Part shown: positions 1 to 64,000 of the stretch, in pieces
Layout: every line of letters starts with the position of its first letter
Numbering within the stretch: the first letter of the stretch is position 1
Origin: Alphaproteobacteria bacterium
GTDB lineage: Bacteria; Pseudomonadota; Alphaproteobacteria; SHVV01
Direction: 5' to 3'
Length of the DNA stretch: 64,000 nucleotides
Assembly: GCA_965261735.1 (NCBI GenBank)
Contig: OZ253470.1
Span: forward strand, 544,001 to 608,000
Translations under genes and position numbers: made by a program
The notes under the pieces: model-generated
The model's database searches: none
What the model saw: the letters and a program-made list of their open reading frames with translations, nothing else
Told to the model about the DNA's origin: nothing

Positions 1-2
1 CG

Positions 3-770
3 CCCAGCCAACACCGCCACCGCTGCTACGACTGCAAGACCTCGTTTAGCGTCACAGTCGGCACGATCTTTCACCACACGCATATGCCACTGCAAAAGTG
101 GTTCTTGGCGGTCATGCTGATGCTGAACGCCAAGAAGGGCCTGTCCGCCCTTCAGCTATCACGCGATCTCAAGGTCAACAAGAACACGGCATGGCGGATC
201 ACCATGCAGATCCGCAAGGCCATGACGCAAGCCGAACAGCGTGGCTTGCTGACCGGCATCGTGGAAATGGACGAGACCTATGTCGGCGGGAAGCCCAGGA
301 AGGGCACTAAGGGCGATGGCGATGGCGGCAAGCACAAGCCTGGACGCGGCACCAAGAAGGCTCCAGTGATTGGCGCGGTCGAACGTGGCGGCAATGTCAC
401 GGCAAAGGCCGTTGCTAAGGACAAGATGAAGGGCAGGCACATGCGTGCCTTTGTGCGGGATCGCATCGACACATCAAAGGCGAGCCTGATAACGGACGAG
501 TACAAAGCATACCTCGGCATGGCGAAGGTGCTGCCGCACGCCGTCATCAAGCACGCTGACTGGTACGTGGACGGCGACATTCACACAAACACCATCGAGG
601 GGTTTTGGGCTCTGTTGAAGCGCGGCATGTTCGGCCAGTTCCACAGCGTCAGCCGCCGCCACCTGCAACGGTATGTCGATGAGTTCTGCTACCGCTACAA
701 CCTGCGCAAGGCCGATCCATTCGCAGCTTTCGATCTCACCATCAATCGCGGACTGGGAGTGGCACGATGA
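3..770 (+). CDS. IS1595-family DDE transposase, 5'-partial
   Basis: Frame open from nt 3 (CYDC Zn-ribbon half, SVTVGTIF). Motifs VEMDETYVGG, LITDE, HTNTIEGFW, YVDEFCYRYN. Confidence 0.93.
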   Translation, partial: PSQHRHRCYDCKTSFSVTVGTIFHHTHMPLQKWFLAVMLMLNAKKGLSALQLSRDLKVNKNTAWRITMQIRKAMTQAEQRGLLTGIVEMDETYVGGKPRKGTKGDGDGGKHKPGRGTKKAPVIGAVERGGNVTAKAVAKDKMKGRHMRAFVRDRIDTSKASLITDEYKAYLGMAKVLPHAVIKHADWYVDGDIHTNTIEGFWALLKRGMFGQFHSVSRRHLQRYVDEFCYRYNLRKADPFAAFDLTINRGLGVAR

Positions 771-1666
771 CCGAGCCTCTGAAGGTCATTGCCGGAGCGG
801 CGGATCGGCCACTGATCATCGGCGACATCAAGATCGACTGCTATGTGCTCGAAGACGAGACGCGTGTATTGAGCAGAGGCGGGTTTCAATCCGCCTTGGG
901 TCGCCACCGGACTTCACGGAAGCATCAGCAGGATGACGTAGTCAACCTCCCGGCCTTTCTGGCTGCTTCTAATCTAAATCCCTTTGTTTCAAAGGCTTTA
1001 GTGACGGCGTCAACCCCGGTCGAGTTTCTGGCCCCATCTCGCGGTCCAATCGCTTATGGCTATCGAGCGGAGCTACTTCCACAGGTCTGCGAAGTCTACC
1101 TGAAGGCGAGGGAGGCCGGAGCGTTGCTTCCTTCGCAACTCCACATTGCCGCGCAAGCTGAAATTCTGATCCGTGGCCTCGCCACCATCGGCGTCATCGC
1201 ATTAGTCGATGAGGCAACAGGCTACCAGGAAATTCGGGCGCGCCGTGCTCTTGCGACAATCCTTGAGAAGTTCATTGCCGAGGAGCTACAGCCATGGACC
1301 AAGACTTTCCCCATCGAATTCTACTTGGAGATTTGCCGCCTCAAAGGATGGCCGACTGATTTTGCCATTAAGCGTCCTTCTGTAGTTGGTCATTACACAA
1401 ATGATATCGTGTATGACCGTATCGCCCATGGTCTGTTGGCCGAGTTGCGCTCCATAAATCCAGTTCTCCCAGAAGGGTACAGACGGGACAAACATCACCA
1501 ATGGTTCGCCCCGGAGTTCGGCCACCCGAAGCTTAAGGAACATCTGGTCGGTGTTATGGCATTAATGAGGGCCGCACCGACGTTCGGGTGGAATAATTTC
1601 ATGCGGAGCTTGCAGCGCGCATACCCGAAGTTGAACGAAACAATCCCCCTAACGCTGGATGATTGA
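767..1666 (+). CDS. P63C-domain protein (IS passenger)
   Basis: CYVLEDETRVLS, GVIALVDEATGYQ, PWTKTFP, HHQW motifs; ATGA overlap with the transposase. Confidence 0.85.
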   Translation: MTEPLKVIAGAADRPLIIGDIKIDCYVLEDETRVLSRGGFQSALGRHRTSRKHQQDDVVNLPAFLAASNLNPFVSKALVTASTPVEFLAPSRGPIAYGYRAELLPQVCEVYLKAREAGALLPSQLHIAAQAEILIRGLATIGVIALVDEATGYQEIRARRALATILEKFIAEELQPWTKTFPIEFYLEICRLKGWPTDFAIKRPSVVGHYTNDIVYDRIAHGLLAELRSINPVLPEGYRRDKHHQWFAPEFGHPKLKEHLVGVMALMRAAPTFGWNNFMRSLQRAYPKLNETIPLTLDD

Positions 1667-1728
1667 GGGAGATGATCGTGGCTCTAGGGCAAGAGTTTAG
1701 ATCTCGGATGTTTTTGTATAGATTAATC

Positions 1729-2833
1729 CTTGCCTATCCGGTTAACGCCCATGACCGCTACATGTAGGGTGCCGCCACTCTCCCGAGTAAAGCTCGGCAT
1801 AGGTTGGAGCAGAGGTGTCGCCCGCGATGCCGAGCAATGAGCGGAAGGCGTTGAACGGGTAGAACCGCCTGTTGAAGCGGAAGGTGAACTCGTTGAGGTA
1901 GGCTTGTAGGTGCTGGTGGCTAACGCCGTGGTGGATACCGATCAGCCACGTCTTCAGGTTGGCGAAAACCAGATGGATGATCGGCAGGTATTGCTCGGCA
2001 ACCTCTGGATCACCACACTCGGCAACAGCGAAGTGCTCATAGCCGCGCTTACCGAGGCCAGCATAGCCGCTCCAATCGTCAGTAACGATCAGCGATCGCG
2101 GCGCGACGGTGCTCTCGACGAACCCACAGAGCGACTCGGCGCTACGGTCGAGCACGACGGCGAGCCGAACGCGTCCGGCATAGCGTCCGTCTTTCCGGTT
2201 GTCGAGCTTGGTGCCCGGCTTTCGATGACGCACCTCGATGGCACAGGAGACGGGAACCTTGTGGTGAACACCACGGCCTTCCCCACGCGTTCGCCCGCCA
2301 ACCCAGGTTTCGTCCACCTCAACATGGTTCTTGGGCTGTCCACCGATCCTGTCTTGGTTGGGCCGCACCATGCCCGAGCGGAGCTTGTGGAGAATTTGAA
2401 AGGCCGTCTCGTAGCGCGAAAGACCAAGTTGCCGCTGAAACTGCACGGCGGACATGCCGGGCGTCTAACTGGCGACCAGATAAGCGGCCCAGAACCAGAC
2501 GTTCAGCGGAGTGTGGCTACGCTCCATCACTGTTCCCACCGTCAGCCCGGTGTTCTGGCGGCACTTGCGGCAGCGCAGGACGCCAGGGCGGTTTTCAAAG
2601 TGGAACGGCTCTCCCGCCGTGCCGCAGTGCGGGCAGGCAAAGCCGTCTCCCCAGCGGGCTTTCTCCAGGTAGGCGGCGCAGGCCGCATCATCGGGGAAAA
2701 GTCGCTGGAACTCGGGTAGCGAATGCGGGAATGGGAGATCGGCGCGGTCGAGAACATCCATGGCGCGCTCCCCTATATCCGGGTTGCGCCCATTCTAGCC
2801 CTAGTGGGTGTGGGTGTAAACCGGATAGGCAAG
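1729..2833 (-). mobile_element. IS1595-family IS (ISSod11-like ends), 1105 bp
   Basis: TIRs CTTGCCTATCCGGTT at both ends; 8-bp TSD GATTAATC at 1721-1728 and 2834-2841. Confidence 0.93.
1742..2761 (-). pseudogene. IS1595 transposase with one in-frame TAG at 2465-2467
   Basis: Zn ribbon CPHC…CRKC and VEVDETWVGG/TDDW/YLNEFTFRFN lie in the same frame, separated by a single stop (LVAS*TPGMSA). Confidence 0.88.
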
Positions 2834-3050
2834 GATTAATCGTCGCACTGATCATCTTGGCGGTTACCATTTGCGTGTCCGCCGTCTGGCAGAAGATGAT
2901 CTATACAATTCCCGTACTAGCAGTTTTGCTGTTCCTATTTGCGGGCATAAAAGGTCTCGGCAGTAACGCCACTACGCGTAATCTTGACGAAGATTCGCCA
3001 GACATAGACCCCCATGGTGGATAAATAGGACCTTAAACTAGGAAATTCCG

Positions 3051-3573
3051 TTCAAAGATGTTCAACTTGGCCGAGTTGTGGGGCCTGCGCCCGGACGGCT
3101 CGAACCCCTGCCTGCACGTCAAGCGCTACAAGGAGGAGAAGCGTGAGCGGTTCTTGAACGCGGAGGAATTCACCCGGCTTGGCCGGGTTCTTGACGAGAT
3201 TCTGGCGGACGGCTCGGAGACCCGCTCGGCGGTAGCCGCGATCCGTCTCCTGATGCTGACCGGCTGCCGGCTCTCGGAGATCCAAAAGCTGCGCTGGCAG
3301 CATGTCGATCTCGACGCGGGAGAGCTTCGGCTCCCCGACACCAAGACTGGGGGGCGAGCGGTTCCGCTGGCGCCCTCCGCCGTTCGGTTGCTGACCTCCC
3401 TGCCCCGTGATGCGGACAATCCGTGGGTGATCGCGGGCCGCAAACCGGGCTGGCACCTCACCGACCTGCAGCACCCTTGGCGGCGCATCCGTGGACGCGC
3501 CGGACTCGACGACGTGCGCATTCACGACCTCCGTCACAGTTGTGCATCTCTGTCTTACAGCTTGGCTGCTTGA
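3051..3573 (+). pseudogene. Tyrosine recombinase/integrase fragment
   Basis: TGCRLSEI (catalytic R), DTKTG and RIHDLRHS present. N-terminus cut off by the IS; the LLGH…Y C-terminus is absent. Confidence 0.88.
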
Positions 3574-3662
3574 TTGACTATAACATACTGTAACTTATAT
3601 CTTTTTTTACTCGATTTCGCAGCCTCAAAAAAAGCAGATCTCCATTCCGTGTACAAGCGGTC

Positions 3663-3736
3663 ACCGGATTGGACTCAATGGAGGGGGTGACATGTCCACC
3701 CTGAGCTATCATTTTCCGGAATTGGCGATTGGCGCG
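3663..3736. repeat. Degenerate repeat, copy A (continues at 6441 once the introns are removed)
   Basis: ACCGGA-TTGGACTCAATG…GTGACATGTC…CGATTGGCGCG|TAA, similar to 7338-7420. Confidence 0.55.
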
Positions 3737-3775
3737 GCCGGGTAGGAGGGGTCGTTACCGAGCCCCTCCCCCCCA

Positions 3776-5694
3776 GTTGCGGTAGGAATGCGTATTGCTG
3801 CGCACCCCCCGCGCAGATCCGGACGTGGTCGTTGAACCATCCGGCTCCTACCTCGGGTGATTGACGGCAAACCGCTGGTCCGGCCATGGGTGGCGGATGG
3901 AGGCGCGTGACCACAGGATTTCGGTTATGCGCTCCAGTCGCTTCCAACTGAATCGGGCTCGCTGGGACCGCCGGCGTAGCGCCCGCATCCACAGGCGTTG
4001 CAGCCTGCGGTGGAACGCACGGATGAACCGGCCCGACCCCGGGACGGCAAAGTAGTTGAGCCAGCCTTCGCAGACCCGCCCGAGCCACTTTCCGACCTCC
4101 CAGATGTCGTGATGCCAGCGCTTGCGAAGCACCTCATCGATGCGCGCCAGGGTCCTGTTGACCCGTTTGGCGACCGGTTTGCGACCAAGCCGAAAGCGTC
4201 CTCTCCGGGTCGTCGTGCAGTAGTGCGTGAAGCCCAGGAAGTCGAAAGTCTCCGGCTTGCCCACCCCGCGCTGGCGACGGTTCTTCACCGCGAACCGGCC
4301 AAACTCCACGAGGCGGGTCTTGTCCTGGTGGAGGCTGAGACCGAACCGGGCCAGCCTCTCCCGAACGTCGCGGAGATACCGCTCCGCATCCCGCTTGTGT
4401 TGGAACCCGACAACGATATCGTCGGCGTAACGGACGATGATCGCTTCGCCATCCGGGGCGTTCGGGCGCCATTTCTTGTCGAACCACAGGTCGAGTACGT
4501 AGTGCAGGAACACGTTCGCCAAGACGGGGGAAACTACTGCCCCCTGCGGCGTGCCCATGCCCGCGTCTGTCCATGATCCACCGTCCATGACGCCAGCGTT
4601 CAGCCATTTCCGGATCAGGCGGATGACCCGTCTGTCGCCGATGCGGTGCTCAAGGAACGTGATCAACCAATCCCTCGGGATTGTGTCGAAGTACGCCCGT
4701 AGATCCGCGTCGGCTATCCAGCTGACCTTGCGCCGTTCTATCCCGAAGGCCAGGGCATCGAGCGCATCGTGCGCGCCCCGCCCCGGTCGGAACCCGTAGC
4801 TGAAGCCAAGAAACTCCACCTCGTAGATCGGTGTCAGGATCACATCCACAACCGCTTTCTGGACGATCTTGTCCTCCAGCGCCGCGATCCCGAGCGGTCG
4901 TGTTCCGCCGTCCGGCTTGGGTATCTCTACCCGCCGAACCGGCGGCGCCCGGTACGCTCCCCCGCTGTGCAGACGCCGGTGCAGGTCGAGCAAGCGCTCA
5001 TCCAGACCTTCGCCATACATATCCCACGTGATGCCGTCGACACCCGCCGCAGCGTCCCGCTTTAGTGCGTGGAACGCCCGGTGCAGCGCATCCGGCGTGA
5101 TGTGGTGGAAGAGCGCGGTGAGATGTTCCTTCGGGTCTCTCTCCGCAGCTTTCCGTATCCGGGCCGCCGCCTGTGGCACGCTTGCCCGACACTGAGTTCG
5201 GCGCGTGCTTTGGCAATCCGAATTCCCCTTGGTTGAGGCCCTTTCCTCCGGCGACTCCGCAGAAGCTCGCGCTCCCTTGTTCGCCGCCCTCACAGGTCGT
5301 ATGGCCTCATCCGACTTCTTCAAACCGTTCATCATAGGCTTCGGTTTTCTCCATTCCCTACGCGGCCCCTTTACGACATCCGGGGCAGTTTGAAGACCTC
5401 CCAGGGTCCCGACAGAAGGCGTGCGAACGTGCATGGGTTCTCTGACACCGCGGGGCTCGCCGACATCTCACCAAAACGATGCCTGCGATGTTGCCTTCGA
5501 CCGATCTGAAAGCCTCGGCACCCCGGACCATCGCTTTTTCGATGCTCAATAGCCCTGCCCATCCGTACCGCTACCGACGCTTCGCCTGCCCCCTCGCGGG
5601 AGCCGACGCACGGCTCGCGGAGAAACGTGGTTCGGTTACTCCTTCGTTTCGGGGGACTTGCACCCCCTACCTTCTGCCAGTTCGCCTGGCGCAC
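3776..5694 (-). mobile_element. Inner group II intron (class E-like) encoding an RT
   Basis: 5' GTGCG at 5694; DV GAGCCGGATG…CACGTCCGGATC directly after the RT stop; 3' end …CCTACCGCAAC at 3776. Confidence 0.9.
3848..5335 (-). CDS. ltrA: Group II intron reverse transcriptase/maturase, no endonuclease domain (start uncertain)
   Basis: AAGVDG, RRVEIPK…RPLGI, GTPQG, RYADD, FDFLGF, X-domain GWLNYF. Confidence 0.95.
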   Translation of the reverse strand: MMNGLKKSDEAIRPVRAANKGARASAESPEERASTKGNSDCQSTRRTQCRASVPQAAARIRKAAERDPKEHLTALFHHITPDALHRAFHALKRDAAAGVDGITWDMYGEGLDERLLDLHRRLHSGGAYRAPPVRRVEIPKPDGGTRPLGIAALEDKIVQKAVVDVILTPIYEVEFLGFSYGFRPGRGAHDALDALAFGIERRKVSWIADADLRAYFDTIPRDWLITFLEHRIGDRRVIRLIRKWLNAGVMDGGSWTDAGMGTPQGAVVSPVLANVFLHYVLDLWFDKKWRPNAPDGEAIIVRYADDIVVGFQHKRDAERYLRDVRERLARFGLSLHQDKTRLVEFGRFAVKNRRQRGVGKPETFDFLGFTHYCTTTRRGRFRLGRKPVAKRVNRTLARIDEVLRKRWHHDIWEVGKWLGRVCEGWLNYFAVPGSGRFIRAFHRRLQRLWMRALRRRSQRARFSWKRLERITEILWSRASIRHPWPDQRFAVNHPR

Positions 5695-6694
5695 CAGACC
5701 CGAGCGTGCGCGATTGACGCACTCGGTTCCTCACCTGCCAGGTTCGCTCAGGATGCTTATGCTCCCTCGCCTGTTCGGCTATCCACTGCTGTTTCGTGTA
5801 CGTGTTGGTGGAACTCAGCGTTTCCTCCAGCGTTTCCCATCAGTGGGTCTGTGCAGATGACGCTCCGCTTCCCTCGAGCGGGTCCCGATGGCCACGGTTC
5901 CCCGCCTTCAGCGGTACTATCAGAGCGCTACGACTTCCTGCTCCTGCATGTCCTTCGGCTTATTGATTTCGCCAGCCGGCTCCGCAGGCGTCTGCCGGGG
6001 TTCGTGTTCGCCAAGGCGCTCCCGCCGCCATGCAGACCTGACGACGGGCCGGGGTCTGGATTGTTCACACTGGCCGTCCCCTTTCCAGCGATCTTGCCCA
6101 CGGGCAAGAGCAGGATCTCCCAGGTTCCCTGGCGGTCCATCCCGTGACTTTGCGCCGGTCCACGACCCCGGACGTCCCGTTGCGCCTCGCCATTAGCGGC
6201 GCTTCCGGTGCTGCCCACACACGATTAACAATGAAGGCGTCATCATTTACGATTTCGAGGCTTACCGCGGCGCTTCATCACCTGCTGTCTACGCTTCACG
6301 ACGGGCGTTGCCGCACGCCATGCAAGACTCGCTTCCGGCTGGCGGGCTGCGCCTTTGCCGGGCGGGAGTCGTACCCGCTGGATCGCTACGAGAGGTTTCA
6401 GCTCATGTCATCCTCCTCTCCAGGGCTTTCCCTGGCGCAATAATCGTTCGCTCAGACCGTGGAGAACCGAATTGGCGGAGGCAGGAAATATGCAGGGCAA
6501 TATCTTGAGTAAGTTGCGCGGTTCAGAGATCAGTGCGCAGAAGTCGTCACAGGCGTCGTCGTGTCAAGCCGCTTCGCGGCTCCTTCCCTCTCTGCGCAGG
6601 CACTGAATGCCTCGGTCGACCGCGCCATATGAATCGCGCGCTCGCAAAACATCAGACGGCTGAGATCTGGGCTCTGATCGATGTCCTTCTGGTA

Positions 6695-7333
6695 TCAATC
6701 TGATTCTGATTCCTGTGACAACCAATACTCGACGTGGTGATCGGTAAAAAAGAGCTTGACGATTTCCCCGGTGCCGGAGATCGCGAATTCGATTTGCCAG
6801 CCAGTGACGTGCGAGGCCTCGTCGAAGCAGATGGACATTTGCTTCGGACTGTCCCGAAGAGCGGCGGTGACGCCAGCACGGGTGAATTGTCGTCCGTAGT
6901 TGTCGTGATGTAGTTTGCACAGCAGTATCAGATTCCCAGCGTGGCGCACGGCACCGGCCGACACCAGATCGGTATGATGCGCGTGGACGACGCTCTGACG
7001 CACTTCCTCCGACTCAATGTAGCTGCCGACTGGCGCCAACTCGCCGGGCGGATGTTCGCACAGGCACATCTGGCAATGGCTTGCATAGTGGTCGTGCTTT
7101 AGCTCCTCAATATGCTTCTTCTCAAGCTCAGGAGTTTGTCTACGGCCGTCGTCCCCGCCCGAGCCCTGTGAACCGGACTGTCCCTTGGAGCCTCGCGACC
7201 GTCCCGTTGATTCATTTGAGATGGGACCGGGTTTGGGCCTATTGCGCTCCGGATCGGGCGTGAAGGGAGAGTGACCGCCTCCCGCTTCTCCAAGCCCAGC
7301 GCCCTCACAGATTGACCGAATTGCCTTCCGTAA
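6695..7333 (-). pseudogene. 5'-truncated protein with C-terminal HNH nuclease domain
   Basis: Frame open from 7333 with no ATG until inside the domain; CQMC…HAHH…GNLILLCKLHH. Confidence 0.65.
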
Positions 7334-7337
7334 TCAT

Positions 7338-7420
7338 ACCGGAACTGGATTCAATGCAATTCGCGACGTGACATGTCACGTCCATCGCATGATTTCGCCG
7401 AGTCTCCCGATTCGCGCGTA
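7338..7420. repeat. Degenerate repeat, copy B, with a perfect 18-bp palindrome GACGTGACATGTCACGTC (7365-7382)
   Basis: Visual alignment with 3663-3736 plus 6441. Confidence 0.55.
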
Positions 7421-8445
7421 ACGCCATTCGGGCGCCCGGAACGCGCCATCTCTACGAGTAAATTCAACTGTCGAGTTACCACTCGGAGTCGACCGCGATC
7501 TCGCGAGGGGTCTTGCCCGCGAGCACACCTTCGCGGGCCACGGTCCACAGGTCGCGCGCGGGTGAGATCCGCCGGCAGATCGAGCCCGAACGGAAGCACC
7601 AGCGCGAGCCCGTCCGCGTTCTGGTAGAAGCGCTCGCCTTCGGCGAGCCTCAGCCCCGCGAGCCGTCCGCCCGCGTCGCGCACCAACGGCACTGACTAAA
7701 ACGGGGAGGCCAGGCCGTCCCCCTCCTGCGGACTTCCTCCCAGACGAGCAACCCCAGCGCGCCGCGGTCGGCGATCGACTGTACACGCACCGTGCCCAGC
7801 GCGGTCTCGTGCGCCGGGCCCGCCCGCTGTGCGTGGTCGGTTGCATAGCCGGGGTGCGCCTGAGAAAGCGCCACTCCCGCACTGAGCCGGTCATCGCCTA
7901 TCCTGCGACTCAATAGCACAGGAGCACCGCCTGGTCCCACTGCCCAGCTCCCCGCTTCGGTCTCGCTGCCAACCCTGTCAGCGTGCAACGCTACTAGACC
8001 GGGGCCCGCCCCTCATCCGACCAACTCCGGCTTTACACCAAAGCGGGCAGCGTAGAACCTGTCCGGCTGCCGCATCCGATTCCAAGATCCCTCCCCAACG
8101 ACTATCCACCCCGCACATCTGCTTCGCGTCTCGACTTCTCACCGTAAGACTGGGAGAGCCAACGCATCCAGGACATGCCACATTTTGTCGGAACAATTCA
8201 TGATATCAATGGGTTATCCGCCCATGCGTTACCAACTCACCGCCATCCCGTCCGTCTTGATCTCAGTCCAGCACCCTTCGCGGTTGCCAATCCAGCAAGG
8301 AAGTGAAACCATCTCATGCTGCGCGACATGAGTGACTTCACACCATTGGGAGGGGAATTCTAATGAAGGCTTCGTGGCTGCCCCTCCTGGCAATTCGGCC
8401 CTCTTCGTTCGTCTCCAGTCCCAGTGTTCGATCGGATACCGAGGC

Positions 8446-10470
8446 ATGATTCGCCTCCCCGTCCTAACCGAAATCAAGGTCGAGCACTACGGCCTTTTTC
8501 CAGGTAACCCAAGAGGTTCCGGAATCACTTGGCAATTTCACTCTGGCCTTAGCGTCATCGCAGGAATAAATGGCCTTGGAAAAACCACACTGCTCACCAT
8601 GATTCTGCGCTCGTTTACGGGGCCTTACGACCTTACAGGTGACGGCAACCCTCAAAACCTCACCGTTGTCTTACCAAGACACCCAGTCTCTCTTAGGCAA
8701 GACTATATACGTTTCTTCGAACGACGCGTGGCTGACGGTGCAGAAAGCGCGAGCGTTTCACTTTCCGCCACATTCGAAGACACAACAATCACAATCCTGC
8801 GCCGTTTGAATGACCTATTTCTCGAGAACTTTTCCATTAATGACACGCCAATCCCACTTCCCCACGCATCCGCAAAACGCGAAGACATATTCCAATCGGA
8901 GATTACTGAGCTTATGGGGTTTAGCAGTTTTGTCGATGTACTACTCGTCCTACATCACGTAATTCTATTTCATGAAAATCGTCCTGGCGCACTATGGGAT
9001 CCAAACGCTCAACGCCAATTACTGAGAGCTTTGTGTCTTGATGGTGAAGACGCCTCACGCATGGTTGAGCTTGAGCGCAAACTTTTAAGTGCAGACAGCA
9101 GAGCCAGAAACATTCGCGCCAATATAACTTCCACTGAGCGAAAATGGCGAAAGGCTTTGCGACTCGAGGCAGGCTCCGAGGGTGTGCTTGCCGAACTAGA
9201 GGCAGAGCAAGCGGTTGTCGACGCAGAATTGTTAGAAGCCGACCGACTCCGCGAAAATCTGGAACAACTTGACGAGAGTCGAAAGGCAGCGAGGCTTGCC
9301 CACGAACGGGCCAAGGTCGAGCGCGAACAGGCATCCGGCGCCATTGAGCGTTTGAAATATACGGCTCTCCTCTCTCGCTTCCCCACCATGGAGGACACAA
9401 CTCGTTTGATATTGTCAAGAATCCTGACAGATGGTCACTGTATAGCCTGTAATGCAGCTGCCAACACCAAGCGACTGGAACTTGAACGCCAGATTGAAAG
9501 CGGTTGCTGCCCAATTTGTGGCGCTGATCCTCAAGACCAGGACAACGTCATTGGGCCCCACGAACTTGACCAAGCCCGCCTTGACCGAGAACGGCAGCGC
9601 GTCACACAGGCGCGAGAAGAAGAAGAAACGCAATACCGTCACATGACGAATTTCTCGGCAAGCTATGACAAGACCTTACAAGAACTCATTTCCATCCGTG
9701 AAAGAACTGAAGAGAGAAAGAGAAAAAATCAGAGACTTCGTTCACAACTACCCGATTCCGTCACTAGTAAAGACTACGAGAACGCGTTGAAAACCCTGCG
9801 TAGCGAGCATCGTGAATCGCTGGAAATACGAGCGACGCACCTACAGGATCTTCGTGAAATCCTAACGGACAGCGCCGACGTCATTACATCCAAATCTATC
9901 GAGTTAACCCAAGTCTTTGCGACACTTATCGACTCCCTATTGGTTGAAAAGGTTCGGCTAGTACCCATTAGTGCTGAGCCCCGGTACATGCAGGCGCCGG
10001 GTGTTGCCCGCGATCGATTGCAGGTTCCGGCGTACGCGGCGGAAATGACCGCAGCAGATCGACCCGGTTTCATCCGACGAGAGAGGCCAAATGCAGTTTC
10101 AGAGTCCCAAAGAGAGCTAATAGATCTGGCCTTCCGTCTGGCTCTGATTCAGGTATTTGGTAGCTCATGTACATTTGTAATGGAGACACCCGAAGCTAGT
10201 CTCGATGGATTGGCAATGGAGCGCGTCGGCCTGGCGTTACATGAATTCGCTAACAAGAACGCCAACCGACTAATTGTGACGAGCAATCTCGCCAATACGG
10301 GAATAATCAACTCGCTTTTTGGCGGCCCCGCAAGCAACGATGAAATGACGGAGCGCCGGGAACGCATACTGAACCTATTGGAGGTTGCGGAGCCCAATCA
10401 GGCGCTTCTAGACGACAGAGAAAGATACGATCTTTTGCTTGAGCAAGCGATCTCTGGAGTTCTAGAATGA
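8446..10470 (+). CDS. SMC/Rad50-like coiled-coil ABC ATPase
   Basis: Walker A GINGLGKT, coiled coils, central CIAC…CPICG, signature VSESQ, Walker B-like FVMETPEASLD. ATG 8446 follows GAGG. Confidence 0.88.
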   Translation: MIRLPVLTEIKVEHYGLFPGNPRGSGITWQFHSGLSVIAGINGLGKTTLLTMILRSFTGPYDLTGDGNPQNLTVVLPRHPVSLRQDYIRFFERRVADGAESASVSLSATFEDTTITILRRLNDLFLENFSINDTPIPLPHASAKREDIFQSEITELMGFSSFVDVLLVLHHVILFHENRPGALWDPNAQRQLLRALCLDGEDASRMVELERKLLSADSRARNIRANITSTERKWRKALRLEAGSEGVLAELEAEQAVVDAELLEADRLRENLEQLDESRKAARLAHERAKVEREQASGAIERLKYTALLSRFPTMEDTTRLILSRILTDGHCIACNAAANTKRLELERQIESGCCPICGADPQDQDNVIGPHELDQARLDRERQRVTQAREEEETQYRHMTNFSASYDKTLQELISIRERTEERKRKNQRLRSQLPDSVTSKDYENALKTLRSEHRESLEIRATHLQDLREILTDSADVITSKSIELTQVFATLIDSLLVEKVRLVPISAEPRYMQAPGVARDRLQVPAYAAEMTAADRPGFIRRERPNAVSESQRELIDLAFRLALIQVFGSSCTFVMETPEASLDGLAMERVGLALHEFANKNANRLIVTSNLANTGIINSLFGGPASNDEMTERRERILNLLEVAEPNQALLDDRERYDLLLEQAISGVLE

Positions 10471-10740
10471 GTGCTCCTTCACGCCCGCCGGAACAGCTCA
10501 ACCGACTTGTTGCTAGAATACGACGACAATGTCGTGTGCTTTCCCTGCTCGACGCCGCGGAGCGCATTGGAATCGCCCCTTTGTCTTCACCCAGGCTTCA
10601 CGCCTTCGCATACCTAGCCGATGTCCTTAGCCCCGTATGGGGGCTAATACCCTTTGACGGCAAGATCTACAAGTCGACCGGGGGACCACATTATCCGGAT
10701 CTGCAACATGAGCTGGATAGACTTGTCGTACTGGGTCTAG

Positions 10741-12387
10741 GAGCGTGCGCCGCAGAAAGGTCCGCGCGGCAAAGTTGATAGCGGACGGGTTGTGGGTGGA
10801 TTTGCGCAGGGGGAAGTATGATCCGATACGCCAGTTGCGTGTGGGAACTCCCGATGCCGACCACGTTTCGTGCCTACCAGCCGGACCAACCCTTGCTTTT
10901 GCCGCCGGACTTGCAGGAGTGGGTTTCCCCAGGGCACCTGGCTCATCACGTCAGCGATGTGGTCGATGCACTGGACTTGACGGCGTTCTATGCGCCCTAC
11001 GAGGGGGACGGTCGACGCAACGCCCCCTACGAGCCGTCGATGATGGTCAAGGTGCTGATCTATGCCTACGCGACGGGCACATTCTCCTCGCGCGCGGTGG
11101 CGAGGAAGCTGGAGGAGGATGTAGCGTTTAGGATGCTCGCGGCGGGCAACTTCCCGCAACATCGCACGGTATGTGAGTTCCGACGCCGACATCTGGCGGA
11201 GTTCAGCGAGCTGTTTGTGGGGGTGGTGCAGGTGGCGCGCGAGATGGGACTGGCGCGGTTCGGCAAGCTCTCGGTCGACGGGACGAAGGTGCGAGCGAAC
11301 GCGAGCAAGCGCAAGGCGATGAGCTATGAGCGGATGGGCAAAGAGGCGGCTCGCTTGCAGGCGGAGATCGAGGCGCTGCTGACGACGGCGGGGATGGTGG
11401 ACGCCGAAGAAGACGAGCGTTGGGGCGAGGATTTCCGGGGCGACGAGTTGCCCGAGGAGTTGCAACGCAGGGAGAAGCGCCTGGCGGCGATCCAGGCAGC
11501 CAAAGCGCGTTTGGAGGCGGCGCAACGCGGGCGCGACGATGAGCGCGGGCGCGAGCCGGGGCAGGACCGCAATCCCCGGGGCGGGCGGCCTTACAAGCGG
11601 GCCTACGGCGAGCCCGAGCCGAAGGCGCAGAGCAATTTCACCGATCCCGAGAGCCAGATCATGAAGACCAGCAGCGAGGGGTTCCAGCAGTGCTACAACG
11701 CGCAGATGGCGGTCGATGGGGAGCACCAGATCATCGTCGCGACTCAGGTGGGGCCACAGGCCAGCGACCAGGGTCAGCTGGTGGGGATGCTCGACGAGAT
11801 CAACGAGACGTTTGGGGTCGAGCCTGCGGTGGTACTGGCCGATGCGGGCTACTGCAACGAGCCGGATCTGTTGGAGCTGGAAGATCGCGGCATCGACGCG
11901 CACGTAGCGCTGGGGCGTGAAGGCAAGTCCCAGGTGGCGGTCGACCCGGCCCGGCTCCCTGCCACGCACCGCATGGGTGAGAAACTGGCGAGCCCCGCGG
12001 GCAAAGCCCGGTACGCGCAACGCAAGTGGCTCTCGGAGGCGCCGAACGGGTGGATCAAGGAGGTGCTCGGATTCCGACGATTCAGCCTGCGAGGCTTGGC
12101 GAAGGTGCGCGGCGAGTGGGACCTCGTGTGCTTGGCGTTGAACATCAAGCGGATGGGGACGGTGGCCACGTGCTGAGGCAGGTGCTGGCCTGCCAACGCA
12201 CTTGATCCGGGGCGCGCAGTGCCCATCGACCGCGTATGAAACGCGAATCTCTTCCCTTCCGGCCTTCCGGTCTGGGATTTCCATCCCAGAGTCGGGCGGG
12301 CCAGATATCCACACTCGGGCCAAAATCCCACCTCTCCGGCGGCCGCGCGCCAATCGCCCAACATCAAAACTTCTACGGCGCACGCTC
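10741..12387 (+). mobile_element. IS1182-family insertion sequence, 1647 bp
   Basis: TIR GAGCGTGCGCCGYAGAA; TSD CTAG at 10737-10740 and 12388-12391. Confidence 0.93.
10854..12176 (+). CDS. IS1182 transposase
   Basis: Q-LLLPP, G-FSSR, VDGTKVRANAS, NFTDPES, YNAQ, ADAGY, GFRRFSLRG. Confidence 0.93.
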   Translation: MPTTFRAYQPDQPLLLPPDLQEWVSPGHLAHHVSDVVDALDLTAFYAPYEGDGRRNAPYEPSMMVKVLIYAYATGTFSSRAVARKLEEDVAFRMLAAGNFPQHRTVCEFRRRHLAEFSELFVGVVQVAREMGLARFGKLSVDGTKVRANASKRKAMSYERMGKEAARLQAEIEALLTTAGMVDAEEDERWGEDFRGDELPEELQRREKRLAAIQAAKARLEAAQRGRDDERGREPGQDRNPRGGRPYKRAYGEPEPKAQSNFTDPESQIMKTSSEGFQQCYNAQMAVDGEHQIIVATQVGPQASDQGQLVGMLDEINETFGVEPAVVLADAGYCNEPDLLELEDRGIDAHVALGREGKSQVAVDPARLPATHRMGEKLASPAGKARYAQRKWLSEAPNGWIKEVLGFRRFSLRGLAKVRGEWDLVCLALNIKRMGTVATC

Positions 12388-12817
12388 CTAGTTCAAGTAA
12401 ATGCGCTTAGCTATGAGCCGTCGGGCGACGGGGGGGCGCGTATTTCGGGATTCTACGGTCTTAACTTCTCCTCAGACCATTTGGATTCAATATTGGAGGC
12501 CCTAGGAGCACGCGATCCTCATGCGGCATTCAATCCTGATGATACGCATATTCACGAATTCTTGGCAGAGCTAGCAGGTGCGTTAGCTACATTGCCGGAC
12601 GACGAAATTGAGACTGCTGCTGGTGCCGACGTCACTTACCGAAAGGAGACAGCACTGAACAATGTGGTGGACTTCGCCGAGTGGGTGGACGATCAGAAGC
12701 AAGCGAACGCAAGTTGGCGCGCCGCTGAACGTTTCAGGGCGTTCCTGCCCAAGGCGGCTTCAATGCTCCCGGGAGAAAAGCTCTATTTGTACGCGGCCTA
12801 CCTTGCACGGGTGATCG

Positions 12818-13909
12818 ATGCAAACTGAAATTCCCGCCTCCGTCCCGGAAGTTGAAGACCATGAACTTGCCGCAGTCGCTAGTCTGTTCCCAGAATTGCC
12901 GAATCTACGGGCAGAACTAGCAGATCGCTTCGCACAAGCAGTACGTGGTCTTGTTGAAACGAGAGCGCAAAATGGTTGGCCCAGCGAAGGTGATTCAACC
13001 GAAGCTGTGTTTTTGATGGTCGATCACCCACGTCAAATAGGTGAAATATTCGGCGCCACTCCATTCACGGACCTTAGAGCAAAGCACGAACCAATATTTG
13101 GGCGGTTATTCTTTACAAACCGGGATGCCTCCGCCGGACGTCAAATGCCCATGCCAACTAGTTCAAACGAAATTCTAGAGTGGTTGGATGACCGCGACTT
13201 GGGAAAGATCCCAATAGTTACGGTTTACCGAAACACAATGCAGATGCTTACTCGGAGAAAAGGAACAAACGATTCAGCTAGAAGCGACCGCATTCGCGAT
13301 GAGGAACCATCCGCTACGGTAGAGGAGCTGCAACAAGCACTTGAGCATTTCCATGTCACTTGCTTGCTCACACCCACGTGTTGTCCTGACGGTGTTTGGA
13401 AACCCGAGCACGCGCATCAATACATCCCTGGGCCAAGACCAGAAAAGAGTATTCAGAGCGACCTAACCGTGGCGTTAAATTTCTGGTTTCGTGGGATTGT
13501 TAAGGCAGAGTACGAAGACACAACAAACATTGGACGTATCGATATTCGATTGTTGAAAAAGACGAACGGGGAAAGCCTACTCGGCTACTGGGCTATTTTG
13601 GAACTGAAGGTCATTCGCTCTTACGCTAGCACGCATACTTCGAGTAAGCCATCGGTCGTTGCACCGAAATCCAATGTCGACGCAATTATAAAGGGTGTAC
13701 GGCAAGCGCGAGCGTACCAAACGAATCGAGAAACAGATATAGGGTTGCTTGAGATTTATGACTTAAGAAGGGAAAAGGCGCTTCAGGTCCTTGAACACTT
13801 AGATGTGCTATCCGTCATTCATGAAGCGACGCCAAAACCAGAAATTCATCTATGGGAAGTGTTTGGTAGTTCTGAGGACGCCCGAAACGCTGGTTACTCA
13901 GGCATTTAG
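12818..13909 (+). CDS. Putative PD-(D/E)xK restriction-endonuclease-fold protein
   Basis: C-terminal EKSIQ…GRIDIRL…ILELK…GVRQARAY pattern. Confidence 0.65.
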   Translation: MQTEIPASVPEVEDHELAAVASLFPELPNLRAELADRFAQAVRGLVETRAQNGWPSEGDSTEAVFLMVDHPRQIGEIFGATPFTDLRAKHEPIFGRLFFTNRDASAGRQMPMPTSSNEILEWLDDRDLGKIPIVTVYRNTMQMLTRRKGTNDSARSDRIRDEEPSATVEELQQALEHFHVTCLLTPTCCPDGVWKPEHAHQYIPGPRPEKSIQSDLTVALNFWFRGIVKAEYEDTTNIGRIDIRLLKKTNGESLLGYWAILELKVIRSYASTHTSSKPSVVAPKSNVDAIIKGVRQARAYQTNRETDIGLLEIYDLRREKALQVLEHLDVLSVIHEATPKPEIHLWEVFGSSEDARNAGYSGI

Positions 13910-15219
13910 CGTCTCTCAAGTACCACAAGTGTCTCTTCTAGGTCATTTCGGCCACCTTGTTGTGGTGAAGACCGCATGGAGCGACAGGGTTCAAGTACTA
14001 TAACATCATAGCCTATGGACCGGCAGATCTCCGTCAATATTGTAGCCACTGGAACCTCTATTCCCGCATACCTACTATCTCCAACAATCATATATATACG
14101 TCCTCGAGTGCGAAGTTGAATAGCCAGTTTAGATAACACTGCTACTAGGTCTTCGAAGTACGCTCCAATCATTTCGGGTATGTGGCGATTCCACAAGTCC
14201 TCTCTCACTTCGCAGAGACATTTAATAGTGGAACTAAGCGTCCGGCTGCTCAAATCATCAGTAGCAAACTTACGAAAGACTTGAACGTGACTACGAAGTG
14301 TAGAATGACGCAGTTGGGCATTATCTTCAGTGTTGCTAAGGTAACCTAGTGCCCAGAGTTCTACGTTGTAAACATCAGTATAGTCAAATGAGTTTGGGTA
14401 AGGTGGCGAAAACACCGCAAGGTCGCAAGGACCAATCATATATGAAAGGAGTCTCGCGTCTCCTCGCAGAACTCTATATTCGAGACATTGACGTGATGCA
14501 AATCGACGGAGGTCATGTAGGGCGCAAAGTACTCGACTCCGAAACAACTCATCTACTAGTTCTGGTGGCGTCTCTCGCTTCGTCCATCCTCGTTTGTATC
14601 TGCGTCCCTTTCCACTGATGTTAACATTGCTTACCGGAACGACTACGGACGCCAGCAAGACCCGAAATAATCTGCGGCAAGCAATATCCTGAATGGCTTC
14701 TATTGCTGTCCGATAAATGATTATGCGACGCGCGATATCACTTGAGAAAATATATCGCCCATTAAGCCCTGGCTCAACAAACGTGACTGGCGCCCCAACG
14801 AAAACAGGTCTTACTGGTCCATCTTCTCTCGCCACACGTTCGATTACACGTGCGAACTCAAAAATAGCTGTATCGAAGTCAACGAGAGAAATCTTTGACT
14901 CTATGAGATCTGCAAGGAATGGGTTAACTTCTATAGTCGTGGGAGGAATGCCCAAGAACTGACATGCAAGTGCTGTCGTTCCGGATCCTCCGAACGGATC
15001 GGCAATATGTTCTACTTTGCCAGGCGTTTCGAAGAGAGCTCGCTCCACAAGCTCCGGTGCAAATGCCTCCTTGAACGGCCTCCAAGTCTGAAATGGTAGT
15101 GGCTCCATTCCGGCAGTGGAGCCGAACGCAGGTATAGTTCTACCGCCGGTCCAGTCACTGAACTGAACGTACAAGGCTTCCGTCTCAAGACTCGCTGGTA
15201 TTTTCTGTTTGTGTGCCAT
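13906..15219 (-). CDS. Amino-DNA methyltransferase (probably m4C)
   Basis: DPFGGSGTT (SAM motif) precedes FSPPY (catalytic motif); VGDS motif. Confidence 0.88.
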   Translation of the reverse strand: MAHKQKIPASLETEALYVQFSDWTGGRTIPAFGSTAGMEPLPFQTWRPFKEAFAPELVERALFETPGKVEHIADPFGGSGTTALACQFLGIPPTTIEVNPFLADLIESKISLVDFDTAIFEFARVIERVAREDGPVRPVFVGAPVTFVEPGLNGRYIFSSDIARRIIIYRTAIEAIQDIACRRLFRVLLASVVVPVSNVNISGKGRRYKRGWTKRETPPELVDELFRSRVLCALHDLRRFASRQCLEYRVLRGDARLLSYMIGPCDLAVFSPPYPNSFDYTDVYNVELWALGYLSNTEDNAQLRHSTLRSHVQVFRKFATDDLSSRTLSSTIKCLCEVREDLWNRHIPEMIGAYFEDLVAVLSKLAIQLRTRGRIYMIVGDSRYAGIEVPVATILTEICRSIGYDVIVLEPCRSMRSSPQQGGRNDLEETLVVLERR

Positions 15220-15239
15220 TTGAGTTGAACAGTTTCGTT

Positions 15240-15644
15240 CTATGTGGTTATTGCGTGTAAGTCTAAGTCAAGACTGCTCGGCCTTCCATCAACTAAGCGC
15301 ACGACGATTCGGTTTCCCTCGGGAAGGAAACGGCGCATCATCTTGATATAAAACGTCTTGTCCCACGGGTGGATCTTCATTTTACAATTGCAACGGAGTG
15401 CGAGCACGCCGACGTTGCTCTCCTCGGCTGTGATGTATTTCAGTGCCCCCGGATCGTCGAACTGGGTCTTGCCCGTGTCGCTCGTCAAAGGGTGGACGAT
15501 CTTGATGCTGCCAATGTCGTCGATCCCGAACCAGCCCTCGGTACAGGTCAGGTTGGAGGACTGGAACGATCCCGCTTCAAAACATCCAGTGGGATCGATG
15601 GTGGCGCGTCCCATCCGATGCGGCAGATACGTCGAATTAGGCAT
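15240..15644 (-). pseudogene. Decayed N-terminal fragment of a larger gene (resembles DUF3604 proteins)
   Basis: EAGSFQS…GIDDIGSIKIVH…PWDKTFYIK, recognised from memory only; ends abruptly before the MTase. Confidence 0.4.
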
Positions 15645-15893
15645 ATCCGGTTTCCCCGACGAGCAAGTCTCCGGTCTCCCGGAAATCGTTTCACAGTCAT
15701 GCACTACCTTAGCACCCGCGGGACCCCCGGCGAGCCGCGGCGGTGCGCGTCTGCGTTTTCGCCACGGCGCATGGCCCACATCCCCTGAACCTGCCGCTCT
15801 CCCTCGAGAGGCCTAGCCCCGCGGCGTTCGGTCGAGGCGCGCGTCCCCGAGCGAGGCCGGCGCGCCGCTCTTGCACCACACGCCATCCGGAGG

Positions 15894-16190
15894 ATGAACA
15901 TCTCAGAACCGCACCGCCGCGCCTTTGAGGCTCTCACGAGTCGCGAACACCACAATTTCGCGCTCCTCCATTTCGTGGACAAATGTCCCGCAGCGGCGAC
16001 CATCGCCGTCAATGGCTACCCGCCGGAGGACGGAGACAGCGAGAATGAATATAGGGTGACTCCGCTGTGCGTTTCAGTCACCGATGGCATTGTGCTGACC
16101 GCCCATGATGGGTGGGAGGCATCAGCGGCGGTTCGCTGCTCCGCGGCACCTGCATTCAAGCCCAGCACCGTCCCCTCCGATACACCCTGA
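15894..16190 (+). CDS. Hypothetical mobile-element protein, possibly degenerate
   Basis: GGAGG RBS; first gene of the co-oriented block. Confidence 0.5.
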   Translation: MNISEPHRRAFEALTSREHHNFALLHFVDKCPAAATIAVNGYPPEDGDSENEYRVTPLCVSVTDGIVLTAHDGWEASAAVRCSAAPAFKPSTVPSDTP

Positions 16191-16441
16191 ACCCGTCGTC
16201 ACCGGCGCGGCGACATACCTTCGCGTTGCCCGCCGGTACCTACCCCGCCCGACTTGCCGGTGCCGGCGACGTTCCCGTCACCACCGCGGAAAACGCCCCA
16301 CCGCGGTCTTGCCGCCACCGCCATGCCGCTCGGACCGGTTGCCCCGCCACCGCCGAGAGGGGAGCGCCGCTCCGGTCCCGACGAAGTTCGGGCGCCCGGA
16401 GGGTGTCCGCACCGCCTCCCCGCCATTCCGGAGTCCTGTCC

Positions 16442-17467
16442 ATGACCCAACCCGCAACCATTTCCGCGGACTACACGCTCCGCCCGAGCGACCTCGCCAC
16501 GACCCTCACGCTCCTCGTCGAGGCCCGCCAGCCGGCCATGGTCTGGGGGCCGCCCGGCTCGGCTAAATCGATGATCGCCCAGCAGGTCGCGGCAGACGGT
16601 GGCCGTGAGTATGTCGACGTCCGGGCGCTCCTGCTCGACCCCGTGGACCTGCGCGGCATCCCCTGGCGCGACGCCGCCGACCGCACCCGCTGGGCGCCGC
16701 CGGTGTTCCTGCCGCCGACCGACGACGCCGGCCTCTGGCTCATCAACCTCGAAGAGCTGCCTTCCTGTGTACCGATGGTACAGGCGGCGCTTTACCAGCT
16801 CGCCCTCGAACGCAAGGTCGGCGAGTACGAGCTCCCCGAGGGCGCGTCGCTCATCGCCTGCGGCAACCGCGAGGGCGATCGTGGCGTGGTCCACCGCATG
16901 CCGACCCCGCTCGCCTCGCGCTTCGTCCACCTCGAGATCCGGGTCGACGCCGAGGACTGGCTGGCCTGGGGCGCGGCCAACGGAATCGCCGCAGAGGTGC
17001 TGTTCTTCATCCAGCTCGAGCCGACGCTCCTGCACCAATTCGACCCGCAGTCGAAGGAGAAGGCTTTTCCGTGCCCCCGGACTTGGCATTTCACCAGCAA
17101 CATCGTGCACCGCCGCAACGGCCTCGACCCGGCGGTCGAGCGCGCGCTGTTCCGGGGCACCATCGGCGAGGCCGCGGCGGTCGAGTTCGCCGCCTTCCTC
17201 AAGGTCTGGCGTGAGCTGCCCCATCCCCGCGCCGTCATCAACGACCCCGAGAACGCCGACATCCCGGAGAACGCGAGTGCGCTGATGGCGCTCTGCGGGT
17301 CGCTCTACCGCCTCGCCAAGGACGTCAACTTCGACGCCATCGTGACCTATTCGACGCGGCTCCGGCGCGAGGTCGGCGAGTTCCTCGTCGGCTCGTGCGT
17401 GCGCCGCGAGCCGGCGTTGCAGCGCTCGCCGGCCTTCATCCGCTGGGCCGCCGCCAGGACCCAGTGA
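16442..17467 (+). CDS. MoxR-like AAA+ ATPase
   Basis: WGPPGSAKS, DLRGIP, LEEL, CGNR, LASRF, CPRTW. Confidence 0.88.
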   Translation: MTQPATISADYTLRPSDLATTLTLLVEARQPAMVWGPPGSAKSMIAQQVAADGGREYVDVRALLLDPVDLRGIPWRDAADRTRWAPPVFLPPTDDAGLWLINLEELPSCVPMVQAALYQLALERKVGEYELPEGASLIACGNREGDRGVVHRMPTPLASRFVHLEIRVDAEDWLAWGAANGIAAEVLFFIQLEPTLLHQFDPQSKEKAFPCPRTWHFTSNIVHRRNGLDPAVERALFRGTIGEAAAVEFAAFLKVWRELPHPRAVINDPENADIPENASALMALCGSLYRLAKDVNFDAIVTYSTRLRREVGEFLVGSCVRREPALQRSPAFIRWAAARTQ

Positions 17468-17613
17468 AGGAAGCACCCAAGACCTTGCGCATCACCCATT
17501 GCCCCGCCGGAGTCGCGCCGTCGCGCGAATACGCGGTGCGGGCACCCAGCCTCGACGCCGCCCGGCGAAAGCTCGCCGACACCCTGAACGTTCCCCGGTG
17601 GACCGTCCGTTAG
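17464..17613 (+). CDS. Small hypothetical protein (49 aa)
   Basis: GTGA overlap with the ATPase stop; fills the gap to the next gene. Confidence 0.35.
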   Translation: MKEAPKTLRITHCPAGVAPSREYAVRAPSLDAARRKLADTLNVPRWTVR

Positions 17614-17630
17614 CCCGACAGGAGAGACCC

Positions 17631-18530
17631 ATGAACCTTACCGACGACGCCATGCAGGTGTCCTTGCGCATCACCGCCTGGTCCGGCCGGCTCTACGACC
17701 GCCAGGCGAGCAACCACGTCGCCGTCCACCACGACGCCGCGGCCAGCGCCGGGCGCTACAACAAGTGCCTGCTGCCCAAGGCCGCCTTCGCCGCGCTCAC
17801 CGCGACCGTGAGTGCATGCAGGACCGCGCACTATGAAAACACGGTTCCCTGGGACGACCAGGGCTCGCGCCTCCTCACCGTCGCCAACTACGAGCACTAC
17901 ACCGAGCTGATGAACGGGTTCCGCGAGCGCATGGTGCGCGAGCGCGCCCGCTTCATCGAGGACTACGACGTCAACGTCGACCAGGCCCGGCTCGACCTGG
18001 GGAAGCTCTTCCGCATCGACGACTATCCGTCCAAGGAGGCGCTTCAGGACAAGTTCTCGATCCGCTACCGCATCACCCCGGTCCAGGACGCCGAGCAGTT
18101 CATGGCCAAGCTCGCGACCGACGACGTGGACCGCGTCAAGCGCGACATCGAGCACCAGATCGAGGAACGCCTCCACGATGCCGTGGGCGACCTCTACCGC
18201 CGCTTCGGCGAGGCGGTCGAGCGGGTCTCGGAGCGGTTGCAGGAGGACGACAACGGCAAACCGCTCGTGTTCCGCGATTCGATGATCTCGAACATCAGGG
18301 ACCTCGTCGATGTGGTCCCGCGCCTCAACATCTTCGGCGACGACGAGCTCGCGCGCCTTTGCGAGCAGGTGAAGGAGAAGATCGCGAGCATCGAGCCGGA
18401 TTCGCTGAGACCCTCGAAGACCTTCGACCCGGTGGCCCGCGCGCGGGTGAAGCATGACGCCGACGACCTGATGGAGAAGTTCGCGGGCTACTTCGTGACG
18501 CCCGTCGAGGCCGCGCGGGAGGCCGCGTGA
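17631..18530 (+). CDS. DUF3150-like helical protein
   Basis: AGGAGA RBS; W-G…PW…G-RLL…DYP pattern; sits between MoxR and vWA genes. Confidence 0.65.
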   Translation: MNLTDDAMQVSLRITAWSGRLYDRQASNHVAVHHDAAASAGRYNKCLLPKAAFAALTATVSACRTAHYENTVPWDDQGSRLLTVANYEHYTELMNGFRERMVRERARFIEDYDVNVDQARLDLGKLFRIDDYPSKEALQDKFSIRYRITPVQDAEQFMAKLATDDVDRVKRDIEHQIEERLHDAVGDLYRRFGEAVERVSERLQEDDNGKPLVFRDSMISNIRDLVDVVPRLNIFGDDELARLCEQVKEKIASIEPDSLRPSKTFDPVARARVKHDADDLMEKFAGYFVTPVEAAREAA

Positions 18531-19876
18531 TGGCCACCCGCGTGCAGATGGAGTCCGCGCAGCGCACCAGCGACTGCGTGACCGAGCTCCTGCGCAAGCA
18601 GCCCTTCTTCGGGAGCCTGGCGCTCAGGCTCCCGCTCCGCGCCGATCCGAGCCGGGAGACGCTCGCGAGCGACGGGCACGAGATCCGCTACTCGCCCAAG
18701 TGGGTGGCCGACACCGACGCGCATGTCATCGAGACCGCGATGGCGCGCGTCGTAATGGCCTGCGCCCTGAAGCACCACACGCGCCGGGGCGAGCGCGACC
18801 CCGAGCGCTGGCAGCTCGCCTCGCAGCTCGTCACCCACGCGCTGCTGCGCGATTCCGGCTTCACCCTGCCGCCCGACGCCGAGGCGTGGGACGGGGTGAG
18901 TGTCGAGCAGGCCTACGAGCGCCTCCCGGAACCACAGGAGGACGATTCCGGCGGCGACAGCGGTTCGCCTTCCGTTGGTGGCGACATGGGTGCCGGCGCG
19001 GCCGCCGCCTCCGGTGGAGGTGACGAAGGCGCGGCCGACAGCCCTTCCGATTCGTCCGGCGAAGGCGACGGCGATACGCAGGACGGCTCGGGCGAGGGCG
19101 GCGACTCCGATGCGCCGGCGAGCCACGATCCTTCCGGCACCGGCGAGATCATGGACGCGGGCGCCCGCGGCGACGGCAATGCCGGGGACGGCGAGGCCCC
19201 GGTGGACGTCACCGCCGAGGAGCAGACATGGGACGAGGCCATGCACCAGGCCATGAACCTCGCCAGGGCCGAGGGGAAGCTGCCGGGCGGGGTCGAGGAG
19301 ACGGTGCGAAACGCCCATGCCAGCACCCTCGATTGGCGGACCCTCCTGCGCCGCCACATGACCGACGCCGCGCGCCGCGACTATAGCTGGAGCTTCCCGA
19401 ACCGGCGCTTCATCGACGGCGGGCTCTATCTCCCCTCCATACGCTCGGAGGGCATCGACGCGATCGCCGTCATCATCGACACCTCGGGCTCGCTGCCGGC
19501 CCAGACTCTCGCGGACTTCTGGGCCGAGGTGCGCGAGGTCGCCACCGAGATCCAGCCCGAGAGCGTCCACATCCTCCAGGTCGACGCCGCTCTTCAGGAC
19601 GCCGCCGAGTACGCCGCCTACGATCTGCCCGACGAGATCGTCATCAAGGGCCGGGGCGGCACCGACTTCCGGCCGGGCTTCGCCTGGCTCGACGAACAGG
19701 GCATCCAGCCCAGCGTGTGCCTCTATCTCACCGACATGCTGTGTTCCAGCTACCCCGACGCCGAACCTGCCTTTCCGGTGCTCTGGGTGAACTACTCGGA
19801 GCCCCCCGGCGACTGGAACCGCGAGCCCTGGGGCGAGCGCATCGACATCGCCCCCGACCGGAGGGCCTCGCCGTGA
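18527..19876 (+). CDS. DUF2201-type peptidase-like + vWA protein
   Basis: PFFGSLA N-terminus, acidic linker, MIDAS DTSGS, GRGGTDF, YLTD. HExxH is missing. Confidence 0.85.
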   Translation: MMATRVQMESAQRTSDCVTELLRKQPFFGSLALRLPLRADPSRETLASDGHEIRYSPKWVADTDAHVIETAMARVVMACALKHHTRRGERDPERWQLASQLVTHALLRDSGFTLPPDAEAWDGVSVEQAYERLPEPQEDDSGGDSGSPSVGGDMGAGAAAASGGGDEGAADSPSDSSGEGDGDTQDGSGEGGDSDAPASHDPSGTGEIMDAGARGDGNAGDGEAPVDVTAEEQTWDEAMHQAMNLARAEGKLPGGVEETVRNAHASTLDWRTLLRRHMTDAARRDYSWSFPNRRFIDGGLYLPSIRSEGIDAIAVIIDTSGSLPAQTLADFWAEVREVATEIQPESVHILQVDAALQDAAEYAAYDLPDEIVIKGRGGTDFRPGFAWLDEQGIQPSVCLYLTDMLCSSYPDAEPAFPVLWVNYSEPPGDWNREPWGERIDIAPDRRASP

Positions 19877-20289
19877 TCCGCACGATCCACGGCGCTCCGG
19901 CCGAGGCGCTGAGACAGGCACTCGAAGCCCTGGCCGGACTCTCGTTCTGGATATCCTGGACCTCCGACCCTGACCTCGGGCCCGAACCGTTCGTCAGCGC
20001 CCGCTGCATGCGGGACGCGGCGAATGCGCTCCGCAAGGCCGCGAGGCTCCTCGACGACGCCGCAGACCGGGCCGACCCACCGCCCGAGACCGCCCGGCGG
20101 GCGACCGCACCCGGCTCCGGCGCTGCCCCGGAGGACACCTCCGGGGGCGGCGCCGGCCCTCCCGCCGCCGACACCCGGGACCCGTGGGAGCACCGAGCCG
20201 AGGCGGAGCCGAGCCCGGCCCGGGCGGGCGAATGCCGGCCGGAGAGGGCCGCGTTTGCCCCGCCAATCCGTTCATCCATGGAGATTCGC

Positions 20290-22830
20290 ATGAATCACAC
20301 CACACCTCCGCCCGAGCCGCTCATCCGGGAGGTCCCGCTGAGCTGCCTCGCGCTCGCGCCCGAGAACGTGCGCAAGACCCCCGCCAACCAATTCGCCGAG
20401 GCCGAGCTCGTGGCCTCCATCAAGGCGCACGGCCTGCTGGAGAACCTCGTCGCCCGCGCCGACGATCCGGCCCCGGACGGCGCCGTGCGCTTCGCCGTCG
20501 TCGCCGGCGGGCGCCGCCTTGCGGCCCTGAAGGCGCTGGCCGAGGACGGCACCCTCGATGCCGACCATCCGGTGCCGTGCAAGATCGCCGCGAACGGCAA
20601 CGCCGGCGAGCTCTCGCTCGCGGAGAACGTCATCCGCATCGCGATGCACCCCGCCGACCAGGTGGTCGCGTTCAGCCAGCTCGCCCGGTCCGCCATCACC
20701 GTCGCCGCCATCGCCGCGCGCTTCGGCGTCACCGAGCGCCTGGTCGAGCAACGGCTCCGCCTCGGCAACGCCGCGCCCGAGCTGCTCGACGCATACCGCG
20801 CGGACGACATCGACCTGGAGGTGCTGAAGGCGTTCTCGGTCACCACCGATCACGACCGACAGCGGTCCGTGTGGGAGGGGGTGGCGAGCCAGGGCTACCG
20901 CCCGTCCGCCTGGCAGGTGAAGCGCATGCTCACCGAGGAACGGGTGCCCGCCGGCTCGCCCATGGCGCGCTACGTCGGCGTCGACGCCTACGAGGCCGCG
21001 GGCGGCCCGGTGCTGCGCGACCTCTTCGCCGACGAGCACGAGAACGGCGTCTGGCTTGAGGACCCGGCGCTGCTCATCGAGCTCGCCATGAAGAGGCTCC
21101 AGGCGGCCGCCGACGAGCTCTCCACCCGCTGGAAGTGGGCCGAGCCGATGGCGGACGTCGACTGGAGCACCACCGCGCGTTTCGGGCGCATCCATCCCGA
21201 GCCCGCCGAGCCGACCGACGCCGAGAAGGGCGAGATCGAGAAGCTCCGCACCCGCCACGACGAGCTCGCCAACATGGACGAGGACGCGTGGACGGACGAG
21301 CTGGTCGAGGAGGCCGAAGGCATCGAGCCGCGCCTCGACGAGATCGAGGCCCAGGTCGAGGCCCGCGCCCGGTTCAAGCCTGAGGACTTCGCGATCGCCG
21401 GCTGCATCGCCACCATCGGGCGCGACGGCTCGCTCCAGGTCATCCAGGGGCTGGTCAAGCCGGAAGACATGCCGAAACCGGCGGAGGCCGCAGACGCCGG
21501 CACCGGCACGGAGTCCGCGCATGGCGACGACACCGATACCGGCACCGATTCCGGCCGCATCGCCGGACCGGCCATGTCCACGCCGATGCAGTTGCCGAAG
21601 GACCGCGAGGCCGAGGCGCGCAAGGAAGCCGGCGTCGGCATCGGCCTCGGCGACGATCTGCGGTCCATCCGCACCGCGCTGGTGAAGGCGCATCTCGCCA
21701 ACGACTTCGAGGCCGCGTTCGACCTCATGGTGTTCCAGCTCGTGCGCGCTGTGTTCGCGCAGGGCTACACCGGCTCCTCGCACGCGCTCGACATCGCCTT
21801 CAACGAGACCGCCGACCGCCCCACGACGCGGACGAACGACGACGAATTTGCGGCTTGGAGCCCGGGCGAGGCCATGCTTGGCGATTGGTCCCACCTCCCG
21901 TTCGAGTGGATGGAGGGCGACAACGACGCGGCCTGTTTCGCGGCGCTCCGGGAACTGCCCCGGGCGGACAAGGAGAAGCTGTTCGCGGCCGCGGTCGCAC
22001 GGACGGTGAAGGGCCAGCTCGCCTTCGAGCACGGCGCGCGTCCGGAGCTCGAAGCCACCGTCGCGCGGCTCGACATCAACTTCGCGAAGCACGTCCGGCC
22101 GACCGCCGACATGCTGTGGTCGCGCATCAGGAAGGACCGCATCCTCGACGTCGCCCGCCAGACGCTCGGCACCGCCTGGGCCTCGGCCCGGTCCAAGTAC
22201 AAGAAGGCGGACCTCGCCACGGCGATGGAGAAGGCGTTCGCGGCCGGCACCCCGCCGGTCGGTATCGGCGCCACGGCGCACGCCGCCGCCCTCGCCTGGA
22301 CCATGCCGGGGTTCGCGGCGTTCGATACCGGCGGCGTGGACGACGACACCGCGGCGGAAGCGGCCCCCGCCGACAGGCCGGCGGACACCCCGGACGCATC
22401 CGGAGATGCCAACCCCGCGCCCGCCGACAAGCCCCGCAAGACCTCGGTCGTCGAGAGCATCGAGTCGCCTGCCATCGCCGAGCAGCGCGCCGCCGCGCTT
22501 GCGGCTGCGACTTCGGACGGGACCGGCGAGTCCGCCGCCGCCCCGGAGCCGGACGGTGGTGAGGCCCCTGAAGGCCCTGCCAACGGCAACGGCCATGACG
22601 TGTCCACCGTCGCGGAGGGCGAGGCCGGCCCGGAGCCGGTGAACGGAGGCGGCGAGGGCGAGGACGGTCCCGCCGACCCGTCGGTCGCCGACCCCATCGA
22701 CGCGATGAACGCCGTCCCGACCGCCGATGGCGGGCCCAGGGTGATCGTGCAGACCGTCGCTCCCGTCAACGGCCGCGAGGCCGGCGCCGACCCGCTGGAG
22801 ATCCCCGAGTTCCTGCGCCGCGTCCACTGA
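20290..22830 (+). CDS. ParB/RepB/Spo0J-family protein (long leading-region type)
   Basis: NVRKT, SIKAHGLLENL, VAGGRRLAAL, SLAEN, HPAD, HTH. Frame is open back to GTG 19873. Confidence 0.88.
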   Translation: MNHTTPPPEPLIREVPLSCLALAPENVRKTPANQFAEAELVASIKAHGLLENLVARADDPAPDGAVRFAVVAGGRRLAALKALAEDGTLDADHPVPCKIAANGNAGELSLAENVIRIAMHPADQVVAFSQLARSAITVAAIAARFGVTERLVEQRLRLGNAAPELLDAYRADDIDLEVLKAFSVTTDHDRQRSVWEGVASQGYRPSAWQVKRMLTEERVPAGSPMARYVGVDAYEAAGGPVLRDLFADEHENGVWLEDPALLIELAMKRLQAAADELSTRWKWAEPMADVDWSTTARFGRIHPEPAEPTDAEKGEIEKLRTRHDELANMDEDAWTDELVEEAEGIEPRLDEIEAQVEARARFKPEDFAIAGCIATIGRDGSLQVIQGLVKPEDMPKPAEAADAGTGTESAHGDDTDTGTDSGRIAGPAMSTPMQLPKDREAEARKEAGVGIGLGDDLRSIRTALVKAHLANDFEAAFDLMVFQLVRAVFAQGYTGSSHALDIAFNETADRPTTRTNDDEFAAWSPGEAMLGDWSHLPFEWMEGDNDAACFAALRELPRADKEKLFAAAVARTVKGQLAFEHGARPELEATVARLDINFAKHVRPTADMLWSRIRKDRILDVARQTLGTAWASARSKYKKADLATAMEKAFAAGTPPVGIGATAHAAALAWTMPGFAAFDTGGVDDDTAAEAAPADRPADTPDASGDANPAPADKPRKTSVVESIESPAIAEQRAAALAAATSDGTGESAAAPEPDGGEAPEGPANGNGHDVSTVAEGEAGPEPVNGGGEGEDGPADPSVADPIDAMNAVPTADGGPRVIVQTVAPVNGREAGADPLEIPEFLRRVH

Positions 22831-22911
22831 CCGTCCGCCATGGCAAGCGCCCCGTCCCGAACCCCTCCGGGCGGGGCGCTTCCTTTTCCGCATTCATCAT
22901 GGAGAGCGCAC

Positions 22912-24666
22912 ATGAACGACACCGCGACCATCCGTGCCCGCATTCACGACAGCGCCATCAGGCGCGTCACGAGGACGTTCGCCGCCACCCTCGCGGATAT
23001 CTTCACCGAGACCTTGCAGAACAGCCGCCGGGCCGGCGCCACGCGGGTCCGCGTCGCCGTCACCGGCCCGGCCGATACCGGCCCCCTGACCGTCACCGTG
23101 ACCGACGACGGCGCCGGCATCGCCGATCCCGCCGTCCTGCTGTCGTTCGGCGAGAACGGCTGGAGCGAGGACCTGGTGCGCCGCGAGGATGCCGCCGGCA
23201 TGGGCATGCTGAGCCTCGCGCGCCGCGGCTGCACGGTCTCCTCCCGACCGCGCAGCACCGATGGTTCGGCCGCGCCCGGCTGCCGCGTCGAGCTTGCGCC
23301 GGAGCATTTCCTCGGCGAGGCCGCGGCCGAGGTTCACCCGGACGATGGCGCGCCCTGGCCGCACGGCACCGCCGTCACGTTCCAGGCCACCGAGTCCGAG
23401 AACGCCACCCTCATCCGCGGGGCGATCGGCACCGCCGCATGGCACTATCCGCTGCCGGTCGTCTTCGAGAACGTCCCGACCACGCCGGCCGGCGGCGAGG
23501 AGTTGGAACGCCGCGCCTTCCTCGACGGCGCGCTCCATGCCGAGCGCTGGCCCGGTCTCGTTTTCGGCGTGTACAAGGACCGCTGGAACGGCTTCGGCCT
23601 GAACGACCCCGACGTCAACTTCCACGGCCTCGCCGTCTCGGTCCGCCTGCCGAGCGTCGAGACGGTGGCGGGCGCGCGCTGGTCGGTCGCCGCCGACATC
23701 GTGGACTGTCCCGAGCTGGAGCTCGTGCTGCCCGCCCGAAAGGAAGCCGTCGAGACCCCGTTCCTCGACGAGATGCGCGAGGCCGCACGCCTTGCCGTCT
23801 ACCGCGCCATGGCCGCCGACCCGGACCCGCGCCCTTCCTTCGCAGACCGGAAACGAGCGCACGAGGCCGACATCGACATCGCCCCACCGCCCGCCGAGCT
23901 GCGGCCCTGGCGCCCCGGCCTCGCCGACGTCGACGATTGGCGCGAGCCGCCGAAGCGCCAGCCGGTGGGCCCCGACGCGCTCCTCATGGCGTGCGACCCC
24001 GAACCGCCCGAGGCGCAGGCGTTCTGGCGGGCCGCCGAGCGCAACGGCGTCGCCGGCCGGCTGTTCGAGCCCGACCGCCGCCTGGAGGGCTACGCCTGGT
24101 ACGACGCGATCGCGCGCGTCGCCGCCATCCACATCGAGATCACGGCCGATGGCAGGACCTGCGCACTCGACGCGTACGCCCCGGCCGGCGGCATCCACAG
24201 GCGCGAGGAACCCGTGCAGCAGCGTCCCGCGGCGATCCGCATCGGCCTCGCCGTCACGCCGCACGAGGGACCCCGCCGCATCCTCGACCTCGACACCGAC
24301 GTCGCCTTCGCGGGCGAAGCCTGGTGCTGGGCGGGCGACGCCCTGCCGCTGGTCACCGCGGACAGCGACATCGAACCCTGGCAGCTCGCGCAACTCGTGC
24401 GTGTCGGGTTCTTTTCCGCCAGCGACGATGCCGACGCGGATTCGTGGGAGACCCAGCGGACCGCCTTCGAGCAGGACGCGCTCCACGCAGCGACGAAGCT
24501 ACTGGTCTCGGACGACGAGGCGCGACGCACCACGATCGCGGATGCCGTCACCCGGGAGCTGCTCTGGCTCATCCCCCACGACCGGGGCGCCGACATCTCC
24601 GTGCGCGACCGCAAGGTGACGGTGACCCTCGGCGAGCCCGTTGCAGAGGCCGTCGTCGGCGGCTGA
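22912..24666 (+). CDS. GHKL/HATPase_c-domain protein
   Basis: ETLQNSRRAGA, DDGAGI, AGMG, GT motifs. Confidence 0.82.
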   Translation: MNDTATIRARIHDSAIRRVTRTFAATLADIFTETLQNSRRAGATRVRVAVTGPADTGPLTVTVTDDGAGIADPAVLLSFGENGWSEDLVRREDAAGMGMLSLARRGCTVSSRPRSTDGSAAPGCRVELAPEHFLGEAAAEVHPDDGAPWPHGTAVTFQATESENATLIRGAIGTAAWHYPLPVVFENVPTTPAGGEELERRAFLDGALHAERWPGLVFGVYKDRWNGFGLNDPDVNFHGLAVSVRLPSVETVAGARWSVAADIVDCPELELVLPARKEAVETPFLDEMREAARLAVYRAMAADPDPRPSFADRKRAHEADIDIAPPPAELRPWRPGLADVDDWREPPKRQPVGPDALLMACDPEPPEAQAFWRAAERNGVAGRLFEPDRRLEGYAWYDAIARVAAIHIEITADGRTCALDAYAPAGGIHRREEPVQQRPAAIRIGLAVTPHEGPRRILDLDTDVAFAGEAWCWAGDALPLVTADSDIEPWQLAQLVRVGFFSASDDADADSWETQRTAFEQDALHAATKLLVSDDEARRTTIADAVTRELLWLIPHDRGADISVRDRKVTVTLGEPVAEAVVGG

Positions 24667-24825
24667 CCCCGGCCCCGGTTGGCGAGCGCCGACACGCCAT
24701 CCACTGCCACCACCAGCCCCCGGCCGCCCGGAGACCGGCCGGCGTCCGTCCGGACGAGCGAAGGTCGGGGCGCGGGAGCGTCCCGTCCCTCCACGTCCCG
24801 TCCTCATCTCAGCGGAGGCCCGACA

Positions 24826-25047
24826 ATGAAACCCCACACCGATCCCCTCACGGCTCCCGCCGGCATCCCCGCCGCGCCGCCCAGCCCCGCCGACGAGGCG
24901 AGGAAGCGCGCCATCGCCCAGGCGCTCTGGACCGAGATCCACTGGCTGATGCCAACCGACCGCGCGGTCACCATCACCGTCGACGGCGACGACATCCGCG
25001 TCTCGTTCGGTCCGCCCGGCCCGGGCAGTTGCCCGGCTTCGCACTGA
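24826..25047 (+). CDS. Small protein resembling the C-terminus of the upstream ATPase
   Basis: GGAGG RBS; DEARKRAIA…WLMP-DR matches DEARRTTIA…WLIP-DR. Confidence 0.6.
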   Translation: MKPHTDPLTAPAGIPAAPPSPADEARKRAIAQALWTEIHWLMPTDRAVTITVDGDDIRVSFGPPGPGSCPASH

Positions 25048-25138
25048 CGGTCCGGGGGGCATCCCACCATCCCAGCGGCGCTCCGGCGCCCCTCCATCGA
25101 ACGCCGTTGAAGCGTTCGCCACGAGGCAGGCATACCAA

Positions 25139-25477
25139 ATGAAAATCACCCGAGACTTCCGGCCGCTGTCGGACCGCTACAGCTTCGACTGCGGCCCGTG
25201 CACGACCGCCAACGGCTTCGCGCAAATCGACACCCGCCAGGACGCTTCGTATTACGGCACGTGGTGCTCTCCGGCGAAGCGCACGATCGTGAACTTCTGC
25301 GAGGGCGACGTGACCACCACGGTCTGCGAGACCGACGCCGAGTTCGTCCGGCAAGTCCGCGAACTGGCCGCGTGGAACGACGAGAGCGGCTACGGCCCGA
25401 TGAAGATCGACGCCGTATCCCACGACGGATTGCGCCAGGCGTTCGAGACGCTCGGCCTCGCCGACCTGTTGCACTGA
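25139..25477 (+). CDS. Hypothetical protein
   Basis: High GC3, complex protein-like sequence. Confidence 0.75.
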   Translation: MKITRDFRPLSDRYSFDCGPCTTANGFAQIDTRQDASYYGTWCSPAKRTIVNFCEGDVTTTVCETDAEFVRQVRELAAWNDESGYGPMKIDAVSHDGLRQAFETLGLADLLH

Positions 25478-25545
25478 ACGCATTCCACCGAGGGGCGCGG
25501 CTGCCGCCAGCCCCACCGATCCCCTGCAATGCGAGGAGGAGCCTC

Positions 25546-26052
25546 ATGCCCAGGACAGAGACCGCGACATGCCAGGACTGCGGCTGGCGGGGTCCGGTCG
25601 AGGACACCAAGGAGTTCCGCCATCTCTACGAGCGCGTGCATCCGGGCGATGTCATGCCGGCCGGCGACTGCCCGGTGGAGGGCTGCGGCGGCGCCGCGAT
25701 GCTCGACGATGAGCGCCGTGACGCGGACGATCTGCGCCCCGCGATGGTCGCGCTCATGCTCGGCCTCGACCGGCTTCACGAAAGCATTGGCACGGGCGAT
25801 CCGCGCGCGCCGATCGGCGCCCACGTCAAGGAGCTTGCCGACTACGCCCGCAAGGCGCTGGCGGCCGGACCCCGGCTGCAACCCGTCTGCAACACCTGCG
25901 GCGGTGTCGGCGTCCAGGTGGATGCGTGGGCGTGCTGGGATGTCGATACACAGCGCTGGGTGCTGCACAGCACCTATGAGGCCGCCGCCATCTGCGCCAA
26001 CTGCGACGTCGAGTGCAGCTACACCATGAAGCCCGTCGCGGAGGCAGCGTGA
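25546..26052 (+). CDS. Hypothetical protein with two Zn-finger-like regions
   Basis: AGGAGG RBS; CQDC…CPVEGC and CNTC…CANC. Confidence 0.72.
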   Translation: MPRTETATCQDCGWRGPVEDTKEFRHLYERVHPGDVMPAGDCPVEGCGGAAMLDDERRDADDLRPAMVALMLGLDRLHESIGTGDPRAPIGAHVKELADYARKALAAGPRLQPVCNTCGGVGVQVDAWACWDVDTQRWVLHSTYEAAAICANCDVECSYTMKPVAEAA

Positions 26053-26390
26053 TGGCCGGCAGGAGCGCGTTTGACTTCGCCGGCAACCGCATCATCCGCC
26101 AGTCCGAGCCCAAGAGAATCGGCAAGCACGAATGGCGGCTGACCCTCTACCGCTCGGAGCACCACGATCGCCCGCTCATCGGCTACGAGTGGCGCCGCGC
26201 CGACCGCTCGCCGATCCGGCGCAAGTGCCCCGGCGGCGTCTACTTCCTCGACGGCTCCATATGGATGCGTGACGAGAACTGGCCGTCCTACAACCACAAC
26301 GACGGCCAGTACGCGGGCATGCCGCGCACGCTCCGCAAGCTGTGGGAGCAATGCCGCTGGGCGCAAACGCGCGAAGCGTCCCCGGCCTGA
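26052..26390 (+). CDS. Hypothetical protein
   Basis: TGATG coupling to the upstream gene. Confidence 0.65.
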   Translation: MAGRSAFDFAGNRIIRQSEPKRIGKHEWRLTLYRSEHHDRPLIGYEWRRADRSPIRRKCPGGVYFLDGSIWMRDENWPSYNHNDGQYAGMPRTLRKLWEQCRWAQTREASPA

Positions 26391-26559
26391 CCTTCTGCCT
26401 GCGCGCCTCTCGCGGCGTCCGCACCGGGCGCCGACACCCTCGCGAGCGAGGGTAACCGCCCCGAGCGCCCGCCCGCCGCACGCGCCCAACCCCGCGCCCC
26501 GTCCCGGTCCGTCCCGGGGCGGGGCGTTCGTCTCTCCGGCACCAGGGAGGACTCCACCG

Positions 26560-26898
26560 ATGCCCGACATCGACATCCACGCGTCCACCGCGCCCGCCGG
26601 CCCGCCGCCGGCCATCAACCCGATGGACCCGGCGCGCGGCGACAACCTCTCGTCCGCCTTCGCCGCGGTGCTCGCCTGGGCAATCGGCCGCCCGGCGATG
26701 ACCGAGCCCGCCATCACCGGCGTCGTCGTCAGCGGCGGGTGCGTGTTCGCGGCCACCTCCGCCTCGCCCTTCCACGACACCCTCATTGGCTCGTGGCCGG
26801 ACCTCGAAGCCAATCTTCGCGCCTGGGGAGACGCGTGCGCTGCCGAGCCCGCGATGGTCGACAACCTCGTCGCGAAGGTTCGGGGAGCATCCCGCTAG
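26560..26898 (+). CDS. Hypothetical protein
   Basis: GGAGG RBS, high GC3. Confidence 0.65.
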   Translation: MPDIDIHASTAPAGPPPAINPMDPARGDNLSSAFAAVLAWAIGRPAMTEPAITGVVVSGGCVFAATSASPFHDTLIGSWPDLEANLRAWGDACAAEPAMVDNLVAKVRGASR

Positions 26899-27132
26899 GC
26901 GCCCCGCACACCGACCCGGCGGACGTCCGCGCGGGAAGTCCCAGCCCCATCGCACCCGGCCGCACCCGCACTGCGCGGCGCCGGAGCGCCGTCCCCGCCT
27001 GATCCCGCGCATTTCCGCTCCGCGCCATCCCGAGGCGAGGCAGCCGTCCGGGGGCAGGCCCGGCGAAGCGGCACGGGAGAAGCCACCCGCGCCGCGACCG
27101 GCGGTTCCACGCACACCAATCCGGAGAGACCC

Positions 27133-30100
27133 ATGCTCGACGCCCACCCGGCGCCGGGTGCGTCCGCGCGCCCGCAGCTTCCCCCCGTATCAGTCCCGGC
27201 CTCCGGCGGCGCGCCCGCCGACGTGGACGGCCCCGCGGCGCTCCTCGACGCCGCCCGGACCCTGCTCCCCGTGCTCGAAGCCGGCCGGCCGCTCGACGCC
27301 CCGACGCTTCGCGACGCCATGACCCGCGCCTTCGGCGCGAGCGACGCCAACGGCGCCTGGGTCTGGAAGGACGCCTACGAAGCCGCCGAGGCCGCCGTGG
27401 TGCTGTTCATGCAGCGCTACGGGCGCGCCATGCGCCAGCGGACCGGCGCCGGGGCCGACGGCCCCCGGAAAATGCTGGCGATGCTGGCGGCGATCGCCGC
27501 CCTGGAGCCCTCGCACACCAAGCGTTCCGAGGACCAGGTCCGGCTCCAGCAGTTCTCGACCCCGCTGCCGCTCGCCTATGCCGCGCTCCGCGCCGCCGCC
27601 GTCCGTCCCGGCGACACCGTGCTGGAGCCGTCGGCCGGGACCGGCATGCTCGCCGTGATGGCGGCGTGCGCGCTTGCGAGCCGCGCTGCCGGACACCTGC
27701 ATCTGAACGAGATCGCAAGCATCCGTGCCGGGCTGCTCGCGGGCTTGTTTCCCGGCACCGCCGTCACCCGCCACAACGCCGAGGCCCTCGCCGACTTCCT
27801 GCCCGCCGTCCGGCCGACGGTCGTGCTCATGAACCCGCCGTTCTCGGCGACGCCGGGGATCGACCGCATCCGCCACGACGCCGATCTGCGCCATATCCGC
27901 TCGGCCTTCTCGATGCTGCCGCCCGGCGGCCGGCTCGCCGCCATCACCTCGGCCCACTGCGTCCCCGGCGATTCCGCCTGGCGCGACGCCTTCGCATCCA
28001 TGGGCGGCGCCGCGCGCACCGTCTTCACCATGGCCATCGACGGGCGCGCCTATGCCCGGCGCGGCACCGGCTTCGACACCCGGCTCACCGTCATCGAGCG
28101 CAGCGCCGAGCCCGCCATCGAAGTGGACGGCCAAGCCCGCGCCGCGACGCCGGCCGAGCTGCTCGATGCCGTCATTGCCAAGGTGCCGCCGCGCCGCGCC
28201 ATCGAGCCCGAGCCCGTCCGGACCGCACCAGCCGCCGTCGCCGGCCGCGACCTCTTCGGCAATGCGGTCGCGCCCGCCAAAACGACGCGGAAGCCGCCCG
28301 CCCAGCCGTCGCCGGCGCAGCCCCATAACTGGGGTCCGGTGGCCGAGCTTGCCGTCGAGACCGGCGGCCCGGACGCCGGCGATGCCGCCACCGCCGGCAC
28401 CGCCAATGCCGGCCCCTACGATCCGTGGCGGCCAGGGGTGGTGCGGATCGCGGGCGCCATCGAGCATCCAACCCCGCTCGTGCAGTCCGCCGCCATGGCC
28501 GCCGTGCCGCATCCCGTGCCGTCCTGGCGCCCTCTGCTGCCCGAACGCGTGGTGACGGACGGCCTTTTGTCCGACGCCCAGCTCGAGAGCGTCGTGCTCG
28601 CAGGCGAGGCCCATACGCGCCATCTCGCCGCCCGCTATCGCGTCGGCTCGGGATGGGAGACGGTTGCACGCTGCCCCGAGGACAGTGACGAAGAGATCGA
28701 CACCGCCCTGCTGACGGAAGAGGGGGAGACGCTCTCCGCCCCTGTCCGGTTCAGACGCGGCTGGATGCTGGGCGACGGGACCGGAGCGGGCAAGGGCCGC
28801 CAGGTCGCCGCCATGGTGCTCGACAACTGGATGCGCGGCCGCAAGCGGGCGCTGTGGCTCTCGCAGTCCGACAAGCTGCTGGAGGACGCACGCCGCGACT
28901 GGACCGCGCTGGGAGGCCGCGATGCCGACGTGTTCCCGCTCGGCAACTTCCGCCAGGGGGCCGAGATACCGCTTGCCGAGGGCATCCTCTTTGCGACCTA
29001 CGCGACGCTGCGCTCGCCGGCCCGCCAGGGGAAGGCGTCGCGCCTCGACCAGATCGTCGCCTGGCTCGCCGGCTCCCTCGACGAGGACGACCGCCATGCC
29101 TTCGCCGGCGTCATCGTCTTCGACGAGGCACACGCGATGGCGAACGCCGCCGGCTCGAAGGGCAACCGGGGCGAGGTGAAGCCGTCCCAGCAGGGCCGCG
29201 CTGGCCTGCGCTTGCAGAACGCGCTGCCGGACGCGCGCATTGCCTACGTCTCGGCGACCGGCGCCACCACCGTCCCCGGTCTCGCCTATGCCGGGAGGCT
29301 CGGCCTCTGGGCCGCCGGCGAGACGCCGTTCGAGACCCGCACCGACTTCATCTCCGCGATGGAGGCGGGCGGGGTCGCGGCAATGGAGGTGCTCGCGCGC
29401 GACCTGAAGGCCCTCGGGCTCTACCAGGCCCGCGTGCTCTCCTATGACGGGGTCGAGGTCGAGATCCTGGAGCACCCGCTGACGCCCGAGCAGCGGCGCA
29501 TCTACGACGCCTATGCCGGCGCCTTCAAGGTCATCCACCACAACATCAACGAGGCCCTGAAGGCCACCGGTATCGTGGAGGGCGATTCGACGCTCAACAA
29601 GAACGCCAAGTCCGCCGCGCTGTCAGCCTTCGAGGGGGCGAAGCAGCGCTTCTTCGGCCACCTTTTGACCGCCATGAAGTGCCCGAGCCTGATCCGCGCG
29701 ATCGAGGCCGATCTCGATACCGGCCGCTCCGCCGTCGTCCAGCTCGTCTCGACCGGCGAGGCGCTGATGGAACGGCGCATCGCCGAGATCCCGGCCTCGG
29801 AATGGGACGACCTCTCCGTCGACCTCACGCCGCGCGAGACCGTCATCGAGTTCCTGGCCCACGCCTTCCCGGTACAGCTCCAGGAGCCGTTCACCGACGA
29901 CGAGGGCAACGTCATGAGCCGGCCCGTGTTCGACGACGACGGCAACCCCGTCATCTGCCAGGAGGCCGCCGCCCGCCGCGACGCTCTCATCGAGAAGCTC
30001 GCGGCCTTGCCGCCCGTGCAGTCGGCGCTCGACCAGATCGTGCACCGTTTCGGGCACGAGGCGGTCGCCGAGGTCACCGGCCGCTCGCGCCGGGTGCTGA

Positions 30101-31644
30101 AGATCACCGACGCACGGGGCGAGCGCCTGGCGCTGCGGTCCCGGCCGGCGTCCGCCAACCTCGCCGAGACCGCCGCGTTCATGGACGCGACCAAGCGGAT
30201 ACTCGTATTCAGCATGGCGGGCGGGACCGGGCGCAGCTACCACGCCGATCTTTCCTGCGCCAACACCGAGCGCCGCATCCACTACCTGCTGGAGCCGGGC
30301 TGGCGGGCCGACCAGGCCATCCAGGGGCTCGGCCGCACGCACCGCACGCACCAGGCATCGGCGCCGCTGTTCCGCCCCGTCGCCACCGACGTGAAGGGCG
30401 AGCGGCGGTTCATCGCCACCATCGCGCGGAGGCTAGACAGCCTGGGCGCGATCACCCGCGGCCAGCGCGATTCGCAGACCGCCATGGGGAGCGGCGACCA
30501 GGCGCTGTTCCGCGAGAGCGACAATCTGGAGAGCATCTACGCCAAGGCGGCGCTGCGGCGCTTCTACATCGCGCTCTGGCGCGGCCACATCGAGGGCTGG
30601 TCGCTCGACCGTTTCGAGGACGCCACCGGCCTCAAGCTGGTCTACGAGGGCAACCTGAAGGAGGAGCTGCCGCCGATGCCGCGCTTCCTGAACCGCCTGC
30701 TCGCACTCCCCATCGCCGAGCAGAACCAGCTCTTCGCGGAACTGGAGGCCCGCATCGCCGAGAACATCGAGCAGGCCGTCGAGGCCGGCAGCTTCGAGGT
30801 CGGCGTCGAGACCGTGCGAGCGGATTCGCTCACCCTCGTCGGCCGGGAGACGCTCTATGAGCATCCCGGCACCGGGGCCGCGACCGATCTCGTGGAGATC
30901 CGCCGCCGCGACCGGCTGGTGCCGTTGACCGCCGAGGCCGCGCTCGATATCGGCGCACGGGAGCCCGGCGCCGACGACAAGCCGAGGCTCGCCGTCAACG
31001 CCCGCTCGAAGCGCGCAGCCGTCCTTCTGCCGGCGCCCTCGCGCATGTTCGACGATGGCGGGGTGCAGGAGCGGGTCCGGCTGGTCCGCCCCGCGAGCCG
31101 CGAGACGATGGCACGTCCCGAGCTCGACGCCTCCAACTGGCGTCCTGCCGACGAGGCGCAATGGCGCACGCTCTGGGAGCACGAAATCGCCGAGCTCCCC
31201 TCGCACCGCGAATCGCGCTTCTGGCTCGCCGCCGGCCTGCTGCTCCCCATCTGGGACCGGCTGCCGTTCGAGAACATGCGCGTGCGCCGGCTCGCCACCG
31301 ACGATGGCGAGGCGCTCATCGGGCGCGTGCTCGACGCCGAGCAGGTCCGTGCCGCGCGCGCGAGCTTCGGCCTCGACGGCGGCCCCGCCATGACCGGCGA
31401 GGAAGCCTTCGAGGCCGTCATGGCACGCGGGACCTCGCTCCCGCTCGCCAACGGCTGGCGGCTCGCGCGCCGGCGCATCATGGGCGCCGACCGGCTCGAA
31501 ATCGAGGGGCCGGCCGACACCGACGTGGCCATGCTCAAGCGCATCGGCTGCACGGTGGAGATCGTCTCGTACCGCGCCCGCGCCTTCGCGCCCGCCGCAC
31601 AGGTGCTCGACCGCGTCCTCGAACGCTGGCCGCTCGCCGCCTGA
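27133..31644 (+). CDS. Strawberry-notch family methyltransferase-helicase fusion
   Basis: QQFSTP, LEPSAGTG, MNPPF; GDGTGAGKGR, FDEAH, SATG, AIQGLGRTHR. Confidence 0.92.
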   Translation: MLDAHPAPGASARPQLPPVSVPASGGAPADVDGPAALLDAARTLLPVLEAGRPLDAPTLRDAMTRAFGASDANGAWVWKDAYEAAEAAVVLFMQRYGRAMRQRTGAGADGPRKMLAMLAAIAALEPSHTKRSEDQVRLQQFSTPLPLAYAALRAAAVRPGDTVLEPSAGTGMLAVMAACALASRAAGHLHLNEIASIRAGLLAGLFPGTAVTRHNAEALADFLPAVRPTVVLMNPPFSATPGIDRIRHDADLRHIRSAFSMLPPGGRLAAITSAHCVPGDSAWRDAFASMGGAARTVFTMAIDGRAYARRGTGFDTRLTVIERSAEPAIEVDGQARAATPAELLDAVIAKVPPRRAIEPEPVRTAPAAVAGRDLFGNAVAPAKTTRKPPAQPSPAQPHNWGPVAELAVETGGPDAGDAATAGTANAGPYDPWRPGVVRIAGAIEHPTPLVQSAAMAAVPHPVPSWRPLLPERVVTDGLLSDAQLESVVLAGEAHTRHLAARYRVGSGWETVARCPEDSDEEIDTALLTEEGETLSAPVRFRRGWMLGDGTGAGKGRQVAAMVLDNWMRGRKRALWLSQSDKLLEDARRDWTALGGRDADVFPLGNFRQGAEIPLAEGILFATYATLRSPARQGKASRLDQIVAWLAGSLDEDDRHAFAGVIVFDEAHAMANAAGSKGNRGEVKPSQQGRAGLRLQNALPDARIAYVSATGATTVPGLAYAGRLGLWAAGETPFETRTDFISAMEAGGVAAMEVLARDLKALGLYQARVLSYDGVEVEILEHPLTPEQRRIYDAYAGAFKVIHHNINEALKATGIVEGDSTLNKNAKSAALSAFEGAKQRFFGHLLTAMKCPSLIRAIEADLDTGRSAVVQLVSTGEALMERRIAEIPASEWDDLSVDLTPRETVIEFLAHAFPVQLQEPFTDDEGNVMSRPVFDDDGNPVICQEAAARRDALIEKLAALPPVQSALDQIVHRFGHEAVAEVTGRSRRVLKITDARGERLALRSRPASANLAETAAFMDATKRILVFSMAGGTGRSYHADLSCANTERRIHYLLEPGWRADQAIQGLGRTHRTHQASAPLFRPVATDVKGERRFIATIARRLDSLGAITRGQRDSQTAMGSGDQALFRESDNLESIYAKAALRRFYIALWRGHIEGWSLDRFEDATGLKLVYEGNLKEELPPMPRFLNRLLALPIAEQNQLFAELEARIAENIEQAVEAGSFEVGVETVRADSLTLVGRETLYEHPGTGAATDLVEIRRRDRLVPLTAEAALDIGAREPGADDKPRLAVNARSKRAAVLLPAPSRMFDDGGVQERVRLVRPASRETMARPELDASNWRPADEAQWRTLWEHEIAELPSHRESRFWLAAGLLLPIWDRLPFENMRVRRLATDDGEALIGRVLDAEQVRAARASFGLDGGPAMTGEEAFEAVMARGTSLPLANGWRLARRRIMGADRLEIEGPADTDVAMLKRIGCTVEIVSYRARAFAPAAQVLDRVLERWPLAA

Positions 31645-31767
31645 CCCACGCCCGCGCGATACGTATCGCCGGCCCGTCCACCACCGCCCCCGGCGCCGCC
31701 GTGCCGGGGGCACGTGCCGCCGGCCCGCCGGCCGCGGTTGCCGCACCATCCGAAGGAGTCCCCCGCC

Positions 31768-32037
31768 ATGACCGCCCAGACCCTGCCGGACGACCCCAAC
31801 TACTGCTTCGTGCCCGCCTACGATATCGAGGACGAGGTGCAGCAGATCCGCATCGTCGTCGACGGCATGACCGGCTATATCCCGACGGCGCTGGTTGCCT
31901 TGACGATCGTCGATGGGGAGAGGCTATGCGACCGGCTCAACGCGAAGCTCGGACTCTCGCGCGAGGACTGGACCGCGCTTGCGGCAAAGTCTATGCGCGC
32001 CGAAGCACGCGAGCCGGATGACACCACGAGGCACTGA
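31768..32037 (+). CDS. Small hypothetical protein, apparent paralogue of 43141-43434
   Basis: AAGGAG RBS; shared LN--LGL----WTA-A motif. Confidence 0.7.
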   Translation: MTAQTLPDDPNYCFVPAYDIEDEVQQIRIVVDGMTGYIPTALVALTIVDGERLCDRLNAKLGLSREDWTALAAKSMRAEAREPDDTTRH

Positions 32038-32112
32038 AATCCCGGCTAGATGCGTCGACGCTACCCAGCCCCCTTACAACGGGCGAGCCACGAGGCCACC
32101 ATCAGCACCTTG

Positions 32113-33000
32113 CTAGTTTGGACCTCGCATCATGCAAATGAAATGTCCCGATGGAACGTTCAAAAGCCCGAAGTCAAGGTGATTGTAGTACCACTCAAGC
32201 CTTAGCTTCTTTGGCACCGGATGTTCCGTGAAGAGCGTCTCCACGTACTTCGCGTCACTGAGTTTTGGATCGATCTCTCGAATCAGCCCTATCTGGCGCA
32301 TCGCATTCATCGTCAACACTGTCGGCGTGCCTGCCGTGGTAATTCCTAACCCCCCATATCCATCGAGCAAGACCGCACCGGGGGACGCTTCCTCCGCCCT
32401 GTATTCATCGTGGAATGACCACAGCCTCTCGCGTTCGGGCGCCATTGCGTCATCAACTGACCAGTCGAAGACCGAATGGTCGAACAGGCCTAAAATTTCG
32501 AATGTCTCACGCGTTACAGACGCGAACAGGACCTCATCCGTTCGAGCCATCAATCCGCTAACCTCTTTGTGAAGACCGAGATGAAAGTGATGGCGCCCCA
32601 GAGCATTGAGCAAAAAGTCCTTGTCTTCCCACGTCCTGGAATCAGCTACCTCAGGATCCGCCGCCAAGACATAACCGTGACGATGCGCTTTGGTCGAAAG
32701 GTACGGATTCAGGTCGGCGCCAGCCTCCACCGCTCGAATGAACGCCTCGATGTTCAGTTTCACGGCGGTGGCACGGCAATCGGCCTGAAGAGCAGACTGC
32801 CCAGTCACTCTTCGAGGCCGAATGGCCACTTGGCGCAATTTCCAGCACATGTAGATCCTGAGCAACTCGGAATTGCCCTTTGACTGAAGAGCAGCGAGAG
32901 ATGCTCTGTCGTTCGGAATTCGAGGGATGTCCCGAATGAGGCAATTTCGGAACTTCTGAAAACGCTTCGAGTTGCTCAGCGTTGAATCAACGTCTGCCAT
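32113..33000 (-). CDS. Hypothetical lower-GC cargo protein
   Basis: 295-aa ORF opposite to the block; DFLLN…HHFHLG…RT motif. Confidence 0.75.
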   Translation of the reverse strand: MADVDSTLSNSKRFQKFRNCLIRDIPRIPNDRASLAALQSKGNSELLRIYMCWKLRQVAIRPRRVTGQSALQADCRATAVKLNIEAFIRAVEAGADLNPYLSTKAHRHGYVLAADPEVADSRTWEDKDFLLNALGRHHFHLGLHKEVSGLMARTDEVLFASVTRETFEILGLFDHSVFDWSVDDAMAPERERLWSFHDEYRAEEASPGAVLLDGYGGLGITTAGTPTVLTMNAMRQIGLIREIDPKLSDAKYVETLFTEHPVPKKLRLEWYYNHLDFGLLNVPSGHFICMMRGPN

Positions 33001-33139
33001 AGGTTCTCCCGCCTCGTCTACGCTCTACAGCGATAGGCCGACTCCTCCGCCGGATTGGCCAATGCCTACGGGACTGCCATTTCGAATCCAAATCCGTCTC
33101 ACTCGCCCTGCTGCGCAGCCGGCCCGGCGTCGGCTGCGT

Positions 33140-33532
33140 TCACCCCCGCCGCGCCAGCCAGTACCACGCGATCCACACCGGCACGCTGAGCACCACCGCA
33201 TAGACCGCGATTGCGACCGGACCGAGCAGCCCGGCCACCAGCGACGCCGCCGCCGTCACCGCACCCAGTCCGATCCCCGCCATCCACGCGCCGCGGCGGT
33301 ATCCCAGCCGCCACAGCCTCCCGCATCCGAGGGCGAGCGGCAGCCCGCACGGCGCTACCGGCACCAACGAGCCCACCATCATCGGCACCGCCGCGAGCCA
33401 CATCGCGGGCTCCGCCGCCGGCCCGCCGTCCGCCCCGAATCGGAAGACCGTCGTCGCGACCACCCCGGCCGGCAGCCACAGCAGCGCCAGGGTCCAGAAC
33501 CGCCACCGTCTCGTCGATTCCCGTGCCGCCAT
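33140..33532 (-). CDS. Hypothetical membrane protein (about 4 TM)
   Basis: Hydrophobic segments; GAGG RBS. Confidence 0.6.
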   Translation of the reverse strand: MAARESTRRWRFWTLALLWLPAGVVATTVFRFGADGGPAAEPAMWLAAVPMMVGSLVPVAPCGLPLALGCGRLWRLGYRRGAWMAGIGLGAVTAAASLVAGLLGPVAIAVYAVVLSVPVWIAWYWLARRG

Positions 33533-33694
33533 GCCTCACCCGCGCCGCAACAGAGCTGCGCCTGAATCCTACCGGGGGACACCGGCGCCTGACGACTCCC
33601 GTCCGAGAGGTCGAGCGGAGCGTCCGCGGGCGCGCGGTCCGGGGCGATGGAGAGCCTCCGGGCCGCTCCCCCCGCTGCCGAGGATGGACAAGTC

Positions 33695-34402
33695 ATGCCA
33701 ACCGATACCCCGCTTGCCCCCGCCGTCTGCTCCGAGACCGCCGCACCCTATGCGGCCTGCGCCGGAGCGCCGCCGCCGTCCGCCGAAACGCTGCTCACGC
33801 GCATCGAACGCGCGGGACCCGCCGCGCTCGACGACCACGAGCTCCTCAGGCTCGTCGGCATCCACATCGACGCCGCGACCCTCGCCGCCGCGGGCGGCCT
33901 GCGCGAGCTGCTCGACGATCCGGACGACATGCTGCGCCTGTTCCTCCTGCCTGCCGAGGACCGCGCGCGCGTGCGTGCCGTCCTTGAGCTGCACGCCCGA
34001 TGGTTGGAAGCGCGGCTTCGCCGGGACGGCGCTCTCACCTCGCCGGACCTGACCCGGCGCTACCTCGAATCCCGCCTTCACGGGCGGCGCAACGAGGTCT
34101 TCGTCGCGGTCTTCCTCGACTCCCACCACCGGCCCATCGCCTACGAGGAAATCTTCAATGGAACGGTGGACGGCGCCACCGTCCATCCGCGCGTCGTGGT
34201 GCGCAGGGCGCTGATGCACAACGCCGCCGCCCTCGTGGTCGCACACGGACATCCGTCGGGCGTTGCCGAGCCAAGTGTCGCCGACCGCGCCATCACCAAG
34301 CGGCTCGCCGAAGCACTCGCGCTCGTCGACGTGCGCCTCATCGACCACTTCGTCGTCGGCGACGGGGAATCCGTCTCCTTCGCCGAAAGAGGACTTCTCT
34401 GA
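33695..34402 (+). CDS. radC: RadC/JAB-domain protein
   Basis: EVF-AVFLD, GTVDGATVHPR, AHGHPSG--EPS-AD, LIDHFVVG. Confidence 0.9.
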   Translation: MPTDTPLAPAVCSETAAPYAACAGAPPPSAETLLTRIERAGPAALDDHELLRLVGIHIDAATLAAAGGLRELLDDPDDMLRLFLLPAEDRARVRAVLELHARWLEARLRRDGALTSPDLTRRYLESRLHGRRNEVFVAVFLDSHHRPIAYEEIFNGTVDGATVHPRVVVRRALMHNAAALVVAHGHPSGVAEPSVADRAITKRLAEALALVDVRLIDHFVVGDGESVSFAERGLL

Positions 34403-34578
34403 CCGCCCCGATACGCCGTCCGCCCCCCGCGCCCATCGCATTCGCTCCGCCGCCGGCCCGTCGACTTCTCCCGCTCCCGGCACCCTCCGCCATCCCGGTG
34501 TTCGAGGACAGCCGGACGAGGGCGAAAGCCGCGACCCGAGAGAGGGGCGGGGCGCCATCGTCACCGGGGAAACACGAC

Positions 34579-35106
34579 ATGAAGACTCTCATCTATGCCG
34601 GCATCGGATCGCGCGCCACGCCCGAATCCATTCTCGCAGACATGACGAAGATGGCCACTTGGCTCGCGCGCACCGGCTGGCATCTCGCGAGCGGCGGCGC
34701 ACACGGGGCCGACACTGCGTTTGCCGGGGGCGCGCCGGCCGGCCAGCGGACCCTCTACCTGCCGTGGCCGGGCTATAACGGGCATGCGGGGCCGGAATGC
34801 CACGCGCTGTCCCGGTCCGCGCTCTCGGGCAGCATGGAGATTGCCGCGCGCCTGCATCCCGCCTGGCACCGCTGCTCACCCGCCGCCCGGAAGCTTCACG
34901 CTCGGAACGCAGCCATCCTCCTCTCGTCTGAGCTGGACCGTCCCGTCGATGCGGTAGTGGCATGGACGCGCGATTCCGCTGTCACGGGAGGCACCGGGAT
35001 GGGGCTGCGCATCGCGGTGGAGCACGGGATTCCGGTGATGAACCTCGGCGCCATGTCTCCCCGCGAAGCCTGCGAGCGACTGCTGGCCATCCGCCGGTCT
35101 TCCTGA
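34579..35106 (+). CDS. SLOG-superfamily (DprA/Smf-like) protein
   Basis: YAGIGSR, SGGAHGAD, HARN, GGTG. Confidence 0.8.
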   Translation: MKTLIYAGIGSRATPESILADMTKMATWLARTGWHLASGGAHGADTAFAGGAPAGQRTLYLPWPGYNGHAGPECHALSRSALSGSMEIAARLHPAWHRCSPAARKLHARNAAILLSSELDRPVDAVVAWTRDSAVTGGTGMGLRIAVEHGIPVMNLGAMSPREACERLLAIRRSS

Positions 35107-35228
35107 CCCTCCGTCTCCGTTCTTCGAGCCAGAGCGCTGCTGCGCGCCGGGCGAACGCCCGGCAGGGAAGAGGGAGAAGGGCTCCCGTCCCGATGCCGGA
35201 CGCGGCAACCGGCAGAGGAGACTGTCCC

Positions 35229-35360
35229 ATGTTCGATTTCGACGTTGAAGTGCATTCCGGCTCGGACTTGCTCGCACAACTCGGCCTCGATGGCCGTGCC
35301 ATCCGCACCATCCTCGAAGAACCGGCTCCCTTCGACCCCCGGGGCGACGACGGGGAGTAG
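35229..35360 (+). CDS. Small acidic protein (43 aa)
   Basis: GAGGAG RBS. Confidence 0.45.
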   Translation: MFDFDVEVHSGSDLLAQLGLDGRAIRTILEEPAPFDPRGDDGE

Positions 35361-35468
35361 GAGTGAAGCGAGGGGAAGGTGAACGGGAAGGGGCTGGGGA
35401 GAGTGACCCCCGGCCCCCGACCGCTTCGCAACCCATCGTCATCATCCAGACCATGAAGGAGATATCCC

Positions 35469-35939
35469 ATGGCGTTCGGACTCAATCGCGTGGAACTCAT
35501 CGGCCGCCTCGGCGCCGACGTCACCGTCAACCACCTCGCCTCCGGCGGGCGCGTGGCGAACCTGTCGGTCGCGACCGACGAGTCCTACCTCAACAAGCAG
35601 ACCGGCGAGCGGGTCGACAAGACCGAGTGGCACCGCATCGTCACCTTCCAGGACGGGCTCATCACGATGTTCGAGAAGCATGCCCGGAAGGGCCGGCTGG
35701 TCTACATCGACGGCAAGCTCCAGACGCGCCGCTGGTCGAAGCCCGACGAGGACGGCGACCGGTTCTCGACCGAGATCCTGCTCGTCCCCGGCGGACGCGT
35801 CCAGTTCCTCGACCGGCCCAACGGCGCGAACGGCAACGGCGCCGCGATGGCGGACGGCCAGGAGCCCGCGAACGGCTCGGCCATGCCGGCCGGCGGCACC
35901 CCGGCCCCCTCGGACCTGGACGACGATATCCCGTTTTGA
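35469..35939 (+). CDS. ssb: Single-stranded DNA-binding protein
   Basis: NRV-LIGRLG, TEWHR, acidic tail DDDIPF. Confidence 0.95.
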   Translation: MAFGLNRVELIGRLGADVTVNHLASGGRVANLSVATDESYLNKQTGERVDKTEWHRIVTFQDGLITMFEKHARKGRLVYIDGKLQTRRWSKPDEDGDRFSTEILLVPGGRVQFLDRPNGANGNGAAMADGQEPANGSAMPAGGTPAPSDLDDDIPF

Positions 35940-35973
35940 GTCGGGCCTCTCCGCTTCTCCTCCCTCCCAACTC

Positions 35974-36007
35974 GGGGACCGGCGCTTCGGCGTCGGTCCC
36001 CTTTTTT
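35974..36007 (+). terminator. Intrinsic terminator after ssb
   Basis: GGGGACCGGCGC-TTCG-GCGTCGGTCCCC followed by T6. Confidence 0.8.
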
Positions 36008-36124
36008 GTCCGCCGCTTCGAGCACGGCCTCGCGTCGCTCGTCCGTCTCCACGCCCGCCGGCCCCGCCGCCGGAGTCCGAGCCGCGCGCCGATACGGACG
36101 CCCGTATCGGACAGGAGAGAGAGC

Positions 36125-36694
36125 ATGCCGCGCGACACCGACAGCATCTTCGCCCACGGGGCCCTCATCGTCCCCGACGTCATCACCCCCGCGGAGGAGG
36201 CACGCATCCTCCTTCGCATCGCCGAGGCGCCCTGGCTCGCCGAGCTCCGCCGCCGCGTGCAGCACTACGGCTTTCGCTACGACTACGCCGCCGGCGGCTC
36301 GCGGGTTCCGGCGCCGGCTTTCCCGCGGTGGACCGCGGCCATGGCCGAGCGCGTTCGCGCCCACTTCGGCGGCACGCTCCCGGTGCAGTGCATCGTGAAC
36401 GAATACCGCCCGGGCCAGGGCATCGGGATGCACGCCGACCACCGCGACTTCGGCCCCGCAGTCGCCTCCCTTTCGCTCGGCGCCTCGTGGCCGATGCGCT
36501 TCCGCCGCCGCGACACGCGACCCTACGCGCGCGACGGCCTGCCCGGCGACGAGGTCGCGCTGCTCCCCCGCCGCTCGGTCCTCGTCCTCGCCGGTGCCGC
36601 CCGCGATCGCTTCATGCACGGCATCGACCGCGCCGACACCGCGCGCGAGACCGTGACCCGCGTCTCCGCGACCTTCCGCACCCTCGCGCCGTAG
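36125..36694 (+). CDS. AlkB-family 2OG-Fe(II) dioxygenase
   Basis: RRVQHYG, NEY-PGQGI--HAD, HGI, RVSATFR. Confidence 0.88.
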   Translation: MPRDTDSIFAHGALIVPDVITPAEEARILLRIAEAPWLAELRRRVQHYGFRYDYAAGGSRVPAPAFPRWTAAMAERVRAHFGGTLPVQCIVNEYRPGQGIGMHADHRDFGPAVASLSLGASWPMRFRRRDTRPYARDGLPGDEVALLPRRSVLVLAGAARDRFMHGIDRADTARETVTRVSATFRTLAP

Positions 36695-36857
36695 CGCTCC
36701 GGAGTCCGCCGCCATTCGGGCCTCGCGGCCGCGCTTCGCGCGCCGCGTCCCCCTCCGGCGCCAGCAGGAGTCGAGTCTGGCCGGTATCGGGGCATCCCAG
36801 TCAAAGCCCGAGGAGTCCCGTCATGCCGAACCCGTGCATTCCCCCAGGAGACGCGCC

Positions 36858-37898
36858 GTGAACGCGTCCGCCATCGCCGCCGCCCTCGGAGAGCGCGCCG
36901 AGGCCGTCTGCCGGCAGTACCTGCCGCACGGCCGGCGCCAGGGCCGCTACTGGGTCGCGGGCGACCTCGACGGCGCCCGCGGGCGCTCGCTCTTCGTCCG
37001 GCTCGCACCGCCCGGTACGCCGGGCAAATGGACGGATGCGGCCGAGGGGCAGCATGGCGACCTGCTCGACATCATCCGCCACCGCGCGGGCGCGCCGACG
37101 CTGCGCGCGGCGCTCGAAGAGGCCCGCGCCTTCCTCGCCCTGCCGGCTGCGCCGGCCGCGGGCGAGGGCGGCTCATACGATGCCACCGAGGCGGCGCGCC
37201 GCCTCTGGCGGCGTTGCCGCGCCATCGACGGCACTCACGCGGAGCGCTATCTCCAGGCGCGGGGTCTCGCGCGCTGCCGCTTCCCAGCGCTGCGCTTCCA
37301 CCCCGAGCTTCGCTACCGCGAAGGCCCGTCCGTGCGCCGCCTGCCGGCGCTGGTCGCCACCGTAACCGGCGACGATGGCTCCGTGCTCGGCGTGCAGCGC
37401 ACCTGGCTCGACCCGCGCTCGCCCGCCAAGGCGGACGTCGCGTCCCCTCGCAAGGCGCTCGGGCGCATCTACGGTCACGCCGTCCGTTTCGGACGCCCCG
37501 CCGACGGCGCTTCGCTCCTCGTCGGCGAGGGCATCGAGACCGTGCTCTCGCTCGTCACCGCCGTGCCGGAGATCGACGCGGCGGCCGCGCTCTCCGCCGG
37601 GAGCCTCGGCGCATTCGCGCCTCCGTCCGGCGTCGCGCGGCTCGTCATCGCGCGCGACAACGACATGGAAGGGGACCAGGCGGCCGAACGCCTCGCCCGG
37701 CGCTGCGCGCGGGCGGGCGTCGCCGCCGCCATCCTTGTCCCGAAGGGCGAGGACTTCAACGACGACCTCCTCGCCCTCGGCGCTCCCGCGCTCGCCGCGC
37801 GCTTCGCGCCGCTCTTCCGCTTCGCGGGAGGAAGAGAGGAGCAGGGCGGAGGGCAGGCCCACAGGGAGAGGGGAGGGAGGCGATGGTCGCCATCGTGA
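36858..37898 (+). CDS. Toprim-domain primase-like protein
   Basis: YL--RG, VGEGIET, ARDND, EDFND; AGGAG RBS before the GTG start. Confidence 0.85.
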   Translation: MNASAIAAALGERAEAVCRQYLPHGRRQGRYWVAGDLDGARGRSLFVRLAPPGTPGKWTDAAEGQHGDLLDIIRHRAGAPTLRAALEEARAFLALPAAPAAGEGGSYDATEAARRLWRRCRAIDGTHAERYLQARGLARCRFPALRFHPELRYREGPSVRRLPALVATVTGDDGSVLGVQRTWLDPRSPAKADVASPRKALGRIYGHAVRFGRPADGASLLVGEGIETVLSLVTAVPEIDAAAALSAGSLGAFAPPSGVARLVIARDNDMEGDQAAERLARRCARAGVAAAILVPKGEDFNDDLLALGAPALAARFAPLFRFAGGREEQGGGQAHRERGGRRWSPS

Positions 37899-38188
37899 AC
37901 CTGAAGCACGAGCCGGACGCCGTCGCGAACGGCGCCGTGCTCATCGACCGCCGAACGAGGTGGGGAAATCCGTTCGTCATAGGACCCGACGGAACAAGGC
38001 CGCAGGTCATCGCGCGCTACCGCGCCGACCTGTGGCGGCGCATCCGCGCGGGCGAGGTCCCGCTCGCCGAGCTCGCGGCCCTCAATTCCAGGCGCTTGGC
38101 TTGTCACTGCCATCCGAAGCCGTGTCACGGGCTGGTGCTCGCCCGCGCTGCGGCTTGGGCCGCCGCCGAGATTGCCTCCGGCCGCTGA
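37883..38188 (+). CDS. DUF4326-domain protein
   Basis: IDR-TRWGNPF…LACHCHPKPCHG. Confidence 0.85.
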   Translation: MVAIVNLKHEPDAVANGAVLIDRRTRWGNPFVIGPDGTRPQVIARYRADLWRRIRAGEVPLAELAALNSRRLACHCHPKPCHGLVLARAAAWAAAEIASGR

Positions 38189-38275
38189 CCGCAAAGCGCG
38201 CGGGCAGCGCTCTTTCCCGCGACCGGGTGATGACAGGCCCTTGCACGGCAAGACGACAATCCTAGGAGAACCCCG

Positions 38276-38704
38276 ATGGCCCCCCGCTACATCATCCGCA
38301 CGATCGACGAAGACTGGATAGACGTCTTCGACCCGCCGTCGCGCATCGACGACAAGCGCACGGCCTGGGAAGAGGCGAAGCGCCGCGTCCGCGTTCATCC
38401 GGATTGCAAGACCGTCATCATCGACCGCTACACCGGCGTCACTCTCTGGCAGAGCGACCCCGACATCCCGGCGCGCTACGAGGTCGTCGCCGTCGACGCC
38501 ACCGTCTTCCACGCCCTGGAGACGGACCTTCACCTTCCGGTCGACGTCCTGTCCTCCCACAAGGAGAAGGACGACGCCTGGACCGCGTTCTACGCGGCGG
38601 TCAAGGAACCGACCAAGGACATCATCCTGCTGCGCGACACCACGCCTGCGCAAACCGTCATCGCGTCGTCCGACGAGGACACCTACAACACCGACGCGGC
38701 GTAA
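38276..38704 (+). CDS. Hypothetical acidic protein with an internal duplication
   Basis: AGGAG RBS; two RY…D…K--AW…SD units. Confidence 0.7.
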   Translation: MAPRYIIRTIDEDWIDVFDPPSRIDDKRTAWEEAKRRVRVHPDCKTVIIDRYTGVTLWQSDPDIPARYEVVAVDATVFHALETDLHLPVDVLSSHKEKDDAWTAFYAAVKEPTKDIILLRDTTPAQTVIASSDEDTYNTDAA

Positions 38705-38766
38705 GCGCGGTGACTTCCGTTCCCCTTCGCAGGCGCGGTCGTCGCAGCAGCAGTCAAAGGGAAGGT

Positions 38767-38881
38767 TGGGCGCGTCGCTTCGCGACCGGGCTACCCTGCC
38801 GAGCCCGCTGCGCGGTCTCGACCCTGCGGGCGGGTATCCCTCGCGCCTCCGCTCGCAAACTCGCTGCGCGCTCCGCTTGCC
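38767..38881. repeat. About 115-bp hairpin-rich direct repeat, copy 1
   Basis: Near-identical to 40508-40623. Confidence 0.9.
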
Positions 38882-38916
38882 AAGAAGGCAGGTCCGTCAA
38901 TGGGGGAATGGGTACT

Positions 38917-39181
38917 CCTCCCGACGTATGCCCATTGTCCCACACGTGCTCACTGCGCCAACCCTGCCTACGGCAGGGTCCTCCACTCCGCTGACGCTCC
39001 GTTCCGGCCGGGACTCGCAAGGCAACGGCGCCAGAGGCGCCTAGACCCGTCGCGGCGCGCGACCGTGGCTCGGTCGCTGCGCTCCCTGCGCCCGCACCAC
39101 TCGCGCACCACGACGGGTCATGCCTTGCGGCCCCGGTGGCTCCGCTGCGCGCGCGTGAATCAATAGACATACGTCGGAAGG
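38917..39181 (-). promoter_or_regulatory. Large imperfect stem-loop, candidate Frpo-like ssDNA promoter
   Basis: Arms 38917-38949 and 39149-39181; inner arms GCAAGGCA/TGCCTTGC and GACCCGTCG/CGACGGGTC. Confidence 0.6.
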
Positions 39182-39242
39182 CGAACGCCCCGGCGCTCCG
39201 GGCCAGAAGGCTCATCTCTCACTCTCGAATCAGGAGAACATC

Positions 39243-40160
39243 ATGTTCGATATCGACAACACTCAGGCTCAGTCCGTCACCGCCACGGTTTGCGAGAACG
39301 CGCAGCTCTACGGCGCGACCCCCGAGCGCGACGAGTTCGACCCCCGCGAGGTCTGGGACGCAGACGACACGATGGACGCGGTGAGCGAAGCGTTCCGCAT
39401 CATCGCACAGGGCGTCGGGCCCGACGGCACACAGCTCGCAGACGAGCGCGAGAGCCTGCTCTGGGGCTTCGTCAACACCTTCGACGCACAGGTCCGGAGA
39501 CTCGACCGCAGCGTCGATAGGCTCAGCCCCGAGCTGCGCGACCTCCAGCGCGAGCAGGACGGCACCGAAATCAAGTCCCGCGAGCTGGAGCTGGTGACCG
39601 ACCGCGCGCAGAACTTCGGCGACCGGCGCGACGCGTTCGAGAAGATGCGCGACGCAGCCGCCGACGCCTACCGCGCAGAGACCGGCGACACCTGGCGCCC
39701 GCGACGCGGCAGCAACGTCTCGCAGACCGGGAAGCTCACCTCGGCGGCCATCGACGCACGCGACTTCATGCGGGCGAGGAAGGACCGCCAGATGAAGGCC
39801 CACCTGCCCGAGGGCACGCTGGTCGCCATCGCGGGTGGCAAGACCGTCTCCGACCCCGGCGCCGTCTTCGACCGCCTCGACAAGGCGAAGGCGAAGTACG
39901 ACGACATCATCCTCGCGCACGGCGGTGGACCCGGCGTCGAGCGCATCGCCGCGCAGTGGGCAGAACGGAACGGGGTGCACCAGGTGGTGTGCAAGCCGGA
40001 CTGGAACGCACACGGACGGGCCGCTCCGTTCCGGCGCAATGACGAGCTGCTGAACCTCCTGCCGAAGGGCGTCATCGCGTTCCCCGGCTCCGGCATCACC
40101 GAGAACCTCGTCGACAAAGCCCGCCAGCTCGGAATCCCGGTTCAGCGCGTCGCCGCGTAG
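39243..40160 (+). CDS. DUF2493 (SLOG/YspA-like) protein
   Basis: LAHGG--GVERIAAQWA, AAPFRRND, AFPGSGIT-NL. Confidence 0.85.
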   Translation: MFDIDNTQAQSVTATVCENAQLYGATPERDEFDPREVWDADDTMDAVSEAFRIIAQGVGPDGTQLADERESLLWGFVNTFDAQVRRLDRSVDRLSPELRDLQREQDGTEIKSRELELVTDRAQNFGDRRDAFEKMRDAAADAYRAETGDTWRPRRGSNVSQTGKLTSAAIDARDFMRARKDRQMKAHLPEGTLVAIAGGKTVSDPGAVFDRLDKAKAKYDDIILAHGGGPGVERIAAQWAERNGVHQVVCKPDWNAHGRAAPFRRNDELLNLLPKGVIAFPGSGITENLVDKARQLGIPVQRVAA

Positions 40161-40174
40161 CGCGCATCGTCACC

Positions 40175-40214
40175 ACGGGCCGCGTCGCTTCGGCGGCGTG
40201 GCCCGTTTCTTTTT
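40175..40214 (+). terminator. Intrinsic terminator
   Basis: ACGGGCCGCGTCGC-TTCG-GCGGCGTGGCCCGT followed by a T-tract. Confidence 0.75.
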
Positions 40215-40507
40215 GGTCGGACCCGTCGACGACGCCACCGAACGGCCCGCCTTCGCTTCGCGCGGCGGCTCCGCCGCTCTTCCTCCGCACGACCTCGCGC
40301 ACACGCCGCTTCACCAGCGACAGCGCGAGCGTCTTCACCGTCTCGCCACGCTCTACGACAATGTCCCGCGCGCGCCGATGACGTCGCTGATGTTGGTGGC
40401 GCTGCCGATGCCGATCCCGGTTATTCCGATGCTGACGACGGTGCAGACAGTGAGGCTGATGGCGGTGCCGAGGATGGATACCAGTGCGGTGAGCCATACG
40501 ATGAGTC

Positions 40508-40623
40508 TGGGCGCGTCGCTTCGCGACCGGGCTACCCTGTCGAGCCCGCTGCGCGGTCTCGCCCCTTCGGGCGGGTATCCCTCGCGCCTCCGCTCCCTTC
40601 GGTCGCTGCGCGCTCCGCTTGCC
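40508..40623. repeat. About 115-bp hairpin-rich direct repeat, copy 2
   Basis: Near-identical to 38767-38881. Confidence 0.9.
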
Positions 40624-41109
40624 CGGCGGCTCGCTTCGCTCACCGCCGCGTGCCGGACCGCGTCGCCAGCGCAGCGTTCGACGAACTCGTTGGGACCACC
40701 GCCGCGTTCTCCTCGCGCCTGCGCTTCGCACAGCGCTCGTCGCAGACCTCGCCTCGCTCGCCCTGGCAGGCTACGCCGGCTGCGGGCATCGCCACGGCTC
40801 GCCCCGGTGCACCCCGTGCGCCGCCGGGTGCCGGCTTCGCCGCGCACCGCTCGCTGCACTCGTGCGGACGCTCCTGCGGAGCGCGCCCGCACTTCGCTCC
40901 GCACCGTGCCGTGCAGTAGTGCCCGCACCAGTGCGAGCACCACCGCCCGGGCCTCCGGCAGCGTGCTGCGCACGACTGCCTGCGGCTCCGTCCGCACCGT
41001 CCGCCACTCAATCGCCGTGACGGCTCCTCTCCGCCGGGTTCCCCGGCGCCGATTTCCCCATCGCTCATACCGCAGATTCGGCCGTCCTGACCGCCCGGGG
41101 CGGCCTTGG

Positions 41110-41137
41110 GTTCCACACCCGACGCACCTCTGGTGCA
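41110..41137 (-). other. oriT core, MOBF nic site (predicted nick 41115/41114)
   Basis: - strand reads TGCACC-AGA-GGTGCGTCGGGTGT^GGAAC: R388-like hairpin plus F-like TGCGTNGGGTGT^GG. Confidence 0.8.
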
Positions 41138-41224
41138 GCGCGCGCAGGGCTGCATATGCGCCGCCTCCGGTGCCCATGAGCATGATCTTGCGCACCCTTG
41201 TCGCCGCTTGGCGTGCCGGAAACA

Positions 41225-41398
41225 GAGCTACCAATCTGGTAGCTCCCTGAATCGAGACCCAAGCTGCTGATATTGCGTGGTTTATCGGCGCCGCGACCCA
41301 ATGCGTGTTTGCCGTGTAACACGCCCCGAACACGGAGCTACCAAATTGGTGGCGCTTAGACCTGCGCACAGCTATGACAGCTACCAATCTGGTAGCTT
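41225..41398. promoter_or_regulatory. Three 21-bp palindromes AGCTACCA-N3-TGGTAGCT
   Basis: Copies at 41225-41245, 41335-41355 (degenerate) and 41378-41398. Confidence 0.8.
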
Positions 41399-41462
41399 TC
41401 AATCTGCCACGATTCGACACCGATTCCGCCCCTAAACGGGCCAGACACTCGAAAAGACGACC

Positions 41463-41771
41463 ATGGTTCAGACCGTCCAGAAGAACATCCGCGTCACCCC
41501 CGAGCAGTGGGAGCGCATCGAAAAGGCCGCCGACGAGCGCCGAGTCTCGGCCAATCAGCTCCTCGTCGAGCTGGCCATGGAGGCGCTCGACGGCCGCCAG
41601 TGGCCCCGCACCGAGGCGGAAATCCATCTTCTGCGCTCCGCAATGTTCACCGCACAGGCCATGGCGCGCGACATGGCCGCAGCCGGGCGCGGCGACGAGA
41701 TCGCCGAAATCGCCCGCAACATCTCCAAAGTCGCGCCGGAATTGCCCGAAGAGCCGGGCGAGAATGCCTGA
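41463..41771 (+). CDS. Ribbon-helix-helix-like protein, putative relaxosome accessory factor
   Basis: QKNIRVT-EQWERIEKAA…SANQLL pattern; adjacent to oriT. Confidence 0.7.
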   Translation: MVQTVQKNIRVTPEQWERIEKAADERRVSANQLLVELAMEALDGRQWPRTEAEIHLLRSAMFTAQAMARDMAAAGRGDEIAEIARNISKVAPELPEEPGENA

Positions 41772-41895
41772 ATGGACGACTCCGTAGCGCCGATACTGTT
41801 GCACGAACCGGAACTTTCGGACTGCATTCCGATGTGCCGACTACCGCGCCCACGCGCTTCGGACGTCGCTTTCGGACAGTAGATGTGGTGGAGAC

Positions 41896-42687
41896 ATGGT
41901 TGAACAAACATCGTTGAACCAGGCTTGGGGCCCACTTCGCGTCATCCTCGAGGACAACTATTCGTTCAACAGCATTAAACAAGTCGTGTCATTGGCCGGT
42001 GTCGACGTCACAAGTCTCGCCCACCTGGAGCAGAAATCCGGCGGTGGCGGCGCGACGAAGGGTCAACTCATGACCGCATTGGATCGCGAGATCGCCCAGC
42101 TCGACCATGCAGAAAAGTCTCGGGTGCTGAACCATCTTGCGGAAGAGATCGTTCGCCAGCGCCCTTGGGAGATCGAACGGCTGGACGGCTATCTTGAACG
42201 GTTGGGTTGGCAGTTTGCGGACGGAACGCTGGTTCCGATCGAGCTGTTCGACGTCGCCGAGCTTGTCGATCTGCCGGATGCCGCGAAAACCGACTTGCTC
42301 AAAGCGGCAGCCCGGCTTCGCGACGGCGACTTGAGCGGTGCGCTCGCCGCAGCCTGTGCGGCCGTGGACTCGGCCACCAACGCCGTCTATGCAGAGCACG
42401 GCCTGGGATCGCCGTCAAACGACAGTTTCCAGACCCGCTGCGCGAACGCACTCAAGGCGAAGCGCACGATATCGGGACTGACCGGCGAGCTGAGTGCGCT
42501 CGGCTGGAAAGAGGCCGATGCCGACAAACTGTCGAAGAATCTGCAGGGTGCCCTGAACCAGGGCGCCTATGTCATGCAAACGCTCCGTTCCAGAATGAGC
42601 GACGTCCACGGTTCCAAACGCGTGCTGAACCCCCTGGTCTTCGATTCACTCAAGTGGGCAGCGCTCATCGTGCGCATGTTGAAATAG
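41896..42687 (+). CDS. Abi_C/HEPN-like abortive-infection protein
   Basis: C-terminal LRSRMSDVHG; A-----GD-SGA helix pattern. Confidence 0.62.
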   Translation: MVEQTSLNQAWGPLRVILEDNYSFNSIKQVVSLAGVDVTSLAHLEQKSGGGGATKGQLMTALDREIAQLDHAEKSRVLNHLAEEIVRQRPWEIERLDGYLERLGWQFADGTLVPIELFDVAELVDLPDAAKTDLLKAAARLRDGDLSGALAAACAAVDSATNAVYAEHGLGSPSNDSFQTRCANALKAKRTISGLTGELSALGWKEADADKLSKNLQGALNQGAYVMQTLRSRMSDVHGSKRVLNPLVFDSLKWAALIVRMLK

Positions 42688-42760
42688 GTCCCAGGGCGCC
42701 GCGCCGTCACGCCGGTCGACTACCGTTAGACGGTATCTGTTCCATCAAGGAGAGTGCTTC

Positions 42761-43144
42761 ATGCCCGAAACTGCGAACCCCGACCAGCAGTTGGCGTCCC
42801 TCCTCGTCAGGACGATGGCGGTTACGTGCGTCCGAAACACCATGATCGAAGACATCCACGCCGGCCTCGTGCCGGTCACGAAGACCGGCGATTACTCCGA
42901 CGTCACGGTAATCGACGCGGACGGCCGGCGGATTCCGTGGCCGGAAGTCTCGCATTTCGACGACGATGCGATGCGCGCCCTGATGCGCCAGGTCGTCGAC
43001 CGCTTGCACACCTTTCAGGTCAGGGCAGAAGAACCAGGCTTCCTGGATCGGATTGGCCGCTGGATGGACGTCGCGAGCCGCTGGGACGAACCGAAGCTCG
43101 ACGAATCCTTCCTGCCCCCGAACGCCGCAAGGAGCGACCCATGA
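42761..43144 (+). CDS. Hypothetical protein
   Basis: AAGGAG RBS; ATGA coupling to the next gene. Confidence 0.75.
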   Translation: MPETANPDQQLASLLVRTMAVTCVRNTMIEDIHAGLVPVTKTGDYSDVTVIDADGRRIPWPEVSHFDDDAMRALMRQVVDRLHTFQVRAEEPGFLDRIGRWMDVASRWDEPKLDESFLPPNAARSDP

Positions 43145-43434
43145 CGGTCCCCACCACCACCGATGCCGGGCGCCGCTATGCCTTCGCCCCGCACCCCGAA
43201 CCGATCGAGGACATCCTCTATCGGATGCATATCATCTTCGAGGAGCCCGACGGGCGCCTGTGGTCGTCGGGGACCGATGTCATGGCGCCCTCCATGGACA
43301 GCGCGGAGGAATTCGCGGAGGACCTGAACAGCAGCCTGGGTCTCGACCACGCGGCGTGGACGGCGTTCGCCCGGCGGGTTTTCGCGGCGCGCCGGGAACT
43401 CGACAAGGACACCGACAGCGAGCCTTCGGGCTGA
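43141..43434 (+). CDS. Small hypothetical protein, apparent paralogue of 31768-32037
   Basis: Shared motif; coupled start. Confidence 0.7.
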   Translation: MTVPTTTDAGRRYAFAPHPEPIEDILYRMHIIFEEPDGRLWSSGTDVMAPSMDSAEEFAEDLNSSLGLDHAAWTAFARRVFAARRELDKDTDSEPSG

Positions 43435-43662
43435 TGCCCAACAAACCGAGAGCGCGGTCGACGGATTTCGGCTTGGGCGTCTTAACCGGCTCCGCCGTCC
43501 AACTCGTACCATGATTTCCGGCGATCATCGCATCGACTGGCGAGCGGCGTGGGCTGACTACACCACTCGCATCTTCTCCTACGCTATCGATATTGCACTC
43601 CGACCCGCCGAATATCCCCGCCCCTTGACACCACGTACGCGCTCATCCCTCAGTACCGCGAC

Positions 43663-46212
43663 ATGACAAACGCAATGGAACAGTCACCTCTCTGGCGACG
43701 GACTTACGGGGAATCGCTGTCAGACCCCATCGTCTCCCGACTGGTTACGTCCCTCCGCGGCGCACGGGAGCGCGCCTCCCTCCTAACGTCAAGGATAGTT
43801 GACAGCCTTCCCGGTCTCACGCTGCACGACATCTCGCACCTTGATGCTCTGTGGGGCGTGGCGAGCACGATCGCCGGAGACGACTACACCCTGAACCCGC
43901 TCGACTGCTACCTCTTCGGGACAGCGGTCCTTCTCCACGATGCCGCACTCTGCCACGAAGCGTACTCGGGAGGGCGGGACGCTGTAAGGGCGACCACCCA
44001 ATGGAGAGATGCCTACAACCGGCGACTCACCAACCAAGGCACGGTCGATCCCAATGATGTCGACTTCGAGGCTCTAAGGAGCCTCCATGCAACCCAAGCG
44101 GCCACACTCGCTACCGAGCCTTGGCATATCGACGAAGGAGACCCTTGGTACATCATCGACGATGCCGATCTCCGCAACCAATACGGGCCACTGATCGGAC
44201 AAATCGCGTCATCACATCACTGGGACATTGAGGACGTCGCAAACACCTTCGCGATTCCCCGCCCGGCCGCCGCCTTCCTTCATCCCGATTGGTCCGCAGA
44301 CCCACTCACCGTGGCCTGCCTGCTACGGGCAGCCGACGCTGGCCACATGAACTCCGCTAGGGCGCCGACCTTTCTCCTCAAGATCCTCCAGATGAACTCT
44401 GTGTCCAAAGCCCACTGGACGGCTCAGAACCATCTCGGTCACTTGTCCTACAACCACGACCACCCGACACAATTGGTCGTCGCGTCCACAGCTCCGTTTC
44501 CTAAAGCCGAAGCATCAGCATGGTGGGTGGCATTCGATCTCGCCGACCAACTGAACAGGGAACTCAAGCAGTGCGATGCAGTTCTCCGTACTGCCCGAGG
44601 AGCGCCTCGCCGACTCTTCGCCCGCACGGCCGTCGCCGGCGCAGGCAACCCGGTAGAACTCGCCAAGTATATCGAGACCCAAGGTTGGGAGCCGACTGAT
44701 TCCACGGTACACGTCTCGGATGTAGCGTCCTTGGTCGGGAGACTCGGCGGCGAGCAACTCTACGGCACCGGTGCCGACAGGCTCGCCATTGCGCTTCGTG
44801 AACTGATCCAAAACGCGGCCGACGCCATATCCGCAAGACGCCTCATCGGTGAAGCTGCATTCGAAGGTCACATCCGTGTTCGGCTCTTCAAAGACCCCTC
44901 GAATGGCCGTCAAGTACTCCAGGTAGACGACGACGGCGTCGGTATGTCACCGAGAACCTTATCCAGAGACCTTCTCGATTTCGGCAAGAGTTTTTGGGCA
45001 AGTGAACGCGCGTCCAGCGAATTCCCCGGAATACATGCCGCTAAACACTCGCCGATAGGTCGCTTCGGGATCGGTTTCTTTTCAATCTTCATGGCTGCAG
45101 AGAAGGTAGAGGTATTTTCCAGGCGTTTTGACGCCGCCCTACATGACGTTCGATGCCTCTCATTCGACAACGGTCTTTCCTTACGGCCCGTTCTCAGTGC
45201 CCGGAAACCCGAAGAATTCGCGATGAATGTCTCCACCAGGGTGAAGTTGGAACTCAAGCCCAATGTCCTCTTGGATCAGAACCGTATCACGATCCCTTGC
45301 AATATTTCGGGTCAGAAGCCTTTCTCCGTGTCTTTCAATCACTATCTTGCTGCCTTGGTGTCCGGTGTAGACGTCTCAATCTCCGTGGATACGGATGGCG
45401 TCGAAGCCCAGGTTCACAATGGGTTTCCCCCCGCGCCAGACCACCGAGCCCAGTGGATTCGTTCGCTTTCGTACGTGCCCGCAGGAGTCAATGCGCCGGC
45501 ACATCAGCTCGCCGATTCCGTATCCTCAAGGCTCAGTGAGATCCGTGATGGCGAAACTTGCTATGGTCTCGCAGCGCTAAGGATCGAATACACTGCGCCA
45601 CACGATTTTCTCACCGCCAAGGCGGTAGGCGGATTCGTTACCCACGATTCGCAGGGCGCGTTTGTCGGCCTGATCGACCACCTTCCGAATAGCGCAAAGC
45701 GAGAACCTGGAAAGATTTCCGCGCCTAAGCAAGCAATGGACTCCTGGTTGTCCGAGCAAGTCTCGTTGCTACCCAAGAGCTTCTCCCCGACACAAAACAT
45801 TTTGGCGTGTTACTCGCTTTGTCACTTCGATTGCGACCCCATCGATGTCCTTGTCGGAATACTCGTTATCACGCCAAACGCCGTTGCCTTCTGGCGCCTC
45901 GCGGAGCTCTCCGCGTTGCTTCGCGGTGGCAATAAGTTGGCTTTTCGTGTCGCCAGCTACGGTGATGCAAGGCACCTCGAACGCCACGGCGAGCAACACA
46001 CAGTCCCCGGAGTTTCCACCTGTTACGTGGTGTCTGGTGGCGAATTCAACAGCGCCGAAATCTCACAGAACGTCCCAGAAAAGCCAAACTCCCTGGTGGG
46101 AATAATCCACCGAACGTTGATCAACCAGGGAGCCGAGCCCGAGTGGATCGTCCGTCCAAACGTATACCGCGGTCTTTTCGATCGCTGCGACTGCCTCGAG
46201 GTGCGCATCTGA
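43663..46212 (+). CDS. HD-CE phosphoesterase-like domain fused to an HSP90-type GHKL ATPase
   Basis: TLHD--H, LLHD, SHH, LRAAD; LRELIQNAADA, DDGVGM, IGRFGIGFFS. Confidence 0.85.
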   Translation: MTNAMEQSPLWRRTYGESLSDPIVSRLVTSLRGARERASLLTSRIVDSLPGLTLHDISHLDALWGVASTIAGDDYTLNPLDCYLFGTAVLLHDAALCHEAYSGGRDAVRATTQWRDAYNRRLTNQGTVDPNDVDFEALRSLHATQAATLATEPWHIDEGDPWYIIDDADLRNQYGPLIGQIASSHHWDIEDVANTFAIPRPAAAFLHPDWSADPLTVACLLRAADAGHMNSARAPTFLLKILQMNSVSKAHWTAQNHLGHLSYNHDHPTQLVVASTAPFPKAEASAWWVAFDLADQLNRELKQCDAVLRTARGAPRRLFARTAVAGAGNPVELAKYIETQGWEPTDSTVHVSDVASLVGRLGGEQLYGTGADRLAIALRELIQNAADAISARRLIGEAAFEGHIRVRLFKDPSNGRQVLQVDDDGVGMSPRTLSRDLLDFGKSFWASERASSEFPGIHAAKHSPIGRFGIGFFSIFMAAEKVEVFSRRFDAALHDVRCLSFDNGLSLRPVLSARKPEEFAMNVSTRVKLELKPNVLLDQNRITIPCNISGQKPFSVSFNHYLAALVSGVDVSISVDTDGVEAQVHNGFPPAPDHRAQWIRSLSYVPAGVNAPAHQLADSVSSRLSEIRDGETCYGLAALRIEYTAPHDFLTAKAVGGFVTHDSQGAFVGLIDHLPNSAKREPGKISAPKQAMDSWLSEQVSLLPKSFSPTQNILACYSLCHFDCDPIDVLVGILVITPNAVAFWRLAELSALLRGGNKLAFRVASYGDARHLERHGEQHTVPGVSTCYVVSGGEFNSAEISQNVPEKPNSLVGIIHRTLINQGAEPEWIVRPNVYRGLFDRCDCLEVRI

Positions 46213-46246
46213 ACCGCTCTTGCACAACCTCTAGATCGGGAATTCC

Positions 46247-46420
46247 GTGGCTGACCGCCTGATCGCGGCGGGCTATGCGGGCATGCGGGGTCAGAGCTTC
46301 GCCGCAGGGACCGGCTCCGACGATCTCAACCTCGTGCTGTGGCGATGGGGCTCACACCGGCCTGACCGCGTCGTCGTCGACGACGATGAAGGCCGACTCT
46401 CCGGTGTACCGACACATTGA
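46247..46420 (+). pseudogene. C-terminal remnant of a RES-domain gene
   Basis: ADRLIAAGYAGM---SFA…NLVLWRWG…D-EGRL. Confidence 0.6.
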
Positions 46421-46539
46421 TCGTGTATCCCACCATCCCCCTTGTCCCCGCCATAGGACGCTTTCGTCAACAAGCATCAGTCCCGCGCATTCATCTCGGC
46501 ACCCTTGATGTGCGTCGACCACTTCAGGAGTAAGACAAG

Positions 46540-47028
46540 ATGAGTTCCGTGATTTGGGACGGAGACAACCTGATCCAGAAGGTCGGGCAAGACGTCGAGC
46601 AATTGGGGCATGTCAAACTCGACGAGAACGCCGGCGTGTGCGTGCTGTGGCTGAAGGACACGCGCGGCGTCTTCGGCCCCGGCAACACCTACATACGAGG
46701 CGACACCTTCCCGTCGATGAAGGACGCCAAGCAGCGCGCGGCCTCGTCCGTATCCGCTGGTGTTTTCCACTACATGTGGCTGGTGGGCCTTCGTGACAGC
46801 CAAGAGCGGTCCGACAGCGGCATTGCCCAAGCCATCGCGGATGCCGAAGACGGGAAGCCCCTGAAGGAATCCACATTCAAGGAGGAAATGGAAAGGCTCA
46901 CCGAACAGCTGAACAGGGCGGAGGCCAACGCAAACGAGAGCGTGACAAATGCCCGAAAGCGGGAGAGGTGGTATTTCCTTGCGGCATTGGCTGTGGCCTT
47001 GGTCGGAATACTTATGTCCGTCATCTGA
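46540..47028 (+). CDS. Hypothetical protein with coiled coil and C-terminal TM anchor
   Basis: AGGAG RBS; hydrophobic C-terminus. Confidence 0.7.
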   Translation: MSSVIWDGDNLIQKVGQDVEQLGHVKLDENAGVCVLWLKDTRGVFGPGNTYIRGDTFPSMKDAKQRAASSVSAGVFHYMWLVGLRDSQERSDSGIAQAIADAEDGKPLKESTFKEEMERLTEQLNRAEANANESVTNARKRERWYFLAALAVALVGILMSVI

Positions 47029-47072
47029 CCCGCCCGACGCAGCCGACCCCTTCGAATTCACCAACCAAACGA

Positions 47073-50048
47073 CTACAACCCGAGATCGCGGTCCACGGAC
47101 TTCGGCGCGGGCGTCTTCTCCGCCTCCGCCGTGCGGCCCGAGCTCCGTTCTCCGCCAATCTCCGCATCCATGCCCCGGGCCTTCCCGGCCTCGGGCGCCT
47201 TCGCCTTCGCTTTCCCGACCACTTCCAGCGCCGCGATGCGCTCGCCGGTGAGCGCCTGGAGCTGCTCCCTGAGCGCCGCCTTGTCGTCGGTGACGAGCTC
47301 GGCGCGGTCGCGCGCGCGGCTGATTTCAACATAGAGCATCTTCTGCGTGGTCAGGTTGGGATGGTTGGCCTCGATCGCGGCGATCACTGTATCGACCGTG
47401 CGCCCCTGGAACGCATGCACGGTCGAGGCCCAGGCGCGGTCGATGTGGCGGAGTTGCGGGTCGCCGGCGTTCATGTCGAGCATGCGCCCGTCCTCGAGGC
47501 GGAAGCCGACCCGGCCGTCCCGGACCGCCGTCACCTCGGCGGTCTGGCTGTTGACGAGCCCGAGCCCGGCATCGTTGCGGGTCCAGCGGATGCGGTCGCC
47601 GGCCCGGAGCTCCATCGTCTCCTTCTTGTAGACCTCGACGCCGCCCGCCCGGGCCGCGATCCGGCCCGGCTCCCAGCCGACCGGCCCGCCGTCCTTGCCC
47701 GCGAGCGTCACCGTCCCGGCCGCCCGGTCGACGCCCGCGACACGGAGCTCGTCGCCCTTCTCGACGCCAAGGCGCTTGTAGGGGCGGTGGAACCCCACGA
47801 CGTCGCCGGCCATGTAGTTCCGCGCGAGCGCCTTCTCGGCGTTGGTATAGCCCCGCGAGACCAGCCGTTCGGTCTCCATCGCGGGGCCGTGGACGACGCC
47901 ATCGCGGGTCAGGCGCTCGCGGACGATCCCGTTGATCCCCTCGCGCAGCGCATGGCTGGGCGCCATCAGCCCGGTGCGCTCGCGCGCCTCGGGAGCGAGC
48001 GCGAGCCAGCGCGCGGCGGCGGCGCCCGCGAGATTGTCGGGATTCACCTCGGCCACGTTGTCGCCCAGCTTCTCGAAGGCGCGGGCGATATCGCCCGCGA
48101 GGCTCGCCTCGACGGCTTCCTTCAGGGCCGGGTCGCGCTGGCGCATGATCTGGTCCATCAGGGCGGTCTTCATGCCGGCGGCCTGGAGCTGCGCGAAGGG
48201 CTTGCCGGCATCGACCGCGTCGAGCTGTTTCTCGTCGCCCACCAGCACCACGCGGGGGATGCGCAAGCTGTCGGCGATCCTGAGCAGATCCCGAGCCTGG
48301 ACGGTGGAGGCGAGCGAGCCCTCGTCGACCACCAGCACCGTCTTCGCGAACGCCGCGCGCATTTCCTTTTCGCCCTTCGCGGTCATCCGTCCCGCCGCGA
48401 CCCCGCCGTATCGGGCGAGGAAGCGCTGCAGGGTCTCGGCGCCGATCCCGGCCTCGCCTTCGAGCGTGCGCGCGGCCGAGGCCGAGGGCGCGAGCCCCCT
48501 GACCTCGTAGCCGCGCTTCTCCAGGAGCGCGCGGGCGCGGTTCAACATCGTGGTCTTGCCGCTGCCGGCATAGCCCTGAACGCCAACCACGCGATCCCCT
48601 TCGGAGAGGATCAGCTTCACCGCCGCCTTCTGACCGTCCGTGAGCGGCCCCTTGCGCAGTGCCTTGTCGACGGCGCGGGCGCGCATGGGCGCCGCGCCGC
48701 GCTCCCGCCCGGCCTCCATCAGCGCGATCGTCTCCCTCTCGTCGCCGACCGCCCGGTCGGTGGTGAGCAGCCCCTCCATACCCGGAAGCCTGGCGGCATG
48801 CAGCGATCCCGCCCCCTCCAGCCGTGCCGCCGCGGCCTCCGCTTCGCCCACCGTCACCTTGCCGGGGTCCCAGGCGAGCGCGGCGGTGAGCAGATCGGTC
48901 CGGGAGAACACCGCCTCGCGTTCGGAGAGATGCGCGACGGCCCATTCGACGGCGCGTTCGGCGGGCGATACGGGAGTGCGCTCCGCCGCCCGGCCGCGCC
49001 CCGGTGAAGGCGTCTGCGGGGCGCCCTCGCGAACCGATTCCCGCTCCTCCGTCAGGCTCCCTGGCTCGGCGGCGCCTGCGGGAACCGCCCCGGACTCCCG
49101 GCCGGCGCCCTCCCGCTCCGCGCCCTTCGCCGCCTCGGCCGTGAGCGCGGGGGCGTCGAAGCCGAGATCGGCGGCCTGGCGCTGCCAGACGCCGGTGAGC
49201 TCGTCGCGGTCGATGTCGCGCTTCGCCGCACGGCTCACCAGCGCCGCCCGCTCGGCGAGGCGCGGATTGTCGGAGGGCGATCCCATGCCGCGTTCCGCCA
49301 TCCCCGCCTCGATCTCGGCGCGCCGGGTCGAGAACGCGTCGATCGCCTCGCGCGAGACGCCGGCGATCTCGAAGCGCCCGTCGGCATGGGTCTTCTCGAT
49401 CCCGTATCCCAGCCGTCCGAGGCCGCGCGCGAGCTCGCTGCGGTAGATGGCCCCGATCAGCATCTTGGATTCGTAGAGCTTCTCGTTGGCCATGGACCGC
49501 CATTTGCCGTCCTCGCCCTGCACCATGTTGGCGATCACGGCGTGGGTGTGGAGCTGCGGGTCGAGGTTGCGCGAGGTGTCGTGGCGGAACGTGGCGGCGA
49601 CCATCTTCTGCCCGCCCTCGCGGACCATCCGGCCCGTCGCGGGGTCCTTCACCCGGGTCTCGGCGGCGTTTCCCTCGATCCAGGCGAGCGTCGCCTCGAC
49701 CGCCCGGTCGTGGACGTCGACGACGCGCACGTCGCCGCCGACCAGGCCGACAAGCGAGACCGACTTCGGGGCCGAGAGGGTGACGTCGCGTCCGGGGCGG
49801 TGGAGCAGCTTGCCGTCGCGGTCGCGGCGCCCGAGCTCGCGTCCGGAGCCGTCGGGCACCTTGCCTTCGAGGACGGCGCGGAAGACGTCCGGATCGACCG
49901 GACCGGTGAGCCCGAGCGCGTCGGCGCCCTTGCCGGCCCACGCGCTCGCCTCCCGGTGCTCCGGATCGTCGCTGGCGTAGTAGCCGTCCTTCTCGTAGTA
50001 GGAGACGCCCTGGGCGGCCGAGGCGATGGCGCCGATCGAGGCCACCAT
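47073..50048 (-). CDS. traI: MOBF relaxase-helicase (TrwC/TraI)
   Basis: YY…YY, D-T-SAPKSVS, HDTSR--DPQLHTH, GYAGSGKTT, QG-T. Confidence 0.95.
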   Translation of the reverse strand: MVASIGAIASAAQGVSYYEKDGYYASDDPEHREASAWAGKGADALGLTGPVDPDVFRAVLEGKVPDGSGRELGRRDRDGKLLHRPGRDVTLSAPKSVSLVGLVGGDVRVVDVHDRAVEATLAWIEGNAAETRVKDPATGRMVREGGQKMVAATFRHDTSRNLDPQLHTHAVIANMVQGEDGKWRSMANEKLYESKMLIGAIYRSELARGLGRLGYGIEKTHADGRFEIAGVSREAIDAFSTRRAEIEAGMAERGMGSPSDNPRLAERAALVSRAAKRDIDRDELTGVWQRQAADLGFDAPALTAEAAKGAEREGAGRESGAVPAGAAEPGSLTEERESVREGAPQTPSPGRGRAAERTPVSPAERAVEWAVAHLSEREAVFSRTDLLTAALAWDPGKVTVGEAEAAAARLEGAGSLHAARLPGMEGLLTTDRAVGDERETIALMEAGRERGAAPMRARAVDKALRKGPLTDGQKAAVKLILSEGDRVVGVQGYAGSGKTTMLNRARALLEKRGYEVRGLAPSASAARTLEGEAGIGAETLQRFLARYGGVAAGRMTAKGEKEMRAAFAKTVLVVDEGSLASTVQARDLLRIADSLRIPRVVLVGDEKQLDAVDAGKPFAQLQAAGMKTALMDQIMRQRDPALKEAVEASLAGDIARAFEKLGDNVAEVNPDNLAGAAAARWLALAPEARERTGLMAPSHALREGINGIVRERLTRDGVVHGPAMETERLVSRGYTNAEKALARNYMAGDVVGFHRPYKRLGVEKGDELRVAGVDRAAGTVTLAGKDGGPVGWEPGRIAARAGGVEVYKKETMELRAGDRIRWTRNDAGLGLVNSQTAEVTAVRDGRVGFRLEDGRMLDMNAGDPQLRHIDRAWASTVHAFQGRTVDTVIAAIEANHPNLTTQKMLYVEISRARDRAELVTDDKAALREQLQALTGERIAALEVVGKAKAKAPEAGKARGMDAEIGGERSSGRTAEAEKTPAPKSVDRDLGL

Positions 50049-50049
50049 G

Positions 50050-52167
50050 TCAGAAGCGCATCAGGCCGCCGGGGATTTCCGCATCCGGGCGCGCGGGGGC
50101 AGGATCCGGCGGCGGTGCGCTCTTCCCGTCCGCCGCCGGCTCGCCCGCGGGAGCCGCGCCGCCGGTCTCGCCGCCGCCCGTGGCGGGCGCGGCGTCCGAT
50201 CCCGAATCGGTCTTCTCACCTTCGCTGCCGGCGTCCGATGCCGGCGGCGGCCCGCTCCCGACGGCGCCCTCGCGGGCTCCGTCCGACTCGCCGAACAGGT
50301 CGAGCTCGCCCTGTCCGAACCGGCCCGCCGGCTCCTCGGGCAGGACCTCCGATGGCGGCGCCGCCTCGCCGGATACGTCGCCGCTTGCGTCGGCCTCGCC
50401 TGCATCGGCCCCGCGCGCCACGAAGCGCTCGGCCGAGGCGGGCCGGTTCACGTATTTCAGCTTGATCGAGGCGACCGGGAGCGGGCCGGGGAACTTGAGA
50501 TAGCCCTCGAGGTTCGGGAGCCGCATGATCTCGGACGGGAGCGCCAGCGAGCGCAGCTCGCGGCGCGGCGTGAGCGAGACGCCATCGCGGATGGTGTTGG
50601 CGCCGTAGGAATAGCCCTCGGCCACCTCCTCGACCTCGCTTCGCCCCAGGCTGTCGGCCGACCACTGCGCGGTGTCGCGATCCGGCGCCGCCAGCACCAC
50701 CCTTGTGCCGCAGAGCCCCGAGATGGTCTCCGCGCCGTTCCGCCCGTAGAGGTCGCGGAGCGCAGACGCCACCTGGACGCCGAGCACGAAACAGCCGCCG
50801 AACTGGCGGGATTCGGCGAGACCGGGCTGGAGCGAGGGCACCTGGTGGAGGGTGGGCAGCTCGTCGAGGATCACCCAGATGCGCCTGCCGTCGTCCTGGG
50901 CGAGCGTGAGCATCGCGTTGACCGCGATCTCGAGCCAGGTCGAGATCAGCCCGCGCAGGCTGGCATGCTGGTCGCCGCGCGAGGTCAGGAACAGGAAGCC
51001 GTCGCCGTCCTCCTTGCCGATCCAATCCCGGATCGAGAACGGCTTGCCGGTATCGGGCAGGAACTCAAGCGCGCTCAGGTGCGCGGTCAACATGGCGCGC
51101 ACCGAGAGCGCGGTCTTCGGGTTTTCCGGATCGACGATGGACTGCGCGACCGTGCCTTCCATCGCCTCGGCGAGCGCCGTCAGGTCGGTCTTCAGGAGAT
51201 GGTCGACCAGCACCTTGTTCTCGGTGACGCCCCGGTTCCAGAACACCCCGGCGCCGTTGGAGAAGAGCTGGCGCGCCGCGGTCACCCAGAACGGGTCGAC
51301 CGTGTCCTTCTGCTGCGGGATCAGCGCGGCCGCCATCATGTCGAAGTCGCGGGGGGTCCTCGCCTCCAGGAACGGCGACCAGCGCGGCGCGCGGGCGTCG
51401 AGCGGGTTCATCAGCACGTCGCGGGCGGGGTCGAGGAAGGCCGCCGTGTAGCTCCCCATCTTGTCGTAGATCACGCAGCGCTCGCCCTTGGCCCGGATCT
51501 GCGCGACCAGGTCGGAGATCAGCACCGTCTTGCCCGAGCCGGTGGTGCCCGAGACGATGGTGTGCTGGGTCTCGGTGCGCTCGGGGTACGGGACGCCGGC
51601 GATGCTGTAGGGCCCCGGACGCCCCGCCCCCGGCAGGGCGTTCCGCGCACGGCGGCGCAGCGGGGCCGTGGCGTTCGCCCGCCGCACCCGGCGGCGCAGC
51701 TCGCCCGCCGTCACCAGCTCGGCGCCCCGGATGCGGCGCCGCCGCGAGAGCCGCACGCCGCGGTACCAGAACCAGGCGAGGAAGAGCGCTATGACCCCGA
51801 GCCCGGCCTTCGCCCCGAGGACCGCGCTCGCGAACATCTCCGCCTTGATCCGCTCGCGCGCCTCCCAGGCCGGCGCCGAGGACGCGATCTCGCGGATCGT
51901 GAGCACCCGGCGCGTGCCGTCGGGAAAGCGGATCTCCTGGCCCGTTCCGGGCTCGTAGCCGAGGACGAGCTTGACCTCGGCCAGCGTATACATGCCGGCG
52001 GCGTACCATTCCGCCCCGCTGGTGGTGCGCCACAGGTTCCAGGCCGGCAGGGCGACGACCATGAAGGCCGACAGCATCATCGCCGCCTGCACGAGCTGCC
52101 CCCACATGCGCAGCCCATGGAAGACGGTCTGCCCGCCCCGCAGCGTGCTGCCGCCGAGGCCCCGCAT
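50050..52167 (-). CDS. traD: Type IV coupling protein
   Basis: N-terminal TM segments, GTTGSGKT, IYDK-G, LDELPTL. Confidence 0.93.
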   Translation of the reverse strand: MRGLGGSTLRGGQTVFHGLRMWGQLVQAAMMLSAFMVVALPAWNLWRTTSGAEWYAAGMYTLAEVKLVLGYEPGTGQEIRFPDGTRRVLTIREIASSAPAWEARERIKAEMFASAVLGAKAGLGVIALFLAWFWYRGVRLSRRRRIRGAELVTAGELRRRVRRANATAPLRRRARNALPGAGRPGPYSIAGVPYPERTETQHTIVSGTTGSGKTVLISDLVAQIRAKGERCVIYDKMGSYTAAFLDPARDVLMNPLDARAPRWSPFLEARTPRDFDMMAAALIPQQKDTVDPFWVTAARQLFSNGAGVFWNRGVTENKVLVDHLLKTDLTALAEAMEGTVAQSIVDPENPKTALSVRAMLTAHLSALEFLPDTGKPFSIRDWIGKEDGDGFLFLTSRGDQHASLRGLISTWLEIAVNAMLTLAQDDGRRIWVILDELPTLHQVPSLQPGLAESRQFGGCFVLGVQVASALRDLYGRNGAETISGLCGTRVVLAAPDRDTAQWSADSLGRSEVEEVAEGYSYGANTIRDGVSLTPRRELRSLALPSEIMRLPNLEGYLKFPGPLPVASIKLKYVNRPASAERFVARGADAGEADASGDVSGEAAPPSEVLPEEPAGRFGQGELDLFGESDGAREGAVGSGPPPASDAGSEGEKTDSGSDAAPATGGGETGGAAPAGEPAADGKSAPPPDPAPARPDAEIPGGLMRF

Positions 52168-52221
52168 CAGGCGGTCCCCGCGGCCGCGGACGGAGCCGCG
52201 GCCGCCGCACCGGCCGCGCGC

Positions 52222-52626
52222 TCACGCCTCCCCATCGCCGCCGCTCCCCTCGGGAGCGCCCGCACCCGGGCCACCGTCCTTCGGCCGCGGCGACAAGACG
52301 TTCACCATGCCCTGCGGCCCGGCGACGACGATCTCGGTGACCTTCTGCGCCTTGCCCTCCCGGTCCTGGTACTCGCGCCGGGCGATCCGCCCCTCGACCA
52401 GCACCGCCGCGCCCTTGGCGACCATCGCCTCCACCGCCTTGACCGCGCCGCCGAAGACCGCGATCCGGTGCCATTCCGTCGCCTCGGCCGGCTGGCCGTC
52501 CTTGCCCGTCCACTTCTGCGTCGTCGCAAGGGTGAAGGACGCCGCCCTCTCGCCGCTGCGCAGCTCGCGGATCTCGGGGTCGCGCCCCGCGCGGCCGAGC
52601 AGCGTCACCCGGTTGATGTCCAGCAT
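52222..52626 (-). CDS. ssb: Second SSB, lacking the IPF tail
   Basis: INRVTLLG--G-DPE, TEWHRI; AGGAGG RBS. Confidence 0.9.
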   Translation of the reverse strand: MLDINRVTLLGRAGRDPEIRELRSGERAASFTLATTQKWTGKDGQPAEATEWHRIAVFGGAVKAVEAMVAKGAAVLVEGRIARREYQDREGKAQKVTEIVVAGPQGMVNVLSPRPKDGGPGAGAPEGSGGDGEA

Positions 52627-52787
52627 CGTCGTTTCCTCCTCATCGGTTGGCATCTGCGGCCGTCATGGCGGCCGGGACGGCCCCGCGCCGGGCGCCGCCG
52701 GGAGGCGGAGCCGGGCCGGGGCGGGGGCGAAGGGACGGGGGCCGGAGAGGGCCTCCGGTCCTGGCAATCCGCGCCGCGGCCGCTACC

Positions 52788-53147
52788 ATGGAGACCCTGA
52801 ACATGAGTGGAACATCCACGGACTCCCGCTCGCGCACGACCTGGCGCGAGCGCATCTTCGTGCTCGCCGGGCTCATGCTCGCGGCCCTCTACACGGCCGC
52901 GTCGCTCGCGCTCGGCGCCGGTGCGGAGGCGATCGGACCGCTCTGGATGGCGGCTATCGCCTGGACCGTGCCCGCGAGCCTCGCGGGCGCGCTCCGGCGC
53001 GGCTTCCGCCGCCGCGACTGGTCGGCCTTCCGCAGCTACGAGCTTGCCTGTGGGCGCGACGAGCGCATCGACTGGGCCACCCAGACGGGCCAGTACGCAT
53101 ACATGCCGATCGCCGAGGAGCACGAACGGCTGATGCGCGGGGACTGA
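52788..53147 (+). CDS. Small 2-TM protein convergent with traG (entry-exclusion candidate)
   Basis: Two hydrophobic helices; position and orientation. Confidence 0.55.
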   Translation: METLNMSGTSTDSRSRTTWRERIFVLAGLMLAALYTAASLALGAGAEAIGPLWMAAIAWTVPASLAGALRRGFRRRDWSAFRSYELACGRDERIDWATQTGQYAYMPIAEEHERLMRGD

Positions 53148-53161
53148 GCGCGGGGTCCCTG

Positions 53162-56095
53162 TCACGGCGAGGAGTCCCCCCAGCCCGTCCGGTCCGGAGC
53201 CCGCCCGGTGTCTTCCCCGCCAACCCCGTCCCCGTCCGGGGCGGCATTCTTCGCCGTGCCGAACAGCTGGCCCGCGAGCCAGCCGCCGATGAAGGGGAGG
53301 TTCTCCGTGGCGTGCTCCTCGAAGGGCCTGCCCTCCTCGACGGCGACGCGTACACGTCCCTCGCGGGCCGTCTCCCGCGTGATCTCCGTCCTCGCCCCGC
53401 GGGCGGCGCCGCGCACGATCATGCCGGTCTCCGTCTCCGCGCGTTCGCCGCCCGCGGCCGCCGCGACCTCGCCCGGTATCGGCGCGCCCGCGACATAGGC
53501 GCGGTCGCGCACCCCTTCCGACCAGCCCCCGTAGGCCGCGGCGGTCTCGCCGGCATAGGCGCCGCGCAGCTCGCCTGCCGCACCTTCGTATTCCGCCGCG
53601 CCGCCGACCGTCGCCGGATCGGGCCCGGCCGGCCCACCAGGTCTCGGATGGGGGAACTTCTCGGCGATGAACGCCGCGGCATGCTCGCGCAGCGCCTCGG
53701 CGTCCTCCGGGGTCTGGGGCGAGGCGATCCGCATCGCGCCCGCGGCCCCGATGGCGCGTCCGTCCGCGCCGCTGCGCTCCGAGAGCCAGGCGAAGAAGGG
53801 CTGGCCGAGGTCGCGCTCGATGGCCTGCGCGTCGGAGCGCACCTGGGCCGCCTGCTCCGACCAGCTCTCCGATTCCTGGCGCGACAGCGAGGCGCGTTCC
53901 TGGAAGCTCCGCATGCGCGTCAGGTTGGCGGAAAGGCTCTCGTCCAGGCTCGCCATCTCGCTGTCGCCGGTCTGCGCGGAGTAGCGCCGCGAGGCCTCGG
54001 CGACCTTCGACCAGCTCTCCGTCACCCCGTGCTGGCGGTCGTATTCCCGCATCCGGTTCCAGGCGTCGGACTCGATGGTCTGTCCCCGCCACATGGCTGA
54101 GCCGTCGGCGCCGATCTTCGCGATCAGATTCCACCCGCCGCCGACCTTCGCCTCGCCGGTCAGGTTCATCGCCTGGCTCTTCGAGATGCCGCCGATCTCG
54201 GCCAGCTTGTCGACGTGGCTCTGCAATTCCTGCGCCTGCGTACTCTCGCTCTCCGAAACACCCCTCGAATGCGCCATGCCGGTCGAGACGTCGTGCGAAT
54301 AGCGCTCGACCAGGCCCGTCGCGTCGGTGACGGCGGCGTTGCGCGCCTGGCCCGCCTCCGCCGACCAGTGGCGCGAGACGCCGCGGGCCTCGGCCGCGCG
54401 CTGCTCGTGGCTCGTGGCAAGGGATTCCGAGAGCCGCACGCCGGCGGCGGGGATGCGGCTGGTGGCGGCGCCGGCGTCGGTGACCGCCGTGCCGTCGCCG
54501 GTCACCGTGAACCCCGCTCCGGCCGGCGCATAGCCCGTATAGCGGTCGGTATCGACATGGGCCGAGGTGCGGATCTGGCGGCCTTCGAGGCTCGCGAAGC
54601 GGTGGGTGTCGTAGCCGGTGTTGGCGAGCGAGAGGTTGCCCGTCGTGCCCTCATGGGCGGCCGAGGATGCCGCGTCCTGGCCGACGGCGAGCACCGAGGT
54701 CGCGAGGATCGTCGCCTTGGAGAGGCCGTAGGCCAGCGCCGCGGCGAGGAACGGCACCGACATCGAGAGATAGCCCGACATCACCGCCACGTCGGAGGCG
54801 ACCGCCTGGATCCCGGCTTGGGCGACCAGCGAGATGCCGATATCGCCGCCCGGCATCAGCGCCGCCGCGCTCATGCGCTCCGCCGCCTCGCCCATGGAGA
54901 TGCGGTGCAGCACCGCGTAGAGCGGGCCCCAGGACTGGAGCCAGACCAGCCCGGTCACGTAGGAGCGGAATATCGCCATCCCCGCGGGCGTCAGCATCAG
55001 CAGCACCGCCATCGGGAAGGCGCCGATATAGAGGCACTCGAAGACGATGCGCAGCAGCGGCACCCAGGTCTCGGCCTGGCGCCCGATGGCGCGGTAGGCC
55101 GAGACCGTCTGGGCCTCCGCCCTGGCCTCGGTATAGGCGCTGAGCGCGGCGGCGTTGCCGGCCTCGGCCGCCCATTGCTCGCCGGCGTCGTGGACGGCGT
55201 TCAGCACCATCTGCTGGCGCATGATCTCGCCCGCCGAGCGCGACGCGCCGATCAGGAAGTCGTGGGCGGCGGGCAGCGCCGCGAGCAGCTCGGCCCGGGC
55301 CAGCGCTTCCGTCCGGGCGTCCGGGAAGATGCGCCGCCCGAAGATGGTGCCCGCCCGCGCGATCTCCGCGTTCCACAGGGCGTTCAGCCGCCCGGCGCCC
55401 ACCGCGCAGGTGACGATCTCGCGCTCGATCGGCGTTGCCCCGGTGCCGACGGCGGCCTGGCGGGTCGCGAACTCGAACATGCGCGCGGGCGAGGCGCCCG
55501 CCGACGGCGTGCCCGTGGCGGTCACCAGAGACCAGATGTCGGTCGATTCGCGCAGATCGTCGGCCGAGATGTGGCCGAGCAGCAGCGCGTAGAAGACGCA
55601 TTGCCGGGCGTAGTTGCGCAGGTTGCGCGCGAACACCGCGTCGGTCACCTCGAGCCTGGTCGCGGACGCCGCGAGCCGCGCCCCGAATATGAGACCGTGG
55701 CGCTGGTAGGCCATGTCGTCCGGCAGGGTGAAGGCCTGCTCGGTGAGGCGCGTCAGCCCGTCGCCGACCTGGGACGTCAGCGAGGCGAACAGCGCGAGCC
55801 CCACCGGCACGTTGGCGACCACGGCGGGCGCCAGCGCCGGATCGAGGCGGTCGACGACGCGCACCGTCGCCTTGGGCACGATCATCGCGCCCCACACCGC
55901 CACGAACAGCAGGACCCACTTGGCGTTGTCCTTCCACGAGCCGCCGAAGGCGGTGCGGAACAGGACCCAGCCGAGCCCGGCGGCCCCCGCGAGCTGGGCC
56001 AGCGCCACATAGGCGCCGCCCGAGGTGATCGCGGCCACCGCGTTCAGGAGGTCGACGAGATAGGTCCCCCCGCCCATGGTGAAGAGCTCGTACAT
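53162..56095 (-). CDS. traG: F-type mating-pair stabilisation protein TraG
   Basis: T-GGG--L---LNAVA, V-NVP-GLA, WLQSWGPLYA. Confidence 0.92.
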   Translation of the reverse strand: MYELFTMGGGTYLVDLLNAVAAITSGGAYVALAQLAGAAGLGWVLFRTAFGGSWKDNAKWVLLFVAVWGAMIVPKATVRVVDRLDPALAPAVVANVPVGLALFASLTSQVGDGLTRLTEQAFTLPDDMAYQRHGLIFGARLAASATRLEVTDAVFARNLRNYARQCVFYALLLGHISADDLRESTDIWSLVTATGTPSAGASPARMFEFATRQAAVGTGATPIEREIVTCAVGAGRLNALWNAEIARAGTIFGRRIFPDARTEALARAELLAALPAAHDFLIGASRSAGEIMRQQMVLNAVHDAGEQWAAEAGNAAALSAYTEARAEAQTVSAYRAIGRQAETWVPLLRIVFECLYIGAFPMAVLLMLTPAGMAIFRSYVTGLVWLQSWGPLYAVLHRISMGEAAERMSAAALMPGGDIGISLVAQAGIQAVASDVAVMSGYLSMSVPFLAAALAYGLSKATILATSVLAVGQDAASSAAHEGTTGNLSLANTGYDTHRFASLEGRQIRTSAHVDTDRYTGYAPAGAGFTVTGDGTAVTDAGAATSRIPAAGVRLSESLATSHEQRAAEARGVSRHWSAEAGQARNAAVTDATGLVERYSHDVSTGMAHSRGVSESESTQAQELQSHVDKLAEIGGISKSQAMNLTGEAKVGGGWNLIAKIGADGSAMWRGQTIESDAWNRMREYDRQHGVTESWSKVAEASRRYSAQTGDSEMASLDESLSANLTRMRSFQERASLSRQESESWSEQAAQVRSDAQAIERDLGQPFFAWLSERSGADGRAIGAAGAMRIASPQTPEDAEALREHAAAFIAEKFPHPRPGGPAGPDPATVGGAAEYEGAAGELRGAYAGETAAAYGGWSEGVRDRAYVAGAPIPGEVAAAAGGERAETETGMIVRGAARGARTEITRETAREGRVRVAVEEGRPFEEHATENLPFIGGWLAGQLFGTAKNAAPDGDGVGGEDTGRAPDRTGWGDSSP

Positions 56096-56187
56096 GGGCT
56101 ATCGCGGCCCGGCAGACCTTGCGGCGGGGAGGTCCGCGCGCCCCCCGACGTGCCTGCTCCCCAAGGCGGAATGCCGGTCCATCGGCC

Positions 56188-57666
56188 CTACCTGGACCCG
56201 GCGGCGGCGCCGCCGCGCGAGAAGGCGAGCGCGGCGCGCAGGTCCGCCGAGAGCGCGCCCGCGAGCTCGGTCTCGATCAGCCTGAGCTTCTCGACCACGG
56301 CGAGCGCGGTGTTGAAGCGCTCCAGCCCCTCGTTGCGATGGCGGGCGAGTGCGACCCGGTTGGCCCGCAAGCCCTCGCGCCAGCGCCGGAGCTGGTCGCC
56401 GTCGGCGATGTCGAGCGTGCCGGCGCGCTCCTCGACGGTGCGGTGGAGGTCCGTGATCCAGACCTGGAGCACGTCGAGCGCCACGGCTTCGGCGAGCGCG
56501 TCCATCTCCTGGTCGACCACCGCGCCCCGGTAGGCGGCGGCCACGTTGGCGACCCGGTAGACCGGGAGCGTGGTGAGGTTGACCAGCCCCAGCGCCTCGG
56601 TGGGCGGCGCGGTGTCGGTCCTGACCGCATCCACGAGGTCGCGCAGGAGCTCCGCCACCCGGGTCCGGAAGCCCCGGTCGGCGGGCACGCTCACCCGCCC
56701 GAGCGTGGGGTTCAGGCAGCGGTCCGTCGTGTCGCAGCGGTAGACCGGGAGATCGCCGCCGCCCTCCATCAGGATTTCCGTGACGCGCCGGTCGAGCGCC
56801 AGCGGCTCGAGGATGCGCACCCTGGGACCGGCGTCGTCGCCGTCGGAGACGGGCGCGGTGACGATCACCGTGCCGGAAATCGACATGGCGAACTCGGCAA
56901 GCCGGGTATCGCCCGAGAGGAAGGAGGACGCCCTGACCGCCTTCCAGGCATAGTTGACGTTGACCGGGACCTGGTCCGCCATTGCGCCCGAGGCCGACGC
57001 GAGGGTCGAGTTGCGTTTCCCTTCCGACCCGCAGCCGTGCTTCGCCGCCGCGTAGTCGGAGAAGATCCCCTGGGAGGTGCCGATCGCGGCGCAGATCGAG
57101 GCGGACGCCCGGTCGTTCTTCGACCAGGCGGCGCCGACCAGCGCCTGTGCGGTCTCGCAGCTGTTGAGGTTCTGGCTGTTGACCCACTGCGCCAGCGCGC
57201 GGAGCTTGGCCATGGTCTCGGCGATCACCGGCGAGATGGTCTCCAGCGCCAGCTCGAAGGCGAAGCCGGCGGCGTTCTGCGCCACCGCGCGGCCGAAGGC
57301 GATCAATTGGTCGGAGTTGATGAACGAGAAGGCGCCGGCGAAGGCGTCGATGCCGCCGCAGCCGGCCCGGAAGCTCGGCAGGCTGACCGTCGCGATGGTC
57401 TCCGAGCGCACCGGGGCGCGCAAATACAGGTTGCCGAGCGTCCAGTGGCCGGAGGCCTGGCCCGCGAAGGCGGTAGGGCCGGTGGTGTTGACCGCCGCGC
57501 CGCGCCAGAAATTGTTCATTTCCGAGAGCACATCGGCATCGGCGGGCGACGCCACAAGCAGGGCAGCGGTCAGTAGCGCACCGCACCTTCCGAGCTCCCG
57601 AGGGCTCCGGCGGCGGGTGGAGGCTGGGCAGGACCGAACCGTCCGGTATGCATGTTCAATAATCAC
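56188..57666 (-). CDS. traH: TraH (start approximate)
   Basis: PSFRAGCGGIDAF-G-FSFIN, NSCETA. Confidence 0.92.
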   Translation of the reverse strand: MIIEHAYRTVRSCPASTRRRSPRELGRCGALLTAALLVASPADADVLSEMNNFWRGAAVNTTGPTAFAGQASGHWTLGNLYLRAPVRSETIATVSLPSFRAGCGGIDAFAGAFSFINSDQLIAFGRAVAQNAAGFAFELALETISPVIAETMAKLRALAQWVNSQNLNSCETAQALVGAAWSKNDRASASICAAIGTSQGIFSDYAAAKHGCGSEGKRNSTLASASGAMADQVPVNVNYAWKAVRASSFLSGDTRLAEFAMSISGTVIVTAPVSDGDDAGPRVRILEPLALDRRVTEILMEGGGDLPVYRCDTTDRCLNPTLGRVSVPADRGFRTRVAELLRDLVDAVRTDTAPPTEALGLVNLTTLPVYRVANVAAAYRGAVVDQEMDALAEAVALDVLQVWITDLHRTVEERAGTLDIADGDQLRRWREGLRANRVALARHRNEGLERFNTALAVVEKLRLIETELAGALSADLRAALAFSRGGAAAGSR

Positions 57667-58462
57667 GGCCGGTCTCCAGGGCTGTAAGGACGAAGATGCG
57701 TTCGGCAAGCTGGTCCTCGGCCATCACCCCGAACCCCACCGGCAGCACGCGCTTCGTCTTCGTGTCGAACAGCACGACCGCCGGGACCGGGGCGCCGCCG
57801 AGCCCGAGCTTCGCCGCGCGCCCGTTGTCCGGCACCGCCTCGGGCCAGCCCTCCAGAGGCTCGCCGCTCAGCGACACGGCCAGCACGTCGAGGCCGTGGC
57901 GCATTGCAAAGGCGCGCAAGAGCGGGCCGAACACCCGGCAGCCGGTGCAGCCGGCATGGCCGAGATAGATGAGGCCGTAACGCTCGCCGAGATTCGCGAG
58001 CGCCCGGTCGCGGGCCTGGCGGCGCTCGTCGGACCAGAGCCGCTTGGCGAGCGCGCCCACGGGGCGCTTCAGCGTGTAGTCGACCTCCGGCGTCGCCCAG
58101 ACCGTGCGCCGGAAGGCGTCGGAGAAGGTCGCGGCGCGCTGCAACGTCTCCTGCTGAAGGCGCAGATACGCGGCCACGTTTGCCGTCGTCGGCTCCAGGA
58201 TCGCCGCGGCGCGCGCTTCCTCCAGCGCGCGGCGCATCTCGCGGATGCGCTCCGTCGCCGACCGCGTGTCCGGTGCCGCCGGCGCGGGCGCCGGGTGTGC
58301 CTCCGGCGGTTCCTCCGGCCGGTCGCAGTAGAAGTGCCAGCCGAGGGACGGACCCTCGCCCGGAGCCCCACACCAGGAGCGCCATTCCGCGGCGCCCGCC
58401 ACGGAGCTGGAGACCAGCAGCGCCGCCGCCGCCGCGATGGCGTAGTTTGCGGCGCGCGCCAT
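57656..58462 (-). CDS. traF: TraF thioredoxin-like pilus assembly protein
   Basis: Signal peptide, GWHFYCD, CTGC, VS-SG. Confidence 0.9.
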   Translation of the reverse strand: MARAANYAIAAAAALLVSSSVAGAAEWRSWCGAPGEGPSLGWHFYCDRPEEPPEAHPAPAPAAPDTRSATERIREMRRALEEARAAAILEPTTANVAAYLRLQQETLQRAATFSDAFRRTVWATPEVDYTLKRPVGALAKRLWSDERRQARDRALANLGERYGLIYLGHAGCTGCRVFGPLLRAFAMRHGLDVLAVSLSGEPLEGWPEAVPDNGRAAKLGLGGAPVPAVVLFDTKTKRVLPVGFGVMAEDQLAERIFVLTALETGRDY

Positions 58463-59607
58463 CACTCGCCCCGGCTGTAGAAGTCGCGGATGCGCTCGCG
58501 CATGGCGGCGCCGGTGTCGCCCCCGTCCGGCAGCGAGATGGCGGGCTCTTTTCCCCCGTCCATCAGGTTTTCCGTGAACTCGGAGAGGTCGAGGCGCCCG
58601 AAGTCGATGCGCTCGACCTCGGCCACCGTCAGGCCGCGGCAGTCCGACCAGCCGACCCCGAGCTGGGAGCGGCCCTGCTCCTGCAGGATGCGCCCGAGCT
58701 TGGAGCCGAACACGCACCAGGCCCGCGCCCGGCGGATGCAGACCCCGAAGAAGGTGCGCTTGGCGCAGTACTTGCCGAGATAGCGGGTGTTGCCGCCGTG
58801 GCGCTCCTTGGCGAGCTCGATCTCCTCGGCGCTGCACCCCGCAAGCCCCACCAGCGCGCCCGAGTTGGTGCAGCAGTTGGCGAGCCCGAACCACCGAATC
58901 GTGCAGACGCGCCGCGCGCCCTTGAAGAAGCGCATGTCGTCCCGGTCGAACTCCTCGCCGCCCAGCTCGATCGCCATGTTGAGGCGCGACGTGGCCTCGA
59001 CGAACCCGGTGTTCGATTGCGACCGCACGGTCTCGCAGCCCGCGCCCACGCAATACCGGACCCCGCCGCAGGAGCCGCCGTCCTCCGCATCGTCGAGTGT
59101 CGCGTTGCAGTCCGCGACGCCGCCCGAGGCGAGGCCGTCCGCGCCATGGGCGGCCGACTGCGGGTTGGCGGCGATGCCGTCGCCGCGCGCCGCTTCGGGA
59201 CCGCTCGCCGACACCGGCCTCTCGGGCCTTGTCGCGGTGCCCTCGACCACCGTGCGCCCGGCCGCGCCGCCCGGATCGTCCGGACGGCTAAGCCGCTCCC
59301 GGGCCGCATCCGCCATGCCGCCCGCCGTCAGGCCGCGCTCCGGCACGTCGGTGCCCACATAGCCCGGCACCGTGCCGGTCTGCGATGCGTCCCTGGCGAT
59401 CGCGCCGGCCGCGGTCTGTCCGGCGCGGCCGATCTCCGCCGCCGCCGCCTTCGGATCCCCGGCCCGCGCCGCCTGGCCCCCCACCACCCACAGCATCAGG
59501 CAGCAGAGGACGAACATGGCGATCCAGGCGAGCAAGCGCACGACCCGGGTTGCGCGGTCGATGAGCACATCCGCCCGGCCCGGACCGGGTTCGCGTTCCA
59601 CGGTCAT
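58462..59607 (-). CDS. traN: Short TraN
   Basis: Cys-rich C-terminus NCC…G-YC…C-F-SKL-RI--EQGR-QL…C-G-T. Confidence 0.85.
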   Translation of the reverse strand: MTVEREPGPGRADVLIDRATRVVRLLAWIAMFVLCCLMLWVVGGQAARAGDPKAAAAEIGRAGQTAAGAIARDASQTGTVPGYVGTDVPERGLTAGGMADAARERLSRPDDPGGAAGRTVVEGTATRPERPVSASGPEAARGDGIAANPQSAAHGADGLASGGVADCNATLDDAEDGGSCGGVRYCVGAGCETVRSQSNTGFVEATSRLNMAIELGGEEFDRDDMRFFKGARRVCTIRWFGLANCCTNSGALVGLAGCSAEEIELAKERHGGNTRYLGKYCAKRTFFGVCIRRARAWCVFGSKLGRILQEQGRSQLGVGWSDCRGLTVAEVERIDFGRLDLSEFTENLMDGGKEPAISLPDGGDTGAAMRERIRDFYSRGE

Positions 59608-60380
59608 TCTTCACCCCTCAGCAATTCGAGATGGCGGCGGGCCACATCGCGCCCGGCGCCGCCCTCGGCGGCGATCGCCTCCAGCGCGGCCGCAAGCCCG
59701 ATGTTTCCGGTGACGCGGTCGTGGGGCGGGGCGGGGTCGTCCGAACAGCCCCGGCTCCGGCACGGCGGCACGCCCCCCGGCACCGCCACGACCGCGGGCA
59801 CGCGCGTCACGCCGAACAGGCGGAACAGGCGCGGATCGATGGCGACTCCGGCGTCGTACCCGCCGAGCCGGTCGCCGACCGCCTTCACGGTCGCGCGCAA
59901 CCCGCCTTCGCCGACGCCGCGCAGCACCAGCGGCGACCCGGTCCGGGCCGCGTCGCGCGCCCATTGCCGCCAGCTCGCCGCCGGTACCGAGAGGCTGGTG
60001 AACAGCAGGATCTCCGCCGTGCCGCCGCGCCCGGCGAGACCGCGCGCCGTGCGCGCCGCGTGGCGTTCGGCCGGAAGCGGCGCGGAGGACGGTCCCGGCG
60101 ATCCCGGAACGGTCTGCCTTGCAGCCTCGCCGGCGCGTTTCAGCGCGCGGTCGATGATCGAACGGGTCCAGTCCCCGAGCCCGCCGTCGCCCGCCTCGCG
60201 CAGGACCTCGGCGGCGAGGTCGCGCGCCGCGCGCGCTTCGGCCTCGCCCGACTTCGCCGTCGCCCGGAAATCGTCCGCCAGGGCGGGGCGGCAGCACGCG
60301 GCCAGCAACAGGGCGCAGGCGAGCCCGGCGAGGATGCGTGCCGTCGGCGCCGTTCCGCGTGGTTTCAGAGTAGGCAACAT
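59604..60380 (-). CDS. trbC: TrbC (F-type)
   Basis: FTSLSVP, LVLRG, IDPRLF--FGV--VPA, GN. Confidence 0.9.
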   Translation of the reverse strand: MLPTLKPRGTAPTARILAGLACALLLAACCRPALADDFRATAKSGEAEARAARDLAAEVLREAGDGGLGDWTRSIIDRALKRAGEAARQTVPGSPGPSSAPLPAERHAARTARGLAGRGGTAEILLFTSLSVPAASWRQWARDAARTGSPLVLRGVGEGGLRATVKAVGDRLGGYDAGVAIDPRLFRLFGVTRVPAVVAVPGGVPPCRSRGCSDDPAPPHDRVTGNIGLAAALEAIAAEGGAGRDVARRHLELLRGEE

Positions 60381-61357
60381 GTCCGTTTTCTCCACAGCAG
60401 GTAGCCGAAGCTCTCGCCCGAGACGGGGATCTCGCGGAGCGTCTCCCACAGCACCGAGGAGCGGCCCGTCGGGTTGCAGCCGGTGCGCGGCGTCGTGGCC
60501 GGGACCGGCTGGGTCATCTGCCAGCGGTACTGCGACTTCTTCATCACCGGCATCGGGTAGCGCCCGCAGAGCGCGGCGGATCCGGAAGTGCCCCAGGCGA
60601 GCCCGGCCCGGTGCAGCCGGTAGACCAGGCGTTGCGCGGCCAGGAGCGAGGCCTGCACGCCACCGACATGGGCGGCGACGTTGCCGGTCAGCGGGTACAT
60701 CCCGCCCTGGCATCCCGCGCACCAGAACATCGGATCGAGCGGCAGCCCGGCCGAGGCCGCCGCGCAGTCGGCGGCGCACGCGGCCTGCGCCGGGAGGTTG
60801 GCGAACAGCGCCGCCTCCGGGTTCAGCAGGAACGAGAGCTCGTCGTCGAGCCAGGCCGGGTCGAGCTCCGAGGTCCAGGCGATGTCGAGCGAGCCGCCCT
60901 CGAGACACCCGAGATCGATCAGCGCCCCGATCCACGAGAGCAGCGGATAGACGTAGTAGTGCGCGTGCCAGACCGAGCCCGCCGCGCCGTCGCCGCCCGA
61001 GGATCCGGTGCGGCCCCTTGCAGCGGGAAGGCCGGGATCGATGGTGAGCCCGCCCAGGTTGGGGAAGCACCAGGGTGTGCGCGTCACGTCCATCAGCCGG
61101 GCCGGCTCCCACACCCCGAGCGAGAGCCCGATGCGCGGGATCGGCGAGCCGCAGAAGCAGATCGGCGAGGACGGGTTCGGCGTGTCCGGCGCGCCCGAGG
61201 CGCTGCCCATCCGGATCGGGCCGATCGAGATCGGGAACAGGCACTCCCAGCAGACGTCCGAGATCGGGTTGACGAACCGCCCGGTGCAGGACTGCGCCGA
61301 GACCGTCCCGGCCGGAAGCGCCGCGAACAGCATGAGCGCGAACAGGAGCCGGCTCAT
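60365..61357 (-). CDS. traU: TraU
   Basis: C-GRFVNPISDVCW-CLFP, WCAGCQG, KSQYR. Confidence 0.94.
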   Translation of the reverse strand: MSRLLFALMLFAALPAGTVSAQSCTGRFVNPISDVCWECLFPISIGPIRMGSASGAPDTPNPSSPICFCGSPIPRIGLSLGVWEPARLMDVTRTPWCFPNLGGLTIDPGLPAARGRTGSSGGDGAAGSVWHAHYYVYPLLSWIGALIDLGCLEGGSLDIAWTSELDPAWLDDELSFLLNPEAALFANLPAQAACAADCAAASAGLPLDPMFWCAGCQGGMYPLTGNVAAHVGGVQASLLAAQRLVYRLHRAGLAWGTSGSAALCGRYPMPVMKKSQYRWQMTQPVPATTPRTGCNPTGRSSVLWETLREIPVSGESFGYLLWRKRTCCLL

Positions 61358-61995
61358 GGCTCGCCGTCCCTGTTCGCGAGCGGGATCTCGGTGATGCGGA
61401 GCTTCGATCCCGCCTGCTCGACCAGGCTCGGCGTTGCAGTGAGCCCGAACCGGCCCGCGAGACGCCCGCCCTGGTCGAAGAAGAAGGGACGTCCTTCGGC
61501 GCGGGCGATGTCGAGCGGCCGCCCGGCGAGCAGGACGATCTTCGCGGGACCCGCGTGCGCGAGCGCCCAGGCGATTTCGACCTTGCGCCGTCCGTCGATG
61601 AACAGGAGATCGCGGGCGAGCGTCATGCCGGCCAGCGGGTCGATACGCGTGCCGGCCGCCGCGATGAGGGTGCCGTCCGGAGAGCGGATATCGCGGTCGA
61701 CGACGATCGCCGGATCGAACAGGCGCGAACGGCGTTCCCGCGCCGGCGCGATCCCCGCGACCGGGTCCGGCGCCTCCAGCCGCGACCGGACACGGGCGCG
61801 AGCCTCCGCCTCCAGGCGCGCCAGCTCGCCCGACTCCCGCATCTCCGACAACCGGCCCTCGATCTGTTCGAGCAGGTCCGGCTCTGCAACCGGCCAGGTC
61901 TGGCCGCGCACGCCGAGGTCCGCCGCCGGCACGGCGGCCGGAGCGGCCACGACCGTCAGGACCGCGGCCGCGAGGATGGCGGCGCAGCGCGTCAT
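61354..61995 (-). CDS. traW: TraW
   Basis: DLGV-G-TWPVAEPD, FDP, FFDQGG-L. Confidence 0.92.
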   Translation of the reverse strand: MTRCAAILAAAVLTVVAAPAAVPAADLGVRGQTWPVAEPDLLEQIEGRLSEMRESGELARLEAEARARVRSRLEAPDPVAGIAPARERRSRLFDPAIVVDRDIRSPDGTLIAAAGTRIDPLAGMTLARDLLFIDGRRKVEIAWALAHAGPAKIVLLAGRPLDIARAEGRPFFFDQGGRLAGRFGLTATPSLVEQAGSKLRITEIPLANRDGEP

Positions 61996-62513
61996 CGCCC
62001 GTCCTCCGGTCCGACCAGCGGCCCTTCGAGGCCGAGCCAGGGGAGGTCCGGCAGCGCCACGGCAAAGGCCGCGATGCGATTGCGCGGCACGAGCCCGATC
62101 TCCGCATAGCGGCTGTCGTGGCTGTCGACGTGACCGCCGTGCAGGTAGTAGTGGCCGGTCGGCACGGTGCCGGGCGCGATGGAGTCCAGCGCCCGCCCGT
62201 CGAGGGCGCGGGGTTTGGCGATACCGAGCCGGACGCCGCCGACCGTCACCAGACCGTCCGCATCGACTTCGACGGCCATGCCCGGCAGGCCGCGCACGGT
62301 CTTCAGATACGGCACCGTGGCGCCCAGCGCCTCCGGCGGCTCGAACACCACCGCGTCGCCGATCTCCGGCGGGCCGATCAGCGGCAGCGCGAGATAGCCC
62401 CAGGCCCCGTCCGACCAGCTTGCGTTGACATGCACGCGCGACGCGGCGAGCAGCCAGAACGCCGCCAGCGCGGCCATCGCCGCAAGCCCGGCATGCCGGC
62501 GCCGCGCGGTCAT
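61992..62513 (-). CDS. S26 conjugative signal peptidase (TrhF-like)
   Basis: N-S-S, K-V-GLPG, S-DSRY--IG. Confidence 0.85.
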   Translation of the reverse strand: MTARRRHAGLAAMAALAAFWLLAASRVHVNASWSDGAWGYLALPLIGPPEIGDAVVFEPPEALGATVPYLKTVRGLPGMAVEVDADGLVTVGGVRLGIAKPRALDGRALDSIAPGTVPTGHYYLHGGHVDSHDSRYAEIGLVPRNRIAAFAVALPDLPWLGLEGPLVGPEDGR

Positions 62514-62944
62514 GGCCCTGCCTCATCCGCGCCATCCGCATCGCCCGGGCGGGATGCAGCCAGCGCCGCCTCCAGCGCCGCCTCGACATGCGCGCTCATG
62601 TCCGGCGCCCCGGCGGCGACGGCACGGGCGGGCAGCAGCACCACGCCCTCGCGTTCCGCCACCATGGCCAGCGCACTCTCCAGCGCCGCGGCCCAGGCGC
62701 GCGCATCCGCCGCCGCATCCGCCGCCGTCGACTCCGTCCCGGCCGCCTCGACGGCCCAGGCGGCGGCGATCTCGCCGAGCCGCACGCTCGCGATCGCCGG
62801 CGCCTCCGGGGCGGAGAAGCGGACCGTCGCGGCCGAGACCGCCGCCGCCACCGCGCCCGAGAGCAGCACGGCCGACAGCATCACCGGCCAGGCGCCCGCG
62901 TCACGACGGGCCTCGCCGGGGACGTTCCCCTCTCCGCGCGCCAT
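62510..62944 (-). CDS. trbI: TrbI-like protein
   Basis: N-terminal TM, AV-AGAPD-S C-terminus, synteny. Confidence 0.65.
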   Translation of the reverse strand: MARGEGNVPGEARRDAGAWPVMLSAVLLSGAVAAAVSAATVRFSAPEAPAIASVRLGEIAAAWAVEAAGTESTAADAAADARAWAAALESALAMVAEREGVVLLPARAVAAGAPDMSAHVEAALEAALAASRPGDADGADEAGP

Positions 62945-62945
62945 C

Positions 62946-63617
62946 TCAGGCCCCCGCCGCATCCGGCGTGCCGGCCTCGCCGGCCTTCCCCGACGTCTTC
63001 CCGCCCGGGTCCCCAACCGGGGGGCGGTCCCCGGCGAGCGCCCGGAACCGGGCCAGCCAGGCCTGCGCCGCGCGCTCGGGCGCGATGCTGCGGATGCGGC
63101 GCTTCAGCGGCGGGAACGCGATCCCGGAATTGGCGGACGCCTCGTCCCCGAGCAGGTCGCGGCTCTCCGCCGCGGCCGCCATGCGGCCGACGAAGCGCAG
63201 CACCTCCGCCTGCTCCTCGTCGAGCGCCGCGCTTAAGCCCGCCGCCTCGCGCACCGCGGCCTCGATGCCGGCCGCGAGGCGCGCCGTGCGGTCGGCGGCC
63301 CGGGCCGAGACCGTCCATTCGCCGCGGAACCAGGCGGACGCGGCGCCCGAGACCAGCGCGTGCAGCGCCAGCGTGCGCCGGTCCTCCTCCGAAAGCCCGC
63401 CCAGCGCCCCGATCTCCTCGCTCACGATCACCGCATGCGCCGCCAGCGAGTGGTAGTGCCGCATCCGCCCGCCCCGGCGGCAGCAGTTGGCGAGCACGTG
63501 GGCCAGCGCCTCGAAGTCGATATCCGTGACCGTCACGGTCTCCGGGTCGTCGGGCCAGGCGAGCGCGGCCTCGCCGGTCGCGCCCGGCCCGCTGCGGTCT
63601 CCTCGTTTCGATGTCAT
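62946..63617 (-). CDS. HD-fold (YfbR-like) protein with degenerate HD motif
   Basis: D----AH-LAN-CR--G…HSLAAH present, but LVSGAASAW replaces LHDA-EAY. Confidence 0.6.
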   Translation of the reverse strand: MTSKRGDRSGPGATGEAALAWPDDPETVTVTDIDFEALAHVLANCCRRGGRMRHYHSLAAHAVIVSEEIGALGGLSEEDRRTLALHALVSGAASAWFRGEWTVSARAADRTARLAAGIEAAVREAAGLSAALDEEQAEVLRFVGRMAAAAESRDLLGDEASANSGIAFPPLKRRIRSIAPERAAQAWLARFRALAGDRPPVGDPGGKTSGKAGEAGTPDAAGA

Positions 63618-64000
63618 GCGCCGTCTCCCTTCCCGTGCGTGGTCGTTTCTTCGCGTTCCGGAGCCGTGCTCCCGGCGATCCGGTCGATGGCCTCCACCGT
63701 GGTGAGCCCCTCCGCCTTGAGGGTCTCGACGGCGGCGAAGGCGGGGCCGCGCGAGGAGAACAGCGCCGCCGACCATCGATCGAGCACGAGGCGCGCGACG
63801 CGCCAGCCGTCCGGGCCGTGCAGCACCAGCTCGGCATAGCGCCCGTCGGCGGTGGTGAGACTCTTCAAGGCCCGCTCCATGCCGGGATCGCAGTGGATGC
63901 GCTTCTCGGCCTTCAGCAGCTCGACGGACTCGTCCTTCTGCGCCAGGAAGATCACCCAGTCCGAGTTCTCCCAGGCCGCCCGCGCGGCGGGATTGGCGTA
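63614..64000 (-). CDS. traC: TraC (VirB4) ATPase, C-terminal part
   Basis: AWENSDW--FLAQ, RLVLD--S--LFSS; synteny. Confidence 0.85.
   Translation of the reverse strand, partial: YANPAARAAWENSDWVIFLAQKDESVELLKAEKRIHCDPGMERALKSLTTADGRYAELVLHGPDGWRVARLVLDRWSAALFSSRGPAFAAVETLKAEGLTTVEAIDRIAGSTAPEREETTTHGKGDGA

Follow-up and report, generated by a model that had tools for sequence, protein, structure and literature searches.

A four-gene cassette with a Rad50/SMC-like ATPase and a DNA methyltransferase, apparently a restriction-modification system of an unnamed type

The enzymes that restrict foreign DNA at the expense of ATP or GTP are, to our knowledge, driven either by SF2 helicase-type motors (types I, III and ISP) or by an AAA+ motor (McrBC), and the SMC-type defence systems that we know of (Wadjet and Lamassu) have no modification enzyme. 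Positions 8446-15219 of the window, the stretch of 64,000 nucleotides analysed here, form a cassette of four genes, for an ATPase, a middle protein, a nuclease and a DNA methyltransferase. Judged from its sequence, the cassette has the appearance of a restriction-modification defence system of a type that has no name. For comparison, 61 related loci were pooled (20 from genomes and 41 from metagenome contigs).

Layout of the cassette and the interrupted middle gene

The four reading frames are coupled through overlaps of 4, 11 and 4 bp (Table 1). The middle gene, which starts at 10467, overlaps the ATPase gene by 4 bp and the nuclease gene by 11 bp (12818-12828), and the nuclease and methyltransferase genes are convergent, with a tail-to-tail overlap of 4 bp. 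The GC content of the cassette is 0.46-0.52 vs 0.62-0.74 in its flanks. The initial annotation had described three overlapping genes meeting a convergent SPPY methyltransferase with a 4-bp overlap in a lower-GC block, and our analysis recovered the same coordinates and the same difference in composition. The ATPase start is backed by the lengths of 300 homologues, mostly 673-677 aa. A promoter and terminator scan of the cassette gave no usable signal.

Table 1. Features of the cassette, in positions of the window
Feature	Position	Strand	Size and remarks
Rad50/SMC-like ABC ATPase gene	8446-10470	+	674 aa
Middle-component gene, 5' part	10467-10740	+	codons 1-91 and one base; truncated by the insertion sequence
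IS1182-family insertion sequence	10741-12387	+	1647 bp; transposase 10818-12176
Middle-component gene, 3' part	12391-12828	+	145 codons
Two-domain PD-(D/E)xK nuclease gene	12818-13909	+	363 aa
SPPY DNA methyltransferase gene	13906-15219	-	437 aa

The insertion sequence is flanked by CTAG at 10737-10740 and 12388-12391, its ends are imperfect inverted repeats, and its transposase belongs to IS1182 (NCBIfam NF033551, E 3.6e-109; Pfam matches to DDE_Tnp_1, DUF772 and DDE_Tnp_1_6). The host genome carries 17 copies of this 1647-bp element, with 100% identity among the copies listed. Removal of the element and of one CTAG leaves a middle gene of 236 codons, the length previously proposed for the repaired protein. 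Its 5' part aligns with residues 1-91 and its 3' part with residues 92-236 of intact homologues of 233-240 aa, and the two halves abut in the alignment at all 20 genome loci (for example 12294/12295 in L001). Since its middle gene is interrupted by an IS1182-family element, the copy in the window most likely encodes a dead machine. Mobile-element insertions were seen four times (in the window, twice in L018 and once in L019), in ATPase, middle or nuclease genes, and the methyltransferase reading frame is free of stops in the window and in the 19 genome loci that extend to it. This pattern is not significant, all four insertions falling within 3.8 of 5.1 kb (chance ~0.3).

Predicted functions of the four proteins

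The ATPase has a Walker A motif (G40-x4-GK46TT), a signature region (S552-E-S-Q-R) and a variant Walker B region (F-V-M-E580-T-P-E583) followed by the D-loop SLD587. Midway along its length, between the arms of the coiled coil, two CxxC pairs (C332/C335 and C355/C358) are invariant in an alignment of 18 ATPases, which bears out the earlier reading as a coiled-coil ATPase with a Cys-pair hook. Pfam matches to SMC_N (E 7.3e-7) and AAA_23 (E 1.7e-5) both stayed under the cut-off, and a profile search of the PDB returned solely Rad50 P-loop matches at E ~0.03 (best 0.026). The LmuB models of PADLOC match the protein at E 6.7e-7 (best), 2.7e-6 and 7e-6, each with partial profile coverage; the mad3 and mad8 models match weakly (E 6.3e-6 and 6.5e-4), and the match of the PbeC model is confined to the last ~65 residues (E 1.7e-4). 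According to the excerpted text of PMC12663957, the Walker B motif of short LmuB has a non-Glu second residue and the protein carries two CxxC pairs; as far as that text describes them the cassette ATPase shares both features. In these features the ATPase resembles the short LmuB of Lamassu, and its profile link to LmuB is weak and partial. From gene order only, we infer that it contacts the middle protein and the nuclease.

In the methyltransferase, motif I (DPFGGSGTT, 74-82) precedes motif IV (SPPY, 271-274) by ~190 residues, and DPFGGSGTT followed by FSPPYPNS is invariant in 16 methyltransferases; the SPPY motif may point to N4-cytosine methylation. The protein matches the MTase_II models of PADLOC (PDLC03224, E 3.8e-44; PDLC03389, E 1.5e-22) and, narrowly, N6_N4_Mtase of Pfam (E 3.3e-6; 27.7 bits for a cut-off of 26.7 bits), and a phmmer search of the PDB gave one weak match (E 0.009). 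It is unusually uniform over its full length (65% mean column identity in alignment A8), and such uniformity could reflect a role different from site-specific self-marking.

The folds of the nuclease and of the middle protein come from a wide search with VIA-align. With Foldseek, neither model had a PDB match at E <= 0.001, and profile searches of the PDB with either protein returned nothing meaningful. In the nuclease model (pLDDT 87), the C-terminal domain (~165-350) has the PD-(D/E)xK fold with D242, E262 and K264, and the motif D242...E262-x-K264 is invariant in 17 nucleases. Its matches include CdiA-CT (4g6u, Z 8.6), SfsA (7.8) and the restriction endonucleases OkrAI (7.6), BglII (7.5), BstYI (7.5) and BamHI (7.2). 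Pfam PDDEXK_9 matches 13 of 17 members under the cut-off, and PADLOC gave no match for the nuclease at E <= 0.01. The N-terminal domain (~32-160) was assigned a DisA_N-like fold by two programs (DisA 7y0d, Z 6.7, residues 32-157) with no Pfam DisA_N match; because the Z score is only 6.7 and the Pfam match is lacking, we do not claim a cyclase activity.

The model of the middle protein is that of a winged-helix protein. The assignments of the initial annotation, a winged-helix adaptor and a PD-(D/E)xK-like third protein, thus agree with the structural models. Against chains of LmuC, the middle protein scores Z 6.8 with 9ny5_C (136/171 residues) and Z 6.1 with 9hqx_d (129/164), values that tie with those of many winged-helix proteins. 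It has no Pfam, NCBIfam or PADLOC family: none of 16 members matched PADLOC, and none matched Pfam at E <= 1, the ABC-3C middle-component models included. The top structural match is 7yk3_D, a DarTG chain (Z 10.6 over 150 aligned residues, rmsd 4.0). According to the excerpted text of PMC13621843, 7YK3 contains a fragment of DarG, a protein with a C-terminal helical domain that acts as inhibitor of the toxin and shows homology to DUF4065; chain D, assigned by its length, is probably this C-terminal domain. Atlas leads for the middle protein were Panacea clusters (0.85, among the nearest named) and an MC2 cluster (0.81). Sequence comparison did not confirm membership of the Panacea family: the Panacea domain PF13274 was found in 0/16 members, hhalign against five Panacea proteins gave a probability of 1.9% (E 0.026), and the Panacea profile did not retrieve 7yk3_D.

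Modelling predicts that the middle protein and the nuclease form a complex. Its ipSAE is 0.88 (0.04 for the best of three controls), and this mark was attained by 58 of 80 solved complexes and by 2 of 110 mismatched pairs; the score expresses how confident the model itself is, on alignments that we built. Contacts agreed between runs to at least 91%, and the pLDDT of the partner was at least 81. The modelled interface on the middle protein covers residues 151-235, and the 3' part of the gene encodes most of the residues in contact with the nuclease. On the nuclease, the N-terminal domain is the predicted docking site and the catalytic sheet is also touched.

Conservation and distribution of the cassette

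Searches that started from the ATPase or the middle protein yielded the loci, a design that detects nuclease-methyltransferase pairs only where at least one of these two is present. Among the loci with room for the gene in question, the ATPase is present in 48/48, the nuclease in 44/46 by tblastn (a 45th, in L056, was recovered by hhalign, E 3.8e-15), and the methyltransferase, on the opposite strand, in 42/42, so that the methyltransferase does co-occur with homologues of the triplet across genomes. The order ATPase, middle protein, nuclease is kept in 20/20 genome loci and in metagenome loci too, and this synteny is far above chance. Only these four genes are conserved across loci. Their identities to the window are correlated with one another (rho 0.82-0.91 over 39 loci, the middle protein being represented by its C-terminal half), indicating at the sequence level that the four genes diverge in parallel, with a mean identity to the window of 43% for the nuclease vs 57% for the methyltransferase. 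Distant variants, with ATPases 26-38% identical to that of the window, keep the link to a methyltransferase. In three loci (L047, L040 and L073) two triplets adjoin one methyltransferase, and L074 has one triplet and one methyltransferase. A C-protein-like HTH gene adjoins the methyltransferase in 10 of the 19 complete genome loci (Pfam HTH_31, E 1e-5); being confined to these and absent from the window, it was rejected as a fifth core part.

The cassette family is rare yet widespread. The ATPase was found in 1 of 31 genomes searched, that of the window itself, and the middle protein forms 308 representative clusters among 1.84 billion proteins. The genome loci belong to Alpha- and Gammaproteobacteria, Spirochaetia, Bryobacterales, Edaphobacter, Cytophagales, Myxococcota and Binatia, and intact copies occur in cultured isolates (for example L010, L011, L016 and L017). 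No relative was among the 32 pattern matches on viral contigs, and none matched in phage records; plasmid records held only two distant variants, unannotated there, on replicons of 2.0 and 3.2 Mb. The low GC content and the presence of the ATPase in a single genome of 31 are signs of horizontal acquisition. Mobile neighbours of the cassette loci comprise IS elements, a group II intron, and integrase and ParB genes. Flanking reading frames were sampled by choice and not at random (10 picked by us in 6 loci, out of 110 long ones listed). They include KwaB (E 1e-122), a type III methyltransferase (E 6e-241), an AbiLi-like ATPase (E 2e-104), a ResIII-domain protein with a weak REase_III match (E 2.6e-8), and NB-ARC, integrase and ParB proteins; in 3 of the 6 sampled loci, known defence genes stand directly next to the cassette.

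Relation to known systems and proposed mode of action

Pfam, NCBIfam and PADLOC gave no full match of the cassette to a named system, as the initial annotation had supposed, and none of the four proteins falls into an NCBIfam family. A search of the literature other than the ABC-3C paper (Krishnan et al. 2020) found no description of the cassette. The earlier label 'undescribed' is consistent with both results and is not proven by them.

Several known systems resemble the cassette in composition. Lamassu (LmuA-LmuC-LmuB; ABC-3C; DdmABC) also combines an SMC/Rad50-like ATPase with a nuclease effector and a small middle protein of HTH type, and the middle-protein model aligns to LmuC chains. The gene order of Lamassu usually begins with LmuA. 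According to the excerpted text of PMC12663957, LmuC directly precedes LmuB, whereas in every one of the 20 genome loci the cassette starts with the ATPase, followed by the middle protein and then the nuclease, a difference that had been pointed out before. LmuA has its effector domain N-terminal and its docking domain C-terminal, whereas the cassette nuclease is predicted to dock through its N-terminal domain and has its nuclease domain at 165-350. Unlike Lamassu, the cassette always includes a methyltransferase (42/42 loci with room); in a full-text search, the word methyltransferase had 0 occurrences in the three Lamassu structure papers. No cassette protein matched LmuA or LmuC of PADLOC.

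The likeness to type II restriction-modification systems lies in the PD-(D/E)xK nuclease and the AdoMet-dependent methyltransferase, encoded by convergent overlapping genes, in the optional small HTH gene close by, and in a nuclease that diverges faster than the methyltransferase (43% vs 57%); the methyltransferase motifs and an adjacent endonuclease with an intact catalytic motif were both found. However, the cassette has two more constant genes, the product of one being predicted to bind the nuclease, and these constant genes and the predicted contact argue against a lone-acting endonuclease. In the cassette methyltransferase, the stretch expected to hold a recognition domain varies little, in contrast to type II families, in which such domains are typically variable.

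The CxC-ABC ATPase/DndE systems (PbeABCD) likewise have an SMC-like ABC ATPase, a small DNA-binding partner, a nuclease and sometimes DNA methylases. In the excerpted text of PMC10853773, some loci carry cytosine methylases, and the partner is DndE (two ribbon-helix-helix domains), accompanied by an HKD-SF2 helicase nuclease and a disordered small protein. Of the printed precedents that we found, these systems come nearest to the coupling of an SMC-like ATPase with a methylase (PMC10853773). In contrast, the cassette has a winged-helix middle protein and a PD-(D/E)xK nuclease, and PADLOC gave no PbeA, PbeB or PbeD matches and nothing for the middle protein or the nuclease. A likeness to the DarG C-terminal domain and Panacea (DUF4065, PF13274) is given by 7yk3_D, and the predicted binding of a potentially toxic nuclease would be antitoxin-like, but sequence support is lacking. 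The methylation-associated defence system (MADS) links methylation-based defence to ABC-type ATPases; it has eight genes, whereas the cassette has four, with a coiled-coil ATPase and a PD-(D/E)xK nuclease. MAD3-MAD4 is an OLD-family-type ATPase-nuclease module according to the excerpted text of PMC13662399.

We consider it probable that the cassette is a horizontally acquired four-gene defence unit of restriction-modification type, in which a Lamassu-like ATP-dependent complex is guarded by methylation. We infer its defence role, the protection by methylation and the ATP-dependent licensing of cutting from the features described above. The methyltransferase would mark the DNA of the host, a dimeric Rad50/SMC-like ATPase would bind or scan DNA, the winged-helix protein would hold the nuclease via its N-terminal domain, and the nuclease would cut unmethylated DNA after the ATPase engages its target. 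The initial annotation had proposed a hybrid of this kind, with methylation as the mark of self and an SMC-type motor that would license cutting; the in silico results favour this interpretation and support it in part. A bolder form of this proposal, which we hold tentatively, is that of a new restriction-modification class with a Rad50/SMC-type restriction engine: a Lamassu-like 'detect' machine, tamed by a cognate methyltransferase, that would restrict foreign DNA with no cell killing and, in some genomes, would serve two sensor triplets with one mark.

The convergent layout with its 4-bp overlap is common in restriction-modification systems and, together with the resemblance of the nuclease domain to OkrAI, BglII, BstYI and BamHI (Z 7.2-7.6) and the C-protein-like gene in 10/19 complete genome loci, would also suit two modules travelling together, a type II pair and an ATPase-middle accessory, such as a guard against the blocking of restriction; PrrC, beside type Ic systems, is such a guard, reacting when a phage blocks restriction. 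We regard this as unlikely, given the predicted contact of the middle protein with the nuclease (0.88 vs 0.04) and the 11 bp shared by their genes, and given that the ATPase-middle pair would be left with no effector of its own and that the ATPase is present in all 48 loci with room, within a search begun from the ATPase or the middle protein. About equally unlikely is an abortive infection of the Lamassu type, in which DNA ends or replication intermediates would be sensed and DNA degraded indiscriminately, the methyltransferase being regulatory or part of the sensing. The short-LmuB-like ATPase, the alignment of the middle protein to LmuC (Z 6.8 and 6.1) and the uniform methyltransferase speak for it, but the methyltransferase is obligate, a protective mark fits the two-triplet loci better than an accessory would, the orders of genes and of effector domains are opposite to those of Lamassu, and PADLOC LmuA and LmuC matches are absent. 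Still less likely is a unit that is not primarily defensive but acts in selfish addiction, or in DNA maintenance or repair on mobile islands, and that would be kept since loss of the methyltransferase kills the host. Patchy distribution, low GC, mobile neighbours (IS elements, group II intron, integrase and ParB genes) and insertions only in genes other than the methyltransferase would fit such a unit; however, addiction and defence are not mutually exclusive in restriction-modification systems, defence genes directly adjoin half of the six sampled loci, viral contigs and phage records hold no relatives, and plasmid records hold distant variants on only two very large replicons.

Intact copies are available in cultured isolates and, therefore, bench tests of the methylation-guarded complex are feasible. 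The cassette would be an unannotated addition to defence-finding tools and a natural test case for the question of how a sensor of SMC type can be made safe for the host. If our proposal is true, an SMC/Rad50-like complex tied to a methyltransferase would join restriction-modification and SMC-type defence.

Organization and conservation of the four-gene cassette

The cassette consists of genes for an ATPase, a small middle protein, a nuclease and a DNA methyltransferase, and its adjacent reading frames share 4, 11 and 4 bp in the window. Its GC content is 46-52%, against 62-74% in the surroundings, in agreement with the lower-GC block described in the initial annotation, and the ATPase was confined to the genome of the window among the 31 genomes searched (its own, 7 from its family and 23 from its class). 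The middle gene is interrupted after codon 91 by an insertion element whose transposase belongs to the IS1182 family (NF033551, E 3.6e-109). This element is present in 17 copies in the 5.03-Mb genome (the window copy and 16 elsewhere), with 100% identity for all those listed, so the insertion in the middle gene is recent and the element active; the identical copies point to a recent burst of transposition.

At least 300 homologues of the ATPase were found, and the 120 listed are 54-100% identical, mostly 673-677 aa long and named only 'hypothetical protein'. Scanning a single genome for each species gave 20 loci, one of them cut off, and the four genes keep their order and orientation in all 19 complete ones. 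The two halves of the window middle gene align back to back in 20 of 20 loci, which confirms where the gene was broken and the length of 236 codons that had been deduced by removing the insertion sequence. Cultured isolates of Qipengyuania (L011), Sphingosinicella (L010), Ancylobacter (L016) and Mesorhizobium (L017) are among the carriers of an intact cassette. Another 41 loci came from scanning metagenomes with a profile of the middle protein. In the pooled set (n=61), the full ATPase gene has space in 48 loci and occurs in every one of them; for the methyltransferase the count is 42 of 42, always on the opposite strand; the co-occurrence of methyltransferase and ATPase homologues, a question raised by the initial annotation, is thus borne out. 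The nuclease was detected by tblastn in 44 of 46 pooled loci; that of locus L056 is homologous by hhalign (E 3.8e-15), and none was detected in locus L051. Clustering of all flank ORFs revealed no fifth gene common to all loci. Identities to the window ATPase, middle-protein C-terminal half, nuclease and methyltransferase covary over 39 loci (rho 0.82-0.91); since these loci are related, hence not independent, the correlation shows co-inheritance and nothing more. In the metagenome-assembled genome of L004, the nuclease gene aligns in two frames, switching near codon 35, which reflects either a frameshift or a misassembly.

Of the 19 complete genome loci, 10 have a small XRE-type HTH gene (~107 aa) next to the methyltransferase gene and pointing away from it, as do several of the loci from metagenomes; the window has no such gene. 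Its product matches Pfam HTH_31 (E 1e-5) and may be a controller protein.

Coordinates of the cassette, its surroundings and selected related loci
Feature	Locus	Position	Strand or detail
ATPase gene	window	8446-10470	+
ATPase Walker B region	window	10183-10206	
Middle gene, two pieces	window	10467-10740 and 12391-12828	+
Insertion element, 1647 bp	window	10741-12387	imperfect terminal inverted repeats, CTAG at each side
Nuclease gene	window	12818-13909	+
DisA_N-like part of nuclease	window	12910-13300	
Methyltransferase gene	window	13906-15219	opposite to the other three
Two IS1595-type transposase ORFs, P63C-domain gene, group II intron reverse transcriptase/maturase	window	84-770, 767-1666, 1742-2455, 3848-5434	upstream of cassette
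ORFs between cassette and DUF2201/HATPase_c genes	window	15240-18530	
DUF2201 gene and weak HATPase_c protein	window	18527-19876 and 22840-24666	downstream of cassette
tRNA-Leu (GAG)	window	33788-33877	
XRE-type HTH gene	L003, L005, L009, L017, others	15194-15517, 15153-15473, 15152-15481, 15115-15495	
Nuclease gene in two frames	L004	12719-13803	
Two triplets with methyltransferase	L047	3998-12640	
Two triplets with methyltransferase	L040	2-8862	
Two triplets with methyltransferase	L073	900-10815	

Predicted properties of the four proteins

The ATPase has a Walker A motif, a signature-like SESQR, a D-loop and, at mid-length, two invariant CxxC pairs. Pfam SMC_N and AAA_23 both match under their cut-offs; the top PADLOC matches are partial ones to models of the Lamassu ATPase LmuB (E ~1e-6), followed by weaker ones to mad3, AriA, PtuA and PbeC. 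The Walker B region reads F-V-M-E-T-P-E, every position except V being invariant, and continues as M-E-T-P-E-A-S-L-D (residues 580-587), invariant in 18 homologues. Here Glu-Thr replaces the usual Asp-Glu pair, with a second Glu three residues further. By our own alignment to the Rad50 motif, Thr presumably occupies the usual position of the catalytic Glu, a replacement that would suggest slow hydrolysis; the variant may reflect slow or regulated ATP hydrolysis. Short LmuB proteins, according to PMC12663957, have the Walker B motif hhhhD[Q/S/T/E] and at most two CxxC motifs, some having one or none.

No family in Pfam, NCBIfam or PADLOC matched the middle protein. Among 1.84 billion proteins, its family comprises 308 representative clusters at E <= 0.001; a threshold of 1e-10 leaves 235 of them and one of 1e-30 leaves 67. 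Modelled from an intact homologue (pLDDT 78), the protein has a winged-helix domain with helices after it, which upholds the winged-helix part of the adaptor proposed earlier. The closest structure is 7yk3_D from a DarTG complex (Z 10.6, 150 residues), followed by ORC/Cdc6 winged helices, the Lamassu middle component LmuC (9ny5_C, Z 6.8; 9hqx_d, Z 6.1) and the Wadjet-II JetABC chain 9qe0_E (Z 6.3). PMC13621843 states that 7YK3 contains a DarG fragment, and that the C-terminal helical domain of DarG is a toxin inhibitor homologous to DUF4065; from the chain length we infer that chain D is this C-terminal part. Sequence tests for a Panacea link were negative or weak, and the nearby Atlas clusters (Panacea 0.85, ABC-3C MC2 0.81) are leads only.

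The nuclease model (pLDDT 87) adopts a restriction-endonuclease fold over residues 165-350, resembling CdiA-CT (Z 8.6), SfsA (7.8), OkrAI (7.6), BglII (7.5), BstYI (7.5) and BamHI (7.2). With the invariant D242, E262 and K264, this substantiates the PD-(D/E)xK-like assignment; 13 of the 17 members examined hit Pfam PDDEXK_9, under its cut-off. Over residues ~32-160 the structure is similar to the diadenylate-cyclase fold DisA_N (DisA 7y0d and 3c1y, Z 6.7; CdaM, Z 5.7; Foldseek E ~2e-3), and no sequence match accompanied this likeness. For the nuclease and middle protein of locus L001, the complex model scored 0.88, the best of three controls 0.04. Among 80 solved complexes 58 attain a score of 0.88, as do 2 among 110 mismatched pairs; this calibration is approximate here because our own alignments served as input. 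At least 91% of contacts agree between runs, with a partner pLDDT of at least 81. In the predicted interface, the middle protein (residues 32-38 and 151-235) contacts the nuclease at residues 8-31, 69-76, 101-108 and 231-256, which include conserved N-domain stretches and the strands beside the catalytic residues. The conserved YPRQ and NRDASxGR of the N-domain fall within this interface. The model supports binding of the two proteins, and the cut after codon 91 would detach most of the predicted interface from the N-terminal part of the middle protein.

The methyltransferase, uniform over its full length, matches PADLOC MTase_II (E 3.8e-44) and carries, as motif IV, the SPPY named in the initial annotation; SPPY is associated with N4-cytosine methylation. 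Motif I precedes motif IV by ~190 residues, an order that we take to indicate the alpha class.

Genomic surroundings and distant variants

Mobile elements crowd the part of the window upstream of the cassette, where two IS1595-type transposase ORFs and a group II intron reverse transcriptase/maturase occur together with a P63C-domain gene. Downstream, beyond ORFs for which no Pfam family was found, come a DUF2201 gene, whose domains are metallopeptidase-like and VWA-like, and a weak HATPase_c protein. The sole tRNA of the window lies ~18 kb off the cassette and is therefore no obvious integration site. We found no relatives on viral contigs or phage records. Elsewhere, a hand-picked flank sample (10 ORFs in 6 loci, from 110 long ORFs listed, moderate-GC loci preferred) contained KwaB (L002, E 1e-122) and an AbiLi/AriA-like ATPase (L012, E 2e-104). 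L003 contributed a type III methyltransferase (E 6e-241) along with NB-ARC and ResIII-domain proteins, L019 an integrase and L005 a ParB-like protein.

In the window, in L019 (IS3-type transposase) and twice in L018 (once with an IS1595 transposase), a mobile element has landed in a gene for the ATPase, the middle protein or the nuclease. The methyltransferase frame is stop-free in the window and in the 19 genome loci reaching it; this sparing is not significant (chance about 0.3 by our own arithmetic).

Distant variants are still linked to the same methyltransferase family. Two divergent triplets of ATPase, middle and nuclease genes stand beside a single methyltransferase in three loci, in convergent, tandem or divergent layouts: in L047 the methyltransferase is in line with the second triplet; L040 has two tandem triplets and then one convergent methyltransferase; and in L073, on a Burkholderia stagnalis replicon, methyltransferase, ATPase, middle gene and nuclease share one strand, with the second triplet on the other. 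An Azospirillum replicon carries a single triplet-like set with a methyltransferase convergent to it; tblastn detected no nuclease there.

A restriction-modification reading and its rivals

The cassette is probably a restriction-modification system with an SMC-type complex as its restriction side. This reading best explains why the Lamassu-like triplet is tied so strictly, and from so deep a root, to a single methyltransferase family. The convergent layout in restriction-modification style, a nuclease that diverges faster, the defence-island neighbours and the service of two triplets by one methyltransferase argue for the same reading. Less likely rivals are two independent modules, a Lamassu that acts by abortive infection and has the methyltransferase as an accessory, and a mainly selfish module. 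The gene order had been called unlike that of Lamassu, and indeed the cassette differs from Lamassu in gene order, in effector domain order and in the presence of the methyltransferase. Unlike a type II pair, it has more than a nuclease and a methyltransferase, and the defining partners of PbeABCD and of MADS are missing from it.

Joint action of ABC ATPases and restriction-modification systems is reportedly mentioned in the abstract of Krishnan et al. 2020. A search of full-text articles found no description of the four-gene set; the closest printed precedent among them is the CxC-ABC ATPase/DndE systems coupled to cytosine methylases (PMC10853773).
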